A stretch of 51,072 nt of DNA from NCBI GenBank assembly GCA_964393065.1, contig CAYMRY010000001.1, positions 1-51,072 on the forward strand. The letters run 5' to 3'. A program made the translations under genes and the position numbers. Below are positions 1 through 51,072 of this stretch, piece after piece (the first letter of the stretch is position 1; each line of letters opens with the position of its first letter). This DNA comes from an uncultured Candidatus Saccharibacteria bacterium. Its GTDB lineage: Bacteria; Patescibacteriota; Minisyncoccia; Phycocordibacterales; UBA2100. Under the pieces are notes generated by a model. The model did not search any database. It saw nothing but the letters and a program-made list of their open reading frames with translations, and was not told the origin of the DNA.

Positions 1-78
1 GTGAGCCTATCATATTAAAGAAATAGAAATAGGCGGCGGTCATTCGACCGCCGCCGTTCGTAGTGTAAGGAATAGCGC

Positions 79-1467
79 TCAGTAACGCTTCCCTTCGATA
101 AACACTGCTTCAACTGTTCCAGGGAGCGTTTCCCCTTCGAGCGGTGACCAGCCAACTTTCGATTTCAGATTCGGGCGTTCAATGACCGTCGGCTTATTCG
201 TGTTGAGTACCGTGAGTGATCCCATGAAGCCTTCCGCAACTTCGCCGAACCCCTTACCAAAATTGCGACCGGGGAACTGAGCAGGGAGAAAACGATTGAC
301 GAAATTTCCCGGGTTGAATGCAGCCACTCTTGCGATGTCTTCTGGCATAAAGGCATGTTCCTTCATGAGCCATACGCAGATAGGACCGTAGGTATCAAGC
401 CACGGTGCTCCACTGTGATTGTTGCGGCAGCAAATGTCGTGGAAAAGTTCGACGTTGTTGCCGCGGATGATTTCCGCAATTTCCCTATTCGATTTTCCTG
501 GAAATTGACGGGAAAACGACGCGAAGGCCGAGAACTTTTCTTCTTCAGTATGCGGCGCATGATCGGTCGCAAGATACTGGATGAATCCGGTTTTAAGGCC
601 GTAGAGTAGCTGATGTTTATGTGCGAGGCCTTGGATCGCGGGATTCATCTGAATCGTAGTCCAGAGCGACGGATCTTTGTCGGTCATCGAAGTATCGAAC
701 CATAGATGCAAGGGCGAGACTTCGAGTTCGATTTCGCAGCCGCGTGCGCGGTACTCCTCGATGAGCGAGAAGCTATCGCCACCCACAGACCAGTGGCAAA
801 GCTTTGCTTTAATGCGGTATTTCTCGATAAGTGGGAGCAAGAGCCGCAGCCCTTCGTACACGCACTCGACTGGCCGGCGGTCGCTATGTGTCTTGCCGTC
901 TGCGTGCATGATGACGATCGGTTCGTACTCAACATGCAACGACACGTACTCGCCGCGATAGTGCGATAAGATCGTATCGAGCTCGGATGCAAAAATGACA
1001 CTGAGCGGACCGACAGACTTTCCAAAGTAACACTTATACGGATACTCTCCGGTATTTCCGAGCGGCCGGCTTGAGCCATCAATCCCGATGTAATTGAGGA
1101 TCACAACCGGGTGGTTCAGTTCTCGTACTCTATTGCGATGCCAATGAAATTGCTGACCTCCCGTAATCGGTTCCGGAGTATTCGGCATGGCTGATGCGTG
1201 TACGACGCCGCCGTTAAGTGCGGCATCAGCACCCGTCGTATAGTCTTCTTTGTAATTCTGTTTGCCGGTGTTGTCTTCGCGGAAGTGATCGTGCACGTCG
1301 CCGAGCCCGGCAAAAATGATGCAATCTGCCCCGAACACGTGAGACGCTTGCAGGTTTTCGCCTCGTTCGACGAGTGTAATGAACCCGCTATTGTCGTCGA
1401 TCGTAATCCGACCCCAGAAGACCGGTTCGCTATGACGTGCGATACGACCTGCAATGGTGATAGGCAT
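79..1467 (-). CDS. pyrC: dihydroorotase-like cyclic amidohydrolase
   Basis: 462-aa ORF. Metal-ligand signatures DVHDHFRE (N-terminal) and ATDHAPH (C-terminal) are typical of dihydroorotase. Lies immediately downstream of pyrD on the same strand. Confidence 0.7.
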   Translation of the reverse strand: MPITIAGRIARHSEPVFWGRITIDDNSGFITLVERGENLQASHVFGADCIIFAGLGDVHDHFREDNTGKQNYKEDYTTGADAALNGGVVHASAMPNTPEPITGGQQFHWHRNRVRELNHPVVILNYIGIDGSSRPLGNTGEYPYKCYFGKSVGPLSVIFASELDTILSHYRGEYVSLHVEYEPIVIMHADGKTHSDRRPVECVYEGLRLLLPLIEKYRIKAKLCHWSVGGDSFSLIEEYRARGCEIELEVSPLHLWFDTSMTDKDPSLWTTIQMNPAIQGLAHKHQLLYGLKTGFIQYLATDHAPHTEEEKFSAFASFSRQFPGKSNREIAEIIRGNNVELFHDICCRNNHSGAPWLDTYGPICVWLMKEHAFMPEDIARVAAFNPGNFVNRFLPAQFPGRNFGKGFGEVAEGFMGSLTVLNTNKPTVIERPNLKSKVGWSPLEGETLPGTVEAVFIEGKRY

Positions 1468-1550
1468 CGTGATTCTCCATAGATGCTTGTGTGTATGTGA
1501 AGGACCTAGGCGTCCGATCGGAGCGTATCAAAGAGGATCCATAAAGGAAA

Positions 1551-1575
1551 GCGGCGGGGCCAAAGGCCCCGCCGC
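1551..1575 (-). terminator. GC-rich hairpin between pyrD and pyrC (terminator or attenuator)
   Basis: Perfect 11-bp stem gcggcggggcc / ggccccgccgc with aaa loop. On the minus strand it is followed by tttcctttat. Confidence 0.35.
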
Positions 1576-1599
1576 AGCAATTTTCATTACTCAACCTCT

Positions 1600-2670
1600 C
1601 TACATACGATTCAATCCGCGTACGAGGCGCGAGGGAAACAGTGGTCCCTGGTACACAAAGGCCGTGTACACCTGAATCAAGTCAACGCCGACTTTTTCCA
1701 AAAGAAGCTTTGCCTGATCAGCGCTCGAAATTCCTCCGACGGCAATGATCGGCAGCCGAGGCATTTGCAACTTAGAATGCGCAGCGAGTGCTTTCATTCT
1801 GCTGAAGAGTTCAGGCCCGCTAAATCCACCCTGACGACGAGCGTCGGAAATCGAAAGAAAGGGCGGCCGGTTGATCGTCGTGTTTCCGATGATGATTCCT
1901 GAAGCTTTCGCAGCCACTATGACAGTCAAGATGTTTTCCAGATCAGATATTGAGATATCCGGAGCAATTTTAACGACATACGGTTTGCGTCTTTCTTCAC
2001 CATGCTGCGCTCGAAGTTCTTCAAGTGCTGTGGTGCACGTGTTAAGCAAGCTTTGAAGTGGCTTATACGCCTGAAGATCGCGAAGACCCGGCGTATTCGG
2101 TGAGCTTATGTTGATCGTGAAGTAACGTGCGATCGGATAGAGAACCCGCATGCTCGCAACAAAATCCTCCTCCATCTTTTCTACCGGCGTCGTTTTGTTT
2201 GCACCCACATTAACGCCAATAGGAATCTGCGGCGATCCATATTTTTGAATATTCGCACGTACACGCTCTGCGCCCACACTATTGAAGCCCATAGCATTGA
2301 TGAGCGACTGATGTTCAGTAATCCTGAACAAACGTGGACGAGGATTTCCTGGTTGAGGTTGCGGAGGGACAGTGCCCACCTCGCCAAAACCAAAGCCGAG
2401 TGCTTCGAGACCGAGAAGCGACGTTCCTTGTTTGTCGATTCCAGCCGCGAATCCGATTGGATTCTTAAACTTGATTCCGAATACTTCCCGCTCGAGACTC
2501 GGAGTGTGCGTGATGATCGTGAGTAGACTCCGAACCGGTTCGTGACGAGCAAAGCAAAGGGCCCTTAATGCAAGTTCGTGCGCTTTTTCTGCGTCGCGTT
2601 GCGAAAGAGCGAAAAGGATTGGTCGTATGAGGCGTAGATACACGGCACTCTCCCTAGATTTGTTGCCCAC
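1600..2670 (-). CDS. pyrD: dihydroorotate dehydrogenase (quinone), class 2
   Basis: 356-aa ORF with FKNPIGFAAGIDKQG, GFGFGEVGTV, PQPGNPRPRLFR, NAMGFNSVG and IGVNVGANK motifs typical of class 2 DHODH. Confidence 0.85.
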   Translation of the reverse strand: MGNKSRESAVYLRLIRPILFALSQRDAEKAHELALRALCFARHEPVRSLLTIITHTPSLEREVFGIKFKNPIGFAAGIDKQGTSLLGLEALGFGFGEVGTVPPQPQPGNPRPRLFRITEHQSLINAMGFNSVGAERVRANIQKYGSPQIPIGVNVGANKTTPVEKMEEDFVASMRVLYPIARYFTINISSPNTPGLRDLQAYKPLQSLLNTCTTALEELRAQHGEERRKPYVVKIAPDISISDLENILTVIVAAKASGIIIGNTTINRPPFLSISDARRQGGFSGPELFSRMKALAAHSKLQMPRLPIIAVGGISSADQAKLLLEKVGVDLIQVYTAFVYQGPLFPSRLVRGLNRM

Positions 2671-2717
2671 GGGATACTAGCATGTACGGAGGCGAGCAAC
2701 AATTTCCGCACGAAGAT

Positions 2718-2969
2718 CTAAAGCCCTTCAAGATCAAGACTTTCAAGTGTTTCGTTGTAGGTTGAGATAAACGATGGAATGGCAAACACGAGACCGAGCG
2801 CTGGAAGTACAACAAGTGCAATGGTGATAATCAGTGTCCACTGAAAATAGCGTCGCGTTTTTTCGACCGACTCAAAAATAGCATCGACTTTTTTCTCAAG
2901 GGCAAGAATTCTCTCTTCGGGCATGAGGTAAAGTATATCGCTTCGTTCAGCGAGCCGGTGTTTGCGCAA
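2718..2969 (-). CDS. small membrane protein, hypothetical
   Basis: 83-aa ORF with one clear hydrophobic helix (WTLIITIALVVLPALGLVFAIPSF). Start uncertain (alternative internal Met at MPEERIL). Confidence 0.35.
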   Translation of the reverse strand: MRKHRLAERSDILYLMPEERILALEKKVDAIFESVEKTRRYFQWTLIITIALVVLPALGLVFAIPSFISTYNETLESLDLEGL

Positions 2970-3037
2970 TTTAATATACGTTGTATGGTGATTTCGCTAG
3001 GAAAAAGTCCTGGTGCTGGACACATTGGGAATGAAAA

Positions 3038-3391
3038 ATGCGGAAAGATATGAGAAAACTGTTCACGGCGATGCTGGTGATCGGTGTCGGCGCTCTCACT
3101 TCGTCTAATGCACTTGCCGCGACCTGTGACGAATTGTGGACCGCAGAGAGCGAGTTGAGTACGCTCATGGAAGCTGTCGACAAAGGCATCGTGCAGCCTT
3201 TGGTTGCCCTTGATCGCGCGGTCGGCGGACTCGAAAAACTTCCTGATCTTAACGTTGTTGAGCGAGCCAAAATCAAAGCGAGCGTACAGAAAGCCCGTGA
3301 GCTCGGCGGAAAACCAGTACATGTGATTCTCGCGATCAGCGAGGGTCAGGAGAGCCTCGCGAAGGAGCTCGTCGCTCGTAAGTGCGAGTGA
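3038..3391 (+). CDS. small secreted protein, hypothetical
   Basis: 117-aa ORF with a signal-peptide-like N-terminus (KLFTAMLVIGVGALTSSNALA), followed by a strong hairpin terminator. Confidence 0.45.
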   Translation: MRKDMRKLFTAMLVIGVGALTSSNALAATCDELWTAESELSTLMEAVDKGIVQPLVALDRAVGGLEKLPDLNVVERAKIKASVQKARELGGKPVHVILAISEGQESLAKELVARKCE

Positions 3392-3405
3392 CACTGATTG
3401 CACAA

Positions 3406-3432
3406 AGCGCCCGGACATCACGTCCGGGCGCT
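3406..3432. terminator. bidirectional hairpin between convergent genes
   Basis: Stem agcgcccggac / gtccgggcgct with a 5-nt loop, between the stops of 3038..3391(+) and 3445..4464(-). Confidence 0.5.
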
Positions 3433-3444
3433 CATTTAATTGAC

Positions 3445-4464
3445 TTATTGTACCGTGACCGTCGCTACCTGCTCCCAATCTGAAACTGCCGCATCGGTAG
3501 GCCCTGGATGCCAGCTCCAAACATGTATCGTATAGGTACCTGCCTTCGTATACGTATGGGTCTGAACGGCCGAAGTACAGCTCTTACCTCTATTCGCATC
3601 AGAGTATTGTGGTTCCATGACGCCTTCTCCCCAATCAACCGAAAGGCCGTTTCCGCTCGGTCCGTAGAAACCCTGCGAATAGATACATTGAGCAAGCTTA
3701 CTTGCAATCTCAGGCGCTGTAATTGTTACAGAAAGCGGCGCTTTTCCGGTTGATGGCGTCACTATCAAGTTCCCTGTATTCGGTGTGCAAGATAGAATGA
3801 TGGTGCATCCTTTTGAGTCTTTCGACGTAACGGCCGTTGTACCCGGTCCGCAAGCGCCTGCAGCAGGGCATGTTGATATGAGCGAGTCTTTTACACAGAC
3901 AGGCGCTCCGGGACAGCCGTTAATGTCAGCAGTGCCAGTCTCAAGGTGTTCACCACTTACACAAAGTGGTCGATTGTAAATTGGGCACGAAGCGAACTGG
4001 TTTGGAACATAGGTGACTGGCTCAGGGGTGACGGGTCTCTCGCATACTCTCGCTATTGCCGCGCGCGTGCGAATACCAACGACACCATACCCACCACCCT
4101 CCGTGTCACCCGCGACGAAAATACCTTGTGCTATTTGAAATTTTTGAACTGCTTTTTCGGTTAGTGCCCCAAAGAGTCCCGTCGCTAAATCTGAGTCGAG
4201 ATATCCATACGTAATGAGGAATTTTTGGAGCTCTTTAACGTCTTCACCTTGCATACCGCGAGACAGCGTGCGATCAATATTCGGGCAACGGGATACATCC
4301 GGGACAGTACTCGCTTGCGGTGGCACTTGCGTTTGAAGTGCGGCAAGTTGAGCTAGAAGCGATTCAATCTGCGCTTGCAGTTCGCTAATAGTAATTGCAT
4401 GAGTAAAAAGTGGAACACAAAGTAATCCCACAACTGCTGATAAAACGAATGTACGTGTATTCAT
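3445..4464 (-). CDS. secreted protein with peptidoglycan-binding-like and PKD-like domains
   Basis: 339 aa with a signal peptide. The segment GEDVKELQKFLITYGYLDSDLATGLFGALTEKAVQKFQ resembles the PG_binding_1 repeat. The C-terminal segment (GKAPLSVTITAPE ... HTYTKAGTYTIHVWS) resembles a PKD fold. Confidence 0.55.
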   Translation of the reverse strand: MNTRTFVLSAVVGLLCVPLFTHAITISELQAQIESLLAQLAALQTQVPPQASTVPDVSRCPNIDRTLSRGMQGEDVKELQKFLITYGYLDSDLATGLFGALTEKAVQKFQIAQGIFVAGDTEGGGYGVVGIRTRAAIARVCERPVTPEPVTYVPNQFASCPIYNRPLCVSGEHLETGTADINGCPGAPVCVKDSLISTCPAAGACGPGTTAVTSKDSKGCTIILSCTPNTGNLIVTPSTGKAPLSVTITAPEIASKLAQCIYSQGFYGPSGNGLSVDWGEGVMEPQYSDANRGKSCTSAVQTHTYTKAGTYTIHVWSWHPGPTDAAVSDWEQVATVTVQ

Positions 4465-4593
4465 GCATCAACTATGGCACAGGATGTGCCGGGGGCAAGT
4501 GGCGTATGGGGACACAGCAAGAGTAGCAGAATGTGTGCTTAGAGTACTAAAGTACCGCTCATGAGCATGAGACAAGTAGACTGTAGTAGGTGT

Positions 4594-4729
4594 GGGTCAC
4601 GGATATTTTTCATGCCGTCGCATTAAAAATTCCGTGACCACGGCTCGCGGTTTCGTCTGCTGACGAAACATCACTCCGCCCGTCCACAACGCGAAAGCAC
4701 CATGCGCAGGCATGGTGCTTTCGTCGTTG
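4594..4729 (-). repeat. tRNA-trailing structured element, copy Ala-B
   Basis: Read in tRNA sense: long H1 (gaaagcaccatgc / gcatggtgctttc), GGCGGAG, H2 gtttcgtc-agca-gacgaaac (plus 4650-4669), CGCGAGCC, then H3 ggtcacgga...gcgacggc...tccgtgacc (plus 4595-4639). Aligns with copy Pro-B with compensatory changes. Confidence 0.7.
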
Positions 4730-4747
4730 TGGGCCGTACCGGGATCG
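4730..4747 (-). repeat. 18-nt near-copy of the tRNA-Ala 3' end (T-loop to discriminator)
   Basis: tgggccgtaccgggatcg versus tggaccgtaccgggatcg at 4904-4921 (17 of 18 identical). No 5' half of a tRNA is present. Confidence 0.85.
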
Positions 4748-4903
4748 GCGCAGCTCACTACGTTTTCTGATCGCCTTGCAGGCTCCATAAAACTAAGTGG
4801 CTCCTGCCCTCCCTCGCCTGTCGCAGGCGACATGGCTCCGCCTTTCGATCCCGGTCGTACGCAAAGAAGTTTGCGTACTTACGGTCCAAAAAATGATATT
4901 TTT
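4748..4903 (-). repeat. tRNA-trailing structured element, divergent copy Ala-A
   Basis: In tRNA sense: ggaccgt, hairpin gtacgcaaa-cttc-tttgcgtac, accgggatcg, AAA-GGCGGAG, hairpin cgcct-gcgac-aggcg. Shares the cgaaaggcggagc motif with Pro-B, and ends at the tRNA-Ala 3' fragment. Confidence 0.55.
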
Positions 4904-4976
4904 TGGACCGTACCGGGATCGAACCGGTTGCCTCATCCATGCCATGGATGCGCTCTACCAAGTGAGCTAACGGCCC
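4904..4976 (-). tRNA. tRNA-Ala (anticodon GGC)
   Basis: 73-nt cloverleaf read by hand: acceptor GGGCCGT/ACGGTCC with G3:U70, D arm GCTC-ACTTGGTA-GAGC, anticodon arm CATCC-ATGGCAT-GGATG, T arm ACCGG-TTCGATC-CCGGT, discriminator A. CCA is not encoded. Confidence 0.9.
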
Positions 4977-5023
4977 TTCACTGCTATAGTATCAGGAACG
5001 GAAACGGTGCCAAGAAGTATGGA

Positions 5024-5824
5024 TTAGAGCGCCCGAATATCATACACAAAACCGCGTTTTGCAGTCTCTTCAAGTACGGCACGCATCACCGAAACCGTTT
5101 CTACGGGGTATTTTCCATTCGTCGTCTCATTTGAAAGCATGACAGCGTCGGCTCCTTGCATTGCCGCAAAAGCGACATCGGTTACATCCGAGCGCGCGGG
5201 TTGAGGATGTTCCAACATGGAAGGCATCATGTCAGTTGCGACGATAATAGGCTTACCGCAATCGCGTGCCTCTTGAATAAGCGCCATTTCATCAAAAGGA
5301 ATTTCAGCGAGCGGGACTTCGTTGCCAAGGTCCCCCCGCGCCACCATTATTACATCGGCAGCCGCGATAATTTCCTTAGCATGCTCAAGTGCAATTTTTC
5401 GTTCAATTTTCGCGATTATTTTAGCGCTTCCTCCCGCTTCTCGTATGAGAGAGCGAAGTTCTTCTACATCTGCGGCCTTACCCACATAGGAGAGTGCAAA
5501 ATACTCTATTTGGAGTGCAGTGCCACGAACAATATCTTCACGATCTTTTACCGTGATAACAGAGTTCGTCAGCGTATCGAAATGGTGACCACCTTTCTCC
5601 TGTACGCGAGGACCAGAAAGGTCGAACACTATCGGAATGCGCGTTGCGAGGCGCTTTGCAATGCCGCGCACTGTCTCCGTGAAGTACGCATGCTCATTCA
5701 CCGGACCCCACGAAAGGTTGAGACGAGCAACATCCATACCGTTTTCAATCATTTTTTCAAGGACTCCAGCGTCATATGAAGACGGGCCGAGTGTCGCTAC
5801 GATGGAAGGTCGTTTAAGAGGCAT
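5024..5824 (-). CDS. pyk: pyruvate kinase-like protein, A (barrel) domain only
   Basis: 266 aa. PK motifs IVATLGPSS, ARLNLSWG, DLSGPRVQ, EKGG (catalytic Lys region), MVARGDLGNEVP and VMLSNETTNGKYP are present. The lid (B) and C-terminal regulatory domains are absent. Overlaps the eno stop by 11 nt. Confidence 0.7.
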   Translation of the reverse strand: MPLKRPSIVATLGPSSYDAGVLEKMIENGMDVARLNLSWGPVNEHAYFTETVRGIAKRLATRIPIVFDLSGPRVQEKGGHHFDTLTNSVITVKDREDIVRGTALQIEYFALSYVGKAADVEELRSLIREAGGSAKIIAKIERKIALEHAKEIIAAADVIMVARGDLGNEVPLAEIPFDEMALIQEARDCGKPIIVATDMMPSMLEHPQPARSDVTDVAFAAMQGADAVMLSNETTNGKYPVETVSVMRAVLEETAKRGFVYDIRAL

Positions 5825-7025
5825 AGGCGATTTCTACGAGCCGTTCGTATTTAACTCGTCGTTCTTGTTTATGGGGAGCTCCCGCCTTGAGACCATAACA
5901 TCCAAAGGCGTAGGCAAAATCTGCAATAAAATCATCCATTGTGTCCCCGCTCCTATGACTTGCGATACAATGAATTCCTGCTTTTCGTGCCGTTTGCATG
6001 GCATGCAGTGTCTCACTCACCGTTCCTATCTGATTCGGTTTAATGATGACCGCTGAAATACTGCCTGCCTCTGCAGCACGTGCGATGCGATCGCTTTGCG
6101 TAGTGGTTAAATCATCGCCAATAATCACGGTGTCACGCATATGTTTTTGTAGTGTTGCAAACAGATCGAAATCATTCTCGGAAAAGGGATCTTCGATGTG
6201 TGTCAGGTTGTAGCGCGACTTTAACTCATAGTACACCGCAGAAAGATTTGCCGCTGTCATTTTTTCTTTTAGAATGAGGTAGCTTTCCCCGTCCCTCTCA
6301 ATCGACGACGCAGCGATATCAGCGCCCAGTGCTACCTTGCGTTCCACACCAGCCACAACCAGGGATTCATGCAAATACTGAAACGGCTCGAATACCGATT
6401 CGACAGGAGATACAATGCCTCCCTCGTCTCCTTCAGCGATGGGATGGCCGCGGCCCGCGATGCGTTCCTCGAGTGACTCGTAGACCTGCGCCGCAATGAC
6501 AAGCGCCTCGCGAGCATCATCGGTTTGGGGAATGATTTGATGTTCCTGAAACGGCGTTCCAAGCGGTGCGTGCTTTCCACCGTTAAACAGATTGATAAAA
6601 AGAAGTGGAACGTTTCGTGAAGGAAGAATATCAGCGAGAGAGCGGAGGTGCTCATAGAGCGCGCAGTCCTTTGATTTGGCCGCGGCTTTTGCCGCTGCGA
6701 TTGAAACACCGATAAGACTGTTTGCACCGAGTCGCGACTTATCGCTTGTGCCATCGAGCTCGGTTAGAATGCGGTCAATATCGGATTGTGCGCTTACGGA
6801 AACGTCGAGAAGTGCGTTTTGGATTTCTCCTTCGATCAATTCTATCGCGCGCGACACTCCCTTCCCATCGTGATCGCGGAGTTCTTTTGCCTCGTGAGAT
6901 CCTTTACTCGCGCCGCTCGGTACATCGCAGACGCCGCGCGCGGCATCGGCCGCAACCGTAACGCGCAAGGTCGGCATACCACGTGAGTCTAAGATTTCGC
7001 GCGCAGTTATGAGTGAGATTTTCAT
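5814..7025 (-). CDS. eno: enolase
   Basis: 403 aa. N-terminus ITAREILDSRGMPTLRVTV and C-terminal SHRSGDT / DFAYAFG-type motifs are typical of enolase. Confidence 0.9.
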   Translation of the reverse strand: MKISLITAREILDSRGMPTLRVTVAADAARGVCDVPSGASKGSHEAKELRDHDGKGVSRAIELIEGEIQNALLDVSVSAQSDIDRILTELDGTSDKSRLGANSLIGVSIAAAKAAAKSKDCALYEHLRSLADILPSRNVPLLFINLFNGGKHAPLGTPFQEHQIIPQTDDAREALVIAAQVYESLEERIAGRGHPIAEGDEGGIVSPVESVFEPFQYLHESLVVAGVERKVALGADIAASSIERDGESYLILKEKMTAANLSAVYYELKSRYNLTHIEDPFSENDFDLFATLQKHMRDTVIIGDDLTTTQSDRIARAAEAGSISAVIIKPNQIGTVSETLHAMQTARKAGIHCIASHRSGDTMDDFIADFAYAFGCYGLKAGAPHKQERRVKYERLVEIAYAS

Positions 7026-8287
7026 GATTCGGTGAGAAGAAGCGTAAGATCGGAGACATTACTATCGAGCGGCCCTGTTTCGATTACGTCGTTGGTGCGC
7101 AGAAAAAGAGACGTCGAATCACGATTGCGTTTATACTCATCGAGCGGCAATTTCTCCGCCTCAATCCTCGCGCGCGTTGTCGCATCGACGAGTGCGCCGG
7201 CAACACCGGCATTATCATGACCGTCAGAGGCAAACGAGGCGAACAATTGTTTGTTGCCAATTTTTTGAATTGCTTCGAGTGCTAAATAGGTGTTTCTGCC
7301 TCCTATACCGTGAATACCCTCGGGTACCACGAGGCGCGCCTCTCCGCCTAAAAGTACAACACTCTGAGGTTTTGACTCGCGCAGCATTGTCTCGATCATC
7401 ACTTCGGGAAACGCATACGGCTCACACGAAGAAAATATTGGTTCAAGCCCCATACCCCGTGCAGCGTTTGCCATTGCCTCAAGCGCGACGCTATTGGAAA
7501 CCATCATAATATTAAATACGCGCTCAAAAAGCGCTTCGTCTTTTGGTGTTTCGACAAGATCGTAGCTCCCCAAATGATATCTCTCGATAATAGCGAGCGC
7601 ATCTTCGATAGTGGACGTATCGCGATACGTGGGGCCCGAGGCAACGGTTGCAAGTGATCCTCCGGGTACATCAGAAAAAATAAGTCCAACGATGGTTGCG
7701 GGATACAGTGTTTGTACAAGCCCGCCGCCCTTAAGCGAGGAGAGGTGGCGGCGTACGATATTCAGTTCGTCGATGGTGCCACCAGAATTAAGAAACGCTT
7801 CATATAGTTTGGTGCTTTGATCACACTCACCCTGCGATGAACACAAGAGCGCACTTCCCCCACCGCCTACGATCGCAATCACCAAATCACGTTCGGAAAC
7901 GTTCGCGCCGATACGTTCAATGTGTTCGCTTGCGCGGAAATTGCGCTCTGACGGAAGCGGATGCGAACCTTGATACGTCGATACGACCGAACAGACGTGT
8001 TCGGTAAGGCCAATAACTGCGCCATCCCGCACCTTGTCGTGCAAAATTTCTTCAACAATTGCCGCCGCCTGACAGGCGATTTTGCCGCAACCAACAATAT
8101 AGACATGTTCAAATGCTGCAAGATCAAATACCTGATCCCCAATGACAAGCACTGTGTTATCCAATCGAATCCGATCGCGCAAAACCTTCTCCGTATCGAT
8201 CGACGTGTACGCGGCGCTTATGATATCGAGAGTCTTCTTACGCTCCTCTGAGCGCCCTAAGACGGCTGCGTTTTTAATGTACGGCAT
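7022..8287 (-). CDS. glycerate 2-kinase (DUF4147/MOFRL family)
   Basis: VIAIVGGGGSALL and LSSLKGGGL motifs with a MOFRL-like C-terminus. Start placed at MPYIKN (8287) so that it abuts the stop of the upstream dehydrogenase. Overlaps the eno start by 4 nt. Confidence 0.7.
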   Translation of the reverse strand: MPYIKNAAVLGRSEERKKTLDIISAAYTSIDTEKVLRDRIRLDNTVLVIGDQVFDLAAFEHVYIVGCGKIACQAAAIVEEILHDKVRDGAVIGLTEHVCSVVSTYQGSHPLPSERNFRASEHIERIGANVSERDLVIAIVGGGGSALLCSSQGECDQSTKLYEAFLNSGGTIDELNIVRRHLSSLKGGGLVQTLYPATIVGLIFSDVPGGSLATVASGPTYRDTSTIEDALAIIERYHLGSYDLVETPKDEALFERVFNIMMVSNSVALEAMANAARGMGLEPIFSSCEPYAFPEVMIETMLRESKPQSVVLLGGEARLVVPEGIHGIGGRNTYLALEAIQKIGNKQLFASFASDGHDNAGVAGALVDATTRARIEAEKLPLDEYKRNRDSTSLFLRTNDVIETGPLDSNVSDLTLLLTES

Positions 8288-8288
8288 A

Positions 8289-9272
8289 CTACGACGTGGG
8301 TGTGCGCGGATCTGCGGCAAGACAGGTGCGAATATTTGCAATACTCGTTTCCAGAATTTTTGCTTTTGCTTCTTTTGTATTGTATGCGACGTGCGGGGTC
8401 ATTATGACATTTGGCATGGTAAGAAGCGCGGCAGCTGCCCGTGCCTCCTCTGATTGTGGTGTGTCCCCCGTATGAGTTCCAAAAAGCTCGTGTTCTCCTT
8501 CAAACACATCGAGCCCGGCTCCCCCGATGTGACCGCTCTCAAGTGCAGACTTAAGTGCGATGGTATCAATGACGCCGCCGCGCGAAGTATTGATGATCAC
8601 CGCACCCTGTTTGCACTGTGCGAGACGCTCCGCATTAAAAAGATGCGCGGTACTCTCAAGAAGCGGCACATGGATCGAAAGCACATCAGCGCGTGTGATA
8701 CAGGTATCAAGCGGCACATAGGTCGATTGAATCTCGTTTGCAAATGCAGCGTCTTCGGACACATCGTATAAAAGCACTGTCATCCCGAGAGCCTTGCCGT
8801 ACCGCGCAAGATTTTTTCCAATTTTCCCCGTGCCGATTACCGCAAGCGTTTTCCCACACAAATCGAATCCCTCCGATGCGACTACGTCCACAGTTCTTGC
8901 ATCGCGCAGTTTCTGATATGCAGGAAACGCTTTTCGAGACAGTGCAAGCATGAGCGCGAGTGCAAATTCGGCGACAGTATTGGTTCCGTATCCTGCGACG
9001 CTCATAACGGGAATCGAACGCTCTTTCGCTGCGACCGTATCGATATGATCGAGTCCCATTGACCGCGCGGCGATTCCACGCAATTCAGGAAGCGCCTGAA
9101 TATGTTCGCGTGTTACCTTGGACCCCACAAACACCGAAAGTACCGCAGTATCAATCGGGAGGACCGTGGTATCAGTAATTTTCGCATCAAGAAAGGTGAG
9201 CGAATGCTCACTGAGTTCGCGCTCGATTATGGCTTTCTCGCTCGCGAGTAGTTCATCAAAGACAATGCGCAT
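8289..9272 (-). CDS. D-isomer-specific 2-hydroxyacid dehydrogenase (glycerate/hydroxypyruvate/lactate type)
   Basis: 327 aa with Rossmann motif GKTLAVIGTGKIGKNLA and a catalytic-domain pattern (NTSRGGVID, MTPHVAY). Confidence 0.75.
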   Translation of the reverse strand: MRIVFDELLASEKAIIERELSEHSLTFLDAKITDTTVLPIDTAVLSVFVGSKVTREHIQALPELRGIAARSMGLDHIDTVAAKERSIPVMSVAGYGTNTVAEFALALMLALSRKAFPAYQKLRDARTVDVVASEGFDLCGKTLAVIGTGKIGKNLARYGKALGMTVLLYDVSEDAAFANEIQSTYVPLDTCITRADVLSIHVPLLESTAHLFNAERLAQCKQGAVIINTSRGGVIDTIALKSALESGHIGGAGLDVFEGEHELFGTHTGDTPQSEEARAAAALLTMPNVIMTPHVAYNTKEAKAKILETSIANIRTCLAADPRTPTS

Positions 9273-9278
9273 AGCTAT

Positions 9279-9794
9279 TTAGAGAACTTCGAGATTAGTC
9301 TCAACGGAATTCCCCGGAGAGGCGAGACACTGCCCCAATTCGGGAGTCATTGTCCATCCACATGATCCATTGCGCTGAACCTCACACTTCGCTTCTTTGT
9401 AACACGCGTATTCTGTTCGAAATTCACACGTCGTAACAATAGAACTCGCCTCTTCACTTGATACACAGAGTTGTCCGCTACAGCCGGCAACAGCGCAGGA
9501 AGTTGCACGCATTGAGCCAGTTGATTGAGAAGACGGTGGCTCATTGTTCGACGGTACGGTGTTTTCAGGTTGAATTGGCTCGATAAAGAGCTGACCATCG
9601 GAAGAGCGGCACTGGCGCGGATACGATTCCATAACAGGATTACCGGCAGCGACGCACTCATCGAAATTTGCGATCTGGAGGGGCGGTGTGATCGAATCCA
9701 GTTGAATGCGTGGTGTCGACTCTATGATAACGAGCGCGACAACGGCAAGGACGCCAGCGCTGAGGAGTAGTCCAATAATTTTTAAGGATTGCAT
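9279..9794 (-). CDS. membrane-anchored or secreted Cys-rich protein, hypothetical
   Basis: 171 aa with an N-terminal hydrophobic helix and a C-terminal cysteine-rich module (CAVAGCSGQLC ... CEFRTEYACYKEAKCEVQRNGSCGW). Confidence 0.45.
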   Translation of the reverse strand: MQSLKIIGLLLSAGVLAVVALVIIESTPRIQLDSITPPLQIANFDECVAAGNPVMESYPRQCRSSDGQLFIEPIQPENTVPSNNEPPSSQSTGSMRATSCAVAGCSGQLCVSSEEASSIVTTCEFRTEYACYKEAKCEVQRNGSCGWTMTPELGQCLASPGNSVETNLEVL

Positions 9795-9923
9795 GTGAGT
9801 ATTCTAACAACAGTGTGGGCTCTTGAATATAGTGATAGGTGCAAATCTGTGGTGTTCGTGGACTCGATGCGGTAAATCCCCAGTCGGTACCCTATTATTC
9901 GTTGCATCGCGTATACTGAGGGG

Positions 9924-12536
9924 ATGCAAGAAGAGCGCATTTTTCCCGCGTGGTCTTTGGATAGTGCGGAAGTGCTACACATTCTGGAGTCATCCACCCG
10001 TGGCCTTTCAGAAAATGACGCCCAATTGAGAGGACGCCATTTCGGACCGAATACGCTTCCGCAAAAGCCGCGCTTTACCATAGTAAGTTTGCTCTTGCGT
10101 CAGTTTGTTTCTCCTCTTATTTTTATTCTCTTTGCGGCAGCACTTCTTACGACAATCCTCGGGGAAACCGTGGAAACTGTCGTAATACTTTTTGCGATTT
10201 TGGTGAATGCACTCCTTGGTTTCTATCAAGAGTATCGGGCAGAAAATGCGCTTGAAAAGCTGACAACCTATATTCGCGAACGCGCGCACGTGATTCGCGA
10301 TGGTGTTGAACAAGAGGTCGATTCAGCAGTTCTCGTGCCCGGCGATGTGATACGCCTCAGCTACGGCTCTCGCGTACCTGCAGACGCGCGTCTAATTGAG
10401 GTTAACGCCCTTTCTTGTGATGAAGCGGTTCTCACCGGCGAGTCCCTACCCGTCCATAAACAGGTAGAGACTCTCTCTGAGGCACTCGCGGCGCCTGAGA
10501 GAACCAACATGGTACACGCGGGAACCATGGTGGTAGAAGGTTCTGGCATTGCAATCGTTACAGCCACCGATTCTAAGACCGAAATTGGACGCATCGCACT
10601 CTTGGTGTCCTCGACGCACGATGCCGCGACGCCACTTCAGAAAGCACTTTCGCGCATGTCGTGGTATCTCTTTGTAGGCATCGCCGTCCTCGTCGTTATT
10701 ATATTCTTCCTTGGAATCCTTCGCGGCGAGGAACTCTTCGACATGCTCCTTATGGCTGCAGCGATTGCAGTTGGTGCGGTTCCCGAGGCACTTCCCATTG
10801 CACTCACCGTTATTCTCGCTGTCGGCGTCGAGAGGCTCGCTCGGCACAAGGGAGTCATTCGCAATTTGTCTGCGGCCGAGACGCTTGGTTCTGCGACGGT
10901 GGTGATGACTGATAAAACCGGAACGCTCACGGAAGCAAACATGCGCCTCGTAACCATCGTTCCGTTGCAGCAACTTCTCGCTCTCAACGCAACGGAGCTT
11001 CGCCCTCTTGAGTCCCCCACCTCCCTTGCAATTCTGAAGCACGCGCTCTGGGGAACTGACGTCACTATAGAGAATCGCGAGGAAGAGATGCCTTCTTGGC
11101 GGTTCGCCGGAAGGCCGTTTGAAGTCAGTATTATGCGGGCAGCGCGCGACCTTGGCGTCGATGTGACGCCTTATTTCCACGAGCGCCATGCGCCACTTCT
11201 TGTTTTTAATTCGACAAATAAATTCTCCATCGTCGCTGGTGTCGGTAATGAGCGATTTGTCATTGGAGCGCCCGATATATTACTTGCACGTTCGGATATC
11301 AGTAAGGATGATTTTCTCCTAGCAGAAGCGGCGATCCACGAAACGAGCGCCGCAGGAAATCGCCTTCTCGGTGTTGCGCGTCTGAGGAATCATGCGCACC
11401 CAGACGCAAAAACGCTCGATGCTGAAGATGCGGTTAATCTTGAATTTATCGGCATGCTCGTCTTTCGTGATCCTATTCGTCATGATGCGGCGGCTGCGGT
11501 ACAGAAAATAGAGTCACTCGGTGCGCGAGTCGTTATGCTCACCGGAGATCTAAAAGGCACCGCACTTTCCGTCGCGCGGGAGCTTGGGTGGGACGTCAAT
11601 GAAGGCAATGTTCTCACTGGCGCGGATCTCCGACAACTCTCTGATGAGGCCTTGCACGAGTCACTCCCTCATATCAAAATATTTGCGCGTGTAACTCCGG
11701 AAGACAAGCTCCGTATCGGACTTTTATACAAGTCGCGCGGTGAAGTTGTCGCAATGACCGGTGATGGCGTGAACGATGCGCCTTCTTTAAAGGCCGTTGA
11801 TATTGGCGTTGCGCTTGGATCAGGATCAGATGTTGCGAAAAGTGTGGCAGATTTAGTGATTCTTGACGATAATTTCAAAACCATCGTAGCGGCCATCGAA
11901 GAAGGCCGTCGTATTCTTGAGAACGTACGTAAGGTATTTGTCTATCTTGTCTCGACCTGTTTGGGTGAGGTGTTTCTCATCGGCGGGAGCCTCCTTATGG
12001 GACTCCCCCTTCCGCTTACGGCACTGCAAATTATTTGGGTCAATTTCTTCTCAGATAGTCTTCCCGCACTTTCATTTGCCTTTGATCGCCATTATCGATC
12101 AGAAAAAGAAGCGCGCGGTAGCACGGCTATTTTCTCACCGAGTGTAACTATATTGACGGTGGGTATTGGTTTTCTGAGTTCGCTCTGTCTATTTCTTCTC
12201 TACTGGTTCCTTCTTTATCGAGGGCTCTCGGTAGAACACGCGCGCACGACGCTCTTCCTATGCTTCTCTCTCTACGTTCTTGTGATTGCGTTCTCGTTGC
12301 GACACCTGCACGTCCCTTTCTACACGAAGGGTCTATTTTCCAACCTTTGGCTAACAATCAGTGTCATCGTTGGATCGCTATTGACCGGTATGACTGTGCT
12401 CATTCCATGGCTCCGCGAACTTTTCGGACTCTCCATAATTCCGCTTTCCTATCTCGCCATTGTCGCACTGTGGCTCATCTTTATAGTACTTCTTGTGGAA
12501 TGTGCTAAATGGATTGCGCTTCGGTTTGCGCGATAA
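9924..12536 (+). CDS. cation-transporting P-type ATPase (type II-like)
   Basis: 870 aa with the DKTGTLT phosphorylation motif, the TGDGVNDAP hinge, TGES, and about ten hydrophobic segments. Confidence 0.9.
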   Translation: MQEERIFPAWSLDSAEVLHILESSTRGLSENDAQLRGRHFGPNTLPQKPRFTIVSLLLRQFVSPLIFILFAAALLTTILGETVETVVILFAILVNALLGFYQEYRAENALEKLTTYIRERAHVIRDGVEQEVDSAVLVPGDVIRLSYGSRVPADARLIEVNALSCDEAVLTGESLPVHKQVETLSEALAAPERTNMVHAGTMVVEGSGIAIVTATDSKTEIGRIALLVSSTHDAATPLQKALSRMSWYLFVGIAVLVVIIFFLGILRGEELFDMLLMAAAIAVGAVPEALPIALTVILAVGVERLARHKGVIRNLSAAETLGSATVVMTDKTGTLTEANMRLVTIVPLQQLLALNATELRPLESPTSLAILKHALWGTDVTIENREEEMPSWRFAGRPFEVSIMRAARDLGVDVTPYFHERHAPLLVFNSTNKFSIVAGVGNERFVIGAPDILLARSDISKDDFLLAEAAIHETSAAGNRLLGVARLRNHAHPDAKTLDAEDAVNLEFIGMLVFRDPIRHDAAAAVQKIESLGARVVMLTGDLKGTALSVARELGWDVNEGNVLTGADLRQLSDEALHESLPHIKIFARVTPEDKLRIGLLYKSRGEVVAMTGDGVNDAPSLKAVDIGVALGSGSDVAKSVADLVILDDNFKTIVAAIEEGRRILENVRKVFVYLVSTCLGEVFLIGGSLLMGLPLPLTALQIIWVNFFSDSLPALSFAFDRHYRSEKEARGSTAIFSPSVTILTVGIGFLSSLCLFLLYWFLLYRGLSVEHARTTLFLCFSLYVLVIAFSLRHLHVPFYTKGLFSNLWLTISVIVGSLLTGMTVLIPWLRELFGLSIIPLSYLAIVALWLIFIVLLVECAKWIALRFAR

Positions 12537-12606
12537 CCGCTCTTGCATAAACCCCAAAGACTGATAGCGTGTCGAGAGATTGAACATATGGCTAAGAGGA
12601 GGTGTC

Positions 12607-13218
12607 ATGACCACTAAGCGACGCACGGTAGATCCCCTTTCACGCGATCCTGCAATGATTGAAAAAACATACCAACTTTCTCGCAAAACGCGGGTGATGT
12701 TAGGACGCGTAAAGTACATACTTTCTGCTCGTGAAATCGCTGATAAACTTTCGCGAGTGAGGAAGCGCCCAGTCACCATACATCAGGTTACAGTGCTGTG
12801 GCACTCCTACGGACAAGGTCGTGAGGGATTTGTCCAAGAAGTGAAGCGAAGAAAAAAAAATAGAGAACCCCTGCTCTTACTCACTCATACAGAGCGACAA
12901 AAGCAACATTCTCTTGTCACGCCATTTGCTATGCAAAAATCCTCAGCGAAGGAGCAATCACATACGGCAATCAGCAACGACCTCGAGGACGCTTTATGGC
13001 TTCGCGTTGCCGATTCCCTCATGCGAAAGGGTGGAAGTATGAACTTCGCAATACGCGATAGAGCACTGCCTTTTACTGATAAGGAGTTGCGACAGCTCAT
13101 TATTAAGAAATACCAGACAATGGAGCGTTTCTTTTCTCAGTGGGGAGCAAAGGTTCATGAAGAGCGCAGACGGCTCAGATTGGATTACATTCCAAATCTC
13201 AACGACGGCACCGGATAG
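12607..13218 (+). CDS. basic hypothetical protein
   Basis: ATG at 12607 is preceded by aggagg at good spacing (the ORF track starts at an upstream TTG, 12580). No family recognised. Followed by an intrinsic terminator. Confidence 0.5.
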   Translation: MTTKRRTVDPLSRDPAMIEKTYQLSRKTRVMLGRVKYILSAREIADKLSRVRKRPVTIHQVTVLWHSYGQGREGFVQEVKRRKKNREPLLLLTHTERQKQHSLVTPFAMQKSSAKEQSHTAISNDLEDALWLRVADSLMRKGGSMNFAIRDRALPFTDKELRQLIIKKYQTMERFFSQWGAKVHEERRRLRLDYIPNLNDGTG

Positions 13219-13231
13219 GTGCCGTTTTTTT
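13205..13231 (+). terminator. rho-independent terminator
   Basis: Stem acggcacc / ggtgccgt, loop ggata, followed by a T7 run. Overlaps the stop codon of 12607..13218. Confidence 0.75.
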
Positions 13232-13269
13232 GAACTAGCAGTATGAATACTATGCTTTATCTTTATTGG

Positions 13270-13429
13270 AAGGACGGCGAGAATACCTCGCGGCTCTGCC
13301 GCGAGGATGAATCGCCGCCAATTGATTTGAGCGCCCGGTGGGCGCTCATCTTCCAACAAAAACGCCACGGTAGTCGCTCGCGAATACCCCGACCCTTGGG
13401 TCGGGGATCGACGAGCGACTCGTTTTTAT
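13270..13429 (-). repeat. tRNA-trailing structured element, degenerate copy Pro-C
   Basis: In tRNA sense: long H1 (agtcgctcg...ccccgaccc-aa-gggtcgggg...cgagcgact), a hairpin gagcgcc/ggcgctc, TGGCGGCGAT, then H2-like cctcgcgg-cagag-ccgcgagg (plus 13286-13306). No clear H3. Confidence 0.4.
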
Positions 13430-13454
13430 TCGGGCGGACGAGAATCGAACTCGT
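13430..13454 (-). repeat. orphan tRNA 3' fragment (T arm plus acceptor 3' strand) from a different tRNA
   Basis: Minus strand reads acgag-ttcgatt-ctcgt-ccgcccg-a. No matching 5' half nearby. The implied C1-G72 pair and A73 fit a tRNA-Pro isoacceptor (inference). Confidence 0.7.
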
Positions 13455-13475
13455 TTTACATCTTTCAATACTTTT

Positions 13476-13493
13476 TCGGGATACTGGGAGTCG
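13476..13493 (-). repeat. 18-nt exact copy of the tRNA-Pro 3' end
   Basis: tcgggatactgggagtcg is identical to 13642-13659. Confidence 0.9.
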
Positions 13494-13641
13494 GTCAGGG
13501 ATACATTTTTCGCCGTCGCTCAAAATGTTCCCCGACCCGGGCTCGCGGTTTCGCGTGCTCGCGAAACATCGCTCCGCCTTTCGCCTCCCTCGAAGAATGT
13601 GCGAAGGCACATTCTTCGTATCCGCACTCGCTTCTCTCGTG
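13494..13641 (-). repeat. tRNA-trailing structured element, copy Pro-B
   Basis: In tRNA sense: gcggatac, H1 gaagaatgtgc/gcacattcttc, gagggaggcg, AAA-GGCGGAG, H2 gtttcgcg-agca-cgcgaaac (plus 13548-13567), CGCGAGCC, then H3 ggtcgggga...gcgacggc...tccctgacc. Confidence 0.7.
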
Positions 13642-13713
13642 TCGGGATACTGGGAGTCGAACCCAGCGTCTCTTGCACCCCATGCAAGCGTGTTGCCGCT
13701 ACACTATATCCCG
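13642..13713 (-). tRNA. tRNA-Pro (anticodon GGG)
   Basis: 72-nt cloverleaf: acceptor CGGGATA/TATCCCG, D arm GTGT-AGCGGCA-ACAC, anticodon arm CTTGC-ATGGGGT-GCAAG (G37), T arm CTGGG-TTCGACT-CCCAG, discriminator A. CCA is not encoded. Confidence 0.88.
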
Positions 13714-13888
13714 AAAAAGTATTGAAAGCCGGGGGTAAAATGGTCCCACACGACATCATTTTGCCCGTTTTTTCGATATATCGCAAAGAAGTGTGCGATA
13801 TGTTTGCGAAAAACGCCCAGCCATGCGTACAGTAGGTCAACTACGGCCCGGTAGCATAAAGTATAGCGAGACTTATGTTTCGCGTACA

Positions 13889-15289
13889 CTACCAGCCAAA
13901 CAATTTCCCAACATCCTCTGGCATCTCGCGTTTTCGCGCCACCTTGATTTCCCCATTACTTGCGACCAGCTTTGCGGGTGATGAAAGTAGGCAATGATGC
14001 GATGCAAGCGGGTCTTGATACGCGCCCGTATCGAGAATTGCGATGTAGAGTTCCTCTACGTTCTCCAGTTTAGGAAGAAGGATGTGCGTACCACCCGCCG
14101 TGTACTTATCATCACTGTCACACGACGATCCGGCGAGCCACACCTTGTTAAATTTCTTCGCGTGTAGTCCATTGACTGGCACCACGTGCCACTTCTGATG
14201 GATTGCCCACGTATCGATAAGATCATTCATAAAACTGCCATCGATTACGTACCAGACTTTATCGCTTTTCGTCTCGATTGTTTTCTCCGCAAGGATTTTG
14301 TAGAGCGTAATTTGCGCGGGCGCTGCAACATATCTTCCCCACTCCACAATAAGGTTTGGATGCTTCACTTCGCGCTTATCGCAGTGCGTTTTTGCGGTTT
14401 TGACAAGGCGCTGAATCAGATTCTTGCCCGTGTACATGCGCTTCTTGTCGTACGGAACGGCAGCACCTCCTCCCATGTCGATAGTATCGAGGCCGGTATT
14501 TTTCTCGCGTAGCTTTGCGTACAAATCTATAGCGCGCTTGAGCGCGGTTGCAAAACCCTCAACAGATTCTATCTGACTTGAGATATGGTAATGCAAGATT
14601 GAGAGATTGCGGACACGGCCTAGTTTCAACAGTTCGTCTTCCGTAAAACCAAAACGATTGAATTTCTTATCCCAGTGACTACGAATCTTAATGTTTAAAT
14701 TAACGCGGATACCAACAGGTCCGTTAAACTTCTTCATGCGTTCCAGTTCCACGTAATCTTCAATGATCGGGACGACATGGAGACCCTTCTCGCGCAGCTC
14801 CTCGATAAGCTCCATATATTTTGGTGTCTTTGGGCCGTTGCAGGTGACGCGAATCCTGTTATTGAAGCGATTCTGCTCGATCATGCGCTTCACCAAGAAG
14901 AGCTCATTCGCACTCGCGACATCAAGATTCGCGCCTTCGGCAACTGCGGGTAACACGAATTCGCGATTTTGATTGACCTTCATCGGATAGTGGTAGTGAA
15001 ATTTACCCTTGTAGGAGAGGATTTTGATGTAGGCATTAAACGTATCGATGAGATCACGCACGCGATTCTCGATGATCGTGGGAAACATGACTTCGGTCGA
15101 AGTTCCGTACTTTTTGACGATATTGAAGATGTCGTACTGGTAGTTTCCCTCGCGCACGATGAGTTGGCCCTCGCTATCGATATCAAAGGGTGCAGTATTA
15201 AATTCCTCGATACCGAGTTTCCAAAATTTCCTATGACCGTTGCGTTTCTTCTTTTTCGGAGCTGTAGCCATGCGCGTCATTTTTGACAA
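13889..15289 (-). CDS. speA: PLP-dependent arginine decarboxylase-like enzyme (Orn/DAP/Arg decarboxylase fold)
   Basis: 466 aa. YPMKVNQN (PLP-Lys region), GANLDVASANE and DMGGGAAVPY resemble SpeA-type group IV decarboxylases. Shorter than classical SpeA. Confidence 0.6.
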   Translation of the reverse strand: MSKMTRMATAPKKKKRNGHRKFWKLGIEEFNTAPFDIDSEGQLIVREGNYQYDIFNIVKKYGTSTEVMFPTIIENRVRDLIDTFNAYIKILSYKGKFHYHYPMKVNQNREFVLPAVAEGANLDVASANELFLVKRMIEQNRFNNRIRVTCNGPKTPKYMELIEELREKGLHVVPIIEDYVELERMKKFNGPVGIRVNLNIKIRSHWDKKFNRFGFTEDELLKLGRVRNLSILHYHISSQIESVEGFATALKRAIDLYAKLREKNTGLDTIDMGGGAAVPYDKKRMYTGKNLIQRLVKTAKTHCDKREVKHPNLIVEWGRYVAAPAQITLYKILAEKTIETKSDKVWYVIDGSFMNDLIDTWAIHQKWHVVPVNGLHAKKFNKVWLAGSSCDSDDKYTAGGTHILLPKLENVEELYIAILDTGAYQDPLASHHCLLSSPAKLVASNGEIKVARKREMPEDVGKLFGW

Positions 15290-15378
15290 CTCGGCAAGAA
15301 TACCATCTTTTGCGCAGATTGCGAGTTCTTTAAAAAATGCCCCGCACCGAGAAGTTGGTGCGGGGCTTCTCTGCGGGG

Positions 15379-16185
15379 TTATCCGAACAGGCGATCGATG
15401 TCTTCACGAAGAGACTTCAGCTTGTCGACACTAAGATACTGCGGCGCGACCTCGGGCGTGACAACACCGCTCCAGCCGCTACTGCGTACCTGCGCGACAA
15501 ACTCTTTGAGAGGAAATATGCCGGTGCCGGGATACACGTTCCGTCCTCTTGACGCACCGAGCTTCGGGTTGAAATCGTTCAGATGTATTTCGACGACGCG
15601 TGGGCGCAGGGTGTTCCACAGTCCTACGATCGTGCTTGAGATTGTGTCTGCGTCGCTCGGAAGACCTTCTACATTCTGCACGTTGAAGTACCACTCGAGT
15701 ACATGCTGTGTATCAAAGACAACTGGCTTAGACCACGCCAACACAGCTGTCGCGAATTTTGTATAGGGCCTCGCGTATGTAGTACCCCGATGTTCGCTCG
15801 CCGTTTGATACAAATAGTTCGGCTGATCAGGAGTCATCACAGCGTGATTACCGTACACGACGACCGGATCATCCCCAACGTCTTTGAACTGTTCTTTTGG
15901 TAGCTGATTGTTAGGAACAAGTTGCCCTAGCAGTCCGAGAAACGTATTGAACACATTCCTCTGTCCGGTAAGTTGTGACCAGCCCTGATGGAATCGGAGC
16001 TTGAGTCCTAGGTCTCGTGTCGCTTCTCGAATCACACGAACTCGCGCAGAATCACGCAGTCCTCCAATGAGATGGCACTCGACGCCATCAAATCCTGCTT
16101 CCTTTATTTGCGGCAACGAGGCCGGCATCGTCTTCCAGAGCACTTCTACATAGGGTAGGAATACCTGTACCACGTCAACCTCCAC
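15379..16185 (-). CDS. xylose isomerase-like TIM-barrel protein (sugar phosphate isomerase/epimerase family)
   Basis: 268 aa. EAGFDGVECHL and the overall beta/alpha pattern resemble the AP endonuclease 2 / xylose isomerase-like barrel. Weak call. Confidence 0.4.
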   Translation of the reverse strand: MEVDVVQVFLPYVEVLWKTMPASLPQIKEAGFDGVECHLIGGLRDSARVRVIREATRDLGLKLRFHQGWSQLTGQRNVFNTFLGLLGQLVPNNQLPKEQFKDVGDDPVVVYGNHAVMTPDQPNYLYQTASEHRGTTYARPYTKFATAVLAWSKPVVFDTQHVLEWYFNVQNVEGLPSDADTISSTIVGLWNTLRPRVVEIHLNDFNPKLGASRGRNVYPGTGIFPLKEFVAQVRSSGWSGVVTPEVAPQYLSVDKLKSLREDIDRLFG

Positions 16186-16262
16186 TCTTTGAGATCAAGA
16201 TTCCCAGCGCAGTTGTATCACACTGTCGGTGCGCTCACAATCGTACGCAAAGAGACAAAAAA

Positions 16263-16736
16263 TTACTTTATCCCCACAATCTTATACTTCTGTGCGCCTT
16301 TTGGTGTTTGAAATGAAAACGCTTCCCCTTTCTTTTTGCCCATAAGAGCGGAACCAAGTGGTGAAAGATGCGAGATTTTGTGTTCCTGCATGTTCGCCTC
16401 TGCAGAACCTACTACCTCATAGGTAAGCTCGTCTTTTTCGCCTTGTTTTTGTATGGTGACAAACGATCCAAGAGAAACGGCATTTCCTTTGTGGTGTTCA
16501 ATAATGCGCGCACGTGCAAGCTGCTCTTCGATTTGACGAATGCGATCTTCGGTAGCCGCCTGCATATTACGTGCTTCTTCGTATTCGGCGTTCTCCGATA
16601 AATCGCCGAGTGAGCGTGCATACTCAAGTTGCTCCGCGATTTCGCGTCGTCGAAACGTCTTGAGATGTTCCAATTCCTTGGTTAGTTCGTCAAATTTCTC
16701 CTGCGAGAGGTACGTGTTGTCGTCGTTGATCATCAT
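16263..16736 (-). CDS. greA: transcription elongation factor GreA
   Basis: 157 aa. The coiled-coil N-domain has GDLSENAEYEEAR, and a C-terminal FKBP-like domain (ISHLSPLGSALMGKKKGE) follows. Confidence 0.9.
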   Translation of the reverse strand: MMINDDNTYLSQEKFDELTKELEHLKTFRRREIAEQLEYARSLGDLSENAEYEEARNMQAATEDRIRQIEEQLARARIIEHHKGNAVSLGSFVTIQKQGEKDELTYEVVGSAEANMQEHKISHLSPLGSALMGKKKGEAFSFQTPKGAQKYKIVGIK

Positions 16737-16802
16737 AATAGGTTAGTGAGATTTCTGTTGAGCACGCGTATTGTATCCTGCCTGGATTTTAGCGCAAGGT
16801 GA

Positions 16803-18527
16803 TCACTCCGCGAGATACTCGGGCTTGTTTTCACGAAGCCAATAGAAGAATTGTGAAAGTGCGGGAGACGCTCCCGAGAGTGTTCCTGCCGGCGCTTTTT
16901 CGAGTACTACCGCAAACGCATACTTCGGTTTCTCGCTCGGCCAGAAACCGATGACCCACGAATTCATAAATTCATTATTACGTCCGATCTGTGCGGTACC
17001 TGTTTTCGCGGCAATCGATATGCCACCCATATTCAATGCTGCAGCAGTACCACCTGCATGTACCGCATCGTACATTCCCTCGCGTACAATCTGTAAATCG
17101 TCATCCGAGATTCCCACATGAGAGCGAGAGAGTAGCGTGCAGTGCGATGCACTCAAAAGACAGGGAGTAAGAACGGTGCCGCCGTTCGCGATTGCGGCAG
17201 TAAAGCGCGCAACTTGCAGCGGCGTCACTTGAAATCCGTATTGTCCGATAGCGGTGTTATAGGTATCACCAAGGCGCCAGGGATCCTCAAACACTTTTTC
17301 TTTCCACTCCGGCGTAGGAATTGTTCCTTGTGCTTCTCCCGTGAGCGCAAAACCGGTAATTTCGCCGAGGCCAAAACGTCGCGCGTATTCATCGATTTTT
17401 GCAATACCAAGACCTGCCTGATCCTTGTATCCCCCTCCAATCGCGTAAAAATACACATCAGAGGAAACTGCGATCGCACGACGCATATCAACATACCCAT
17501 GTGCTTTCCAATCCTTAAAAATCGAAGGCTTTTCCGGTGTGTAGGGATTCGGAATCGAGATTGATCCTGTCGAGAGTATCTCTTTTTCAGGCGAAATGAG
17601 TTTTTCATTCAGTGCAGCGGCAGCAAAAATCGGTTTTACGATTGATCCTGGTGCATACACTCCCGCAACAGCGCGATTTAACGTCGGCGATCGTGCATCC
17701 GCGTTTGCACTCGCGATTACCTCAGTATCGCCATCAGAAAACGCGGCGTTGTTGTATTCAGGAAAACTCGTCAGTGCAATCAACTCTCCGGTTTCGACAT
17801 GCATGATCACTGCAGCGCCGCCTTGAAATCTATTATTTTTTGCATGTCCTGAGAGTATGCGAGCCAGTTCCGACTGAATGTCAGCATCAATCGAAAGCCT
17901 CAGGGTTTCTCCGTCTTGTGGCGGATCCACAATATCCTCGCGCACAAGAATGCCGCGAGCATTGGTTTCGGTCATGGTACTGCCATTTCTTCCACGCAGC
18001 ACCTGTTCAAACGCATGCTCAACACCAGAAATACCGGTGTATTCCTCACGCCACCACGAGCCGCTTGCGTCTGCTTTTGGATAGCGAACGTATCCTAGAA
18101 TGTGCGAGAAGCCGGGTCCTTCAATGTAATGACGCCGCGCGTACGGTAATGCGGCTTTCGCATCTGCGTCCTTTTCTTCGGTAGAGGTGGCAAGAGAAAG
18201 CGTTTCGTTCCAGACAAGCTCTTTTCCATTGCGGTCGGTGATGATACCGCGCGTTGCAAACAATACCGATCGCTCAAGGCGATTATTGCGCGAAATATCG
18301 GCATACGTGCTCCCTTTCACGATTTGAAGCGTAAATGCTTGCGATGCAAAGACGCTTGCGGCAAGAAAAAAACACACACCGATAGCAGCAATCGCGATGC
18401 GCGAAACAGGCCTCTCGATGCGTCCTTCAAGCTGTGCGAAATCAAGACCCGAGCGATTACTCGAATCAAGAAAAATATCTTCCGGATCTATTTCGCTCCC
18501 GCGCGCCCGCGCTTTCCACCACACCAT
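16803..18527 (-). CDS. mrdA: penicillin-binding protein 2 (elongasome transpeptidase)
   Basis: PBP dimerisation and transpeptidase pattern (SIVKP = SxxK, SSD = SxN-like, KTGTA = KTG). Lies downstream of mreBCD. Start set at MVWWK (18527); the ORF is open up to 18593. Confidence 0.8.
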   Translation of the reverse strand: MVWWKARARGSEIDPEDIFLDSSNRSGLDFAQLEGRIERPVSRIAIAAIGVCFFLAASVFASQAFTLQIVKGSTYADISRNNRLERSVLFATRGIITDRNGKELVWNETLSLATSTEEKDADAKAALPYARRHYIEGPGFSHILGYVRYPKADASGSWWREEYTGISGVEHAFEQVLRGRNGSTMTETNARGILVREDIVDPPQDGETLRLSIDADIQSELARILSGHAKNNRFQGGAAVIMHVETGELIALTSFPEYNNAAFSDGDTEVIASANADARSPTLNRAVAGVYAPGSIVKPIFAAAALNEKLISPEKEILSTGSISIPNPYTPEKPSIFKDWKAHGYVDMRRAIAVSSDVYFYAIGGGYKDQAGLGIAKIDEYARRFGLGEITGFALTGEAQGTIPTPEWKEKVFEDPWRLGDTYNTAIGQYGFQVTPLQVARFTAAIANGGTVLTPCLLSASHCTLLSRSHVGISDDDLQIVREGMYDAVHAGGTAAALNMGGISIAAKTGTAQIGRNNEFMNSWVIGFWPSEKPKYAFAVVLEKAPAGTLSGASPALSQFFYWLRENKPEYLAE

Positions 18528-18546
18528 ATACTGACTATACCGTATT

Positions 18547-18846
18547 TTATCGAAGTGCGTGACCAAGGAGTAACTGACGGCGCAGCGGCTCAAGAGCGAA
18601 TACGAGAAGACACGCTATAAGTGTCGCAAGAGGGAGAGATTCGAATGTAAGAAACGATACGGGCGTCGGCATCCATAAAAAATCCATAAAAAGACCAACA
18701 CCAATGACTTCCCACGCGCGCCACCTCAGAGCGAGCGGAACGGCTAAGAGGGCAACAACCCACGGATAGGCGAAAAGTGCGCTTGCGTACATACATACCG
18801 CAAGCACTATGCGCGTATTACTGCTGAGCGGGGATGACGTAGACAT
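18547..18846 (-). CDS. mreD: MreD-like small membrane protein
   Basis: 99-aa polytopic hydrophobic ORF between mreC and PBP2. The call rests on position plus hydrophobicity only. Confidence 0.45.
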   Translation of the reverse strand: MSTSSPLSSNTRIVLAVCMYASALFAYPWVVALLAVPLALRWRAWEVIGVGLFMDFLWMPTPVSFLTFESLPLATLIACLLVFALEPLRRQLLLGHALR

Positions 18847-19612
18847 AGCGCAGTGTTGCTAGATTTGTAGGTAATCGCATAAATACTTTTTGTGAGGCGC
18901 TTGATGAGGCTGATTCAATTGCTCCGATGATGCCGACGATGCGGTTGTAATGTTCTGGCGACGTAACAGCATCTCCGACGGCAATGAGTGCAGTGCGTGG
19001 CATTTCTCCGCGCGCATTACCTCCACCGTATCCTTGAGCGGAAAAAGCAACTTCGTTTGCAATAAGATCGATATTCTCCCCTGGAGAAAGAAGTGCTTTT
19101 ACACTCGCTGTTTCTGAATCAACATCGCTAATGGTGCCGAGTAAATAGCCGCCAGGAGTTAGAACTACGCTGCCAATAGTTATACCCGCATTTTTCCCGG
19201 AACCTATAAGAAACGTCCCGTACGGTGATGCTTGAAATGAGGAAAGCATGCGTACCGCGATACCCCCCGGATCGCGCGCGACTAAGTGTGCAAGTTCCTG
19301 TAAACGCGCATTGTCGGCTTCGAGTTCTTTAAATCGTGCGGAGTGCTCTTGTAATAGACTGAGTTGCTCCTTTAATGCGTCATTCTCGCGGATCAGTGAC
19401 TGACGCGACGCAAGAACTCCACTCGAATCTATCGCAGTAACCGCACTTACGGCTGTGCTCCAGGTGATCGTACCGATTGTACGAACATACGAGCGCACAA
19501 TTCCGCTTGTGATGGTATCAAGTCCAAAGAGCGCGACGATTATGAGTGCAACAATCGCGAAAGCGCCCACATGAGGCTTCTCTCTATTCAGTCGGAATGA
19601 GTTCTTCATCAT
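18818..19612 (-). CDS. mreC: rod shape-determining protein MreC
   Basis: N-terminal TM helix, coiled coil (LIRENDALKEQLSLLQEHSARFKELEADNARLQEL) and a beta-rich C-domain. Start set at MMKNSF (19612). Confidence 0.75.
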   Translation of the reverse strand: MMKNSFRLNREKPHVGAFAIVALIIVALFGLDTITSGIVRSYVRTIGTITWSTAVSAVTAIDSSGVLASRQSLIRENDALKEQLSLLQEHSARFKELEADNARLQELAHLVARDPGGIAVRMLSSFQASPYGTFLIGSGKNAGITIGSVVLTPGGYLLGTISDVDSETASVKALLSPGENIDLIANEVAFSAQGYGGGNARGEMPRTALIAVGDAVTSPEHYNRIVGIIGAIESASSSASQKVFMRLPTNLATLRYVYVIPAQQ

Positions 19613-20654
19613 TTTGTTTGAGTACTTCGAAATATAGGTCCATATCTTCAAGAATAATCGCGGTTCCGCGCACAACGGCGGTAAGTGGATCGTGCGCGAC
19701 CGTTACCGGAACGCCGAGTGCTGAGCGCAAAAATTCGGGTAGGCCGCGAATAAGCGCCCCACCACCGGCAAGATGAATACCGCTTTGCATCACGTCCGCG
19801 AGAATCTCAGGCGGCGCCTCTTCCAGAATATTTTTAACCTGCTCAACCAAGTCATCGATAGAGTGGCCGATCGCAGTTCGCACATCTTCATCCGTGAGAA
19901 CAATCTCACGCGGCAACCCGGTCACGAGGTCGCGACCGCGCGCCGTCACGACTATCGGATCCGCGCCGCGCAAAATAGCAGAGGCTGCAATCTTTATTTC
20001 TTCCGCTGTTTTCTCCCCGATCAATATTTTATGCTCCGTGCGGATATAGCTCGATATATCGACATTGAATTTATCCCCTGCTATGCGGATGTTGCGTGCT
20101 ATGACGAGTCCCCCGAGGGATACGATGCCGATGTCAGTTGTACCTCCGCCAATATCGATCACCATACTTCCTGTTGGAGCGTGCACCGGCAGCTCGATAC
20201 CAATTGCCGCCGCCATGGGTTCATCAACAATGTGCACTTCGCGCGCCCCTGCCGCGTGCGCGGCGTCACGCACTGCGCGCACTTCAACGGAAGTAATACC
20301 GGAGGGGACCCCGATGATGACGCGTGGACCAAGGAGCTTCGAGCGTCCCGCTTGCGCTTTATTAATAAGGTAACCGAGCATTTCGCTCGTAATTTCAAAG
20401 TCGGAAATTACGCCATCGACTACCGGCTGCACGGGCGTGATATGAGGCGGCGTGCGGCCGAGCATGTTCTTTGCCTCCTGCCCCACTGCAACGACCTGCC
20501 CCGTTTTTTGATTCACCGCAACGATGGAGGGTTCATTGATGACGATTCCGCGGCCTTTGACGTAGACGAGCGTATTTGCGGTACCCAAATCAATACCAAT
20601 ATCATTCGAGAAGAGCCCTACTATCTTTTCTTTCCATCGTCGCAGCGTATCCAT
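19584..20654 (-). CDS. mreB: actin-like rod shape protein MreB
   Basis: 356 aa with IGIDLGTANTLVY, VIDIGGGTTD and GIHLAGGGALIRGL motifs. Confidence 0.92.
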   Translation of the reverse strand: MDTLRRWKEKIVGLFSNDIGIDLGTANTLVYVKGRGIVINEPSIVAVNQKTGQVVAVGQEAKNMLGRTPPHITPVQPVVDGVISDFEITSEMLGYLINKAQAGRSKLLGPRVIIGVPSGITSVEVRAVRDAAHAAGAREVHIVDEPMAAAIGIELPVHAPTGSMVIDIGGGTTDIGIVSLGGLVIARNIRIAGDKFNVDISSYIRTEHKILIGEKTAEEIKIAASAILRGADPIVVTARGRDLVTGLPREIVLTDEDVRTAIGHSIDDLVEQVKNILEEAPPEILADVMQSGIHLAGGGALIRGLPEFLRSALGVPVTVAHDPLTAVVRGTAIILEDMDLYFEVLKQNDEELIPTE

Positions 20655-20662
20655 GGTGTGTG

Positions 20663-21931
20663 TTATTGCGTGAGTTCATTGTTGGTGAGGCGCGTGCAGA
20701 TTTCGCTTTCGGCGACGAGCGTGCTTTTACCGCTTTTGCGGTCGGTCATTTCAAGTGCTCCTGCGGCAACTGTCTTTTCAGAAACCACAAGTCGATTCGG
20801 TATGCCGATAAGTTCTGCGTCTGCAAATTTTTCTCCCGCACGGACGTCGCGATCATCATAGAGTACCTCTATCCCGCTTTCCGTAAGCATTTCGTACATG
20901 CGATCGGCTTCTGTAGCAATATCCGCATTTCCGCCGGTGATCGCCACGAGATGCGCGTGGAATGGTGCGACGTCCTTCGGCCATACAATCCCCTTCTCGT
21001 CGGCGAATTTCTCCACAAGTACTCCCATGAGGCGGGTAATGCCGATACCGTAGGAACCGATCCATACCGGGACGTCCGTTCCTGATGCATCTTTAATGGT
21101 AAGACCGAGATCTGTTGCTTTTTGTTGACCGAAATTGAAAATGTTTCCCACTTCTGCGGTGTTTACTTTTTCAAGCGATTCGCGCGTAACACCAAGTTGA
21201 GCAACAATCTCGTCGCTTAAGACCTCTTCATTGATTGCTATGCCCTTTTCTTTATTGATGTATGTAACGTCTTCGCCGGATTCACAAATTGTTTGGAATT
21301 CGTGGCTGTACTTGGTGAATGCGCCGCCTGCAGCAAAAGTAATGTAGGTATCGCTGCCAATACCGAGTCGCTCAAACACGCGCATATACGCAGGCTTCGT
21401 CGATTCGTAGTACGCAAGATGCGATGCTTCATCCGCGGCAAATGAGTACATATCTTTCATGACGAATTCGCGGCCCCGCATAATGCCGCTTTTTGCGCGC
21501 AATTCATTGCGCAATTTCGTTTGAAATTGGTAGACCGAAATAGGAAGATCTTTATAGCTGGTGATGAAATTCTTCATCATCTCACCGATTGGCTCTTCAT
21601 GACTCCAGCCAAAACCAACTTCGCCACCGGCTTTCAATTCTGATTTAAACCACACATCGACGACCGAATCATCCCATCTCCCGGTGCTCTCCCAGAGCTC
21701 TTTTCTTTGGAGAGCGGTCATGATCAATTCCTGACTATCAATCGCATTCATCTCCTCGCGCGTGATCTGCTTTATTTTTTCGAGTACGCGAAGGCCAAGT
21801 GGTAGATACGCATAGACCCCCGCCATCTCTTTATGGATGTAGCCTGCGCGAATTAAGAGCTGCGCATTCTTAGAAACCTCGTCTTTGGGCGCTTCTTTTC
21901 GGGTTTTAGTGAACAATCGTGATTGACGCAT
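20663..21931 (-). CDS. proS: prolyl-tRNA synthetase (short form, no large editing insertion)
   Basis: Begins MRQSRLFTKTRKEAPKDEVSKNAQLLIRAGYI, a typical ProRS N-terminus, with class II motifs further on. The ORF is open upstream to 22105, but that extension looks non-coding. Confidence 0.85.
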   Translation of the reverse strand: MRQSRLFTKTRKEAPKDEVSKNAQLLIRAGYIHKEMAGVYAYLPLGLRVLEKIKQITREEMNAIDSQELIMTALQRKELWESTGRWDDSVVDVWFKSELKAGGEVGFGWSHEEPIGEMMKNFITSYKDLPISVYQFQTKLRNELRAKSGIMRGREFVMKDMYSFAADEASHLAYYESTKPAYMRVFERLGIGSDTYITFAAGGAFTKYSHEFQTICESGEDVTYINKEKGIAINEEVLSDEIVAQLGVTRESLEKVNTAEVGNIFNFGQQKATDLGLTIKDASGTDVPVWIGSYGIGITRLMGVLVEKFADEKGIVWPKDVAPFHAHLVAITGGNADIATEADRMYEMLTESGIEVLYDDRDVRAGEKFADAELIGIPNRLVVSEKTVAAGALEMTDRKSGKSTLVAESEICTRLTNNELTQ

Positions 21932-22029
21932 ATTTTCTACATTGTACGCGTGATTCATGAATCGCCAAAGTTGACAAGCATTACCACTAATGTACTGTGT
22001 TGTCGGTAAAAACCAACTGGAGTTAACCC

Positions 22030-22305
22030 ATGAATCGGTTTGATCGCAACATGCTGCTTGTGTGCGTTGCCGGAGCAGGCTACGGATACGGTACCTTTTC
22101 CGCACTCACCTCGGATGCGCGGAGAGAATTTGCCAAAGGAAGCGTAAAGTCGTTGAGTGAATTGTTCGAATTTCAACCGTGGGTGGGCTACAACAGTCTC
22201 ACAAGTGCGAAATACCTCGCCACTTGGCGGCCGATTGAGTGTTTATGGTTGATGTCGGTCGCGCTCTTGGTGTACACGATATCTGCAGCATGGTGTCGTA
22301 AGTGA
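22030..22305 (+). CDS. possible small membrane protein, hypothetical
   Basis: 91-aa ORF on the opposite strand between proS and rseP, followed by hairpin gcgcctgag-gaaa-ctcaggcgc at about 22331-22352. No family recognised. Confidence 0.25.
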   Translation: MNRFDRNMLLVCVAGAGYGYGTFSALTSDARREFAKGSVKSLSELFEFQPWVGYNSLTSAKYLATWRPIECLWLMSVALLVYTISAAWCRK

Positions 22306-22356
22306 TTTCGTGTATCAAAGTGAAGCAGTACGCGCCTGAGGAAACTCAGGCGCTAT

Positions 22357-23445
22357 TTATGTAAGCAACCGCACAATATCCTGGTACGTCACTGTGACCA
22401 TGAGAATAATAATGAGTCCAACACCCATAAAATTTAATATTTGAACTCCCAGTAGCGGTGGAGGTCGACGGATGATTGCCTCGATTCCAAGAAGAAAGAG
22501 TCGCCCACCATCGAGCGCAGGAATTGGCACGAGATTAATAACCGCAAGGTTGATTGAAATAAATGCTGCGAGTGCGAGAACGTGTCCGATGCCGTGTCGT
22601 GAGGCGTTGCCGACAAAATCAACCAAACCAACCGGACCTACGATGTTTTCCAAATTCGGATCCCCCGCTGCCGCATCGCGTACTAAGGTCCAAAGGCCTT
22701 TTGCGGTATCCTGAAGCGCTGCAATAGTGCTCGGCCCTGCCTCAATAAGTGCCTTCCACCACGGAAGCGCTTCATCGGTAACGAGCGCGAGCCCAAAGCC
22801 GACAGCCGGGCGATTCGCGCTGGATTCAACAACTGCGTGCGCGGGTGTGACGATAACGGTCTCAATTGCTTCAGCGCGACGGTAAGATACTTCGAGCTGC
22901 TTTCCACCGCGCGATCCGATAAACTCAACAATTTTTGAAGGCTTAAGTTCCGCCACTTCCTTAGTATCGGCATCCACTATACGCGTCAATTCATCTCCAG
23001 GTTTAATGCCAGCGGCGGAGGCGGGAGAGGCATCAAGTACCGAATTTACGAACAGTTGCGTTTCCCCGGTAATCGCCTTCCCTTCAGGAATAACGCGCGG
23101 AATACCGACATGGAGTGCTCCCGCAAAAAGGAGCCATGAGCCGAGCGCGTTCATGGTGACGCCCGCGACGAGTATGATTGCCTGAGCGTACTTTGGAGCT
23201 CCTGCAAAACTTCCCTTTTGATGCGTTTCGCCGTGCTCCCCGAATAGCCGCACGAATCCGCCAAACGGTATCCAATTGAGCGTGTATTCGGTTCCACCCC
23301 AGGTACCGAAGGTGAAAGCACGTGGCGGATAGCCGACGCCAAATTCTTCGACGCGCACCTTGAACATTTTTGCAGCAAAAAAGTGCCCCAGTTCGTGAAT
23401 AACGATGAGGAGTACTAATATGCCGAGGACGAGTAGACCAGTCAT
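22357..23445 (-). CDS. rseP: site-2 (RIP) zinc metalloprotease RseP, M50 family
   Basis: HELGHFFAAK (HExxH), an internal PDZ-like segment, and C-terminal LAVINLVPIPALDGG. Start set at MTGLLVL (23445). Confidence 0.88.
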   Translation of the reverse strand: MTGLLVLGILVLLIVIHELGHFFAAKMFKVRVEEFGVGYPPRAFTFGTWGGTEYTLNWIPFGGFVRLFGEHGETHQKGSFAGAPKYAQAIILVAGVTMNALGSWLLFAGALHVGIPRVIPEGKAITGETQLFVNSVLDASPASAAGIKPGDELTRIVDADTKEVAELKPSKIVEFIGSRGGKQLEVSYRRAEAIETVIVTPAHAVVESSANRPAVGFGLALVTDEALPWWKALIEAGPSTIAALQDTAKGLWTLVRDAAAGDPNLENIVGPVGLVDFVGNASRHGIGHVLALAAFISINLAVINLVPIPALDGGRLFLLGIEAIIRRPPPLLGVQILNFMGVGLIIILMVTVTYQDIVRLLT

Positions 23446-23590
23446 AGTGAGTTTAAATACGAAATACGAAGAACGAAATTCTAAACAAATTACAAGCACC
23501 AAAAGCCAAATCAAAAACTTCCCCGTTTGATATTTTCATGCTTGTGATTTCTTATTTGTTACGGATTTAGCAATTCGAATTTTTAGTGTA

Positions 23591-24142
23591 TCACGAATTC
23601 ATCTCCTTCTCTTTCTTTTCAAACAGCGCTTCAAGTTCACCATTCGCCGCATCAACCTTCTTTTGCATTTCTTCCTTGAGACGAAATTTATCGTCTTCAG
23701 AGATAAGGCCGTCTTTCTCTTGCGCTTGAATATCTTTCCAACATTCATCGCGTGCACCGCGTACCGCGGTTCTCGACTCTTCGAGTTTTGCCTTCGCGAG
23801 CTTCACCAGTTGTTCGCGTCTCTCACTCGTAAGTTCCGGAAAAGTCACTCGCACACCGGCGGAATCCGATCCGATACCAACTCCAAGATCCGCTACCGTA
23901 ATGCCACGCTCGATATCTTTAATGAGAGCGGTATCAAAAGCCTGTACACGAAGAGAACGGGCATCTTCGATGCTGACCATTGCCACTTGCTTAAGTGGCA
24001 TCATCGAACCGTATGCCTGGACCATGACGCTATCGAGAATCGCAGGTGTCGCGCGCCCGGTACGGAGCCCCTGATATTCTCGCGCGAGCCATTCGCGAGA
24101 GCCTGCTAATTTCGCATCAAGCGGTTTAAAATCGTATGCCAT
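23591..24142 (-). CDS. frr: ribosome recycling factor
   Basis: 183 aa with the typical RRF pattern (LRTGRATPAILDSV, FPELTSERREQLVKLAK, ISEDD). Confidence 0.92.
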   Translation of the reverse strand: MAYDFKPLDAKLAGSREWLAREYQGLRTGRATPAILDSVMVQAYGSMMPLKQVAMVSIEDARSLRVQAFDTALIKDIERGITVADLGVGIGSDSAGVRVTFPELTSERREQLVKLAKAKLEESRTAVRGARDECWKDIQAQEKDGLISEDDKFRLKEEMQKKVDAANGELEALFEKKEKEMNS

Positions 24143-24153
24143 ATACCGCTATA

Positions 24154-24813
24154 TTACCCTATTTTGGGGATAATGAGAGCGGCTTGTTCAAGAAGTGACT
24201 TGAGAAGCGAGCCTTTATCCGTCGCGTATTTTCGCGCTCGGTACACAGCTTTGAGAGCTTCGTTGCGGGCATCGACTGGGGTGTGATGAGCAAGTCTGCG
24301 CTCGAGGTTACTCAAGAATGAAAGCACGGATCCGATATCGCGACCCTCGTCGTCATCATGCTCGTACAAATTCTTCAATTGCAGGAGTCGCTTATCCGGC
24401 GGGGATTTGAGAAAATCTTCTACCAACGTCACATCCAGATCAGATTCGCCGCCGTCTATTTCCAAAGTCTGCACCCTCGAGCGTATCGTTGAGAGTAATA
24501 GGTGTGGAGACGGGACAATAAAGAAAAAAAGCGCGTGCGGCGAAGGTTCTTCAAGTGTTTTAAGAAGCGCATTTTGTGCTTCGGTCGTTATCGATGGTAC
24601 GACCACAACAAATATGCGATGGGACAATGTGACGGGTTTCGTACGAGCGCGCATACGCAACTCATGCGCATCTTCAACACCAAAGCTCCGATAGGTGCGT
24701 TTGAACACATCAGGACTCGATCGCATAAGTACGCCCTCAGTGAACAGTCGTTCAATGAGCACTTGTGCGGTATTTTCACCACCTTGAATAAGATATGCGC
24801 CGATATACTGCAT
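24154..24813 (-). CDS. holB: DNA polymerase III delta-prime-like clamp-loader subunit (short)
   Basis: EAQNALLKTLEEPSPHALFFFI and STIRSRVQ (sensor motifs) are present. The P-loop is degenerate, and at 219 aa it is shorter than canonical HolB. Confidence 0.6.
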   Translation of the reverse strand: MQYIGAYLIQGGENTAQVLIERLFTEGVLMRSSPDVFKRTYRSFGVEDAHELRMRARTKPVTLSHRIFVVVVPSITTEAQNALLKTLEEPSPHALFFFIVPSPHLLLSTIRSRVQTLEIDGGESDLDVTLVEDFLKSPPDKRLLQLKNLYEHDDDEGRDIGSVLSFLSNLERRLAHHTPVDARNEALKAVYRARKYATDKGSLLKSLLEQAALIIPKIG

Positions 24814-24890
24814 GCTATAAAGTATCCCCTAGATCAATGAATTGTCTACGTGGCAGGCAGGTACAATGGTTGGTGAGGTATACTAGCACT

Positions 24891-25418
24891 ATGTCGAATT
24901 CTGATGACCTGAAGCATACGGCGCTTTCGCTCACGCGTGCGGTGGGCTCCCCCACCTCCGTTGCAATTCATACGGTGCTCTTTCTCGCAAGTTTTGCGCT
25001 CGCTTTTTTTGGATATGTATCTCTTGATCGCATGCTCCTTGTGCTCACGACACTCGTTTCACTCGAGGCCATTTATCTCGCAATCTTTATCCAAATGACA
25101 ATTAATTATCAACAGCAGGATATTGCTGAAGTGCAGGAGGATATCGACGAGATTCAGGAAGACGTTGAAGAAATGACTGAAGATTTGGGCGAGATTCAAG
25201 AAGATGTGGACGAGCTGCAAGAAGACGTCGAAGAAATTAGCGAGGATGTCGAGGAAATGAGCGAAGAGGAAGAGACAGAAGAAGCTGCAGAAGAGCGGCG
25301 CAAACTGGAACAGCGCGAAACACTTGAACAAATTCAGGGTGATCTGAGGAAGCTTCTTCACGATATCGACCGCCTCAAGCTGCATCAAGCCTCGAGCGAT
25401 ACGAAAGCGATGCTGTAA
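24891..25418 (+). CDS. two-TM membrane protein with an acidic heptad-repeat tail
   Basis: ATG at 24891. Two hydrophobic helices are followed by six perfect-register heptads ED[IVL]xE[IML]x, encoded by six 21-nt repeats (25137-25262). Confidence 0.5.
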   Translation: MSNSDDLKHTALSLTRAVGSPTSVAIHTVLFLASFALAFFGYVSLDRMLLVLTTLVSLEAIYLAIFIQMTINYQQQDIAEVQEDIDEIQEDVEEMTEDLGEIQEDVDELQEDVEEISEDVEEMSEEEETEEAAEERRKLEQRETLEQIQGDLRKLLHDIDRLKLHQASSDTKAML

Positions 25419-25503
25419 TATCGTTCCCCTAGCTCTCTACAAGGTCGAACCTTGTATGGCGCTCTGTTGAGCCACGTTCAAGGTTCGACCTTGTAGCACT
25501 TGC

Positions 25504-26517
25504 TTAGCGCTTGCTCGTAATCGCCTTCTTGTACACATCAAGATGCTTGAGGGCTTCGCCTGTTCCCTTTGCAACGCAATAGGGTGCATCTTTTGCCATC
25601 TGGGCTTTCACATTGGTGCGGCGATAGATCAGTTCGGGTAGATTGCGCAATTGTGACGATCCTCCCGTCATAATGATCCCATTGTCGATTATGTCGGAGG
25701 CGAGCTCCGGCGGTGTTTCTTGAAGTACGTCTTTTATTGCGCCCACCATGGTGCGTAATTCCTTCGCCATAGCGCGGACAATTTCGTTTGAGGAGAGCTC
25801 GATCGAACGCGGAAGTCCGGTAAGATAATCGCGTCCTTTGATGATCATTTTAAATTCTTCTTCAATCGGTACTGCGGAACCGATTTTGATTTTAATTTCT
25901 TCTGCCATCTTGTCACCAATTGCGAGGTTGAGGTTTTTCTTAATGTAATCGACGATGGCGCGATCGAGCGCATTTCCCGCACATTTCACCGATGTTGACG
26001 CGACGATGCCGCCAAGCGATATCACTGCGACATCCGTAGTGCCGCCGCCAATATCGACAATCATGTGTCCGCGCGCTTCGTGAATAGGAATACCTGCGCC
26101 GATTGCCGCAAGAATCGGCTCCTTAACGACGTAGGCGTGCCGAGCACCCGCCTTTGTCGCAGCTTCAACAACCGCGCGACGCTCTGTTGAAGTCACCCCC
26201 GCAGGAACGGAGACCATCACTTCCGGGCGAAATATGTTCCAACGCCCGAGCGCTTTGCGCATGTAGTAACGAAGCATCGCTTCGGTGACGCGGTAATCCG
26301 CAATAACGCCATCTTTCATGGGGCGATATGCTTTTATGGCATCCGGAGTTCGTCCTATCATTTCCTTTGCCTCAATACCGATGGCAAGAATTTTGTTGTC
26401 TTCGAGTGAAATAGCGACAACCGAGGGTTCATTAAGCACAATCCCGCGCTTAGGGACATAGACAAGTACCGTCGTCGTTCCGAGGTCAATACCGAGTTTG
26501 GGAGAAAAGAATGACAT
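25504..26517 (-). CDS. second MreB/Mbl-family actin-like protein
   Basis: Begins MSFFSPKLGIDLGTTTVLVY, with IVDIGGGTTD and GIIMTGGSSQLRNL. Start set at 26517; the upstream extension to 26640 looks non-coding. Confidence 0.88.
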   Translation of the reverse strand: MSFFSPKLGIDLGTTTVLVYVPKRGIVLNEPSVVAISLEDNKILAIGIEAKEMIGRTPDAIKAYRPMKDGVIADYRVTEAMLRYYMRKALGRWNIFRPEVMVSVPAGVTSTERRAVVEAATKAGARHAYVVKEPILAAIGAGIPIHEARGHMIVDIGGGTTDVAVISLGGIVASTSVKCAGNALDRAIVDYIKKNLNLAIGDKMAEEIKIKIGSAVPIEEEFKMIIKGRDYLTGLPRSIELSSNEIVRAMAKELRTMVGAIKDVLQETPPELASDIIDNGIIMTGGSSQLRNLPELIYRRTNVKAQMAKDAPYCVAKGTGEALKHLDVYKKAITSKR

Positions 26518-26671
26518 AAGGGTGATTCGCCGTGCAATTGTATGCTGAATCATTAAAAAGAAAAGGTGAGATGGGGATGGGGCCCTATCGCAAGGCCGGA
26601 AGTGCCTTGCGCCAAGGCCAGGTCGCGCAAAATCGCGCAAGTAATTTATGTGAGACGCGCGTAAAATCTAC

Positions 26672-26700
26672 AAAAAAAGAGCGGCGCTGAGAGCGCCGCT
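26672..26700 (-). terminator. rho-independent terminator (minus strand)
   Basis: Stem agcggcgct / agcgccgct with a 3-nt loop. On the minus strand it is followed by a T7 run. Lies downstream of 26737..26949. Confidence 0.7.
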
Positions 26701-26736
26701 GCTACATTGATGCTCTCTGTTCGAGGTCAGCCTGAC

Positions 26737-26949
26737 TTACTTCCGGCGACCATCGCTCACAGACGAAGGATCTCGCGATTCAGCAAGAATTCTTGCCGCT
26801 GCAGCGTGCTTCTGATGGGCCTTAGCGCACATCTCAGCTCGCTTAATATCTCCGGAGGCTCTGAACCTCTGTGTAAAACGGAACGCCCGATCGGCCAATA
26901 CGACCGGATCAGTGCAAGTAGTCTTCTTCGGAATCGCTTCGTCGCTCAT
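26737..26949 (-). CDS. small basic protein, hypothetical
   Basis: 70-aa ORF with ggagg upstream of the ATG and its own terminator. Confidence 0.45.
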   Translation of the reverse strand: MSDEAIPKKTTCTDPVVLADRAFRFTQRFRASGDIKRAEMCAKAHQKHAAAARILAESRDPSSVSDGRRK

Positions 26950-27016
26950 TCACTTCCTCCATTTAGGGCAGTCAATTCGCCCAGATAGAAAATGTACTAC
27001 AACACACGTTTACTGT

Positions 27017-27163
27017 CTATACCACCTTTTTCGAGTTTTCAGGATGCTTTTCGGGGTCGAGTTCCCACACAAAATTCTGGGAAACCCTCGGTTTTCCCAG
27101 CCTTCCTCCACGGGAAAACAAGGTGTTTTCCCGACCCCTTTCCCGTTTTGGTCTGGCATGCAT
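27017..27163 (-). CDS. short ORF, truncated paralog of the 27175..27456 product
   Basis: About 48 codons, not in the ORF track (below cutoff). The C-terminus NFVWELDPEKHPEN matches RFWWELDPEKHPEN of the neighbouring 93-aa protein. May be a gene remnant. Confidence 0.3.
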   Translation of the reverse strand: MHARPKRERGRENTLFSRGGRLGKPRVSQNFVWELDPEKHPENSKKVV

Positions 27164-27174
27164 TGCTTTCGCTG

Positions 27175-27456
27175 TTAGGATTGCTTTATATTTTCAGGAT
27201 GTTTTTCCGGATCTAATTCCCACCAAAACCTCTTACTAAAATTTGCGGAATCGTCGCAGACACGCTTGAGATAGTACAAATCTTTGGTAGGTATTTGTTC
27301 CAAAATCTTACCCATGCGCGGCATGGTTATTTTCGGCAAACCGTCGCGCACACGACTCGGATTTAAACGATCGACAAAGTAGCGCAAAAGCTCGCCACGC
27401 TCGGTCTCGCGCATCTTGGCGCGCATCAGCTTTATGTTCGACTTAATATGTTCCAT
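27175..27456 (-). CDS. hypothetical protein
   Basis: 93-aa ORF with no family recognised. Its C-terminal 14 aa are repeated in the adjacent short ORF. Confidence 0.45.
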   Translation of the reverse strand: MEHIKSNIKLMRAKMRETERGELLRYFVDRLNPSRVRDGLPKITMPRMGKILEQIPTKDLYYLKRVCDDSANFSKRFWWELDPEKHPENIKQS

Positions 27457-27557
27457 AGCATCATTCTACCGCATCGCCTGAAGTCACTATGATGCGCAAC
27501 AGCACGTACTGGACAGGATGCCAATTCATGTGTTATAAGAGTAGCAGAACCCAATAA

Positions 27558-27763
27558 GACTGACGTCTGTAGCAGCACGTCAGTCTAAGGGGCAACCGCA
27601 GAAGGCCGAGTATGGGGTATTTACTCTGGAAACAGAGTACAGAAAGGCCAACTGCGGCAGAGTGGGTAAGACTCGTTAAGCTGCTTATAGCGAGAATGCG
27701 AGAAGCGCTCGGCGGCCTCCCCCCGCAAATTTGCTTCAGCAACCTGCTTGCCCCGAGGCCGCC
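27558..27763 (+). other. GC-rich, highly structured intergenic segment upstream of def (unclassified)
   Basis: Hand-checked helices: gactgacgt/acgtcagtc (27558-27585); ccgcag-aa-ggcc ... ggcc-aa-ctgcgg (27596-27657) enclosing tactctg-GAAA-cagagta (27622-27639); ggcggcctc/gaggccgcc (27711-27763). Confidence 0.3.
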
Positions 27764-27834
27764 TTGTTCCACCGGGAACTTGGCGGCCTTTCCTTTTGCT
27801 TTTCTTTTTTACATTCACCATCTATCATTTGACC

Positions 27835-28389
27835 ATGCGCTCAATAATACAAATAGGCGATCCGGTCTTGCGGGCGCAGGCGTCAGATATTCCTATTTCC
27901 GATATCCAAAGCCCTCGCATCCAGGAAATCATTGCGGATATGAAAGCGCTCCTTGCCAACGAGCGACTTGGAGTCGCGATTGCCGCTCCGCAAGTCGGAG
28001 AGCCTCTCAGAATGTTTATTGTTTCCGGTTCGTCGAAAATTAAGTCTAAAAACGAGGCACGTAAAAAGGTCAAGAATGAGGACGATGATTCACACCTCAG
28101 CGGTATGCCAATAGATGATGAGGTGTACATCAATCCGGTTCTCGTCCGCGTTTCACGCGGACGCAAAGAACTTCACGAAGGCTGTCTATCTGTACGTGGC
28201 AAATGGGGCGAAGTTCCCCGCGCAGAAAAGGCAACCGTACGCGCGTACAATGAGCGCGGTGAAAAGTTCGAGCGCGGCGCATCAGGTTTCCTCGCACATA
28301 TCTTCCAGCATGAACTCGACCATCTTGATGGCATCCTCTACGTCGACAAAGCGGTCGACTTGTACGATGATGAGCGAGATGACAACTAA
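27835..28389 (+). CDS. def: peptide deformylase
   Basis: Begins MRSIIQIGDPVLRA, with GVAIAAPQVG, EGCLS and HELDH motifs. Start set at 27835. Confidence 0.9.
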   Translation: MRSIIQIGDPVLRAQASDIPISDIQSPRIQEIIADMKALLANERLGVAIAAPQVGEPLRMFIVSGSSKIKSKNEARKKVKNEDDDSHLSGMPIDDEVYINPVLVRVSRGRKELHEGCLSVRGKWGEVPRAEKATVRAYNERGEKFERGASGFLAHIFQHELDHLDGILYVDKAVDLYDDERDDN

Positions 28390-29236
28390 TTTTGCATATT
28401 TTGGTACCCCGCAACTCGCCGCCGATATTTTGGAATCATTAAAAGCTGCGGGTTACAAACCGAGCGTGATTGTCACGGTGCCTGACAAAATGCAGGGACG
28501 CGGTATGGACATGCGCGAAACGCCTGTTGCTAGATGGGCACGAAGCGAGAACATTACAGTATTAAAGCCGGAAAAATTGGATACAGATTTTATTGCTCAG
28601 CTATCGGAGCATGAATGCGCGTTTGCAATAGTGGTAGCGTACGGAAAAATACTGCCCCAAGCTATGCTCGATGTCATGCCAATGTACAATATTCATTATT
28701 CTCTCCTTCCGCGCTGGCGAGGTGCAACTCCCGTTGAGAGCCCCATACTTGCGGGCGATACAGAGACAGGGGTGACACTTCAGAAAATAGTGTACGAACT
28801 CGATGCGGGGCCAATAGTCGCGATGGTAAAGACTCCCATTGGCCCGGATGAAACAGGTAGTGCGCTACGAGCTCGACTCAATGATGTAGCAAAAAAGATG
28901 CTGGTGCGGGAGTTTCCCAGCTTTTCGAGCGGCTCACCCACTCTTGTCGAACAAGCTATCTCCGCCGTGACGCATTGTGGAAAAATCGCAAAAGAAGACG
29001 GACTACTAGATCTTGCCGAAGAGGGAGAGCGCAATTACCGCAAGTATCGCGCCTATTTTGGTTGGCCGGGAACCTATGCCTATTTTGAGCGCAGTGGAAA
29101 GCGCATTCGCACTATTATAGTGAAGGCACATCTTGAAAAGAAAAAATTTGTTATAGATACTGTCAAACCGGAGGGCAAAGGAGAAATGCCCTACGCCGAT
29201 TTCCTGAGATCAGGTGCGAAGCCAGTATCCCCTTAA
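28379..29236 (+). CDS. fmt: methionyl-tRNA formyltransferase
   Basis: Begins MTTNFAYFGTPQLAADIL, with NIHYSLLPRWRGATPV (formyltransferase core). Overlaps the def stop by 11 nt. Confidence 0.88.
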   Translation: MTTNFAYFGTPQLAADILESLKAAGYKPSVIVTVPDKMQGRGMDMRETPVARWARSENITVLKPEKLDTDFIAQLSEHECAFAIVVAYGKILPQAMLDVMPMYNIHYSLLPRWRGATPVESPILAGDTETGVTLQKIVYELDAGPIVAMVKTPIGPDETGSALRARLNDVAKKMLVREFPSFSSGSPTLVEQAISAVTHCGKIAKEDGLLDLAEEGERNYRKYRAYFGWPGTYAYFERSGKRIRTIIVKAHLEKKKFVIDTVKPEGKGEMPYADFLRSGAKPVSP

Positions 29237-29267
29237 CTTCATTGACGGTTCATAAAACACATATACA

Positions 29268-29543
29268 GTGCTCGTAGAAATCACTCGCGTCACAAATGGA
29301 GCGGTCATGCGTATGAGTGCCATAGATCCGAAACTCGTCTCACAAACCAAAAAAACAGTCAGGTTAGTAGCTCCCGAGCTACAGTTTGAGCGCTATCGCA
29401 TACTTTCGGCCCGAAAGACCAAATCATATTGGGCTGTCGTAATTCGGCGCAAATGCACGAAAGGGCTATGGCTTTTAACGTACTGGAACGGCACGTGGCT
29501 CGGACTGGATCCTGTTCGAGAGGATCTAAAACTTCGGGAATAA
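29268..29543 (+). CDS. hypothetical protein
   Basis: 91-aa ORF followed by a hairpin terminator. No family recognised. Confidence 0.35.
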   Translation: MLVEITRVTNGAVMRMSAIDPKLVSQTKKTVRLVAPELQFERYRILSARKTKSYWAVVIRRKCTKGLWLLTYWNGTWLGLDPVREDLKLRE

Positions 29544-29562
29544 TCCCGCACTAACGCCTAAA

Positions 29563-29588
29563 AGCGCCGCAAAAAACACTGCGGCGCT
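29563..29588. terminator. hairpin between convergent genes
   Basis: Stem agcgccgca / tgcggcgct with an 8-nt loop, followed by tctacttttg on the plus strand. Confidence 0.5.
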
Positions 29589-29599
29589 TCTACTTTTGC

Positions 29600-29953
29600 C
29601 TATCCCAATCGAAGCCACTCCTTTATTCGTGCCCCAATTTTTCGCGAAACAGCCGTGTGCTTTCCCTTACTTTTACGTAATTGCTGAAGCATTTCGTCTT
29701 TGGCAATATCGATCGCGGCATTCACTGACTCCTCTTGCGCCTGAGCACGGAATCGCTCACCAAAAGCGGTCAATGTGATTTCTGCCATCCAGATACTTCC
29801 CTGTTGCGAGTGGCCAACCGCGCGACCAATTTCCACATCGCACAGTGCCGCCTCATCCAAGACTAATTTTTCAATCGCTGAAATCTTGTCATCTAAATAC
29901 GCCTGTATTTCCGGCGTCATCTCGTAATCAGTTGTCTTTATGCGTAGTTCCAT
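29600..29953 (-). CDS. hpf: ribosome hibernation promoting factor / RaiA family (short form)
   Basis: Begins MELRIKTTDYEMTPEIQAYLDDKISAIEKL, the typical sigma-54 modulation / S30AE fold pattern. Start set at 29953. Confidence 0.8.
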   Translation of the reverse strand: MELRIKTTDYEMTPEIQAYLDDKISAIEKLVLDEAALCDVEIGRAVGHSQQGSIWMAEITLTAFGERFRAQAQEESVNAAIDIAKDEMLQQLRKSKGKHTAVSRKIGARIKEWLRLG

Positions 29954-29957
29954 GCCC

Positions 29958-30179
29958 CTATTGTACCACTTCAAATGTTTTAGTTTTGGTGCGATGTCCG
30001 GTGAGAAAACGTACGGAAGTAAGAGGCACATTGAAATGCCGTGCGACCAGCGTTTGCACGCGATGGTTCGCCTCATTTTGAAGAGCGCGCTCCTTTACGG
30101 AAGCGCTATACTCGTTTTCTCCTATTTTCTCGAATTTCTCCTTTCGCGCATGCGGCGCGACCCGTACCCTAATGCGCAT
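29958..30179 (-). CDS. DUF167 (YggU/UPF0235) family protein
   Basis: 73 aa. IRVRVAPHARKEKF ... NEANHRVQTLVARHFNVPLTSVRFLTGHRTKTKTFEV matches the DUF167 pattern. Confidence 0.7.
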   Translation of the reverse strand: MRIRVRVAPHARKEKFEKIGENEYSASVKERALQNEANHRVQTLVARHFNVPLTSVRFLTGHRTKTKTFEVVQ

Positions 30180-30458
30180 ACTGTGATTGCAGTATACGCG
30201 CTTCTTCTCCTGAATTAGTCATTTCACCACATTGTAGCATGTACACATGAATTCTTGATTAAATAAACGACAAGATAGTAGCTTGACATTGTAGATATTA
30301 TAACGTCATTTACTTTTCATAACGCTGAATTATCTATATTTTATGCCCTCGATTGACGGTGCGTGAAAAAACAATGCACGATCAACATATTGAGATCATG
30401 TATCACGTTCTTACTGGTATACTTACTTTAGGGAAACATCTTGCCAATTAATTGACTG

Positions 30459-32300
30459 ATGTTCATGCATAAAAAAGTAATCTCGACATCCTTATTAACT
30501 ATCGTGTTTGCATCATCACTTTTGCTTTACCCGACACAACCCGAAGCGGCTCCGAGAAGCACTCTCAACATTGCGCACTCAACTTCATGTTGGAACGGCT
30601 CTCCGCGGGTGAGTTTGACCTGGAACAACGTCAATAACGCCCATTCGTATATTATCCACAGAAATCCGACTCTTGCAGGAAAGAGTGGCTGGGCTTCAAT
30701 TGCAACCGTTTCAGGTCTCACCTATACAAGTGCGGATAATTTAAAATCCGGCTCAGAATATCAGTATCAGGTGGAGGCTAGCTCTACATCCGGATCTCGC
30801 TTCTCGAGCATTGTTTCGATTAAAATGCCACAGTGCGAGTCACTGCTCCCAGCAAGCCATCCAACATTACAAGGTAAGGCGCAGTGCATCGATGACGCCC
30901 CGAGTGTCCAATTGTCATGGACAAATCCTAATAACGCGACTTCGTTTATTCTTCATCGCGCCCCTAACATATACGGTACAAACTCTTGGGCAACGCGCGC
31001 AACTACGGCCACCGAAACTTCCTTCCTCGATCTTAAAGTTGCCCCGGGAACATACCAATATCAAGTACAGACGAGTGGCTCATCATCTCTGTATTCAAAT
31101 ATCGCCTCCGTTACGGTAGCGTCCTGCGCCGTACCCCCTGCACCGGCGACAACAACACGACCGTTGCTCTCAGTCTCGATGCAATGCGTTGACGCGATAC
31201 CACAGATTACACTCAGTTGGACGAACCCTAATTCGGCGACCTCATTCACGATGCACCGCAACCCAACGCGAGGGAATACAAACACATGGGGTTCGCTTGC
31301 AACAGAGATTACTTCTATATCCTATGTGGATACAAAGATCGCGACCGGTACGTATCAATACCAGGTACAAACACACGGCGGTCTTTCATCGGTTTCTCAG
31401 TATTCAAACATTGCATCTATAACGGTCACAAATTGCGCAACAAGCTCACCTGGAACATCCCAGTCTACCACGACGCCAAAGACGTACGCTTGGGGAGTCT
31501 ATTCTGGCTGGAGTAATGCCGACATGCAAGAATTCGAGACTCGCGTTGGAGAGAATCCAAATCATATGGCGGCTTTCGTTCACTGGGCGAACAATCAATT
31601 CCCCACCTACATGGAACCGTTTACCAAGGCAAAGGGACGTACTCTCATCATTTTTTGGGAACCGTCTGACTATCTCATTGGAGGTACGGTACAAGAAAAC
31701 TTTACTGCAGACGCGATACTTGCGGGTCGATGGGACGCCTATATCCGTAAGTTTGCAACTGATTCTGCAACGTATGGCTCGCCGATAATTCTCATCCCTT
31801 TTTCAGAGATGAACGGCAACTGGAACCCATGGTCAGGAACAACGAACGGTAATACACCTGAAAAAGTGGTTGCTGCCTATCGCCATGTACGAACAGTCTT
31901 CGGTAACGTACCAAATGTTAAATTCGGTTGGGCGCCGAATGCTCAGTCTGTCCCGAATACCGATGCAAATGCGATTGAGCGTTATTATCCTGGTGATTCA
32001 TATGTCGACATTGTCGGCGTCGACGGGTTCAATTTTGGTGACCCATGGCTTTCTTTCGATCAGGTCTTCAATAAAGCTCTTACGACGATTTCAGCATACA
32101 ACAAGCCAATGTACATCTTCTCGTTTGCAAGTGACGCGGGATACCTCAAGGCTTCATGGATTACCGATGCACTCACAGTGCAGCTCGATAAGTGGCCACT
32201 TATTGCGGGCTGGGTATGGTTTAACCAGAATAAGGAGAATAACTGGCTCATCTGGTCAGATGCGGCATCCCTCTCGGCATTCAAAAATGCGATTCCGTAG
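30459..32300 (+). CDS. secreted glycoside hydrolase family 26-like enzyme with three N-terminal repeat domains
   Basis: Has a signal peptide. Three repeats of about 95-100 aa each are bounded by Cys and contain SWTNPNxATSF and YQYQVQ. The C-terminal domain has FSEMNGNWNPW and GVDGFN, resembling GH26 mannanase-type catalytic motifs. Confidence 0.65.
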   Translation: MFMHKKVISTSLLTIVFASSLLLYPTQPEAAPRSTLNIAHSTSCWNGSPRVSLTWNNVNNAHSYIIHRNPTLAGKSGWASIATVSGLTYTSADNLKSGSEYQYQVEASSTSGSRFSSIVSIKMPQCESLLPASHPTLQGKAQCIDDAPSVQLSWTNPNNATSFILHRAPNIYGTNSWATRATTATETSFLDLKVAPGTYQYQVQTSGSSSLYSNIASVTVASCAVPPAPATTTRPLLSVSMQCVDAIPQITLSWTNPNSATSFTMHRNPTRGNTNTWGSLATEITSISYVDTKIATGTYQYQVQTHGGLSSVSQYSNIASITVTNCATSSPGTSQSTTTPKTYAWGVYSGWSNADMQEFETRVGENPNHMAAFVHWANNQFPTYMEPFTKAKGRTLIIFWEPSDYLIGGTVQENFTADAILAGRWDAYIRKFATDSATYGSPIILIPFSEMNGNWNPWSGTTNGNTPEKVVAAYRHVRTVFGNVPNVKFGWAPNAQSVPNTDANAIERYYPGDSYVDIVGVDGFNFGDPWLSFDQVFNKALTTISAYNKPMYIFSFASDAGYLKASWITDALTVQLDKWPLIAGWVWFNQNKENNWLIWSDAASLSAFKNAIP

Positions 32301-32301
32301 T

Positions 32302-35300
32302 CTACGGATTCATTCGAGCAATCGCGTCTTCAAACGATATGACTTCGATTCCTGACGTTGCGATTGCATTCACTGTTTCTTGGAAGAATATCGGTGAGAC
32401 CCCAAGCGATTTACTGAGATCGTCGTCGACTTGGTGGAACATAAGTACGAGCCATGCGTTATCCGCAATCGCCTCATTGATCCATTCCTGTAGCTCTACG
32501 AGTGTTGTAGAACGATTCATACTCTGAATCTTTAGAGCAAATTTATCAGTCGCTTTTGTGTTAAATCCACGCTCGACGCCACGTGCGCCGATAAAACCGG
32601 CGTCCCGTACCATCTGTTGTACAGCAGGATTATATGCGCCGAATGGATACGCGATCGAAGCGACAGACGTAATACCTGCGCCTAGCAATTCAGCACGCGA
32701 ACCTGCAATCTCCTGCTGTGCCTGTTCAGTACTGATCGTGGTTAGGTTTGCGTGAGTCTGCGTGTGCGCCGCAATCTCATGACCTTGCGTTTGCATCTCG
32801 AGCATCTGTGATGTGTTCAAGAATTCGGGAACACGTTTTACTGACATGTTGTCGATCGTGAGAGTGCCGACCGATGCGAGGATGTGATATAGCGTGACAA
32901 GGCGCGCGTTTGTTGGAAGTTCCACATCACGCGAGTAGCGCTGCCACACGCCATTCGTTGAAGGGAGCGCGTCTAGATAGACATGCTGCACTGTATCGTC
33001 GGTAAGTGTAATTTCAAGAACAATTTCAGTAATGGTATCTGTCATATAACTATCTTCAAATCGGTACGTTTGTCCGGGAATCACGGCAACACCTTCGAAC
33101 CACCACTTTGCGTCGCCATCTGTATACGACGTCATTTCGACGCGTGCACCTTGACCGGTCTCACCTGCAATCGGGTACGCAAAGGTACGGTCGTTCGTTC
33201 CCCAACCACCAGGGTGCCATCGTTTAGGATACCCCTCATCATCGAAATCTATTTCTTCCAAAGACGGATTGTACACCAACTCCTCAGACACTGCGTTCAG
33301 CGTTTCCTGGGAGGTAATGAAGAATGTTCCCTTCATATTCGCTGCGTTTAGTATGGGAAGTGCGGTTGCGTACTGGGAAATCCATCCATCATCAAACGTA
33401 AGAGAAACCATACCGTTTGCAAACATATTCGGATTTCCTTCAATGAGTTCGTACGCGTCGACTTCAAGCCATCCCACTGAGTTGAGGATGTGTAGAATCG
33501 TGACTGATGCTGCGCCCTGAGGCGGTAAGAACGTCTGCTGAATGGAGGTCCAATCTGCAACCGGCCCAAAGTTACCAAGACTAATGTATTGATATGTGCC
33601 GTTTGTCATCGTATAGCGCGCTGTAATGTTTGTCGTGACGTTTGAACGATAGTCATGTGTAAACGTATATTCCTGACCAGGAACAACCGCGACATCATCA
33701 TGGCGCCACTTTGCGTCTCCATTTGTGTAGCTTGTCATTTCGATGCGCGCACCGTTGTCGCCATGGGTGCCGGCAACCGGATACGTGAAGACTCTTGTAT
33801 TGGTGCCCCAACCTGCAGTGGTCCACTGTGCAGGAGTATTCGCTCCCGCCTCGATCTCAAATGACGGGTTTGCAATAAGACTTACGAGAGGCGGTTCATC
33901 TACACCAGTATCGATCGTAATCGAAATTGGTGAAGATGTGCCGATGTTTCCCGCAACGTCACGCACCCATGTGTGTAAAATGTGAGAGCCTTGTGAGAGT
34001 CCTGAAAGCGGAAGCGTAATTGATCGTGCTTCATCTTCTGCAGGGCCTCCTGGTTGCGATGTGGAATCTTCAACATATGAGACGCCGTCAACCGTCACTC
34101 CGTATGCTGCGATTGCAACATACTCATCGACGTCGGAGACTACGGAAATCGTCGTACCAGTGGTAATGGTAGTTCCCTCGAGAGGTGCGGTGATTGCAAC
34201 AATTGGCGCTATCGTGTCTGGGATATGCGCACCTTCATAGAGTTTATACGTATCGGTCACCAGATATCCTGCTGCGTGAAGGATATGGAATACGGTGACG
34301 CTCGCAGCATCGCTCGGTACGGTAAACTGCGCGAGAGAATACGCGCCAGTTGAACCCGAGGCTGGAAGAGTTTTGAGGAACATATATAGAATGGTTCCAT
34401 CCACTCGCGTAACGCGCGCAAGTAGTTCTGTCGAGACATTACTTTGATAGTAGTTACTAAATGTGTAGGTAGCACCAGGGGTGACAGGAACGTCCTCGAA
34501 GTACCATTTTGCATCACCATTCGTATAGTTTGTGATTTCAACTTTTGCACCAATTGCAGCCTTTCCGGTACTAACGGAACTAAATGTACGATTATTCATA
34601 CCCCACCCTCCTTTTTTCCAGGCTGTTTGCCCAACTACGTCAATCTGCTCGAGATAAGGGTCTACAATAAGATTACCGACAGCGGGGACATAATTCGAGA
34701 CATCCACAGTAACAGTGCTTGTTGCCGTGTTCCCTGCTGCGTCACGCGCACGCAGCGAGAGAACGTGCGCTCCGTTTGTGACAACGGTAGTATCCCACGC
34801 AAATTCATATGGAGCAGAAGTGTCTTCTGCACCGTTTTCAACTGCATCCACTATAAACGTGACTCCGACGATACCGCTCGCATCGCTTGCAGTGCCGGAA
34901 ACGGTTGTAGTACCACTCACTGTTCCACCGATAGGTGAATCAAGTGTCACCATGGGAGGCGTCACATCTGCTTCGGTAAGCGAAAAATTGTCTACTTCGA
35001 GGGAACCTACGGAATGCAATATGTGAAATACAGTAAGTGACACGGCATTCACAGGTGCTGTCATTGTCGCAAGAGATTGGGTCCAGTTTCCGGCCGGTGC
35101 GCGTGTCCCGAGATATTGATATTGTATCGATCCATCAATCAGCGTGTACCGCACAAGGAGTTCCGTCGATACCGTACTTTTGTATTCATGTGAGAATACG
35201 TAGACTTCACCGGGTAAGACTGCCACATCCGCAAAATACCATTTTGCATCCCCATTCAATAAACTTGTTATCTCGATTTTTGCAGCATCAAATCCATGTG

Positions 35301-38300
35301 ATCCTTCAGTGGGATACGTGAAAACACGGTCATTATCACCCCATCCGCCACGGTACCAAGCCTGTGGATCTCCGTTGGGACCCGGTGCTTCGAGTGACGG
35401 ATTTGCAATACGATTGTCACCTGTTGGTGATGTATTATCAACAGTTACTGTAATAGTGTGCGTCGAGTTGTTACCATACGGGTCATGGGTAGTTGCCTTA
35501 ATTAGATGTTCACCATCGACAATTGTAGTCGTATCCCACTCAAAATTATATGGTGCAGAGGTAATCTGTCCCGTCAATGGAATGCCATCGATTGCGTAAA
35601 AAATGTACGTAACTGCCGTATCGTCAGTTGAGGAAGCTGAAAGAGTCACGGTACCATGAATGGTTTGATGTGCGACGGGATTCGTTATCTCCACAATTGG
35701 CGCGTTCGTTTCAGAAGGAAAACCTGCTCCCATTTCGGTCAAACTCACATCATCAATTTCTAGGAATCCCTCGGAACTGATAAGGTGAAAGAGCGTCACA
35801 TGTGTAGCTCCCTCGGGTGGCGTAAACGTGCCAGTCGTACTTGCCCACGCGAGCGTTGGTTGTATCTCCTTTTGAAGCCCAAAATAATGGAATTCCCCGG
35901 TACTTAATGTGTATTGACCAATGATGTCTGAGATTGTATCTGAGCGATAATAATCGCGATAAAAGTACTCGATTCCTGGCGTGATCGGAATTTTCGTAAA
36001 AAACCACTTTGAGTCACCGTTGCCTACAGGTGCATCGGGATAATTGATTATTTCTACGCGAGCTGCGCGACCACCATCGTATCCAAGTATAGGATATGTG
36101 TAAACACGAGTGTGATCACCCCAGCCTCCATGACCCCAGTTAAATGGAGTAGGGCCATTTTCAAGCTCAAAGTTTCCATTAATAACTAGATTCTGAGCAG
36201 CGTTTGCGAATGTCACGTGAATGGGAGTTGCATACGATATATTGCCAGAATTATCGCGTGCACGAGCAGAGATTACATGCAGCCCATTGGATAAATACGT
36301 AGTATCAAGACTAAAGAAATAAGGCTCACCGACAACTTCGGCCGCATACTCGTAACCGTCGACAAGAAGCTGCACATCGGCAACGCCACCTGCGTCAGCT
36401 GCCGCAACCGTAACCATGATGGTGCCATCTAGAATCGCTGAATCGATCGGGGAGGAAATGTAAATTGAAGGAGCAGTTGTGTCGTTCGTATTCTCAACGT
36501 GTGTAAGAGAGAAGGTATCAGTTGTCAGTATTCCAACATCGCTTAGCTCGTGCCAAATAGTCATGGTCTCGATATTGGCCGGCACCGTCACCAAATAATT
36601 TACCTGTGTCGGGACTGTTGTTGCTGGCGAATCACCAAGGAATAGGTACTGATATGTCCCGTCGCTTTTTCCGAATTGAACTGAGTGCGCAGTTGGTACC
36701 GATGCCGTATAGAAGTTCGAGTATAAGTACTGTTCTCCGGGTGATACCGAGATTGGACTAAAGTACCACTTAGCATTGCCGTCAGAGTGAAAATCCATAC
36801 TTACTGCAGCAGCACGAGCCCCGTCAAAACCCGGAACGGGATACGTAAATGTTGGATTATTGAAACCGTAATTGCCGCGAATCCAGTAGAGCGGGTTTAT
36901 TCCGGCACCATCCTCCGGCACTTCGACAGACGGATTGGGAATCAGATTTCCTGCGCCAGTGCTATTATCAAGGTACAAATTTACACTTGTTGTATGTGAG
37001 AGATTATTAGAGTCTGTCACTGTGAGCTCGACTTCGGTGTACACATCAGTCGCATTGTGATCCGGCGCGATAAACCAGGGATTTTTAACTCCGATAAACT
37101 CCTGTTCAATATGAATGTGTGTGTTGTGATGCAAGATAATTCGCCAATGGAAGTTTGATGCGGGTATAGAGCCATCCTCTAAATCTAAACCCTCTCCTGA
37201 GAGATCTACGATATCATTTGGCTTGTATAAAGAACCAGATGAAGGCGAAGTAATATGTGCCGTTGGTGCCTGATTACCCACCGTAATAACCACGCTTTGT
37301 GATGCCGATGAACCATGAATGTCCGCCACGGTAAGTGATGCCGTGTACGTCCCATCGAGCGAATACGTGTGGACGGGATCTTCTTCTGAGGAAGCCGCAC
37401 CGTCACCAAAGTTCCAATCATATGTTAAAACATCGCCATCCGGATCGTACGTTCCATCACTTGATAAAACAACAGAAAGCGGTGTGAGTCCAGCAGTTGG
37501 CGTGGCGAAAATGGACACCACAGGACGTCGATTACCGGTGGTATGCGTAATTCGATTAAGCTCACCGGTGTAGATAGACAGATAATAGATCGACCCATCA
37601 GGGCCAGCCGATATATCCACAGGACCATCGGGGTCGTCCATAAAGTCATGAATTGATACGAATTCGTCATTTTCATTAAGCACCAAACGCTTTATCCAAT
37701 TCTGTGCGTAATCACCTACAAAAAGAGTAGTATCGTACGCGGCTGGATACGCATTACTGTGTGCAAAATCGCCCACTGTAATAGACCCCGCCCCGAATTC
37801 GTTGTGAGGATACTCGTAAATGGGATTCGTTGTGGAGGCACTGCAATTGTGAATTGTAAGTACAGTCCCCTCCCAACATGGCCACCCATAGTTTGCACCT
37901 GAAATTATTTTATTAACCTCTTCACGAGAGCTCCATCCAACATCTCCCACATATAACGCCCCTGAATTCGGACTAAAATTAAATCGGAACGCATTGCGAA
38001 CTCCGGAGGCATATACTTTGGAGCGGTTTGCCATTACATTTCCATTGAAATGAGGATTATCCGCTGGTGCGCTTCCATCGGTATTTATACGAAGTACTTT
38101 ACCAGCAAGAGAATCAATATTTTGTGCTCGGAGTGACAAAGGATCTGCGTAATCAAAATTGGCGCCATCACCAAGTGTTGCATACAATTTACCGTCGGGA
38201 CCAAAACGTAACCCCCCAACACTATGACTACCCGAATCTGATGGAATACAGTCCGCAGTTACTGGGAAATTTTCACATGAAGGAGCATCAATACCTCCAC

Positions 38301-38751
38301 CAATTGAACCGACAAGTACGAACTTACTTGATTCCAAAGCGGTGTTCCCAACAACTGTTACGCGTACAATACGACCTGTTTTAGGTCCTGCAAAATTACT
38401 TCCAGGAGTATTTTCATATGTGTATGAAAGATAAAGAAAGCCATTACTCTCAAAATTGGGATCTACGGCGATTCCAAGTAAGCCCCGATCACCAAATGTA
38501 TTGACATCAGTAAGTGTTATTACCGGCTCTGGGGCGAGCTGCCCGTTCTGAACAACACGAACAGTTCCGCTTTTTTCCGCGACAAATATTCTTCCATCAT
38601 GTGCAAAAGACATTGCCACAGGAAGTATAAATCCAGATGCAACAACTTCCCTCTCAAATCCAGGCTCTATAATAACTGCAGATACATGCCATGGGGCGAT
38701 AAGCACCAGTGAAAGTAATGCACTACAAAGAAACTGACTGATAGTTTTCAT
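32302..38751 (-). CDS. giant secreted multidomain protein: glucose/sorbosone dehydrogenase-like propeller, PKD, Ig-like spacers, six CBM-like modules, split CE4 deacetylase
   Basis: 2149 aa with a signal peptide. aa ~30-402 form a GSDH-like propeller (DRGLLGIAVDP, HSVGGLRFGPDGKLY). aa ~408-493 form a PKD domain. Six modules share the core GGWGxNxRxFxYP...NGDAKWYF...PG. The C-terminus carries NodB/CE4 motifs TFDDG and HTQTH. Confidence 0.8.
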   Translation of the reverse strand: MKTISQFLCSALLSLVLIAPWHVSAVIIEPGFEREVVASGFILPVAMSFAHDGRIFVAEKSGTVRVVQNGQLAPEPVITLTDVNTFGDRGLLGIAVDPNFESNGFLYLSYTYENTPGSNFAGPKTGRIVRVTVVGNTALESSKFVLVGSIGGGIDAPSCENFPVTADCIPSDSGSHSVGGLRFGPDGKLYATLGDGANFDYADPLSLRAQNIDSLAGKVLRINTDGSAPADNPHFNGNVMANRSKVYASGVRNAFRFNFSPNSGALYVGDVGWSSREEVNKIISGANYGWPCWEGTVLTIHNCSASTTNPIYEYPHNEFGAGSITVGDFAHSNAYPAAYDTTLFVGDYAQNWIKRLVLNENDEFVSIHDFMDDPDGPVDISAGPDGSIYYLSIYTGELNRITHTTGNRRPVVSIFATPTAGLTPLSVVLSSDGTYDPDGDVLTYDWNFGDGAASSEEDPVHTYSLDGTYTASLTVADIHGSSASQSVVITVGNQAPTAHITSPSSGSLYKPNDIVDLSGEGLDLEDGSIPASNFHWRIILHHNTHIHIEQEFIGVKNPWFIAPDHNATDVYTEVELTVTDSNNLSHTTSVNLYLDNSTGAGNLIPNPSVEVPEDGAGINPLYWIRGNYGFNNPTFTYPVPGFDGARAAAVSMDFHSDGNAKWYFSPISVSPGEQYLYSNFYTASVPTAHSVQFGKSDGTYQYLFLGDSPATTVPTQVNYLVTVPANIETMTIWHELSDVGILTTDTFSLTHVENTNDTTAPSIYISSPIDSAILDGTIMVTVAAADAGGVADVQLLVDGYEYAAEVVGEPYFFSLDTTYLSNGLHVISARARDNSGNISYATPIHVTFANAAQNLVINGNFELENGPTPFNWGHGGWGDHTRVYTYPILGYDGGRAARVEIINYPDAPVGNGDSKWFFTKIPITPGIEYFYRDYYRSDTISDIIGQYTLSTGEFHYFGLQKEIQPTLAWASTTGTFTPPEGATHVTLFHLISSEGFLEIDDVSLTEMGAGFPSETNAPIVEITNPVAHQTIHGTVTLSASSTDDTAVTYIFYAIDGIPLTGQITSAPYNFEWDTTTIVDGEHLIKATTHDPYGNNSTHTITVTVDNTSPTGDNRIANPSLEAPGPNGDPQAWYRGGWGDNDRVFTYPTEGSHGFDAAKIEITSLLNGDAKWYFADVAVLPGEVYVFSHEYKSTVSTELLVRYTLIDGSIQYQYLGTRAPAGNWTQSLATMTAPVNAVSLTVFHILHSVGSLEVDNFSLTEADVTPPMVTLDSPIGGTVSGTTTVSGTASDASGIVGVTFIVDAVENGAEDTSAPYEFAWDTTVVTNGAHVLSLRARDAAGNTATSTVTVDVSNYVPAVGNLIVDPYLEQIDVVGQTAWKKGGWGMNNRTFSSVSTGKAAIGAKVEITNYTNGDAKWYFEDVPVTPGATYTFSNYYQSNVSTELLARVTRVDGTILYMFLKTLPASGSTGAYSLAQFTVPSDAASVTVFHILHAAGYLVTDTYKLYEGAHIPDTIAPIVAITAPLEGTTITTGTTISVVSDVDEYVAIAAYGVTVDGVSYVEDSTSQPGGPAEDEARSITLPLSGLSQGSHILHTWVRDVAGNIGTSSPISITIDTGVDEPPLVSLIANPSFEIEAGANTPAQWTTAGWGTNTRVFTYPVAGTHGDNGARIEMTSYTNGDAKWRHDDVAVVPGQEYTFTHDYRSNVTTNITARYTMTNGTYQYISLGNFGPVADWTSIQQTFLPPQGAASVTILHILNSVGWLEVDAYELIEGNPNMFANGMVSLTFDDGWISQYATALPILNAANMKGTFFITSQETLNAVSEELVYNPSLEEIDFDDEGYPKRWHPGGWGTNDRTFAYPIAGETGQGARVEMTSYTDGDAKWWFEGVAVIPGQTYRFEDSYMTDTITEIVLEITLTDDTVQHVYLDALPSTNGVWQRYSRDVELPTNARLVTLYHILASVGTLTIDNMSVKRVPEFLNTSQMLEMQTQGHEIAAHTQTHANLTTISTEQAQQEIAGSRAELLGAGITSVASIAYPFGAYNPAVQQMVRDAGFIGARGVERGFNTKATDKFALKIQSMNRSTTLVELQEWINEAIADNAWLVLMFHQVDDDLSKSLGVSPIFFQETVNAIATSGIEVISFEDAIARMNP

Positions 38752-38763
38752 ATGATTATAAAA

Positions 38764-39177
38764 TTATGGTTGCGTGTAAGATCGTGTAAACACAATTTCA
38801 TGCGAAGCTACCGCTCGAAATACGTCCAGATAGTATGTAGAATCGAGAATTGTCTGAAGCATAGGTCCTGCGACCATGAGACTCTGTGCACCCGCTTTAA
38901 GTGATCCAAGGTGCGATTCGCGAGCGCCTTCACGTGCTCCGGTTTGAATTGCAATGATTGTGGAGAGAAGTACCAAAATACCAATTGCAAGAACTATTGC
39001 GTGCGCAAGTGCACTACTATATATCACTTGAGAGGAACTATTTAAGGAAAGATGTCGCGCCCAAAGACGACGGTTACGCGATCCCGCAAGTGCGCTAACA
39101 GCTGTAGCGACCCCAATAATTAAGAGGTGTATAAGAAGAGAGAGTCCTGAAAAAGGAGATTTCATAAATGTATACAA
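38764..39177 (-). CDS. small two-TM membrane protein, translationally coupled to the GT2 synthase
   Basis: 137 aa with two hydrophobic helices. Its start codon abuts the GT2 stop (39178), and it ends 12 nt before the giant gene start. Confidence 0.5.
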   Translation of the reverse strand: MYTFMKSPFSGLSLLIHLLIIGVATAVSALAGSRNRRLWARHLSLNSSSQVIYSSALAHAIVLAIGILVLLSTIIAIQTGAREGARESHLGSLKAGAQSLMVAGPMLQTILDSTYYLDVFRAVASHEIVFTRSYTQP

Positions 39178-40206
39178 TTATCGGGTACTCGTATGGACTC
39201 GCTCTGGTTTGAACCAAACGAGATTGTTGCGACGGAAAAAATATTCTCTAAACATTTGTTCTAAGAAGGTATAAGCGTGAATGTATACAAGCACGAGATA
39301 TGGAATGGGCACTAATAGTAAATCCGGACGTCGTTCTTTGTACGCGGCAAATACAGCAAACACTTGTGCGAATGCAAAGTAGGATACGAGAAATGCGAAA
39401 TAGAATCGTAAGCTCAAAAGAGGTAAGAGAAATAGAAGTATCGAAAACGCAATACCTTCAAAGTACATCAGCGCTAGCTCTAGCGCGATTGTCGGATGCT
39501 TTAATGCCAAATGATGGTGCTTAACAAGACACTGCCAACCGCCTCCGAACCAACGACGCATCTGATTTATGTAATTGTGAAGATTTGCGGGATCTTGTGT
39601 AAAGACAACTGCACGTCGATCATAATGTATCTCAAGATTATGTTTATGAAGTCGATAGGTGAAATCAAGGTCTTCGGTCAGAGTGTCGTGATCAAACGAG
39701 ATGTACTTAAAAAACGTATCCGTACGAAATGCGCCCGCTGCACCAGGAATTACAAACAGAAAACCAATGTAGTGCTGAGCCAGCTTATGTAGGTTTTGAC
39801 CAACAGCATATTCAAAAGCACGACACGCCGTAAGCCAATTATGTTTTATACTCCGTACATATCCGGCGACCGCTGTAAGATTAGAATTATCTCGAAAGTC
39901 TTCCTCGATATACTTGACAAAATCCCGGTCAAGAATCGAATCTCCATCCGTTGCTATAAAGACGTCACCCGTAATGAATTGAAGGCCGTACTCTTGAGCA
40001 TGGCTTTTGTTTCCCGTAGCAACCGGAATGTCCACAACACGAATAGCGCTCCCAAATTGGCGCAGAATTAGTGGTGTAGAATCGGTACTTCCATCGTTTA
40101 CGACAATTATTTCGTCTGCCGGTCGCGACTGCTGAAGACAAGATCGTAGCGTTGCTTCGATCGTTTTTTCTTCGTTGTGACACGGGATAAGAATTGAAAT
40201 TTTCAT
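39178..40206 (-). CDS. processive family 2 glycosyltransferase (PgaC/IcaA/NodC/cellulose-synthase-like)
   Basis: 342 aa with VNDGSTD, DGDS (DxD), TEDLDFT (TED) and QMRRW (QxxRW) motifs, plus C-terminal TM helices. Confidence 0.8.
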   Translation of the reverse strand: MKISILIPCHNEEKTIEATLRSCLQQSRPADEIIVVNDGSTDSTPLILRQFGSAIRVVDIPVATGNKSHAQEYGLQFITGDVFIATDGDSILDRDFVKYIEEDFRDNSNLTAVAGYVRSIKHNWLTACRAFEYAVGQNLHKLAQHYIGFLFVIPGAAGAFRTDTFFKYISFDHDTLTEDLDFTYRLHKHNLEIHYDRRAVVFTQDPANLHNYINQMRRWFGGGWQCLVKHHHLALKHPTIALELALMYFEGIAFSILLFLLPLLSLRFYFAFLVSYFAFAQVFAVFAAYKERRPDLLLVPIPYLVLVYIHAYTFLEQMFREYFFRRNNLVWFKPERVHTSTR

Positions 40207-40361
40207 ACGAATACCGACTTCACGAACCCCTCACGCTTCGCGCGAATAACTTTCTATGAGAAAAACGCTCCGTAGGTACGCTACGGTTTTTTTCACCACA
40301 GGAACGACGAAATTCAAGAGCAATGAAGTCGTCAGAATAGTAACACCCATATGAACTAAAG

Positions 40362-41177
40362 TCAAGTATTGGCAACGAAAGAGTCCCCCCTTCGGCTGTG
40401 GACTCGAAAAGCTCGTGTAGTACGCAACACCTTCAAAAATACCAATGCAACTCTTCGAGCCCCAGTGACGATCGAACGAAAGAACTGAAATGTGAATCTG
40501 GCCTGCTCTTGCAGTGCAGCCTCCGCTAGAGGAATATCGTCAGGTTTTCCTACAGGTAGCCAAAATGGCGTTCGCACTACCATTACACGACGAACTTGTG
40601 CGAGTGCTGCTAACATATCAGTAAGTTGCATCTCACCATTTTGTGCAGGAGGAACTTGGTATTTAAAAATGTCTGTACTGAGGACCATTGTTGCAGTATT
40701 GATTAATCGTGACATTGGAAATTCGGGTTTTTCATCGATACCAAGAAGGACGTCTGCATCAGTGTGTGATATGACCCCGAAACGCTCTGGCTCAGGATGT
40801 TCATAAGCAACAACAGATAGTTCAAAACGAAGCGCTGCTTGGACCCCTTTTGTGTGTATTAAATCGTCGGCCGAGACTACGAGAAAACGACCGGTCAGGT
40901 ATTCACGTGCGGCAACTAGTGCCGCACCGGTTCCTTTTATAGTGCCTTGCTGGACATAGCATACAGATCGTCCAAGAAACTCGTCTTTGCAGTGCTCCTT
41001 AATTTGTTCAGCTCTATATCCCACAACGATGATTAGTTCAGTAATCTCCTTGGGAAGCGCTCGAACAACGTGCGTAATAAGCGGTACACCTGCCACTTCG
41101 ACGAGTGGTTTTGGACGCGTGAGAGTAAGAGGTCGCATACGGGTTCCCTCCCCTGCTGCGAGTATGACTGCTTGCAT
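40362..41177 (-). CDS. sugar-1-phosphate nucleotidylyltransferase
   Basis: Begins MQAVILAAGEGTRMRPLTLTRPKPLV (G-x-G-T-R-x motif). Start set at 41177. Confidence 0.75.
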   Translation of the reverse strand: MQAVILAAGEGTRMRPLTLTRPKPLVEVAGVPLITHVVRALPKEITELIIVVGYRAEQIKEHCKDEFLGRSVCYVQQGTIKGTGAALVAAREYLTGRFLVVSADDLIHTKGVQAALRFELSVVAYEHPEPERFGVISHTDADVLLGIDEKPEFPMSRLINTATMVLSTDIFKYQVPPAQNGEMQLTDMLAALAQVRRVMVVRTPFWLPVGKPDDIPLAEAALQEQARFTFQFFRSIVTGARRVALVFLKVLRTTRAFRVHSRRGDSFVANT

Positions 41178-41249
41178 GGCGGGATTGATAACATTATATT
41201 TGACATATGTCAATACTAATGAACATTCTGCATCCGGTACGATACCAGT

Positions 41250-41792
41250 ATGTATTCAGCGTCATTTCAGAAACCATATATTGCTACAATTAACTCCATG
41301 TGGAATGGTTCTCCCGCCTCAGGGGAGCTTCACGCACAAGTACAGCTGAGGCCGAAGAACGATGGTCTTTTCGTACGAGTACGGGGACAATCATTAGTGG
41401 AACAAGAGAGACCTCACGAGCCTGAAGGTTCACGTGTTGACGGCCTTTGGCGTTATGATGTTATTGAGATCTTTCTTGTAGGAGCGAATAATCATTACAT
41501 AGAGGTTGAACTCGGGGCTTTTGGGCATTGGCTCGTACTTGGATTTAATGGCGTTCGAGCTCTGAGCAATACTTATATCGATTTCGCACCTCGAATATCT
41601 CATCAACGTACTCAAGAATCGTGGGAGAGTTGTATGCTTATTCCCTGGAACTTACTACCTCTTCCTATCGTCCGCATGAATGCGTTTGCTATTCTCAAAG
41701 GAGAATTCCTAGCGTTTCAGAAAGTTCCCGGAGCCAAACCAGATTTTCATCAACCTCAAATTTATCCCGAATTCCATCTAGACCGACCTTGA
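41250..41792 (+). CDS. CBM9-like / DOMON-like carbohydrate-binding domain protein (tentative)
   Basis: 180 aa. LWRYDVIEIFL ... YIEVELGAFGHW ... PDFHQP resembles the carbohydrate-binding family 9-like pattern. Weak call. Confidence 0.4.
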   Translation: MYSASFQKPYIATINSMWNGSPASGELHAQVQLRPKNDGLFVRVRGQSLVEQERPHEPEGSRVDGLWRYDVIEIFLVGANNHYIEVELGAFGHWLVLGFNGVRALSNTYIDFAPRISHQRTQESWESCMLIPWNLLPLPIVRMNAFAILKGEFLAFQKVPGAKPDFHQPQIYPEFHLDRP

Positions 41793-42821
41793 ATCAGTAA
41801 CTATGCTCTCCGCAGCATTGCGATTATTGAGCAGACTCGCAAAAAGTGCAGACTGTCCTTTTGCACGCGCAAGATTGTGCAACCTTCGGCTCTGATACCG
41901 ATTCTGATCCCAACCAAAATACGAGTCTTTGAAATAATCAATCAAAAAGCGTGCAGTAAGTTCGAGTGTTATTAACAGAATACCTTGCACAATGTATTCG
42001 CGTTCTTCCAGCGTCAGATGTGTAACTTGAGAAGAGTAGCCTTTCCATCCCGCTGCAAATCGTTCGAGAGAAAATGCATTATCCGGATCGTCCTCCTCAT
42101 TTCCACACCACGAACGAAATGCATCCCCCATTTCAACAGGCACCGGCATACGATTACAGGTATCAAAGTCTATGAGTGAAACGGCCTCTCCTTTTTCATT
42201 AAAAAGGATGTTTGAGATTTTTAAATCACCGTGAGCAGGACGTCGCGGGAGCGAGGCCGGCAGATACAGGGTTGGAAGAGTTTCTATAATAGTCGTACCG
42301 AGTTCGCGTACAGATGAATCTAGAAGTTCGTCCGTTGCAAATGTTTCAAGTGTCTCGATGAGCTCTCGGCATATCAAAGGAGTTTGATGAAGTATCAATG
42401 TGGATTCAAATGGCGTCCCAAAATCCTGCATGATCTCATGAAATCGCCCGACGATTTTCCCTGCTTCGTGGACACGTGCTTCGTCCTTTGCAGATGTAAC
42501 AGTTTGCCCCGGCACGAACGTATACATACGATAGGCATAGGATCCATCGCGAAAAACGATGTCATCCGAGACTGTTCGTAGCGCGACAGGTGCAGAAAAC
42601 CCACGCGCATGTAAATGATCAGTTACGTGGACAAAATCTTGAAGCACCGCGTCGGACGAGAGCAGTGGGTGCAGCTTCTGGAGGATATATGACCCTTTTT
42701 CTGAATCGACCTTAAACGTCCCGTGCATGAGACCGACGCTCAGTGTTTTGATACTAACTAACTGAATACCAAACTGACCTACCACTTTCGCCACATTGTC
42801 CGATTCTGTCGACATGCGCAT
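41778..42821 (-). CDS. aminoglycoside phosphotransferase (APH)/choline-kinase-like small-molecule kinase
   Basis: 347 aa with HGDLKISNILF (Brenner motif) and LIDFDT (DFD metal-binding motif). Confidence 0.65.
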   Translation of the reverse strand: MRMSTESDNVAKVVGQFGIQLVSIKTLSVGLMHGTFKVDSEKGSYILQKLHPLLSSDAVLQDFVHVTDHLHARGFSAPVALRTVSDDIVFRDGSYAYRMYTFVPGQTVTSAKDEARVHEAGKIVGRFHEIMQDFGTPFESTLILHQTPLICRELIETLETFATDELLDSSVRELGTTIIETLPTLYLPASLPRRPAHGDLKISNILFNEKGEAVSLIDFDTCNRMPVPVEMGDAFRSWCGNEEDDPDNAFSLERFAAGWKGYSSQVTHLTLEEREYIVQGILLITLELTARFLIDYFKDSYFGWDQNRYQSRRLHNLARAKGQSALFASLLNNRNAAESIVTDSRSV

Positions 42822-42864
42822 ATTGTACCGTATGCTATATACTAGGCATATTCACACTATACGT

Positions 42865-43755
42865 ATGTACGAAAAAGAATATCGTGGGAAAACGAGACTC
42901 ATGAGGGGCACAGAGGAACAATTGACGAATGCCTCAAAAGCCAGGGGACTCATTGATCACATACCATCATTCTCTGAAGATCCTGAGAACATTCTTCGAA
43001 CTCTCAGATCTTTGGATGCTTTCATTGTCTTTGAGGGAAATACTGTTTTAAAAGCGAGTTCAGCGCCGGATGCAGCTCTTCGCATAAAGCCGACGAGTTT
43101 TCGAGACGGTGATGACTTTGGTCCCCTCGGAGGTCGCCATCGTACACTTGCTGCGGGCATTATCGGCGCCACGCTCGGAGCAGACTCGCCGCAACCAGTC
43201 TTCGTCGGTGGCAATCCGGATAAGAAACTTTTGAGTCATGACGTCGCGCACAGCGGAGCAGAAATATATGAAGCGAATTATCAGGAGACGATTGAGAAAA
43301 TTCGAGCGAGTGCCGCTCCAGACTCACCACAAAAGCCACGCACGCGCTCTGTTGCAAAGACATTTCCTGCACCGGCACTCATTCTCGACCAATCAGAAAA
43401 TTCGTACGGAGATATTGAACACGCACTCAAAACTGCGACCGAACGAGGGTGGACAAAGCTCGGTTTTTTAAGCAACCAATATCATCTCCCGCGACTCCAG
43501 AAACTATTTGAGCTTGCAAGAAAAAATAATGCACCCCAATTTGATACTATTGAAGTTACTCTTCTCGGAGCTGAAGATATAATAGTGAGCCTTTCGAGCG
43601 ACGTCATGCGTGCGCGTTACGAGCCTATCTTAATAGAGGCGTATACCGAGCCCGGCATGCTCTCTCGAATTGCACAAGAAAAAAAGGGTATTTCCGATAT
43701 TAAGAGCGGCAGTTATGCGCCGGGATCGAGTAAGTCAACTTCTTCAGGTAAGTAA
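42865..43755 (+). CDS. DUF218 (YdcF/SanA-like) domain protein
   Basis: QSENSYGDIEHALKTATERGWTKLGFLSNQYHLPRLQKLF matches the DUF218 core pattern (T.eNa ... vTs.yH..Ra). Start uncertain (ORF open from 42796). Confidence 0.5.
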   Translation: MYEKEYRGKTRLMRGTEEQLTNASKARGLIDHIPSFSEDPENILRTLRSLDAFIVFEGNTVLKASSAPDAALRIKPTSFRDGDDFGPLGGRHRTLAAGIIGATLGADSPQPVFVGGNPDKKLLSHDVAHSGAEIYEANYQETIEKIRASAAPDSPQKPRTRSVAKTFPAPALILDQSENSYGDIEHALKTATERGWTKLGFLSNQYHLPRLQKLFELARKNNAPQFDTIEVTLLGAEDIIVSLSSDVMRARYEPILIEAYTEPGMLSRIAQEKKGISDIKSGSYAPGSSKSTSSGK

Positions 43756-43855
43756 TAGTATTTCTGCATGAGATCACAACATGTCACTTGACGGATGACC
43801 ATATCCATGATAAGCATCTCGCAGGAAATCTCACTCTTTTAGGGAGAGCAGCGAG

Positions 43856-44095
43856 ATGTTCGACTCAACAGCGGCCGCATACGGCCTTTACCAACAGTAC
43901 CTTGTCCGCTCTGAGCGGCACGGACTTCTTGCAGCAGCAATGCAGGAAGAAGCGATTTCCTACCCTCTTAACACACCCGAACACCGCAAATGTCTCGATC
44001 TCGTCACTCGCTTTCGAGAGCGCCAATCGGTACTTTCGTTACGAGCGCATCAGCTGCAAGTCGAGCTTCAAAAGAGGAGCCGGCATGCAGCATGA
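43856..44095 (+). CDS. hypothetical small protein
   Basis: 79-aa ORF preceded by gggagagcagcgag. No family recognised. A competing overlapping ORF 43788..44291 seems less likely. Confidence 0.3.
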   Translation: MFDSTAAAYGLYQQYLVRSERHGLLAAAMQEEAISYPLNTPEHRKCLDLVTRFRERQSVLSLRAHQLQVELQKRSRHAA

Positions 44096-44173
44096 GTGGG
44101 AAAGAACTGCAGCGGCGCGCCTCTTGGTGCGCCGCTTCTCTTCTGTCACCGGCACTGTGAGCAGGCGCTCGCT

Positions 44174-44980
44174 CTATCGTCCGACGACATCCTTAAACCG
44201 CACAAACGTGTACCCTTCCGCTTTCAATCTATCCAGTAGTGCGATGTACTGCATGTATTTTATTTCATCAAGCACGTCGTTCGTTGTATAGTCTTGCGGA
44301 TGCACCATAATGACGCAGTGCGGACTACTCTCAAGACGTCGAGCGCATTCCATAAGGACGGTATCCACGGAATTCAGCTGATCGGTTTCGTAATTATAAG
44401 CCGTTGCGCCGTAGTCGAACTCATCGATCCCTTCCGACGAAATGACCTTAAACCCTAGATCATTCGCCGCTTTCCGTGCAGCATCAGACATTTCATTAAG
44501 AGGTGGTATAAACGTCACTACGGGTTCTCCTGAAAGGTCACTAAGAAGACGTGCACCCTCTGATATCAAGGCAAACGCGCTTTGATAATCAAGGTTTCCA
44601 ACTTCGGGTGTGTCAGGAGTCTCGCCTTGATGGTCAAAACCATGTTGCGCAATCTCAATCCAACACAGCTCATTTTCAAGAAATTTTCGAATAGGTGTGT
44701 CAGCATCTATATTCAGGGGTATCACCCCAAGCGAGACAGGAACCGAGCGAGCGCGAGCGTCCTCAATGAGCTTCATAGATTCTGTTTCGAGCCAGTATGC
44801 TTGTATATCATCAATCCGAATGATCGCCATTTTTGTACCGTATTCGGGAATAAACGGTACACATGAACTGGCGGCCTTAGAGAATACAGTTGGTAGGTAC
44901 AGCCACGCTAATAGGATAATTGTTGTACCAAAAGCTAACGCCGATAATTTGTTGTATGATTTTCGGGACATGGCTCGCAT
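44174..44980 (-). CDS. DUF2334 / polysaccharide deacetylase-like membrane-anchored protein
   Basis: 268 aa with an N-terminal TM helix. IIRIDDIQ ... IAQHGFDHQ ... VIMVHPQD resembles predicted DUF2334 deacetylases. Confidence 0.45.
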   Translation of the reverse strand: MRAMSRKSYNKLSALAFGTTIILLAWLYLPTVFSKAASSCVPFIPEYGTKMAIIRIDDIQAYWLETESMKLIEDARARSVPVSLGVIPLNIDADTPIRKFLENELCWIEIAQHGFDHQGETPDTPEVGNLDYQSAFALISEGARLLSDLSGEPVVTFIPPLNEMSDAARKAANDLGFKVISSEGIDEFDYGATAYNYETDQLNSVDTVLMECARRLESSPHCVIMVHPQDYTTNDVLDEIKYMQYIALLDRLKAEGYTFVRFKDVVGR

Positions 44981-45059
44981 TATACATCATATATGCGCGT
45001 ATGACAATATCACTGTAGATTATCTTACCTGGTGCATTGCCTACCAAGTAACAAAATCC

Positions 45060-45083
45060 GAGGGTCGCCTGACGGCGACCCTC
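45060..45083 (-). terminator. hairpin downstream of the DUF1153 gene
   Basis: Stem gagggtcgcc / ggcgaccctc with a 4-nt loop. On the minus strand it is followed by ggattttgtt. Confidence 0.45.
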
Positions 45084-45088
45084 TGCAT

Positions 45089-45394
45089 TCAATCCCTAAT
45101 TCTCCTCTGTCGATCAATCTGAACTTTGTCCACCTTGAGGCCATTGAGGCCATGCTTGTCGATCGCGCGCTGCCATGAAAGAAACTCGTCAACGGTGATG
45201 TTGTAGCGCTCGCACATCTCATCAAAACTGATGAGCCCGCCGCGCACCGCGGTGACCACTTCAGCCTTCCGCCGAATAACCCACCGCTTCGTATCCCGAG
45301 GCGGCAGATCCGCCACGGTTAAGGGTTTTCCATCGGGGCCGACGACATGGCGGGTTCGAACTCGTAGATCCGACTTCTTCTCGATATTCGACAT
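45089..45394 (-). CDS. DUF1153 (SciP-like) helix-turn-helix protein
   Basis: 101 aa. GPDGKPLTVADLPPRDTKRWVIRRKAEVVTAVRGGLISFDEMCERYNITVDEFLSWQRAIDKHGLNGL closely follows the DUF1153/SciP pattern as I recall it. Confidence 0.7.
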   Translation of the reverse strand: MSNIEKKSDLRVRTRHVVGPDGKPLTVADLPPRDTKRWVIRRKAEVVTAVRGGLISFDEMCERYNITVDEFLSWQRAIDKHGLNGLKVDKVQIDRQRRIRD

Positions 45395-45459
45395 TTTGTG
45401 TCCTTTCCGGCACAGCTGAAACTGGATTTATAATGCCACAAAACCTATACTACGCAAGT

Positions 45460-45756
45460 CTAAGTATCTGAGTTGAATCTTTCACGTATGTACTTTTCAA
45501 TATCTTCGTTCGTGATTGTTAATCCTACTTGAGATCCGGAAATCTCATTCACTTTCATCTGAATACGTCTCACGATTCCATCCAGTGCATCGCTATCATC
45601 GACTGCCGCTCCCCCGCGAAGTCCCAAGTTCTCCTGAGCTTCAGTTAAAAGTCCATCCAATCCCTGAAGTCGATAGCGTCCTATCAGTTTAACGCCAGCT
45701 TCTTTGTCGGGTACACCGCGCATATTTTTTTCGGGATTTCTTCGTCCAAATTCCAT
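45460..45756 (-). CDS. hypothetical protein
   Basis: 98-aa ORF, no family recognised. Confidence 0.35.
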   Translation of the reverse strand: MEFGRRNPEKNMRGVPDKEAGVKLIGRYRLQGLDGLLTEAQENLGLRGGAAVDDSDALDGIVRRIQMKVNEISGSQVGLTITNEDIEKYIRERFNSDT

Positions 45757-45826
45757 GCGTATATTCTACCATGCAAAAATGTGCACCCCGACCGCCTCAG
45801 CGTCCGGGGTGCTGACCGAGCTTCGC

Positions 45827-46129
45827 CTAGCCGCCAAACATGATGCCTTCACACGCCGCATACTTGATTGGGTCTTCTGCGACATACTTAATCACTTCAT
45901 ATTTGGACGCCATTGCGTACTTAACGCAGGTTCTTCCAAAATCCTCGATCGCCTTCTCTGCAGCTTCGCGATTGGGTAGATCCCACGCAAAGCCCTTACT
46001 TGTCTCGACGACATAGCGCTGTCCAGATACTATCCGAACGGCCATGTACTTTTCAGCTATTTCAACCTCTATCATGCCGCTTCTCCTCTCGGCTCCGCAT
46101 AGTGTCGCATCATAGCCATATTCTGACAA
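45827..46129 (-). CDS. hypothetical protein
   Basis: 100-aa ORF, no family recognised. Confidence 0.35.
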   Translation of the reverse strand: MSEYGYDATLCGAERRSGMIEVEIAEKYMAVRIVSGQRYVVETSKGFAWDLPNREAAEKAIEDFGRTCVKYAMASKYEVIKYVAEDPIKYAACEGIMFGG

Positions 46130-46244
46130 TTAGGGATGAAGCATTGCGCAGTGGAATGATGAGTACCACAAGCCCTTCCCTCCTAATTGCAATCGTGTGG
46201 TTATGCGCTAGAATACGGCGCAATCACTAGCAATAGTGATGTAT

Positions 46245-46563
46245 TCCGCGGTGGCGCAACGGTAGCGCAGCTCGCTGTCAATGGCAGCTCTTTGGAGGAA
46301 TCCAAAGATGTATAACGAGGAGAATTGCTGGAAGCCCAAACCGTCATTGGTGGGTAATCAGCAGCCGAGACCCACGAGATAGCGCAAGCTTTATCTCACG
46401 GGTAAGGTTCAGAGACTATCCGAAAGGAGTAGGCCGGTAACGGTCGAAGCACCTCGCATCCCATCAGTCGAATGACTAAGGATGATGATATAGTCCACCC
46501 CCTTTAGAAATTTAGGGATAATGTGTAACGAGTTGGTTGTAGGTTCGAATCCTACCCGCGGAG
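46245..46563 (+). tRNA. tRNA-Asn (anticodon GUU after splicing) interrupted by a group I intron
   Basis: Exons are 46245-46278 and 46526-46563 (72 nt spliced). Acceptor TCCGCGG/CCGCGGA, D arm GCGC-AACGGTA-GCGC, anticodon stem GCTCG/CGAGT, T arm GTAGG-TTCGAAT-CCTAC, discriminator G. The spliced loop reads CT-GTT-AA. U1-A72 plus G73 fit Asn identity. Confidence 0.75.
46279..46525 (+). ncRNA. group I intron in the anticodon loop (between positions 35 and 36)
   Basis: 247 nt. P1 forms ctgT/Gcag with a U-G pair at the 5' splice site. P2 is ctttgga-GGAA-tccaaag. Core elements GTTCAGAGACTA (46408-46419) and GATATAGTCC (46487-46496) are present, with a GCAA-capped hairpin at 46377-46397 and a terminal G at 46525. 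Confidence 0.85.
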
Positions 46564-46723
46564 CTAGAAATCAGTTGGACCCCGAAGCATGTCTTCGGGG
46601 TCTTACTGTTTCTCTCCGTCGGTAGGATTCGAAGGCGAGCCCGAGGATCCATTCAGTAGAATGGATCGGGCGAGCGTGGTCAGGCGAAGTTTTGATTCGA
46701 CGGAATCAAAACGAGTGCTTGAC
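46564..46723 (+). repeat. tRNA-trailing structured element, copy Asn-1
   Basis: H1 gaccccgaag-catgt-cttcggggtc (46578-46602), antisense-core tccgtcggtaggattcg (46615-46631), AA-GGCGAGC, H2 gatccattc-agta-gaatggatc (46646-46667), GGCGAGCG, then H3 ggtcagg...gtttt-gattc-GACG-gaatc-aaaac...cttgacc (46678-46724). Confidence 0.7.
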
Positions 46724-46740
46724 CGAATCCTACCCGCGGA
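46724..46740 (+). repeat. 17-nt exact copy of the tRNA-Asn 3' end
   Basis: cgaatcctacccgcgga is identical to 46546-46562. Confidence 0.9.
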
Positions 46741-46884
46741 CTCAAAACGAGTGCGACACGGTTTCGTTAGGATTCGAAAAGAAATTCGGGGCGCCCATTC
46801 AGTAGAACGGGTCGAATTTATAGGGTCGAGAAATTATCACAATCGACGGAGCGAAAAATGTTCTTGACCGAACCTAGCTGCGGA
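46741..46884 (+). repeat. tRNA-trailing structured element, copy Asn-2, plus decayed tRNA-Asn 3' fragment
   Basis: ttaggattcg-AA, a decayed H2 (cccattc-agta-gaacggg), then H3 ggtcgagaa...atcGACGGag...ttcttgacc (46824-46869). It ends in cgaacctagctgcgga (46869-46884), a diverged copy of cgaatcctacccgcgga. Confidence 0.55.
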
Positions 46885-46925
46885 CAAAATGATACCTGAC
46901 CCTGTTATTTCATTTCCTCTTTCAA

Positions 46926-47945
46926 CTAATTATCGCGCCGATTTCTTCGGCCTGTATACTGGTTTTTTTGTTCCTCAATATACCGTTTCTGATCAAGAAG
47001 CCGTTCCTCAACAAAGGTTTTATCCTTCAGTAACTCTGGATGTTTACGTGCCCAAGCATCAACTGAAATAAACAAGCCTGTGAGTTGCTGTATAAAAGAA
47101 TTGTAAAAGGAATCAAAGTCGTCAAAACCTTGAAAAAGCGTCTTGAATTTTCGATCCGTTTTTCCCTCAAGAACTTTTTCGAATATCGCCCGCATGTGTC
47201 TTTTCCCCGCTCCACCATAGAAGCGCTCTTTGAGCATCTCAAGTTTTGCAAGGTAAATACGTATTGTTTCACGCGATTGACCACTCTTGAAAAAATCTTC
47301 TATATCAATTTTTGGGAGCGCGTTGAAATGCGAGACATGGAAATCGAAGAAATACACCTTCGAATAATTATCTGAGACATGCATGTTGATGACATGGTTT
47401 TTTATTCGATCTGGATAGCGACCGTACCCGAACTCCAAGTTAGTCTCGAGACTATGGTCTTCGTCTCCAAAAATCGTTCGCAAAAGGAGCACGTCGGCTT
47501 CAATCTCGGCAAACGAATGCTCGTGCTCGACACGGTTCATATCGCCGTCCCTGTAAAAAGCGTAGTATTTTGTCTTCGTAATGAACGGCGTTAATGAACT
47601 CAAGGGCCATTTCTCGACATGGAAATCAGTAACTGGAATAATTCCTTTCAAAATCAAAGACACTGCGTATTGTGTTTGAGGATACTTCTCACTCTCTATT
47701 TCATGTAAATACTCACCATTTGGTCCACGTAGTCTTACTCCGGGCATTTCGTACGATATTGTTCCTGATGGCGAATATTGCGAAAACTCAGTCTCGATTC
47801 GTGTTGCTCTTTCTTTCAGCCCTGGTTGTGGCAATGGAGTAGTCGTCATTGGGTCAATCCTGTTCTCATCCGCATTCTTACGTATTTCTCGGACGAGATC
47901 AGGAGAGATTGTTTTGTGGATGAGGCGTCGCTTCTCGATACTCAT
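46926..47945 (-). CDS. hypothetical protein (island cargo)
   Basis: 339-aa ORF between element copies Asn-2 and Asn-3, visibly AT-rich. No family recognised. FGDEDHSLETN ... YFFDFH is vaguely kinase-catalytic-loop-like. Confidence 0.5.
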   Translation of the reverse strand: MSIEKRRLIHKTISPDLVREIRKNADENRIDPMTTTPLPQPGLKERATRIETEFSQYSPSGTISYEMPGVRLRGPNGEYLHEIESEKYPQTQYAVSLILKGIIPVTDFHVEKWPLSSLTPFITKTKYYAFYRDGDMNRVEHEHSFAEIEADVLLLRTIFGDEDHSLETNLEFGYGRYPDRIKNHVINMHVSDNYSKVYFFDFHVSHFNALPKIDIEDFFKSGQSRETIRIYLAKLEMLKERFYGGAGKRHMRAIFEKVLEGKTDRKFKTLFQGFDDFDSFYNSFIQQLTGLFISVDAWARKHPELLKDKTFVEERLLDQKRYIEEQKNQYTGRRNRRDN

Positions 47946-48040
47946 ATACTAAGTATACAGCGAAATTACCATCGATCCGACCACAGCTTTTAAACTCGTT
48001 TGTTGCTTGTTACGATCGAAAGTACTGAACTCGTCGCATC

Positions 48041-48218
48041 TCGGGAGCTAGAAATCAGTTGGACCCAAAACATGTCTTAGGGGTCTTACTGTTTCAAGGT
48101 CGGTAGGATTCGAAAGACGGAGGCGGTCTACACGCAGGCTTGCGTGACGCCGAGTCGGGGTCGCGGAATTTTGTGAGTGACGGCGAGCAAAATATCTGTA
48201 ACCGAATCCTACCTTCGA
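48041..48218 (+). repeat. tRNA-trailing structured element, copy Asn-3, with decayed tRNA-Asn end on both sides
   Basis: tcgggag (cf. cgcggag) is followed by ctagaaatcagttggaccc..., nearly identical to 46564-46633. Then gtaggattcg (48103-48112), GGAGGCGG, H2 cacgca-ggct-tgcgtg (48131-48146), GCCGAGTC, H3 ggtcgcgga...gtGACGGcg...ctgtaacc, ending in cgaatcctaccttcga (48203-48218). Confidence 0.6.
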
Positions 48219-48388
48219 CTCCTTATTTAAAAAGAAATGCCTAGTTCGCCTTAGCGACATCACTCGACCACAGAGCCTAATAACACCACTGTTTCTCGTA
48301 TTTTGAGGTGCTTAGCTCCATTTTATTGTATGGTGTGACCAAGTGAGATCATTGGTAATGTTAGGCATTTTGATAGAATACTTGAACG

Positions 48389-49162
48389 ATGCGAAGGACC
48401 TCAAAAAAGAAACTTACTACGATCCCAGGACCAATTGGTCGGCTTCAGGCAGCTGGTGGCTATGCAACTATATTCCAGAAAACAACCAAGGCCGTAAAAG
48501 AAAAATTTCCCAGGGAAAATGATGACCATGCTTTCGGCCATTATTACGCTACTCGAACAAGCTCAATAAATACCCTCTTCCAATTTTACGTCGACCTTTT
48601 TGAACATCTCGATATTTCAATTGGGACCGTGCGCACCTTAAGACAAGCGCACTGGACACTCCGTTTGCATCAGGCTAATAGAACAAAAAAGGCGTTTGAA
48701 CGAAACGTTGTATTTGCGCTTAAAATAATAAAAAACGCTGACGAACAATTCAAGCCTAAAGTTTCGTTACTAAGTCGTATTGAATGCATCCGACTTCACG
48801 AAGCAATGCAGTGCCTTAGTTCGCAATGTCATTTAAGCGCAGTGGTGATGGCGGTATCAGCTGTAGAGCATAGACTTCATAAGATTGTGGAAAAAACAGA
48901 CTCAGTATTGTATGCGGCTAATTTTGCCGATGCAACACTCGGAGGCATCATTCAATTATTCCAACGAGATCACTATAAAGATGCGAAATTCCAACCTTTT
49001 AAACAGATTCTTCCGGATAAGCACAAGCCTCTTATGGAAATGCTAAATATCTACCGCATCTTTACAGCGCATCCAAAGGATGAAAATGTAACGCACCAAA
49101 CTGCTGCAGCCATTCTCTCTCTATCATTCTTGTTGTTAACAGATAAGTCTCTAAAAATTTGA
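48389..49162 (+). CDS. hypothetical protein with a DUF4145-like C-terminal half (tentative)
   Basis: 257 aa. LHEAMQCLSSQCHLSAVVMAVSAVEHRLHKIV ... LGGIIQLF ... LNIYRIFTAHPKD resembles the DUF4145 helical pattern. Weak call. Confidence 0.4.
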   Translation: MRRTSKKKLTTIPGPIGRLQAAGGYATIFQKTTKAVKEKFPRENDDHAFGHYYATRTSSINTLFQFYVDLFEHLDISIGTVRTLRQAHWTLRLHQANRTKKAFERNVVFALKIIKNADEQFKPKVSLLSRIECIRLHEAMQCLSSQCHLSAVVMAVSAVEHRLHKIVEKTDSVLYAANFADATLGGIIQLFQRDHYKDAKFQPFKQILPDKHKPLMEMLNIYRIFTAHPKDENVTHQTAAAILSLSFLLLTDKSLKI

Positions 49163-49381
49163 TATCAGCATTACCAATCACGTTAGTGCGATTTTTAGCA
49201 CTTAGCAACACAATTGAATGTCAATTTGGTTCCAACTTCGTCCCAAACCCCGAGCCGTCATCATTTGTTGGTGTTTGTTGCCAGCAAAATTTTAAGTAAT
49301 TGACTACGCCAATATCATATGGCAACGTTGCCCGGGGACTTCTAATCCCAGTAAGTGTTTGCAAAAAGAGGAGCGATCGCA

Positions 49382-49714
49382 ATGACGACCCTAAATGAAG
49401 TGGGTGGAGTGCGCGTTTTCGGCAAAGGCCAGGAAACCTGGTCGACCAAGGAGGGGCGTATGATTGCCTCCATGCGGGCGGTATTCGATTCGGACCTTCC
49501 GGTTCCCGATGTCGAGAAGGACGAATTGGGTCCGTATTTCGTCTTGCCGTGTCATCGCGGCAAGAAGGACTACGAGATTCATCTTCTGGAAACCGGAGAG
49601 GCCATCGTCATCAAGGACGGAGGGATGCATCTCTGCACCCAGCGCGACGGCCAACCGCAGGTGCTGAGATACGAACCGCTTCCAGCATACCAGGAAGCAG
49701 CACACACCAGATAA
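49382..49714 (+). CDS. hypothetical protein
   Basis: ATG at 49382 is preceded by gaggag (the ORF track starts at 49355). Visibly GC-rich, no family recognised. Confidence 0.4.
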   Translation: MTTLNEVGGVRVFGKGQETWSTKEGRMIASMRAVFDSDLPVPDVEKDELGPYFVLPCHRGKKDYEIHLLETGEAIVIKDGGMHLCTQRDGQPQVLRYEPLPAYQEAAHTR

Positions 49715-49950
49715 TCGAACTTCGTTCCGCCGAAGCCGCCCCACAAAGGCGGCTTCTTCTTTAAACAGTTGGCACCACCACCCTTTCCGCATTGAAAAAG
49801 GTTCGAAGATCAAAAGCCCAGGGGAGCATTGGTATTTGTTAGCGTTTGTTGGTATTGTTGGCGCACGTTCTTTCATATCTCAAATCCTGGAGGTGTCTCG
49901 TGAACTGTATAAACGCGTGCTTCAGATCTGACGATCCGCGAGGCCGTGCG

Positions 49951-50592
49951 ATGAGCAATTTTTCATCTCACCCGTTTGTCCTCGACGGTGTTCGTTGCAA
50001 GACGGTGGAGGCGTTCATTCAGGGGATTAAGTTTCCGTCGGATGATCCACGTCGCGATCAAATCTTTAACATGGATGGACTTCCCGCATGGAAGATGCGC
50101 ATCCATGCCAAGGGCGACTACGTGTGGTGGAACGGAGATCAGATCATCTATCGTTCGCCAGAGCACTCTGCCCTGATCAAACGGGCCATCGAAGCAAAGT
50201 TTGCGCAGAATCCGGAAGCAATGGAGGCGCTCACGTCGACCAAAGATCTCGTGATTATTCACGAGCCCGGCGGTACAAAAAAACGCAAAAACGGGGACAA
50301 ACAAAAACGGGGACAGGCACAGTTAATTCAAAATAAGAGTGGTATAGTAATTTTCATGGCACGCGTCGCACGCGTAGATGTTGGTGATCAGGTGTACCAC
50401 GTACTCAATCGCGCTATGGGACGTCTGCAAATATTTAACACGACTGAAGACTACAAACTTTTCCTGCATCTCTTGCGTGAAGCAAAAGAAATGACGGACA
50501 TGCGCGTTCTTTCTTTTGTTGTTATGCCAAATCATTGGCATCTACTTCTGTATCCTAGAAACGACGGTAACATGGCACTCTTCATGCACTAG
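49951..50592 (+). CDS. NADAR (DUF1768/YbiA-like) domain gene whose 3' end runs into the inserted RAYT element
   Basis: From ATG 49951: FSSHPFVLDGVRCKTVEAFIQGIKF ... IKRAIEAKFAQNPEAMEALTSTKDLVIIHE is a NADAR-like pattern. There is no stop before the reading frame enters IR-L (50306) and the transposase frame, so it reads as one fused ORF up to the TAG at 50590. Confidence 0.5.
   Translation: MSNFSSHPFVLDGVRCKTVEAFIQGIKFPSDDPRRDQIFNMDGLPAWKMRIHAKGDYVWWNGDQIIYRSPEHSALIKRAIEAKFAQNPEAMEALTSTKDLVIIHEPGGTKKRKNGDKQKRGQAQLIQNKSGIVIFMARVARVDVGDQVYHVLNRAMGRLQIFNTTEDYKLFLHLLREAKEMTDMRVLSFVVMPNHWHLLLYPRNDGNMALFMH
50306..50325 (+). repeat. left inverted repeat of the RAYT unit
   Basis: Exact 20-nt reverse complement of 51051-51070. 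Overlaps the second of two 14-nt direct repeats caaaaacggggaca (50286-50299, 50302-50315). Confidence 0.85.
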
Positions 50593-51027
50593 CTAACCAA
50601 TTCCCACACGCGTCGCGTACACACCCTTACAAACACCATTGGAACCGGACCTCTCTATCAAGGGCGCTACAAGTCTTTCATCACGAAAGACGATTCACAT
50701 CTCCTAACCGTATTAAAATACATTGAGCGCAACCCTGTGCGAGCACGACTTGAATCTAATGCTGAATCATGGCTCTGGGGAAGCGCGTGGTTGCGTCTGA
50801 ACGGTACCCTAGTGCAGAAGCGTCTTATATCTGAACCACCCGTCGAGCTACCCCGCGCATACCGCACATGGATCAATACTCCGGACTGTGACAAGGATTT
50901 GGAAGCAGTACGCAAGTCAGTTATTCGAGGTACTCCCTACGGCACTGAGAGCTGGGTCGAGCACATGGTAGATATATACAAGCTCACCGCTACCGTGCGC
51001 AAACCAGGGCGACCAAAGTCGGTATAG
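50356..51027 (+). pseudogene. Y1 (HUH) transposase, IS200/RAYT family, interrupted by one in-frame TAG
   Basis: MARVARVDVGDQVYHVLNR ... VVMPNHWHLLLYP (HUH motif), then TAG at 50590-50592. The same frame continues LTNSHTRR ... GPLYQGRYKSF ... LKYIERNPVRA (catalytic Tyr region) to the stop at 51025-51027. Confidence 0.75.
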
Positions 51028-51050
51028 ATTACACCATAACATTTCAGCAA

Positions 51051-51070
51051 TAACTGTGCCTGTCCCCGTT
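51051..51070 (-). repeat. right inverted repeat of the RAYT unit
   Basis: Exact reverse complement of 50306-50325. The window ends 2 nt later, so the outer flank is not visible. Confidence 0.85.
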
Positions 51071-51072
51071 CC

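Follow-up and report, generated by a model that had tools for sequence, protein, structure and literature searches.

An apparently undescribed mobile DNA element with a conserved three-way-junction fold at the 3' ends of tRNA and protein genes in Patescibacteria

All three tRNA genes in the window (the whole 51,072-nt stretch of DNA that was analysed) are followed, in tRNA sense, by copies of a structured sequence. A sequence-only reading had listed seven such copies, each built from a variable hairpin (H1), a purine motif and two further hairpins (H2 and H3), and had likened them to no RNA family. We asked what these copies are, and whether they belong to the tRNA genes or were inserted behind them. 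The genomes of Patescibacteria are tiny, and few mobile elements have been recognised in them; here a single family stands at every one of the three tRNA loci on a 51-kb contig and is found again in many candidate phyla. From the analysis described below, the copies are a small mobile DNA element that is apparently undescribed and is common in Patescibacteria.

We built one covariance model (R1) from five window copies and a second (R2) from 103 relatives. Applied unfiltered to the whole window, R2 returned exactly six copies, every one in tRNA sense, and nothing else. Six of the seven copies listed earlier were thus recovered as a family behind the tRNA genes, and the coordinates, hairpins and motifs given for them proved correct. 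The seventh, ProC, folds alike and has the three-helix topology, though neither R1 nor R2 matched it, so it is placed in the family only by topology and position, as interpreted by eye. The features of the window are as follows.

4578 to 4726, minus strand: AlaB, a unit of the 3'-end (trailer) type; R2 match of 88.7 bits at 4578-4697; long H1 at 4692-4723 with loop CTGC, P2 loop AGCA, P3 at 4595-4639 with a GACGG apex; junction ...GTGACC/CACACC (here and below a slash in a junction sequence marks the joint).
4727 to 4903, minus strand: AlaA, a T-loop-type unit; R2 match of 31.3 bits at 4730-4863 (E 3e-8, E-values from these models being rough); fold z -4.5; by sequence reading, an antisense arm at 4880-4894 and 4844-4856, interrupted by a hairpin at 4857-4879; then the P2/P3 core and a distal copy of the tRNA 3' end (Xd) at 4727-4747, which repeats 4901-4921 with 90% identity over 21 nt.
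4904 to 4976, minus strand: tRNA-Ala(ggc), called by ARAGORN and Rfam; the proximal copy (Xp) comprises 4904-4921, the ~18 nt at its 3' end.
13259 to 13363, minus strand: ProC, of three-helix topology and divergent sequence, lying 3' of the old tRNA-Pro fragment; fold -78.7 kcal/mol, z -7.9.
13430 to 13452, minus strand: 3' fragment of an older tRNA-Pro (gagttcgattctcgtccgcccga), identified by sequence reading, as was a matching degenerate 5' fragment at about 13821-13850 on the minus strand; the 3' fragment resembles the intact tRNA-Pro of L122, the closest relative found.
13476 to 13640, minus strand: ProB, a T-loop-type unit; R2 match of 109.6 bits at 13476-13599; fold -55.4 kcal/mol, z -5.0; in order, H1 at 13591-13618, antisense arm, P2, P3 and the distal repeat at 13476-13493, identical in 18 of 18 positions to 13642-13659.
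13641 to 13713, minus strand: tRNA-Pro(ggg), called by ARAGORN and Rfam; the 18-nt repeat has its proximal copy at 13642-13659.
46245 to 46563, plus strand: tRNA-Asn(GTT), split by a group I intron; proximal repeat copy at 46546-46562.
46564 to 46740, plus strand: Asn1 unit; R2 match of 60.1 bits at 46614-46741; fold -75.2 kcal/mol, z -9.6; terminator-like H1 at 46577-46603, antisense arm at 46614-46633, then P2 and P3, and a distal repeat at 46724-46740 that is identical in 17 of 17 positions.
46741 to 46885, plus strand: Asn2, a degenerate unit; R2 match of 51.8 bits at 46759-46885; fold z only -1.4; the purine motif is missing and the distal repeat has decayed.
46926 to 47945, minus strand: 339-aa open reading frame within the Asn array, with no Pfam match; probably cargo or a separate insertion.
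48044 to 48219, plus strand: Asn3 unit; R2 match of 99.7 bits at 48095-48220; 48044-48066 comprises the repeated tRNA-Asn end and the unit start, the three-way junction comes next, and the distal repeat at 48203-48219 is 76% identical.
50356 to 51027: Y1 (IS200/RAYT-like) transposase with one in-frame TAG; Pfam PF01797 at 26.6 bits.

The earlier impression that the element belongs to no known RNA family was borne out in Rfam 15, where a search at the gathering score gave no match to the element and showed only the group I intron and two tRNAs in the window. Relaxing the search to E <=10 added just two weak sub-threshold overlaps, with mir-4520 (21.9 bits) and t44 (20.6 bits). A full-text literature search found no description of the element. 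We scanned 185,579 species genomes with a strict pattern (CGGAG, a gap, then GGTC..GRAA..GACGG..RACC), which gave at least 118 stretches, nearly all of them in Patescibacteria among the matches listed; the groups represented there were Nomura-, Kaiser-, Lloyd-, Yonath-, Vogel-, Taylor-, Zambryskii- and Moraniibacteria and Paceibacterota. Seven pattern loci outside Patescibacteria had no model match and are chance matches; about six such matches were expected.

The relative loci were 8-kb windows from metagenome-assembled genomes. Among the loci listed, and including the window, there were 162 model matches, 108 of which lie no more than 150 nt downstream of a tRNA or tmRNA gene on the same strand, against 2.7% expected by random placement. 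These 108 cover 18 amino-acid specificities as well as tmRNA; asparagine in the window makes 19, added separately because ARAGORN miscalls the intron-split tRNA-Asn. Ten further matches stand in tandem arrays behind a copy adjacent to a tRNA or tmRNA gene, 14 have their upstream side cut by the edge of the locus, and 30 are found elsewhere.

The sequence-only reading had described a single covarying fold with strand-specific G-U pairs, neither coding sequence nor a plain double-stranded repeat, and the larger sample supports this description through both covariation and strand asymmetry. Across 102 distinct relatives, 93.7% of cells were paired, compared with 69.9% in shuffles and 37-48% when partners were slid; the alignment used for this count had been fitted to the model, which favours the structure, and the slide control is still far lower. 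Cells in which both partners had changed numbered 872, as opposed to 258 in shuffles, and double changes occurred in 37 of the 40 pairs. The pairs of P2 and P3 (the former H2 and H3) included 198 G.T or T.G and only 15 A.C or C.A combinations, and one P3 pair is G.U in 96 of the 102 sequences. This asymmetry confirms the gene-sense, or tRNA-sense, strand as the strand that folds, and it is compatible with single-stranded DNA as well as with RNA.

The consensus fold is a three-way junction of three helices, P1, P2 and P3. Each unit measures 130-180 nt with a conserved core of ~125 nt and reads, in gene sense, X_e, a hairpin loop (often CTGC), X', P2 and P3. X_e is the element's own copy of the 3' end of its target, consisting at tRNA genes of nt ~57-73, or of the last few nucleotides and the trailer, and at topA and rplL of the last codons and the stop. 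X', present in every unit just 5' of the purine motif, is an antisense copy of that end (of the tRNA 3' end at tRNA genes), and P1 is formed by X' and the repeat. In Asn the antisense arm is 20 nt long and 90% complementary to the repeat. Neither the direct repeats of the tRNA end nor the antisense copies had been described in the earlier reading. The hairpin that it called variable, H1, is largely the stem of the gene-end copy (tRNA 3' end and/or trailer) with the antisense arm.

P2 comprises a G-N-C segment, a conserved GGA/GA internal loop, a variable stem and an AGYA apical loop. P3 has a GGUCG...UGACC base with the conserved G.U, an A/U-rich middle, a GA/GA tandem, a GC stem and a GACG loop. 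The joining strands of the junction are AAA, NN and zero nucleotides, and the GNC/GNC helix covaries. P3 abuts the repeat with no linker at all, and its end is the exact junction with the displaced host end (X_c). Across targets this junction has the form ...TGACC/RA, and the arms vary with the target (GAATCC..., ACA..., AAAAACC...). Kissing between the CTGC loop of H1 and the AGCA(G) loop of P2 was considered and rejected, CTGC being constant whatever the P2 loop, with no covariation between them. Judged from the consensus fold, the junction strands and loop sizes do not fit a hammerhead or k-turn core; the hammerhead core (CUGANGA...GAAA...UH) is absent from the three-way junction, and no Rfam ribozyme matched.

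Two classes of site were distinguished at tRNA genes. In T-loop-type units the junction is ...TTC/GAA..., between nt 56 and 57, and a second copy of tRNA nt ~57-73, which starts near nt 57 in the T-loop and extends as far as the discriminator, directly follows P3; exact 17-18-nt repeats of this segment flank units in the window, L060, L008 and others. In the 3'-end type the junction is ...C/ACA, at nt 72/73. The pairing energies of X' differ between the classes. T-loop-type X' pairs with the proximal copy at -23.6 kcal/mol and with the distal copy at -17.3 kcal/mol (controls -15.8 and -12.9 kcal/mol). In the 3'-end type, X' pairs with the proximal tRNA end together with the element's trailer at -19.2 kcal/mol (control -12.2 kcal/mol) and barely with the distal host sequence (-6.4 kcal/mol, control -6.3 kcal/mol), and at rplL it likewise barely pairs with the distal host copy. 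This indicates that the three-way junction is not universal in the integrated state, where it is seen only when host and element copies are alike; the constant pairing is always that of X' with the element-borne copy. Such a pattern fits a free form with the P3 end connected to X_e and the junction closed by X'. Pairing between leader and trailer proved not to be general among tRNA genes (1.35 versus 1.34 contiguous pairs).

The earlier reading had treated the element as a trailer of tRNA genes, a framing that the protein-gene loci do not support. The module is present at the 3' end of topA in six loci (L072, L074, L031, L020, L013 and L093). There the topA reading frame continues into the element, which supplies a copy of the last ~25 codons and the stop; the hairpin with the CTGC loop, X', P2 and P3 come next, and a second copy of the codons follows immediately. 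The two copies in L031 differ by nine synonymous and no non-synonymous changes over 19 codons (manual count), and L074 and L013 have a distal copy that is frameshifted or has decayed. The rplL gene is occupied in L088 and L102, with the element-side end (gcgaaagtgacattaaaataa) identical in both genomes; the host ends differ from the element end and from each other, always synonymously (KVTLK and stop), which argues that the gene-end copy travels with the element. The element region is 84.7% identical between these two loci and the rplL gene 70.6%, and their P3 helices were identical when read by eye. An equivalent arrangement was found at another coding-sequence stop in L040. At tRNAs, tmRNA, topA and rplL alike, the copy that the element brings reconstitutes the 3' portion of the target, and the displaced copy lies at the far end.

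These loci bear directly on the reading of the fold as an RNA made together with its target gene, that is, a 3' trailer that terminates, stabilises or processes the transcript, or an X' switch, with mobility secondary. The copies adjacent to tRNA and tmRNA genes do lie in gene sense directly downstream, the X' of T-loop-type units is able to pair with either copy, Asn1 and many 3'-end-type copies have an H1 that resembles a terminator, and the conserved G.U and tandem G.A internal loops are in keeping with an RNA. The same module, however, occurs at topA, rplL and the further coding sequence, each time with a replacement end, and close relatives lack it at the orthologous tRNA. Moreover, the terminator-like hairpin of 3'-end-type copies precedes P2/P3, so that the core would often not be transcribed, and tandem or nested copies have no obvious role in cis. 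We regard this RNA reading as unlikely.

The absence at orthologous sites was examined in the relatives, for which the earlier note had proposed a search for presence/absence polymorphism. In L122, the neighbouring decarboxylase of which has 90% protein identity, the gap between the decarboxylase and the P-type ATPase gene is 118 nt and contains only tRNA-Pro, compared to 1353 nt in the window; the L122 tRNA-Pro is thus an empty orthologous site. Likewise, tRNA-Ala(ggc) is without the element in L124 and L125 and is followed by one 3'-end-type copy in L123 and, in the window, by a T-loop-type and a 3'-end-type copy. The polymorphism was therefore found at both loci, with tRNA-Ala occupied by 0, 1 or 2 copies. 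Tandem copies occur in L042, L086, L089 and L060. In L075, tRNA-Gly and the module are separated by 1.2 kb of cargo, and the first copy contains a second, nested one; several of the nested copies were interpreted by eye.

Protein-gene ends, arrays, nesting, cargo and absence at orthologous sites together indicate an inserted mobile element. They show that it inserts at a ...C/RA point in the 3' part of conserved genes, swaps the gene end for its own copy, can accumulate in tandem and by nesting, and may carry cargo. The tandem arrays, nested copies, cargo, empty orthologous sites and the rplL end shared by two genomes further show that it moves between genomes. No free or circular form was seen. 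A phage origin was considered and set aside, pattern scanning of viral contigs having produced no match.

Could the copies instead be decayed att arms, the remains at tRNA genes of conventional islands that encode an integrase? Islands of this kind typically leave partial tRNA repeats and grow by tandem accretion, and L001 contains a serine-recombinase island at tRNA-Asn. The ~125-nt core is, however, uniform across many candidate phyla and at least 20 different targets, islands that differ in target have no att arms in common, and no integrase was present nearby at ~110 loci. We consider this origin extremely improbable. The comparison with tRNA islands, cis-mobilisable elements and tycheposons is nevertheless informative: these also insert at the T-loop or 3' end of tRNA and tmRNA genes, supply the 3' end of the gene, leave partial tRNA repeats and accrete in tandem, and include integrase-less satellite forms. 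They differ in relying on a recognisable integrase and in having att arms that are not common to different targets, whereas the element is one conserved module at 20 or more targets with no integrase found in or adjacent to it.

The search for an enzyme covered the window and the relative loci. None of the 46 larger window ORFs scanned carries a recombinase domain. Over ~80 loci no neighbouring protein recurred, housekeeping synteny being all that was shared, and cargo, where present, had no recombinase domain; the lack of a recurrent neighbouring family was counted in favour of a non-autonomous element. Two window proteins of 339 aa were rejected as candidates. For the one at 46926-47945, no domain was detected and a set of 5.8 billion proteins contained just two homologues, one of which is in a tRNA-Asn island without the element. 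The one adjoining AlaB is unrelated and has a peptidoglycan-binding domain.

The sole mobile-element enzyme among the larger window ORFs scanned is the Y1 transposase at 50356-51027, which scores 68.3 bits against the NCBIfam REP-associated tyrosine transposase model, under its cut-off of 80. Its homologues number more than 3000, are ~223 aa long and come from sources named Kaiser-, Lloyd- and Parcubacteria. We asked whether the element might be an IS200/IS605- or REP-like single-stranded DNA element served in trans by such a Y1 HUH enzyme, with X' as an extended guide of the IS608 type. Strand-specific hairpins beside the junction, an antisense segment 5' of the hairpins, a Y1 gene on the same contig and a Y1 family widespread in the same phylum-level groups are all consistent with this. 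IS200/IS605 and REP/RAYT systems also share with the element the gene 3'-end location, and may be likened to it in recognising cleavage sites through pairing to a stretch that lies 5' of the hairpin and in having many non-autonomous copies served in trans.

The Y1 gene itself does not fit, carrying unrelated repeats of its own. A perfect 18-nt inverted repeat flanks it and is conserved at its homologues (18-20 bp), and the repeat motif (GGGGACAGKCAC) was found only at the Y1 flanks and in none of the 118 element-carrying pattern loci listed. There was no model match within 4 kb at the Y1 homologue loci examined, and the window gene contains the in-frame TAG. On its own repeats, the absence of the motif and the lack of nearby model matches, a link to Y1 is unsupported, and Y1 was rejected as partner of the element. 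In addition, IS200/IS605 insertions make no direct repeats and bring no replacement gene end; they enter 3' of a 4-5-nt target without duplication and use guides of 4-5 nt, whereas the element repeats 17-75 nt of the target gene end directly. An IS200- or REP-like element is, on this evidence, distinctly unlikely.

A further reading takes P2/P3 as the scaffold of a guide RNA, similar to a bridge RNA or omega RNA, with X' and/or X programming a recombinase or nuclease. It would account for a conserved scaffold beside variable, target-matched segments of 7-17 nt and for the RNA-like motifs, and IS110 does share with the element a structured non-coding module by the recombination junction with target-matching segments. 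Yet no IS110, TnpB or IscB-like gene was present near any of the 162 copies, whereas IS110 has its DEDD recombinase adjacent. The arms of the element are complementary over the same nucleotides, which would mask a guide, in contrast to the non-overlapping guide halves of a bridge RNA in two internal loops. Arm pairing is minimal in rplL-type and 3'-end-type copies, and the duplication of at least 17 nt compares with a 2-nt core in IS110. A guide RNA is accordingly highly improbable.

On balance, we favour the reading of the copies as miniature, non-autonomous integrative cassettes, similar to integron cassettes, in which a folded three-way junction marks the crossover. We infer the following mechanism, and it is possible that the fold acts as RNA. 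The free form would be a small single-stranded circle of the gene-sense strand, in which X' pairs with X_e, P1, P2 and P3 meet at the three-way junction, and the corner between P3 and X_e is the crossover. A recombinase supplied in trans would bind P2/P3 and exchange the tRNA-sense strand with the matching chromosomal site at ...C/RA. Replication would then complete the insertion, as in integron attC x attI recombination or with the folded attP of CTX-phi. X' might also aid the alignment of the target, in a putative guiding role. The layout would correspond to a Campbell-type insertion with the crossover at P3/X, and the strand specificity, the zero-length joint between P3 and P1 and the lack of a nearby recombinase fit the proposal of a circle and a trans-acting enzyme. 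The tandem G.A loops and the conserved G.U are at least as suggestive of a functional RNA as of folded DNA, an observation that goes against the cassette reading, as do the failure to link any recombinase to the element, the lack of a free or circular form among the data examined and the faint pairing of X' with the distal host copy in 3'-end-type and rplL copies.

Integron cassettes offer the closest parallels for this reading in the layout of the unit. They too are small, often gene-less or single-gene units arrayed at one attachment point. Their attC site works as one folded strand, as proposed for the element from its strand asymmetry; within the unit lies an inverted core (R''), whose pairing partner (R') is the sequence just beyond the fold. 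The crossover is at the foot of the fold, as proposed for the element, and in both systems the 3' part of the site comes first in the unit, inverted core and fold come last, and the next site copy follows. The element differs from integrons in lacking the GTTRRRY core (RYYYAAC...GTTRRRY, with crossover at G/TT), its junction being ...TGACC/RA, and neither an IntI gene nor an attI site was found with it. Its pairing arms are long and target-specific, its P2/P3 keep their sequence where attC keeps mainly its shape, and it attaches at the 3' end of essential genes and restores that end.

CTX-phi and other Xer-exploiting phages resemble the element in another respect: inverted target copies ~90 nt apart fold in a single strand and mimic the chromosomal site, and the arms of the Asn copies are separated by 90-92 nt. 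The exchange of one strand followed by replication, proposed here for the element, may be likened to CTX-phi integration, and tandem arrays occur in both. CTX-phi differs in its target (dif) and enzyme (XerCD), in an intervening loop that is not a conserved two-hairpin module, and in having a phage genome rather than units of 130-180 nt. Overall, the element shares logic with four types of system (integron cassettes, Xer-exploiting phages, tRNA islands and IS200/REP) and fails the defining tests of each. It is best taken as a variant of site-specific integrative cassette, with a real chance of being something more unusual.

One such alternative, which we put forward tentatively, is self-targeting insertion. 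A single-stranded circle (DNA, or RNA with a DNA stage) would carry both the sense and the antisense version of the target, and the fold of these copies against the two-hairpin module would set the point of cutting and joining. Target choice would then be written in nucleic acid instead of protein and could be re-programmed to any conserved gene end, and a host factor or a so far uncharacterised family of patescibacterial proteins could act as the enzyme. With no recombinase found nearby, a single ~125-nt fold at more than 20 insertion sites suggests that an enzyme has gone unrecognised or that base pairing largely determines the choice of target, and either outcome would be of interest to genome engineers.

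The family also has consequences for the genomes in which it resides. It reshapes tRNA, tmRNA, topA and rplL loci, ferries small cargo genes, and probably breaks assemblies and confuses tRNA annotation. The alignment and models would allow its entry into RNA and repeat databases.

The tRNA-Asn gene of the window is itself interrupted. Rfam matched a group I intron (RF00028, 63.8 bits) at 46267-46517; sequence reading places the intron at 46279-46525 (247 nt), and ARAGORN with introns allowed places it alike. Read from the sequence after excision, the anticodon loop is ctGTTaa, which identifies the tRNA as Asn. An intron-less homologue of this tRNA-Asn is present in L001.

At the tRNA-Pro locus of the window, a perfect 22-nt inverted repeat (13462-13483 and 13707-13728) encloses both the tRNA gene and ProB, the element unit behind it. 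Through its arms, a segment made up of the 5' strand of the acceptor stem and 15 nt of the 5' leader is paired with one made up of the distal repeat and 15 nt of the trailer. Pairing between leader and trailer was not found as a general tRNA feature in these genomes. The 22-nt repeat may represent a hairpin, with the unit inserted into its loop. The present tRNA-Pro gene is also flanked by degenerate remnants of an older tRNA-Pro, which resemble the intact gene of L122, the closest relative found, and it differs from these remnants in its acceptor stem and T arm; an incoming copy appears to have taken the place of the resident tRNA-Pro gene. A further ORF lies between the divergent unit ProC and an ATPase gene and has its own terminator. 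No match to its product was found in Pfam or NCBIfam. This ORF is probably cargo of the island, because it is missing from the L122 site, which is empty of the element. The features of this locus are as follows.

~13821-13850 (5' part) and 13430-13452 (3' part), minus strand: the degenerate remnants of the older tRNA-Pro gene
12580-13218, plus strand: 212-aa ORF

The sequence CTGC, set within aaCTGCtt, very often forms the loop of hairpin H1 of the element at many loci from the compared genomes (e.g., L034, L025, L053, and L023), and it is found in the window at 4706-4709. The frequency of this loop, whatever the stem or target, suggests a recognition site.

The tRNA-Asn(GTT) gene of the window carries a group I intron in its anticodon loop, and a small ORF is located ~850 nt upstream.

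46279-46525, plus strand: group I intron
45089-45394, minus strand: 101-aa ORF with a DUF1153 and HTH_28 domain

Small helix-turn-helix proteins of this kind are frequent companions of transposases. Intron-containing tRNAs were also called by ARAGORN at two loci from other genomes, L132 (242 nt) and L039 (184 nt). The homologous tRNA-Asn of L001, the genome with the sole close homologue of the 339-aa ORF in the window's tRNA-Asn array, has no intron. A gene for a 525-aa large serine recombinase (L001 17380-19017) overlaps the 3' end of this tRNA gene and heads a conventional island, located at the same tRNA as the window's array, that also carries HEPN, reverse-transcriptase, and HTH genes.

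Two adjacent reading frames are found near the end of the contig.

49846-50355, plus strand: NADAR/GP30.3-like domain ORF
50356-51027 (region 50308-51068), plus strand: IS200/RAYT-like Y1 transposase gene

The first lies directly upstream of the transposase in the same frame and is probably a separate gene. The transposase gene has one in-frame TAG (50590-50592). A perfect inverted repeat of 18 nt, CGGGGACAGGCACAGTTA, stands on either side of the gene, at 50308-50325 and 51051-51068, and a partial copy in direct orientation lies immediately upstream. The contig extends 4 nt beyond the right repeat. Many of the Y1 homologues are paired or lie on very short contigs, as expected of an assembly-breaking repeat.

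Other genes and RNAs observed were two MreB paralogues ~5 kb apart, a large surface-type protein, and, on a Lloydbacteria contig (L079), an RNA of a known family.

19584-20654 and 25504-26640, minus strand: MreB paralogues
32302-38751, minus strand: multi-domain surface-type protein of 2149 aa (domains: GSDH, PKD, Big_7, CBM, and polysaccharide deacetylase)
L079 5621-5752, plus strand: LOOT RNA (Rfam RF03000, 51.9 bits)

Follow-up and report, generated by a model that had tools for sequence, protein, structure and literature searches.

A family of structured RNA cassettes behind tRNA genes of Patescibacteria and the antisense segment that they carry

The tRNA genes of the window and their elements

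The window, the stretch of 51,072 nucleotides from an uncultured Candidatus Saccharibacteria bacterium (GCA_964393065.1, CAYMRY010000001.1) that was analysed in this study, contains three tRNA genes, namely tRNA-Ala(GGC), tRNA-Pro(GGG) and tRNA-Asn(GUU). Each of them is followed on its own strand by one to three elements of approximately 125–180 nt, and six copies are present in total. [quoted passage not shown] The tRNA-Asn gene is followed by three copies.

46245–46563, plus strand: tRNA-Asn(GUU), host of Asn-1; exons 46245–46278 and 46526–46563, the intron splitting the anticodon loop
46279–46525, plus strand: group I intron in tRNA-Asn (RF00028 match 46267–46517, 63.8 bits)
46546–46562, plus strand: T, the last 17 nt ahead of the tRNA-Asn discriminator
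46564–46614, plus strand: Asn-1 spacer, trailer and hairpin gaccccgaag/cttcggggtc, read from the sequence
46615–46631, plus strand: Asn-1 T', antisense to the tRNA-Asn 3' strand; 5' strand of the closing helix P0
46632–46723, plus strand: Asn-1 core, a divergent type-1 three-way-junction RNA (model R1, 40.3 bits, E = 6e-8)
46724–46740, plus strand: Asn-1 T copy, a direct copy of tRNA-Asn from C56 to 72; 3' strand of P0
46765–46884, plus strand: Asn-2, a degenerate tandem copy (R1 31.1 bits; weak fold, z = −1.7), with T' cgttaggattcg at 46765–46776, core at 46777–46868 and T copy cgaacctagctgcgga at 46869–46884
48043–48220, plus strand: Asn-3, type-1 (R1 73.6 bits; fold z = −4.2), with spacer at 48043–48099, T' tcggtaggattcg at 48100–48112, core at 48113–48202 and partial T copy cgaatcctaccttcgact at 48203–48220

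The tRNA-Asn gene is called neither by ARAGORN nor by the Rfam tRNA model because the group I intron splits it, and its exon borders were set by comparison with the identical, intron-less tRNA-Asn of the related contig L120. At Asn-1, tccgtcggtaggattcg (T', 46615–46631) is complementary to cgaatcctacccgcgga through 15 Watson–Crick pairs and one G–T pair, with one C–C mismatch. The target cgaatcctacccgcgga occurs twice in identical form, in the tRNA (46546–46562) and as the closing copy (46724–46740). In a chance control, 17-mers were sampled at steps of 37 along both strands of the window and the best complement of each within the next 120 nt was scored; a complement of 16 out of 17 positions arose once in 2750 trials (0.04% of control positions). 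The MFE fold of Asn-1 has a z-score of −9.85, and its core subtype recurs in another contig (L193), which has a similar core. The spacer, T and T' of Asn-1 are able to form a single long imperfect hairpin, and by alignment the same spacer recurs 5' of Asn-3 at 48043–48099. In Asn-3 itself, 48103–48112 pairs with 48203–48212.

Across the family described below, the start of the repeat in the 3' flank is bimodal and lies either at C56 of the T loop (form B, 23 loci) or in the last bases of the tRNA (form A). The two forms are about equally common, each making up roughly half of the family, and the copies behind tRNA-Pro and tRNA-Ala include both.

13642–13713, minus strand: tRNA-Pro(GGG), host of Pro-B (ARAGORN/Rfam)
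13476–13625, minus strand: Pro-B, a canonical split form-B element (R1 103.6 bits; z = −7.4)
13625–13582, minus strand: 5' parts of Pro-B, T'a at 13625–13618, hairpin H1 at 13617–13592 and T'b at 13591–13582
13581–13476, minus strand: 3' parts of Pro-B, joiner J (AAAG) and type-1 core at 13581–13494 and T copy cgactcccagtatcccga at 13493–13476
4904–4976, minus strand: tRNA-Ala(GGC), host of Ala-A and Ala-2 (ARAGORN/Rfam)
4730–4887, minus strand: Ala-A, split form-B with a longer variant core (R1 only 16 bits; fold z = −6.2)
4887–4846, minus strand: 5' parts of Ala-A, T'a ggaccgt at 4887–4881, H1 at about 4880–4857 and T'b accgggatcg at 4855–4846
4845–4730, minus strand: 3' parts of Ala-A, core at 4845–4748 and T copy cgatcccggtacggccca at 4747–4730
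4588–4733, minus strand: Ala-2, a form-A element where the displaced Ala 3' copy ends (R1 94.6 bits; z = −10.3), with a long CUGC-loop hairpin H1 at about 4731–4687, X' gttgtgg, type-1 core at 4686–4595 and X copy ccacac at 4595–4588

The MFE fold of Pro-B shows an acceptor-like stem, H1, an extended T-stem-like helix and the three-way junction; its gcggatac (13625–13618) and gagggaggcg (13591–13582) are imperfect complements of the tRNA 3' strand. In Ala-A, ggaccgt is a perfect complement of acggtcc and accgggatcg of cgatcccggt, and the T copy differs from the tRNA by a single mismatch at position 70. The A of T'a (ggAccgt) stands opposite U70 and is thus the complement of the 3' strand, where the 5' strand of the tRNA has G3. 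This Watson–Crick match, which is no copy of the 5' strand, argues that T' was derived from, or matched to, the 3' strand. Ala-A displaced the old Ala 3' end together with its own form-A element Ala-2, which implies that Ala-A entered later, at the T loop. On re-reading the sequence, the positions and pairings that an earlier note on this DNA had given for Asn-1, Ala-A, Pro-B and Asn-3 all proved correct.

Distribution of the family and its RNA cores

A degenerate pattern of 22 bases derived from three window copies was used to scan one genome per GTDB species and gave at least 118 loci. At least 74 of these are genuine, the remaining matches being chance occurrences in high-GC coding DNA, and at least 107 copies lie in at least 74 loci of Patescibacteria besides the six of the window. 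Among the matches listed, the genuine loci belong to metagenome-assembled genomes labelled Patescibacteria/CPR or unclassified ('bacterium'), save three auto-labelled 'uncultured Bdellovibrionales', and the groups named are Paceibacterota, 'Saccharibacteria', and Nomura-, Kaiser-, Lloyd-, Yonath-, Vogel-, Moranii- and Yanofskybacteria. Among the matches listed, 71 elements have a tRNA or tmRNA gene within 300 nt, which lies upstream on the same strand for 62 of them and on the opposite strand for one; in the CPR loci listed, 68 of 127 tRNA genes are followed within 300 nt by an element on the same strand. The host tRNA in these loci may be of any amino-acid type and is mostly the last gene of a tRNA cluster. 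Tandem arrays are common, one array stands behind a tmRNA gene, and two elements follow the apparent end of rplL. In CPR genomes, the cassettes account for the 'extra' partial tRNA 3' ends and for conserved blocks between genes that have no annotation.

An alignment of 76 cores yielded a consensus of 92 nt with 29 base pairs, 18 of which show compensatory changes, at a mean column identity of 72%. Paired cells make up 95.1% against 77.7% in shuffled alignments, double-change cells number 400 against 109 (none of 500 shuffles equalled the observed value), and sliding the partner lowers pairing to 33–47%. One G·U pair is kept in 72 of the 76 cores and another pair alternates between GC and GU, which identifies the folded strand as the tRNA-sense strand. 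The core is a real conserved RNA, and the covariation shows that its fold is under selection. Its sequence conservation is overstated, since the pattern by which most loci were collected fixes 22 bases, and the invariance of CGGAG, CGAG, GGTC, GGAA and GACGG was imposed by this pattern; a covariance model retrieved about 30 further copies that do not match it, as well as the divergent window copies. Rfam 15 gave no match for the cassettes at the gathering threshold and none of relevance at E ≤ 10 for the window and type-2 examples, on which ground known ribozymes, riboswitches, omega RNA/HEARO, tmRNA and SRP RNA were rejected, and a keyword search found no description of the element in the literature. 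The cassettes form a previously undescribed RNA family, the most common core of which is a 92-nt three-way junction with strongly conserved loops; at least two or three sister cores exist beside it. The consensus loops of H1 (CUGC) and P2 (AGCA/GCAG) are complementary and constitute a candidate kissing pair, but a permutation test shows no co-variation between them (2.56 against 2.55).

A metagenome scan with the 3' half of tRNA-Asn returned 78 loci, most of them empty and six carrying elements. Three of the six share the scaffold ctccgcg–H1(CUGC)–gaggtaggattcg ... tRNA-Asn end copy, which holds a type-1 core in L174 and a different, 'type-2' core in L134 and L149. Two others (L193 and L182) resemble the Asn-1 element of the window in having a contiguous T' without H1, and the core of L152 is different again. 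Cores of three types or more are found on one scaffold behind the same tRNA-Asn, and type-2 and additional cores also occur behind other tRNAs. The common denominator is the scaffold, not the core.

The antisense segment and the tRNA-like fold

In form B, the complementarity of T' to the tRNA begins at C56 and extends as far as the acceptor end. For 27 T-loop elements from other genomes, the segment preceding the core pairs with the 3' end of its own tRNA at a mean of −22.3 kcal/mol and with other tRNAs at −15.1 kcal/mol, and the own tRNA is among the best three of about 50 for 16 of the 27. In form A, the complementarity of the antisense arm is confined to 3–11 nt, covering the terminal bases of the tRNA and the trailer (typically CACAAG-like), and the arm also makes up the basal part of a long hairpin directly adjoining the tRNA; a tRNA-like stem is entirely missing from form-A elements. 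T' follows its host tRNA over 19 isoacceptors in about half of the copies. What the antisense arm follows in every case is the local sequence found again at the 3' border, and this sequence is the tRNA body in form B only. The claim of the earlier note that the antisense segment changes with the host tRNA extends to many genomes, to 19 isoacceptors and to different cores behind tRNA-Asn. Cataloguing the copies, which the note had proposed as a check, likewise placed the own tRNA among the best three for the 16 elements mentioned, while the form-A arms match the tRNA end plus the trailer.

A closing helix beside the core is present in nearly all copies, with a mean of 5.2 bp anchored at the junction against 2.8 in controls (tandem G·A pairs were taken as mismatches). 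Unanchored duplex energies (−18.6 against −15.4) discriminate poorly because of shared CGA/CAC ends and GC-rich hairpins, and junction-anchored counts were used instead. H1 precedes the inner 5' strand of this helix; 37 of 79 elements have CUGC (not GCAG) as its loop, compared with 1.3% of background windows. The order of a cassette from 5' to 3' is T'a, H1, T'b, a 4-nt joiner (NNAG; AAAG in form B), the core and the copy of the tRNA 3' end from C56. In 11 form-B loci with different tRNAs, Pro-B and Ala-A among them, H1 (22–28 nt) splits T' at T index 9–11, which is the junction of the acceptor and T stems.

In the predicted fold of the split form-B copies, T'a and the T copy form a 7-bp acceptor-like stem, T'b and the T copy form a T-stem-like helix that is 5 bp longer by way of T-loop positions 56–60, the core occupies the place of the T loop and H1 that of the D/anticodon arm. 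The features of a tRNA-like structure, namely a 7-bp acceptor-like stem that stacks on a T-stem-like helix, an unbroken 3' strand and a discriminator base, are found in split form-B copies only, and the 5' strand is interrupted at the 7/49 junction. The exact position of the split points to structural mimicry of tRNA over a simple guide. The earlier note had named, as an alternative, a trailer RNA that mimics an acceptor–T minihelix, and with the 11 split loci and the MFE folds this is the part of it that has gained most.

Our best explanation, held with slightly less than even confidence, is that the elements are mobile, protein-less RNA cassettes that mimic tRNA, reside at the 3' ends of tRNA and tmRNA genes and are processed by the enzymes of the tRNA ends. 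A cassette would be co-transcribed with the tRNA of the same strand, and its mimicry would allow RNase P and RNase Z to release it as a stable small RNA; going by the known substrate rules, these enzymes or the CCA-adding enzyme may recognize the fold. The cassettes would be mobile now or would have been so recently, would enter either the T loop (between U55 and C56) or the 3' terminus and leave a direct target repeat, and T' would match the host tRNA through having been copied from, recombined with or corrected against the local gene. The antisense segment is best read as one strand of a tRNA-like closing stem rather than as a free-standing programmable guide, and the best-supported description, which reaches far beyond the window, is that of CPR-wide cassettes that wrap structured RNAs in an imitation of the acceptor/T arm. 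If this is true, Patescibacteria, which have genomes of about 1 Mb and make up a large and poorly understood share of bacteria, devote many loci to unrecognized structured RNAs that copy the 3' half of whichever tRNA precedes them, and a natural tRNA-shaped scaffold for expressing other RNAs is at hand.

Several observations bear on whether pairing within the cassette is all that T' serves. It pairs better with the upstream functional tRNA end in 31 of 54 loci and with the downstream copy in 13 of 54, and the gaps are large in L009, L064, L006, L119 and L040 and where the copy has diverged or is 7–14 nt long. Direct repeats measure 7–28 nt, and several downstream copies end after 7–14 nt. In loci with a truncated copy the acceptor-like stem is impossible, but T'a retains its perfect complementarity to the tRNA. 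This agrees with selection for pairing to the tRNA itself, or with correction to that end, and is not predicted by the processing model. The direct repeat reaches 7–9 nt into the trailer in L016 and L076, direct repeats that include the trailer attain 27–28 nt, and in several loci the inverted repeat also includes the trailer, giving in L006 and L009 perfect palindromes of more than 20 bp directly behind the tRNA. Repeats that run into the trailer are expected of local copying or recombination and less so of a pre-existing programmable guide. The stretch from the tRNA to T' often contains a plausible terminator hairpin (L055, L076, L086), which would limit co-transcription. It seems from these data that T' is either a copy of the local tRNA or kept corrected against it, or else that its pairing with the tRNA itself matters, and the better upstream pairing, the trailer repeats and the terminator-like hairpins keep guide, regulatory and by-product models alive.

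A regulatory model would have the element control tRNA maturation in cis, with T' switching between the 3' half of the tRNA, which would be misfolded or masked, and the downstream copy, which would set the tRNA free, the core acting as a sensor. T' has two alternative partners in every copy, its complementarity to the tRNA reaches 18–28 bp and −35 to −42 kcal/mol (L009 and L006), and in form A X' may choose between the tRNA-abutting hairpin and the closing helix. We nevertheless regard this model as very doubtful: the second state that it requires, the downstream copy, has decayed or been cut short in many loci, relatives have the same tRNA without an element, and tandem arrays and an element-bearing pseudogene are unexpected of a regulator. 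Nor is there a ligand-like pattern of conservation or a tie to a particular type of tRNA.

The same repeats could be a by-product, in which T' has no role and the direct–inverted–direct layout is the scar of core copying between tRNA loci, either by template switching of replication or of a reverse transcriptase or by recombination at the T-arm motif GGTTCGAnTCC, with quasipalindrome correction keeping T' perfect. Such a history would agree with a local segment present three times (T, T' and copy) in repeats of 7 to 28 nt that extend into the trailer, with the long perfect palindromes centred just behind the tRNA (L006 and L009), with the junction microhomologies ..TCG|AAAG and GAC|CGA.. common to all copies and with the absence of a linked dedicated enzyme. 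What makes it unlikely is the conservation of the parts. No accident of copying would bring an H1 of fixed size, with its conserved CUGC loop, to precisely the acceptor/T junction in each of 11 unrelated loci, the helix adjacent to the core persists in nearly all copies at nearly twice the control length (5.2 against 2.8 bp), and the covariation indicates an RNA fold under selection.

Signs of mobility, linked genes and known systems

Presence of the cassettes varies among relatives: the identical tRNA-Asn of L120 and the tRNA-Pro(GGG) of L126/L127 have no element, and decayed copies such as Asn-2 and others are present. The cassettes offer markers of strain-level variation. L108 has a decayed tRNA-Lys pseudogene, the T loop of which contains an element, with an intact copy of the gene adjacent, and the T-loop variant beside the element (cgaatcc) matches T', the resident gene having cgagccc. 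No empty site with exactly matching flanks was found in the relatives traced through arginine decarboxylase, the tRNA-Pro loci of which are rearranged, or among the metagenomic tRNA-Asn loci, none of which has the downstream flank of the window. By its arginine decarboxylase, which is 86–91% identical to CPR proteins, the window resembles Paceibacterota.

The earlier note had reported that no recombinase, nuclease or reverse-transcriptase gene lies beside any window copy. A Pfam search of ten ORFs flanking these copies bears this out, revealing no recombinase, nuclease, reverse transcriptase or integrase, and all-against-all BLAST clustering of the ORFs within 3.5 kb of the 74 listed elements found no enriched family; the recurring ORFs are spurious ones read across the core and syntenic housekeeping genes only. 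The 339-aa ORF between Asn-2 and Asn-3 is an ORFan with three homologues. A Y1_Tnp-like ORF fragment lies at 50390–51027, about 2.2 kb from Asn-3, and has homologues in none of the element-bearing loci listed; a serine recombinase is present at the tRNA-Asn of L120, a locus without a cassette. A pattern scan of IMG/VR and a blastn search of INPHARED gave a single chance match in coding DNA, and a phage or plasmid carrier was rejected on these searches. If the preferred reading is right, the elements present a tractable case of an enzyme-less non-coding element that targets essentially every tRNA gene.

It is against this background that a true guide has to be judged, in which T', with H1 and the core as scaffold, would pair with the 3' half of the tRNA and direct a recombinase, nuclease or reverse transcriptase encoded in trans. 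The target repeat would then be a target duplication or, in a variant, an att-like site of a single-stranded T/T' hairpin intermediate as in CTX-phage and attC. T' follows 19 isoacceptors and a tmRNA with any type of core, the boundaries fall exactly at U55|C56, in L108 T and T' appear to have moved as a unit, and T' still matches the tRNA where the downstream copy has decayed. The orientation of the element relative to its target is nearly constant (62 upstream on the same strand against one opposite, among the 71 listed), and the conserved loops of H1 and the core resemble, as far as their sequence tells, protein-binding sites. Yet neither the window nor the 74 listed loci contain a linked candidate enzyme, the Y1-like ORF having no homologues there, and the viral and phage collections have no copies. 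Moreover, the complementarity of form A is just 3–11 nt and directed to the trailer, repeats into the trailer look copied from the target rather than carried to it, and a guide has no need for the H1 split of T' at the acceptor/T junction. We therefore consider a guide improbable, though to be taken seriously. The guide-like interpretation of the earlier note, which was correct about the antisense tracking and the lack of a linked enzyme, is only partly supported; against a guide stand the trailer match of form A in about half of the family, the repeats into the trailer and the position of the split, and the proposed analogies to the group I IGS, group II EBS, bridge RNA and omega RNA fail the family tests run here, which gave no Rfam match and no adjacent enzyme.

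The likeness to such guide RNAs (IS110 bridge RNA, TnpB/IscB omega RNA, group II EBS and group I IGS) lies in a scaffold joined to a target-matching segment, and omega RNAs also have many protein-less solo copies. The cassettes differ in having no Rfam match or nearby partner protein, in that about half of the family lacks tRNA complementarity, and in that the complementarity of 17–18 nt is split by a hairpin and paired inside the element. An IS110 or IS200/605 guide RNA was rejected for want of an Rfam match and of an adjacent DEDD recombinase, TnpB or IscB. Group I and II introns were rejected as well, the cassettes having no match to a ribozyme core and the sole intron match of the window lying inside tRNA-Asn, as was a retron ncRNA, for which the closing helix and a long 3' hairpin are present with no adjacent reverse transcriptase and with multiple copies per locus.

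Williams in 2002 reportedly classified the T-loop and 3'-end sublocations of integration into tRNA genes. Like the cassettes, islands and prophages with tyrosine integrases enter tRNA and tmRNA genes by way of the T loop or the 3' end, are flanked on both sides by direct repeats of the tRNA 3' segment while the gene stays intact, and pile up in tandem. The cassettes, however, are 125–180 nt and not kilobases long, carry no integrase or other gene, have an additional antisense copy of the target and a covarying fold, and use at least 30 isoacceptors for a single family. Although the direct repeat of the tRNA 3' segment expected of a tRNA-targeting integrative element with a tyrosine or serine integrase is present (from C56 in 23 loci, or at the 3' end), this class was rejected, there being no integrase gene among the ten flanking ORFs and the elements being only 125–180 nt long.

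In the attP(+) site of CTX-phage (XerCD) and in the attC sites of integrons, inverted copies of the site fold into a mimic of the duplex target, as T and T' might, and integron cassettes are likewise short, promoter-less, arranged in tandem arrays and swappable in cargo. The tRNA-end cassettes differ in having no linked recombinase or known single-stranded replicon; their G·U pairs and loop conservation argue for RNA, and their cargo is a structured RNA without an ORF. Assignment to the integron cassettes (attC) was rejected, as the arrays begin at tRNA genes and no integrase is adjacent. A broader reading, which we rate as quite unlikely, would make the family a 'tRNA integron', that is, an insertion system free of protein genes and addressed by nucleic acid, with interchangeable RNA cargoes and with T/T' arms that imitate, or guide to, the end of a tRNA gene. 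One enzyme acting in trans, or a host enzyme of tRNA processing or repair, could then place cassettes behind any tRNA or tmRNA gene.

The preferred reading, that of processed tRNA mimics, has structural parallels among tRNA-like modules, which include the tRNA-like domain of tmRNA, the mascRNA of MALAT1, the tRNA–miRNA chimeras of gammaherpesviruses, the TLS of plant viruses and the engineered 'tRNA scaffolds'. These too attach an acceptor/T-arm mimic to an unrelated structured RNA and are adjacent to, or transcribed together with, substrates of Pol, RNase P and RNase Z. In the cassettes, by contrast, a foreign RNA stands in for the T loop, the mimic has the sequence of the adjacent tRNA and changes with it, and the copies are multiple and polymorphic. 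Finally, MITEs and REP-like palindromic repeats are also short non-coding sequences that occur in many copies between genes, often at the 3' ends of operons, can fold and depend on a factor in trans. A MITE was rejected because the terminal arms vary by copy and equal the local target, with 72% identity and compensatory changes in 18 of 29 pairs. Unlike MITE and REP copies, those of the cassettes are not near-identical, their stems covary, their ends match the local target and their orientation is fixed to the upstream gene.

Second and variant cores of the cassette

The cassettes behind tRNA genes, in which two antisense arms (T'a and T'b) are split by hairpin H1 and followed by a core and a copy of the tRNA 3' end, do not all carry the type-1 core, the commonest one, a 92-nt three-way junction. 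A second conserved core, type 2, has the T'a-H1-T'b scaffold in common with type 1 and is marked by the motifs GTACYG..CTCCTGTAAGGAG and by a mini-hairpin, AAGCGTAYTCGCGG, immediately 5' of the tRNA copy; it gave no match in Rfam. The mini-hairpin is also present in some type-1 elements (L029, L040, L055, L105 and L118; L-numbers denote loci or contigs from other genomes or metagenomes). Additional core variants occur on the common scaffold, and among them a longer type-1 variant (Ala-A, the element behind tRNA-Ala(GGC), and L031, L039, L025, L036 and L074) is detected only weakly by R1, the covariance model of the type-1 core.

Type-2 cores and additional core variants
L029 6140-6330, type 2
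L053 3400-3560, type 2
L036, downstream of 1822, minus strand, type 2
L003, downstream of 1344, minus strand, type 2
L134 and L149, type 2
L075 2854-3050, additional variant
L152, downstream of tRNA-Asn, additional variant
Window 4845-4748, minus strand, additional variant (Ala-A core)

Within the core alignment A2, certain sequences of the core hairpin P2, such as GTTTCGCGAGCACGCGAAAC, GTCCCGCAAGCTTGCGGGAC and GCCGAGCCAGCAGGCGAGGC (window 13493-13584, minus strand; L007; L069; L086), turn up again in genomes that are distant from one another, and copies within the same genome (L075) have P3 and P4 in common and differ in P2. Together, these observations suggest either subfamilies or an exchange of modules. 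The H1 loop has the consensus CUGC (often aCUGCUu) and the P2 loop the consensus AGCA/GCAG (A2 columns 28-34). These two sequences are complementary, which suggests a loop-loop contact; a permutation test revealed no co-variation between the two loops, since both are nearly constant.

A LOOT RNA (L085 5621-5752; RF03000, 51.9 bits) was observed on a Lloydbacteria contig that bears a cassette as well.

Intron and surroundings of tRNA-Asn

The tRNA-Asn(GUU) gene is interrupted in its anticodon loop by a group I intron, with U as the last base of the 5' exon and G as the last base of the intron; in the related contig L120 the same tRNA is intron-less. In a metagenome scan, the distance from the 5'-exon start to the tRNA 3' end was 290-640 nt in several tRNA-Asn loci, which suggests introns of differing sizes.

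What looks like a variable island lies downstream of this tRNA (window 46890-51072; L120 1-19000). [quoted passage not shown]

Features around tRNA-Asn in the window
45089-45394, minus strand, DUF1153/HTH_28 protein (a helix-turn-helix of the transposase-associated type), 0.85 kb upstream
46279-46525, plus strand, group I intron (RF00028, 63.8 bits)
46926-47945, ORFan in the island
48389-49162, ORF without a Pfam match in the island
49846-51027, ORF in the island with NADAR/gp30.3 and IS200-like Y1 transposase matches, apparently frameshifted

Possible repeats and remnants of tRNA sequence

Several element-free tRNA-Asn loci (L128, L154/L189, L155/L185, L176 and L203) carry a hairpin followed by 'GGTTCGAA(T/C)' approximately 65 nt (60-75 nt) downstream of the tRNA, in some cases repeated farther downstream. 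The motif may represent a further type of T-arm-like repeat at this tRNA.

Just past the tRNA 3'-end copy in Pro-B, the element behind tRNA-Pro(GGG), lies an orphan 3' fragment of a different tRNA:
Window, about 13460-13435, minus strand, acgagttcgattctcgtccgcccga
In the relatives L126/L127, tRNA-Ala(CGC) comes immediately after tRNA-Pro(GGG), and the fragment may therefore be what is left of a neighbouring tRNA that was lost.
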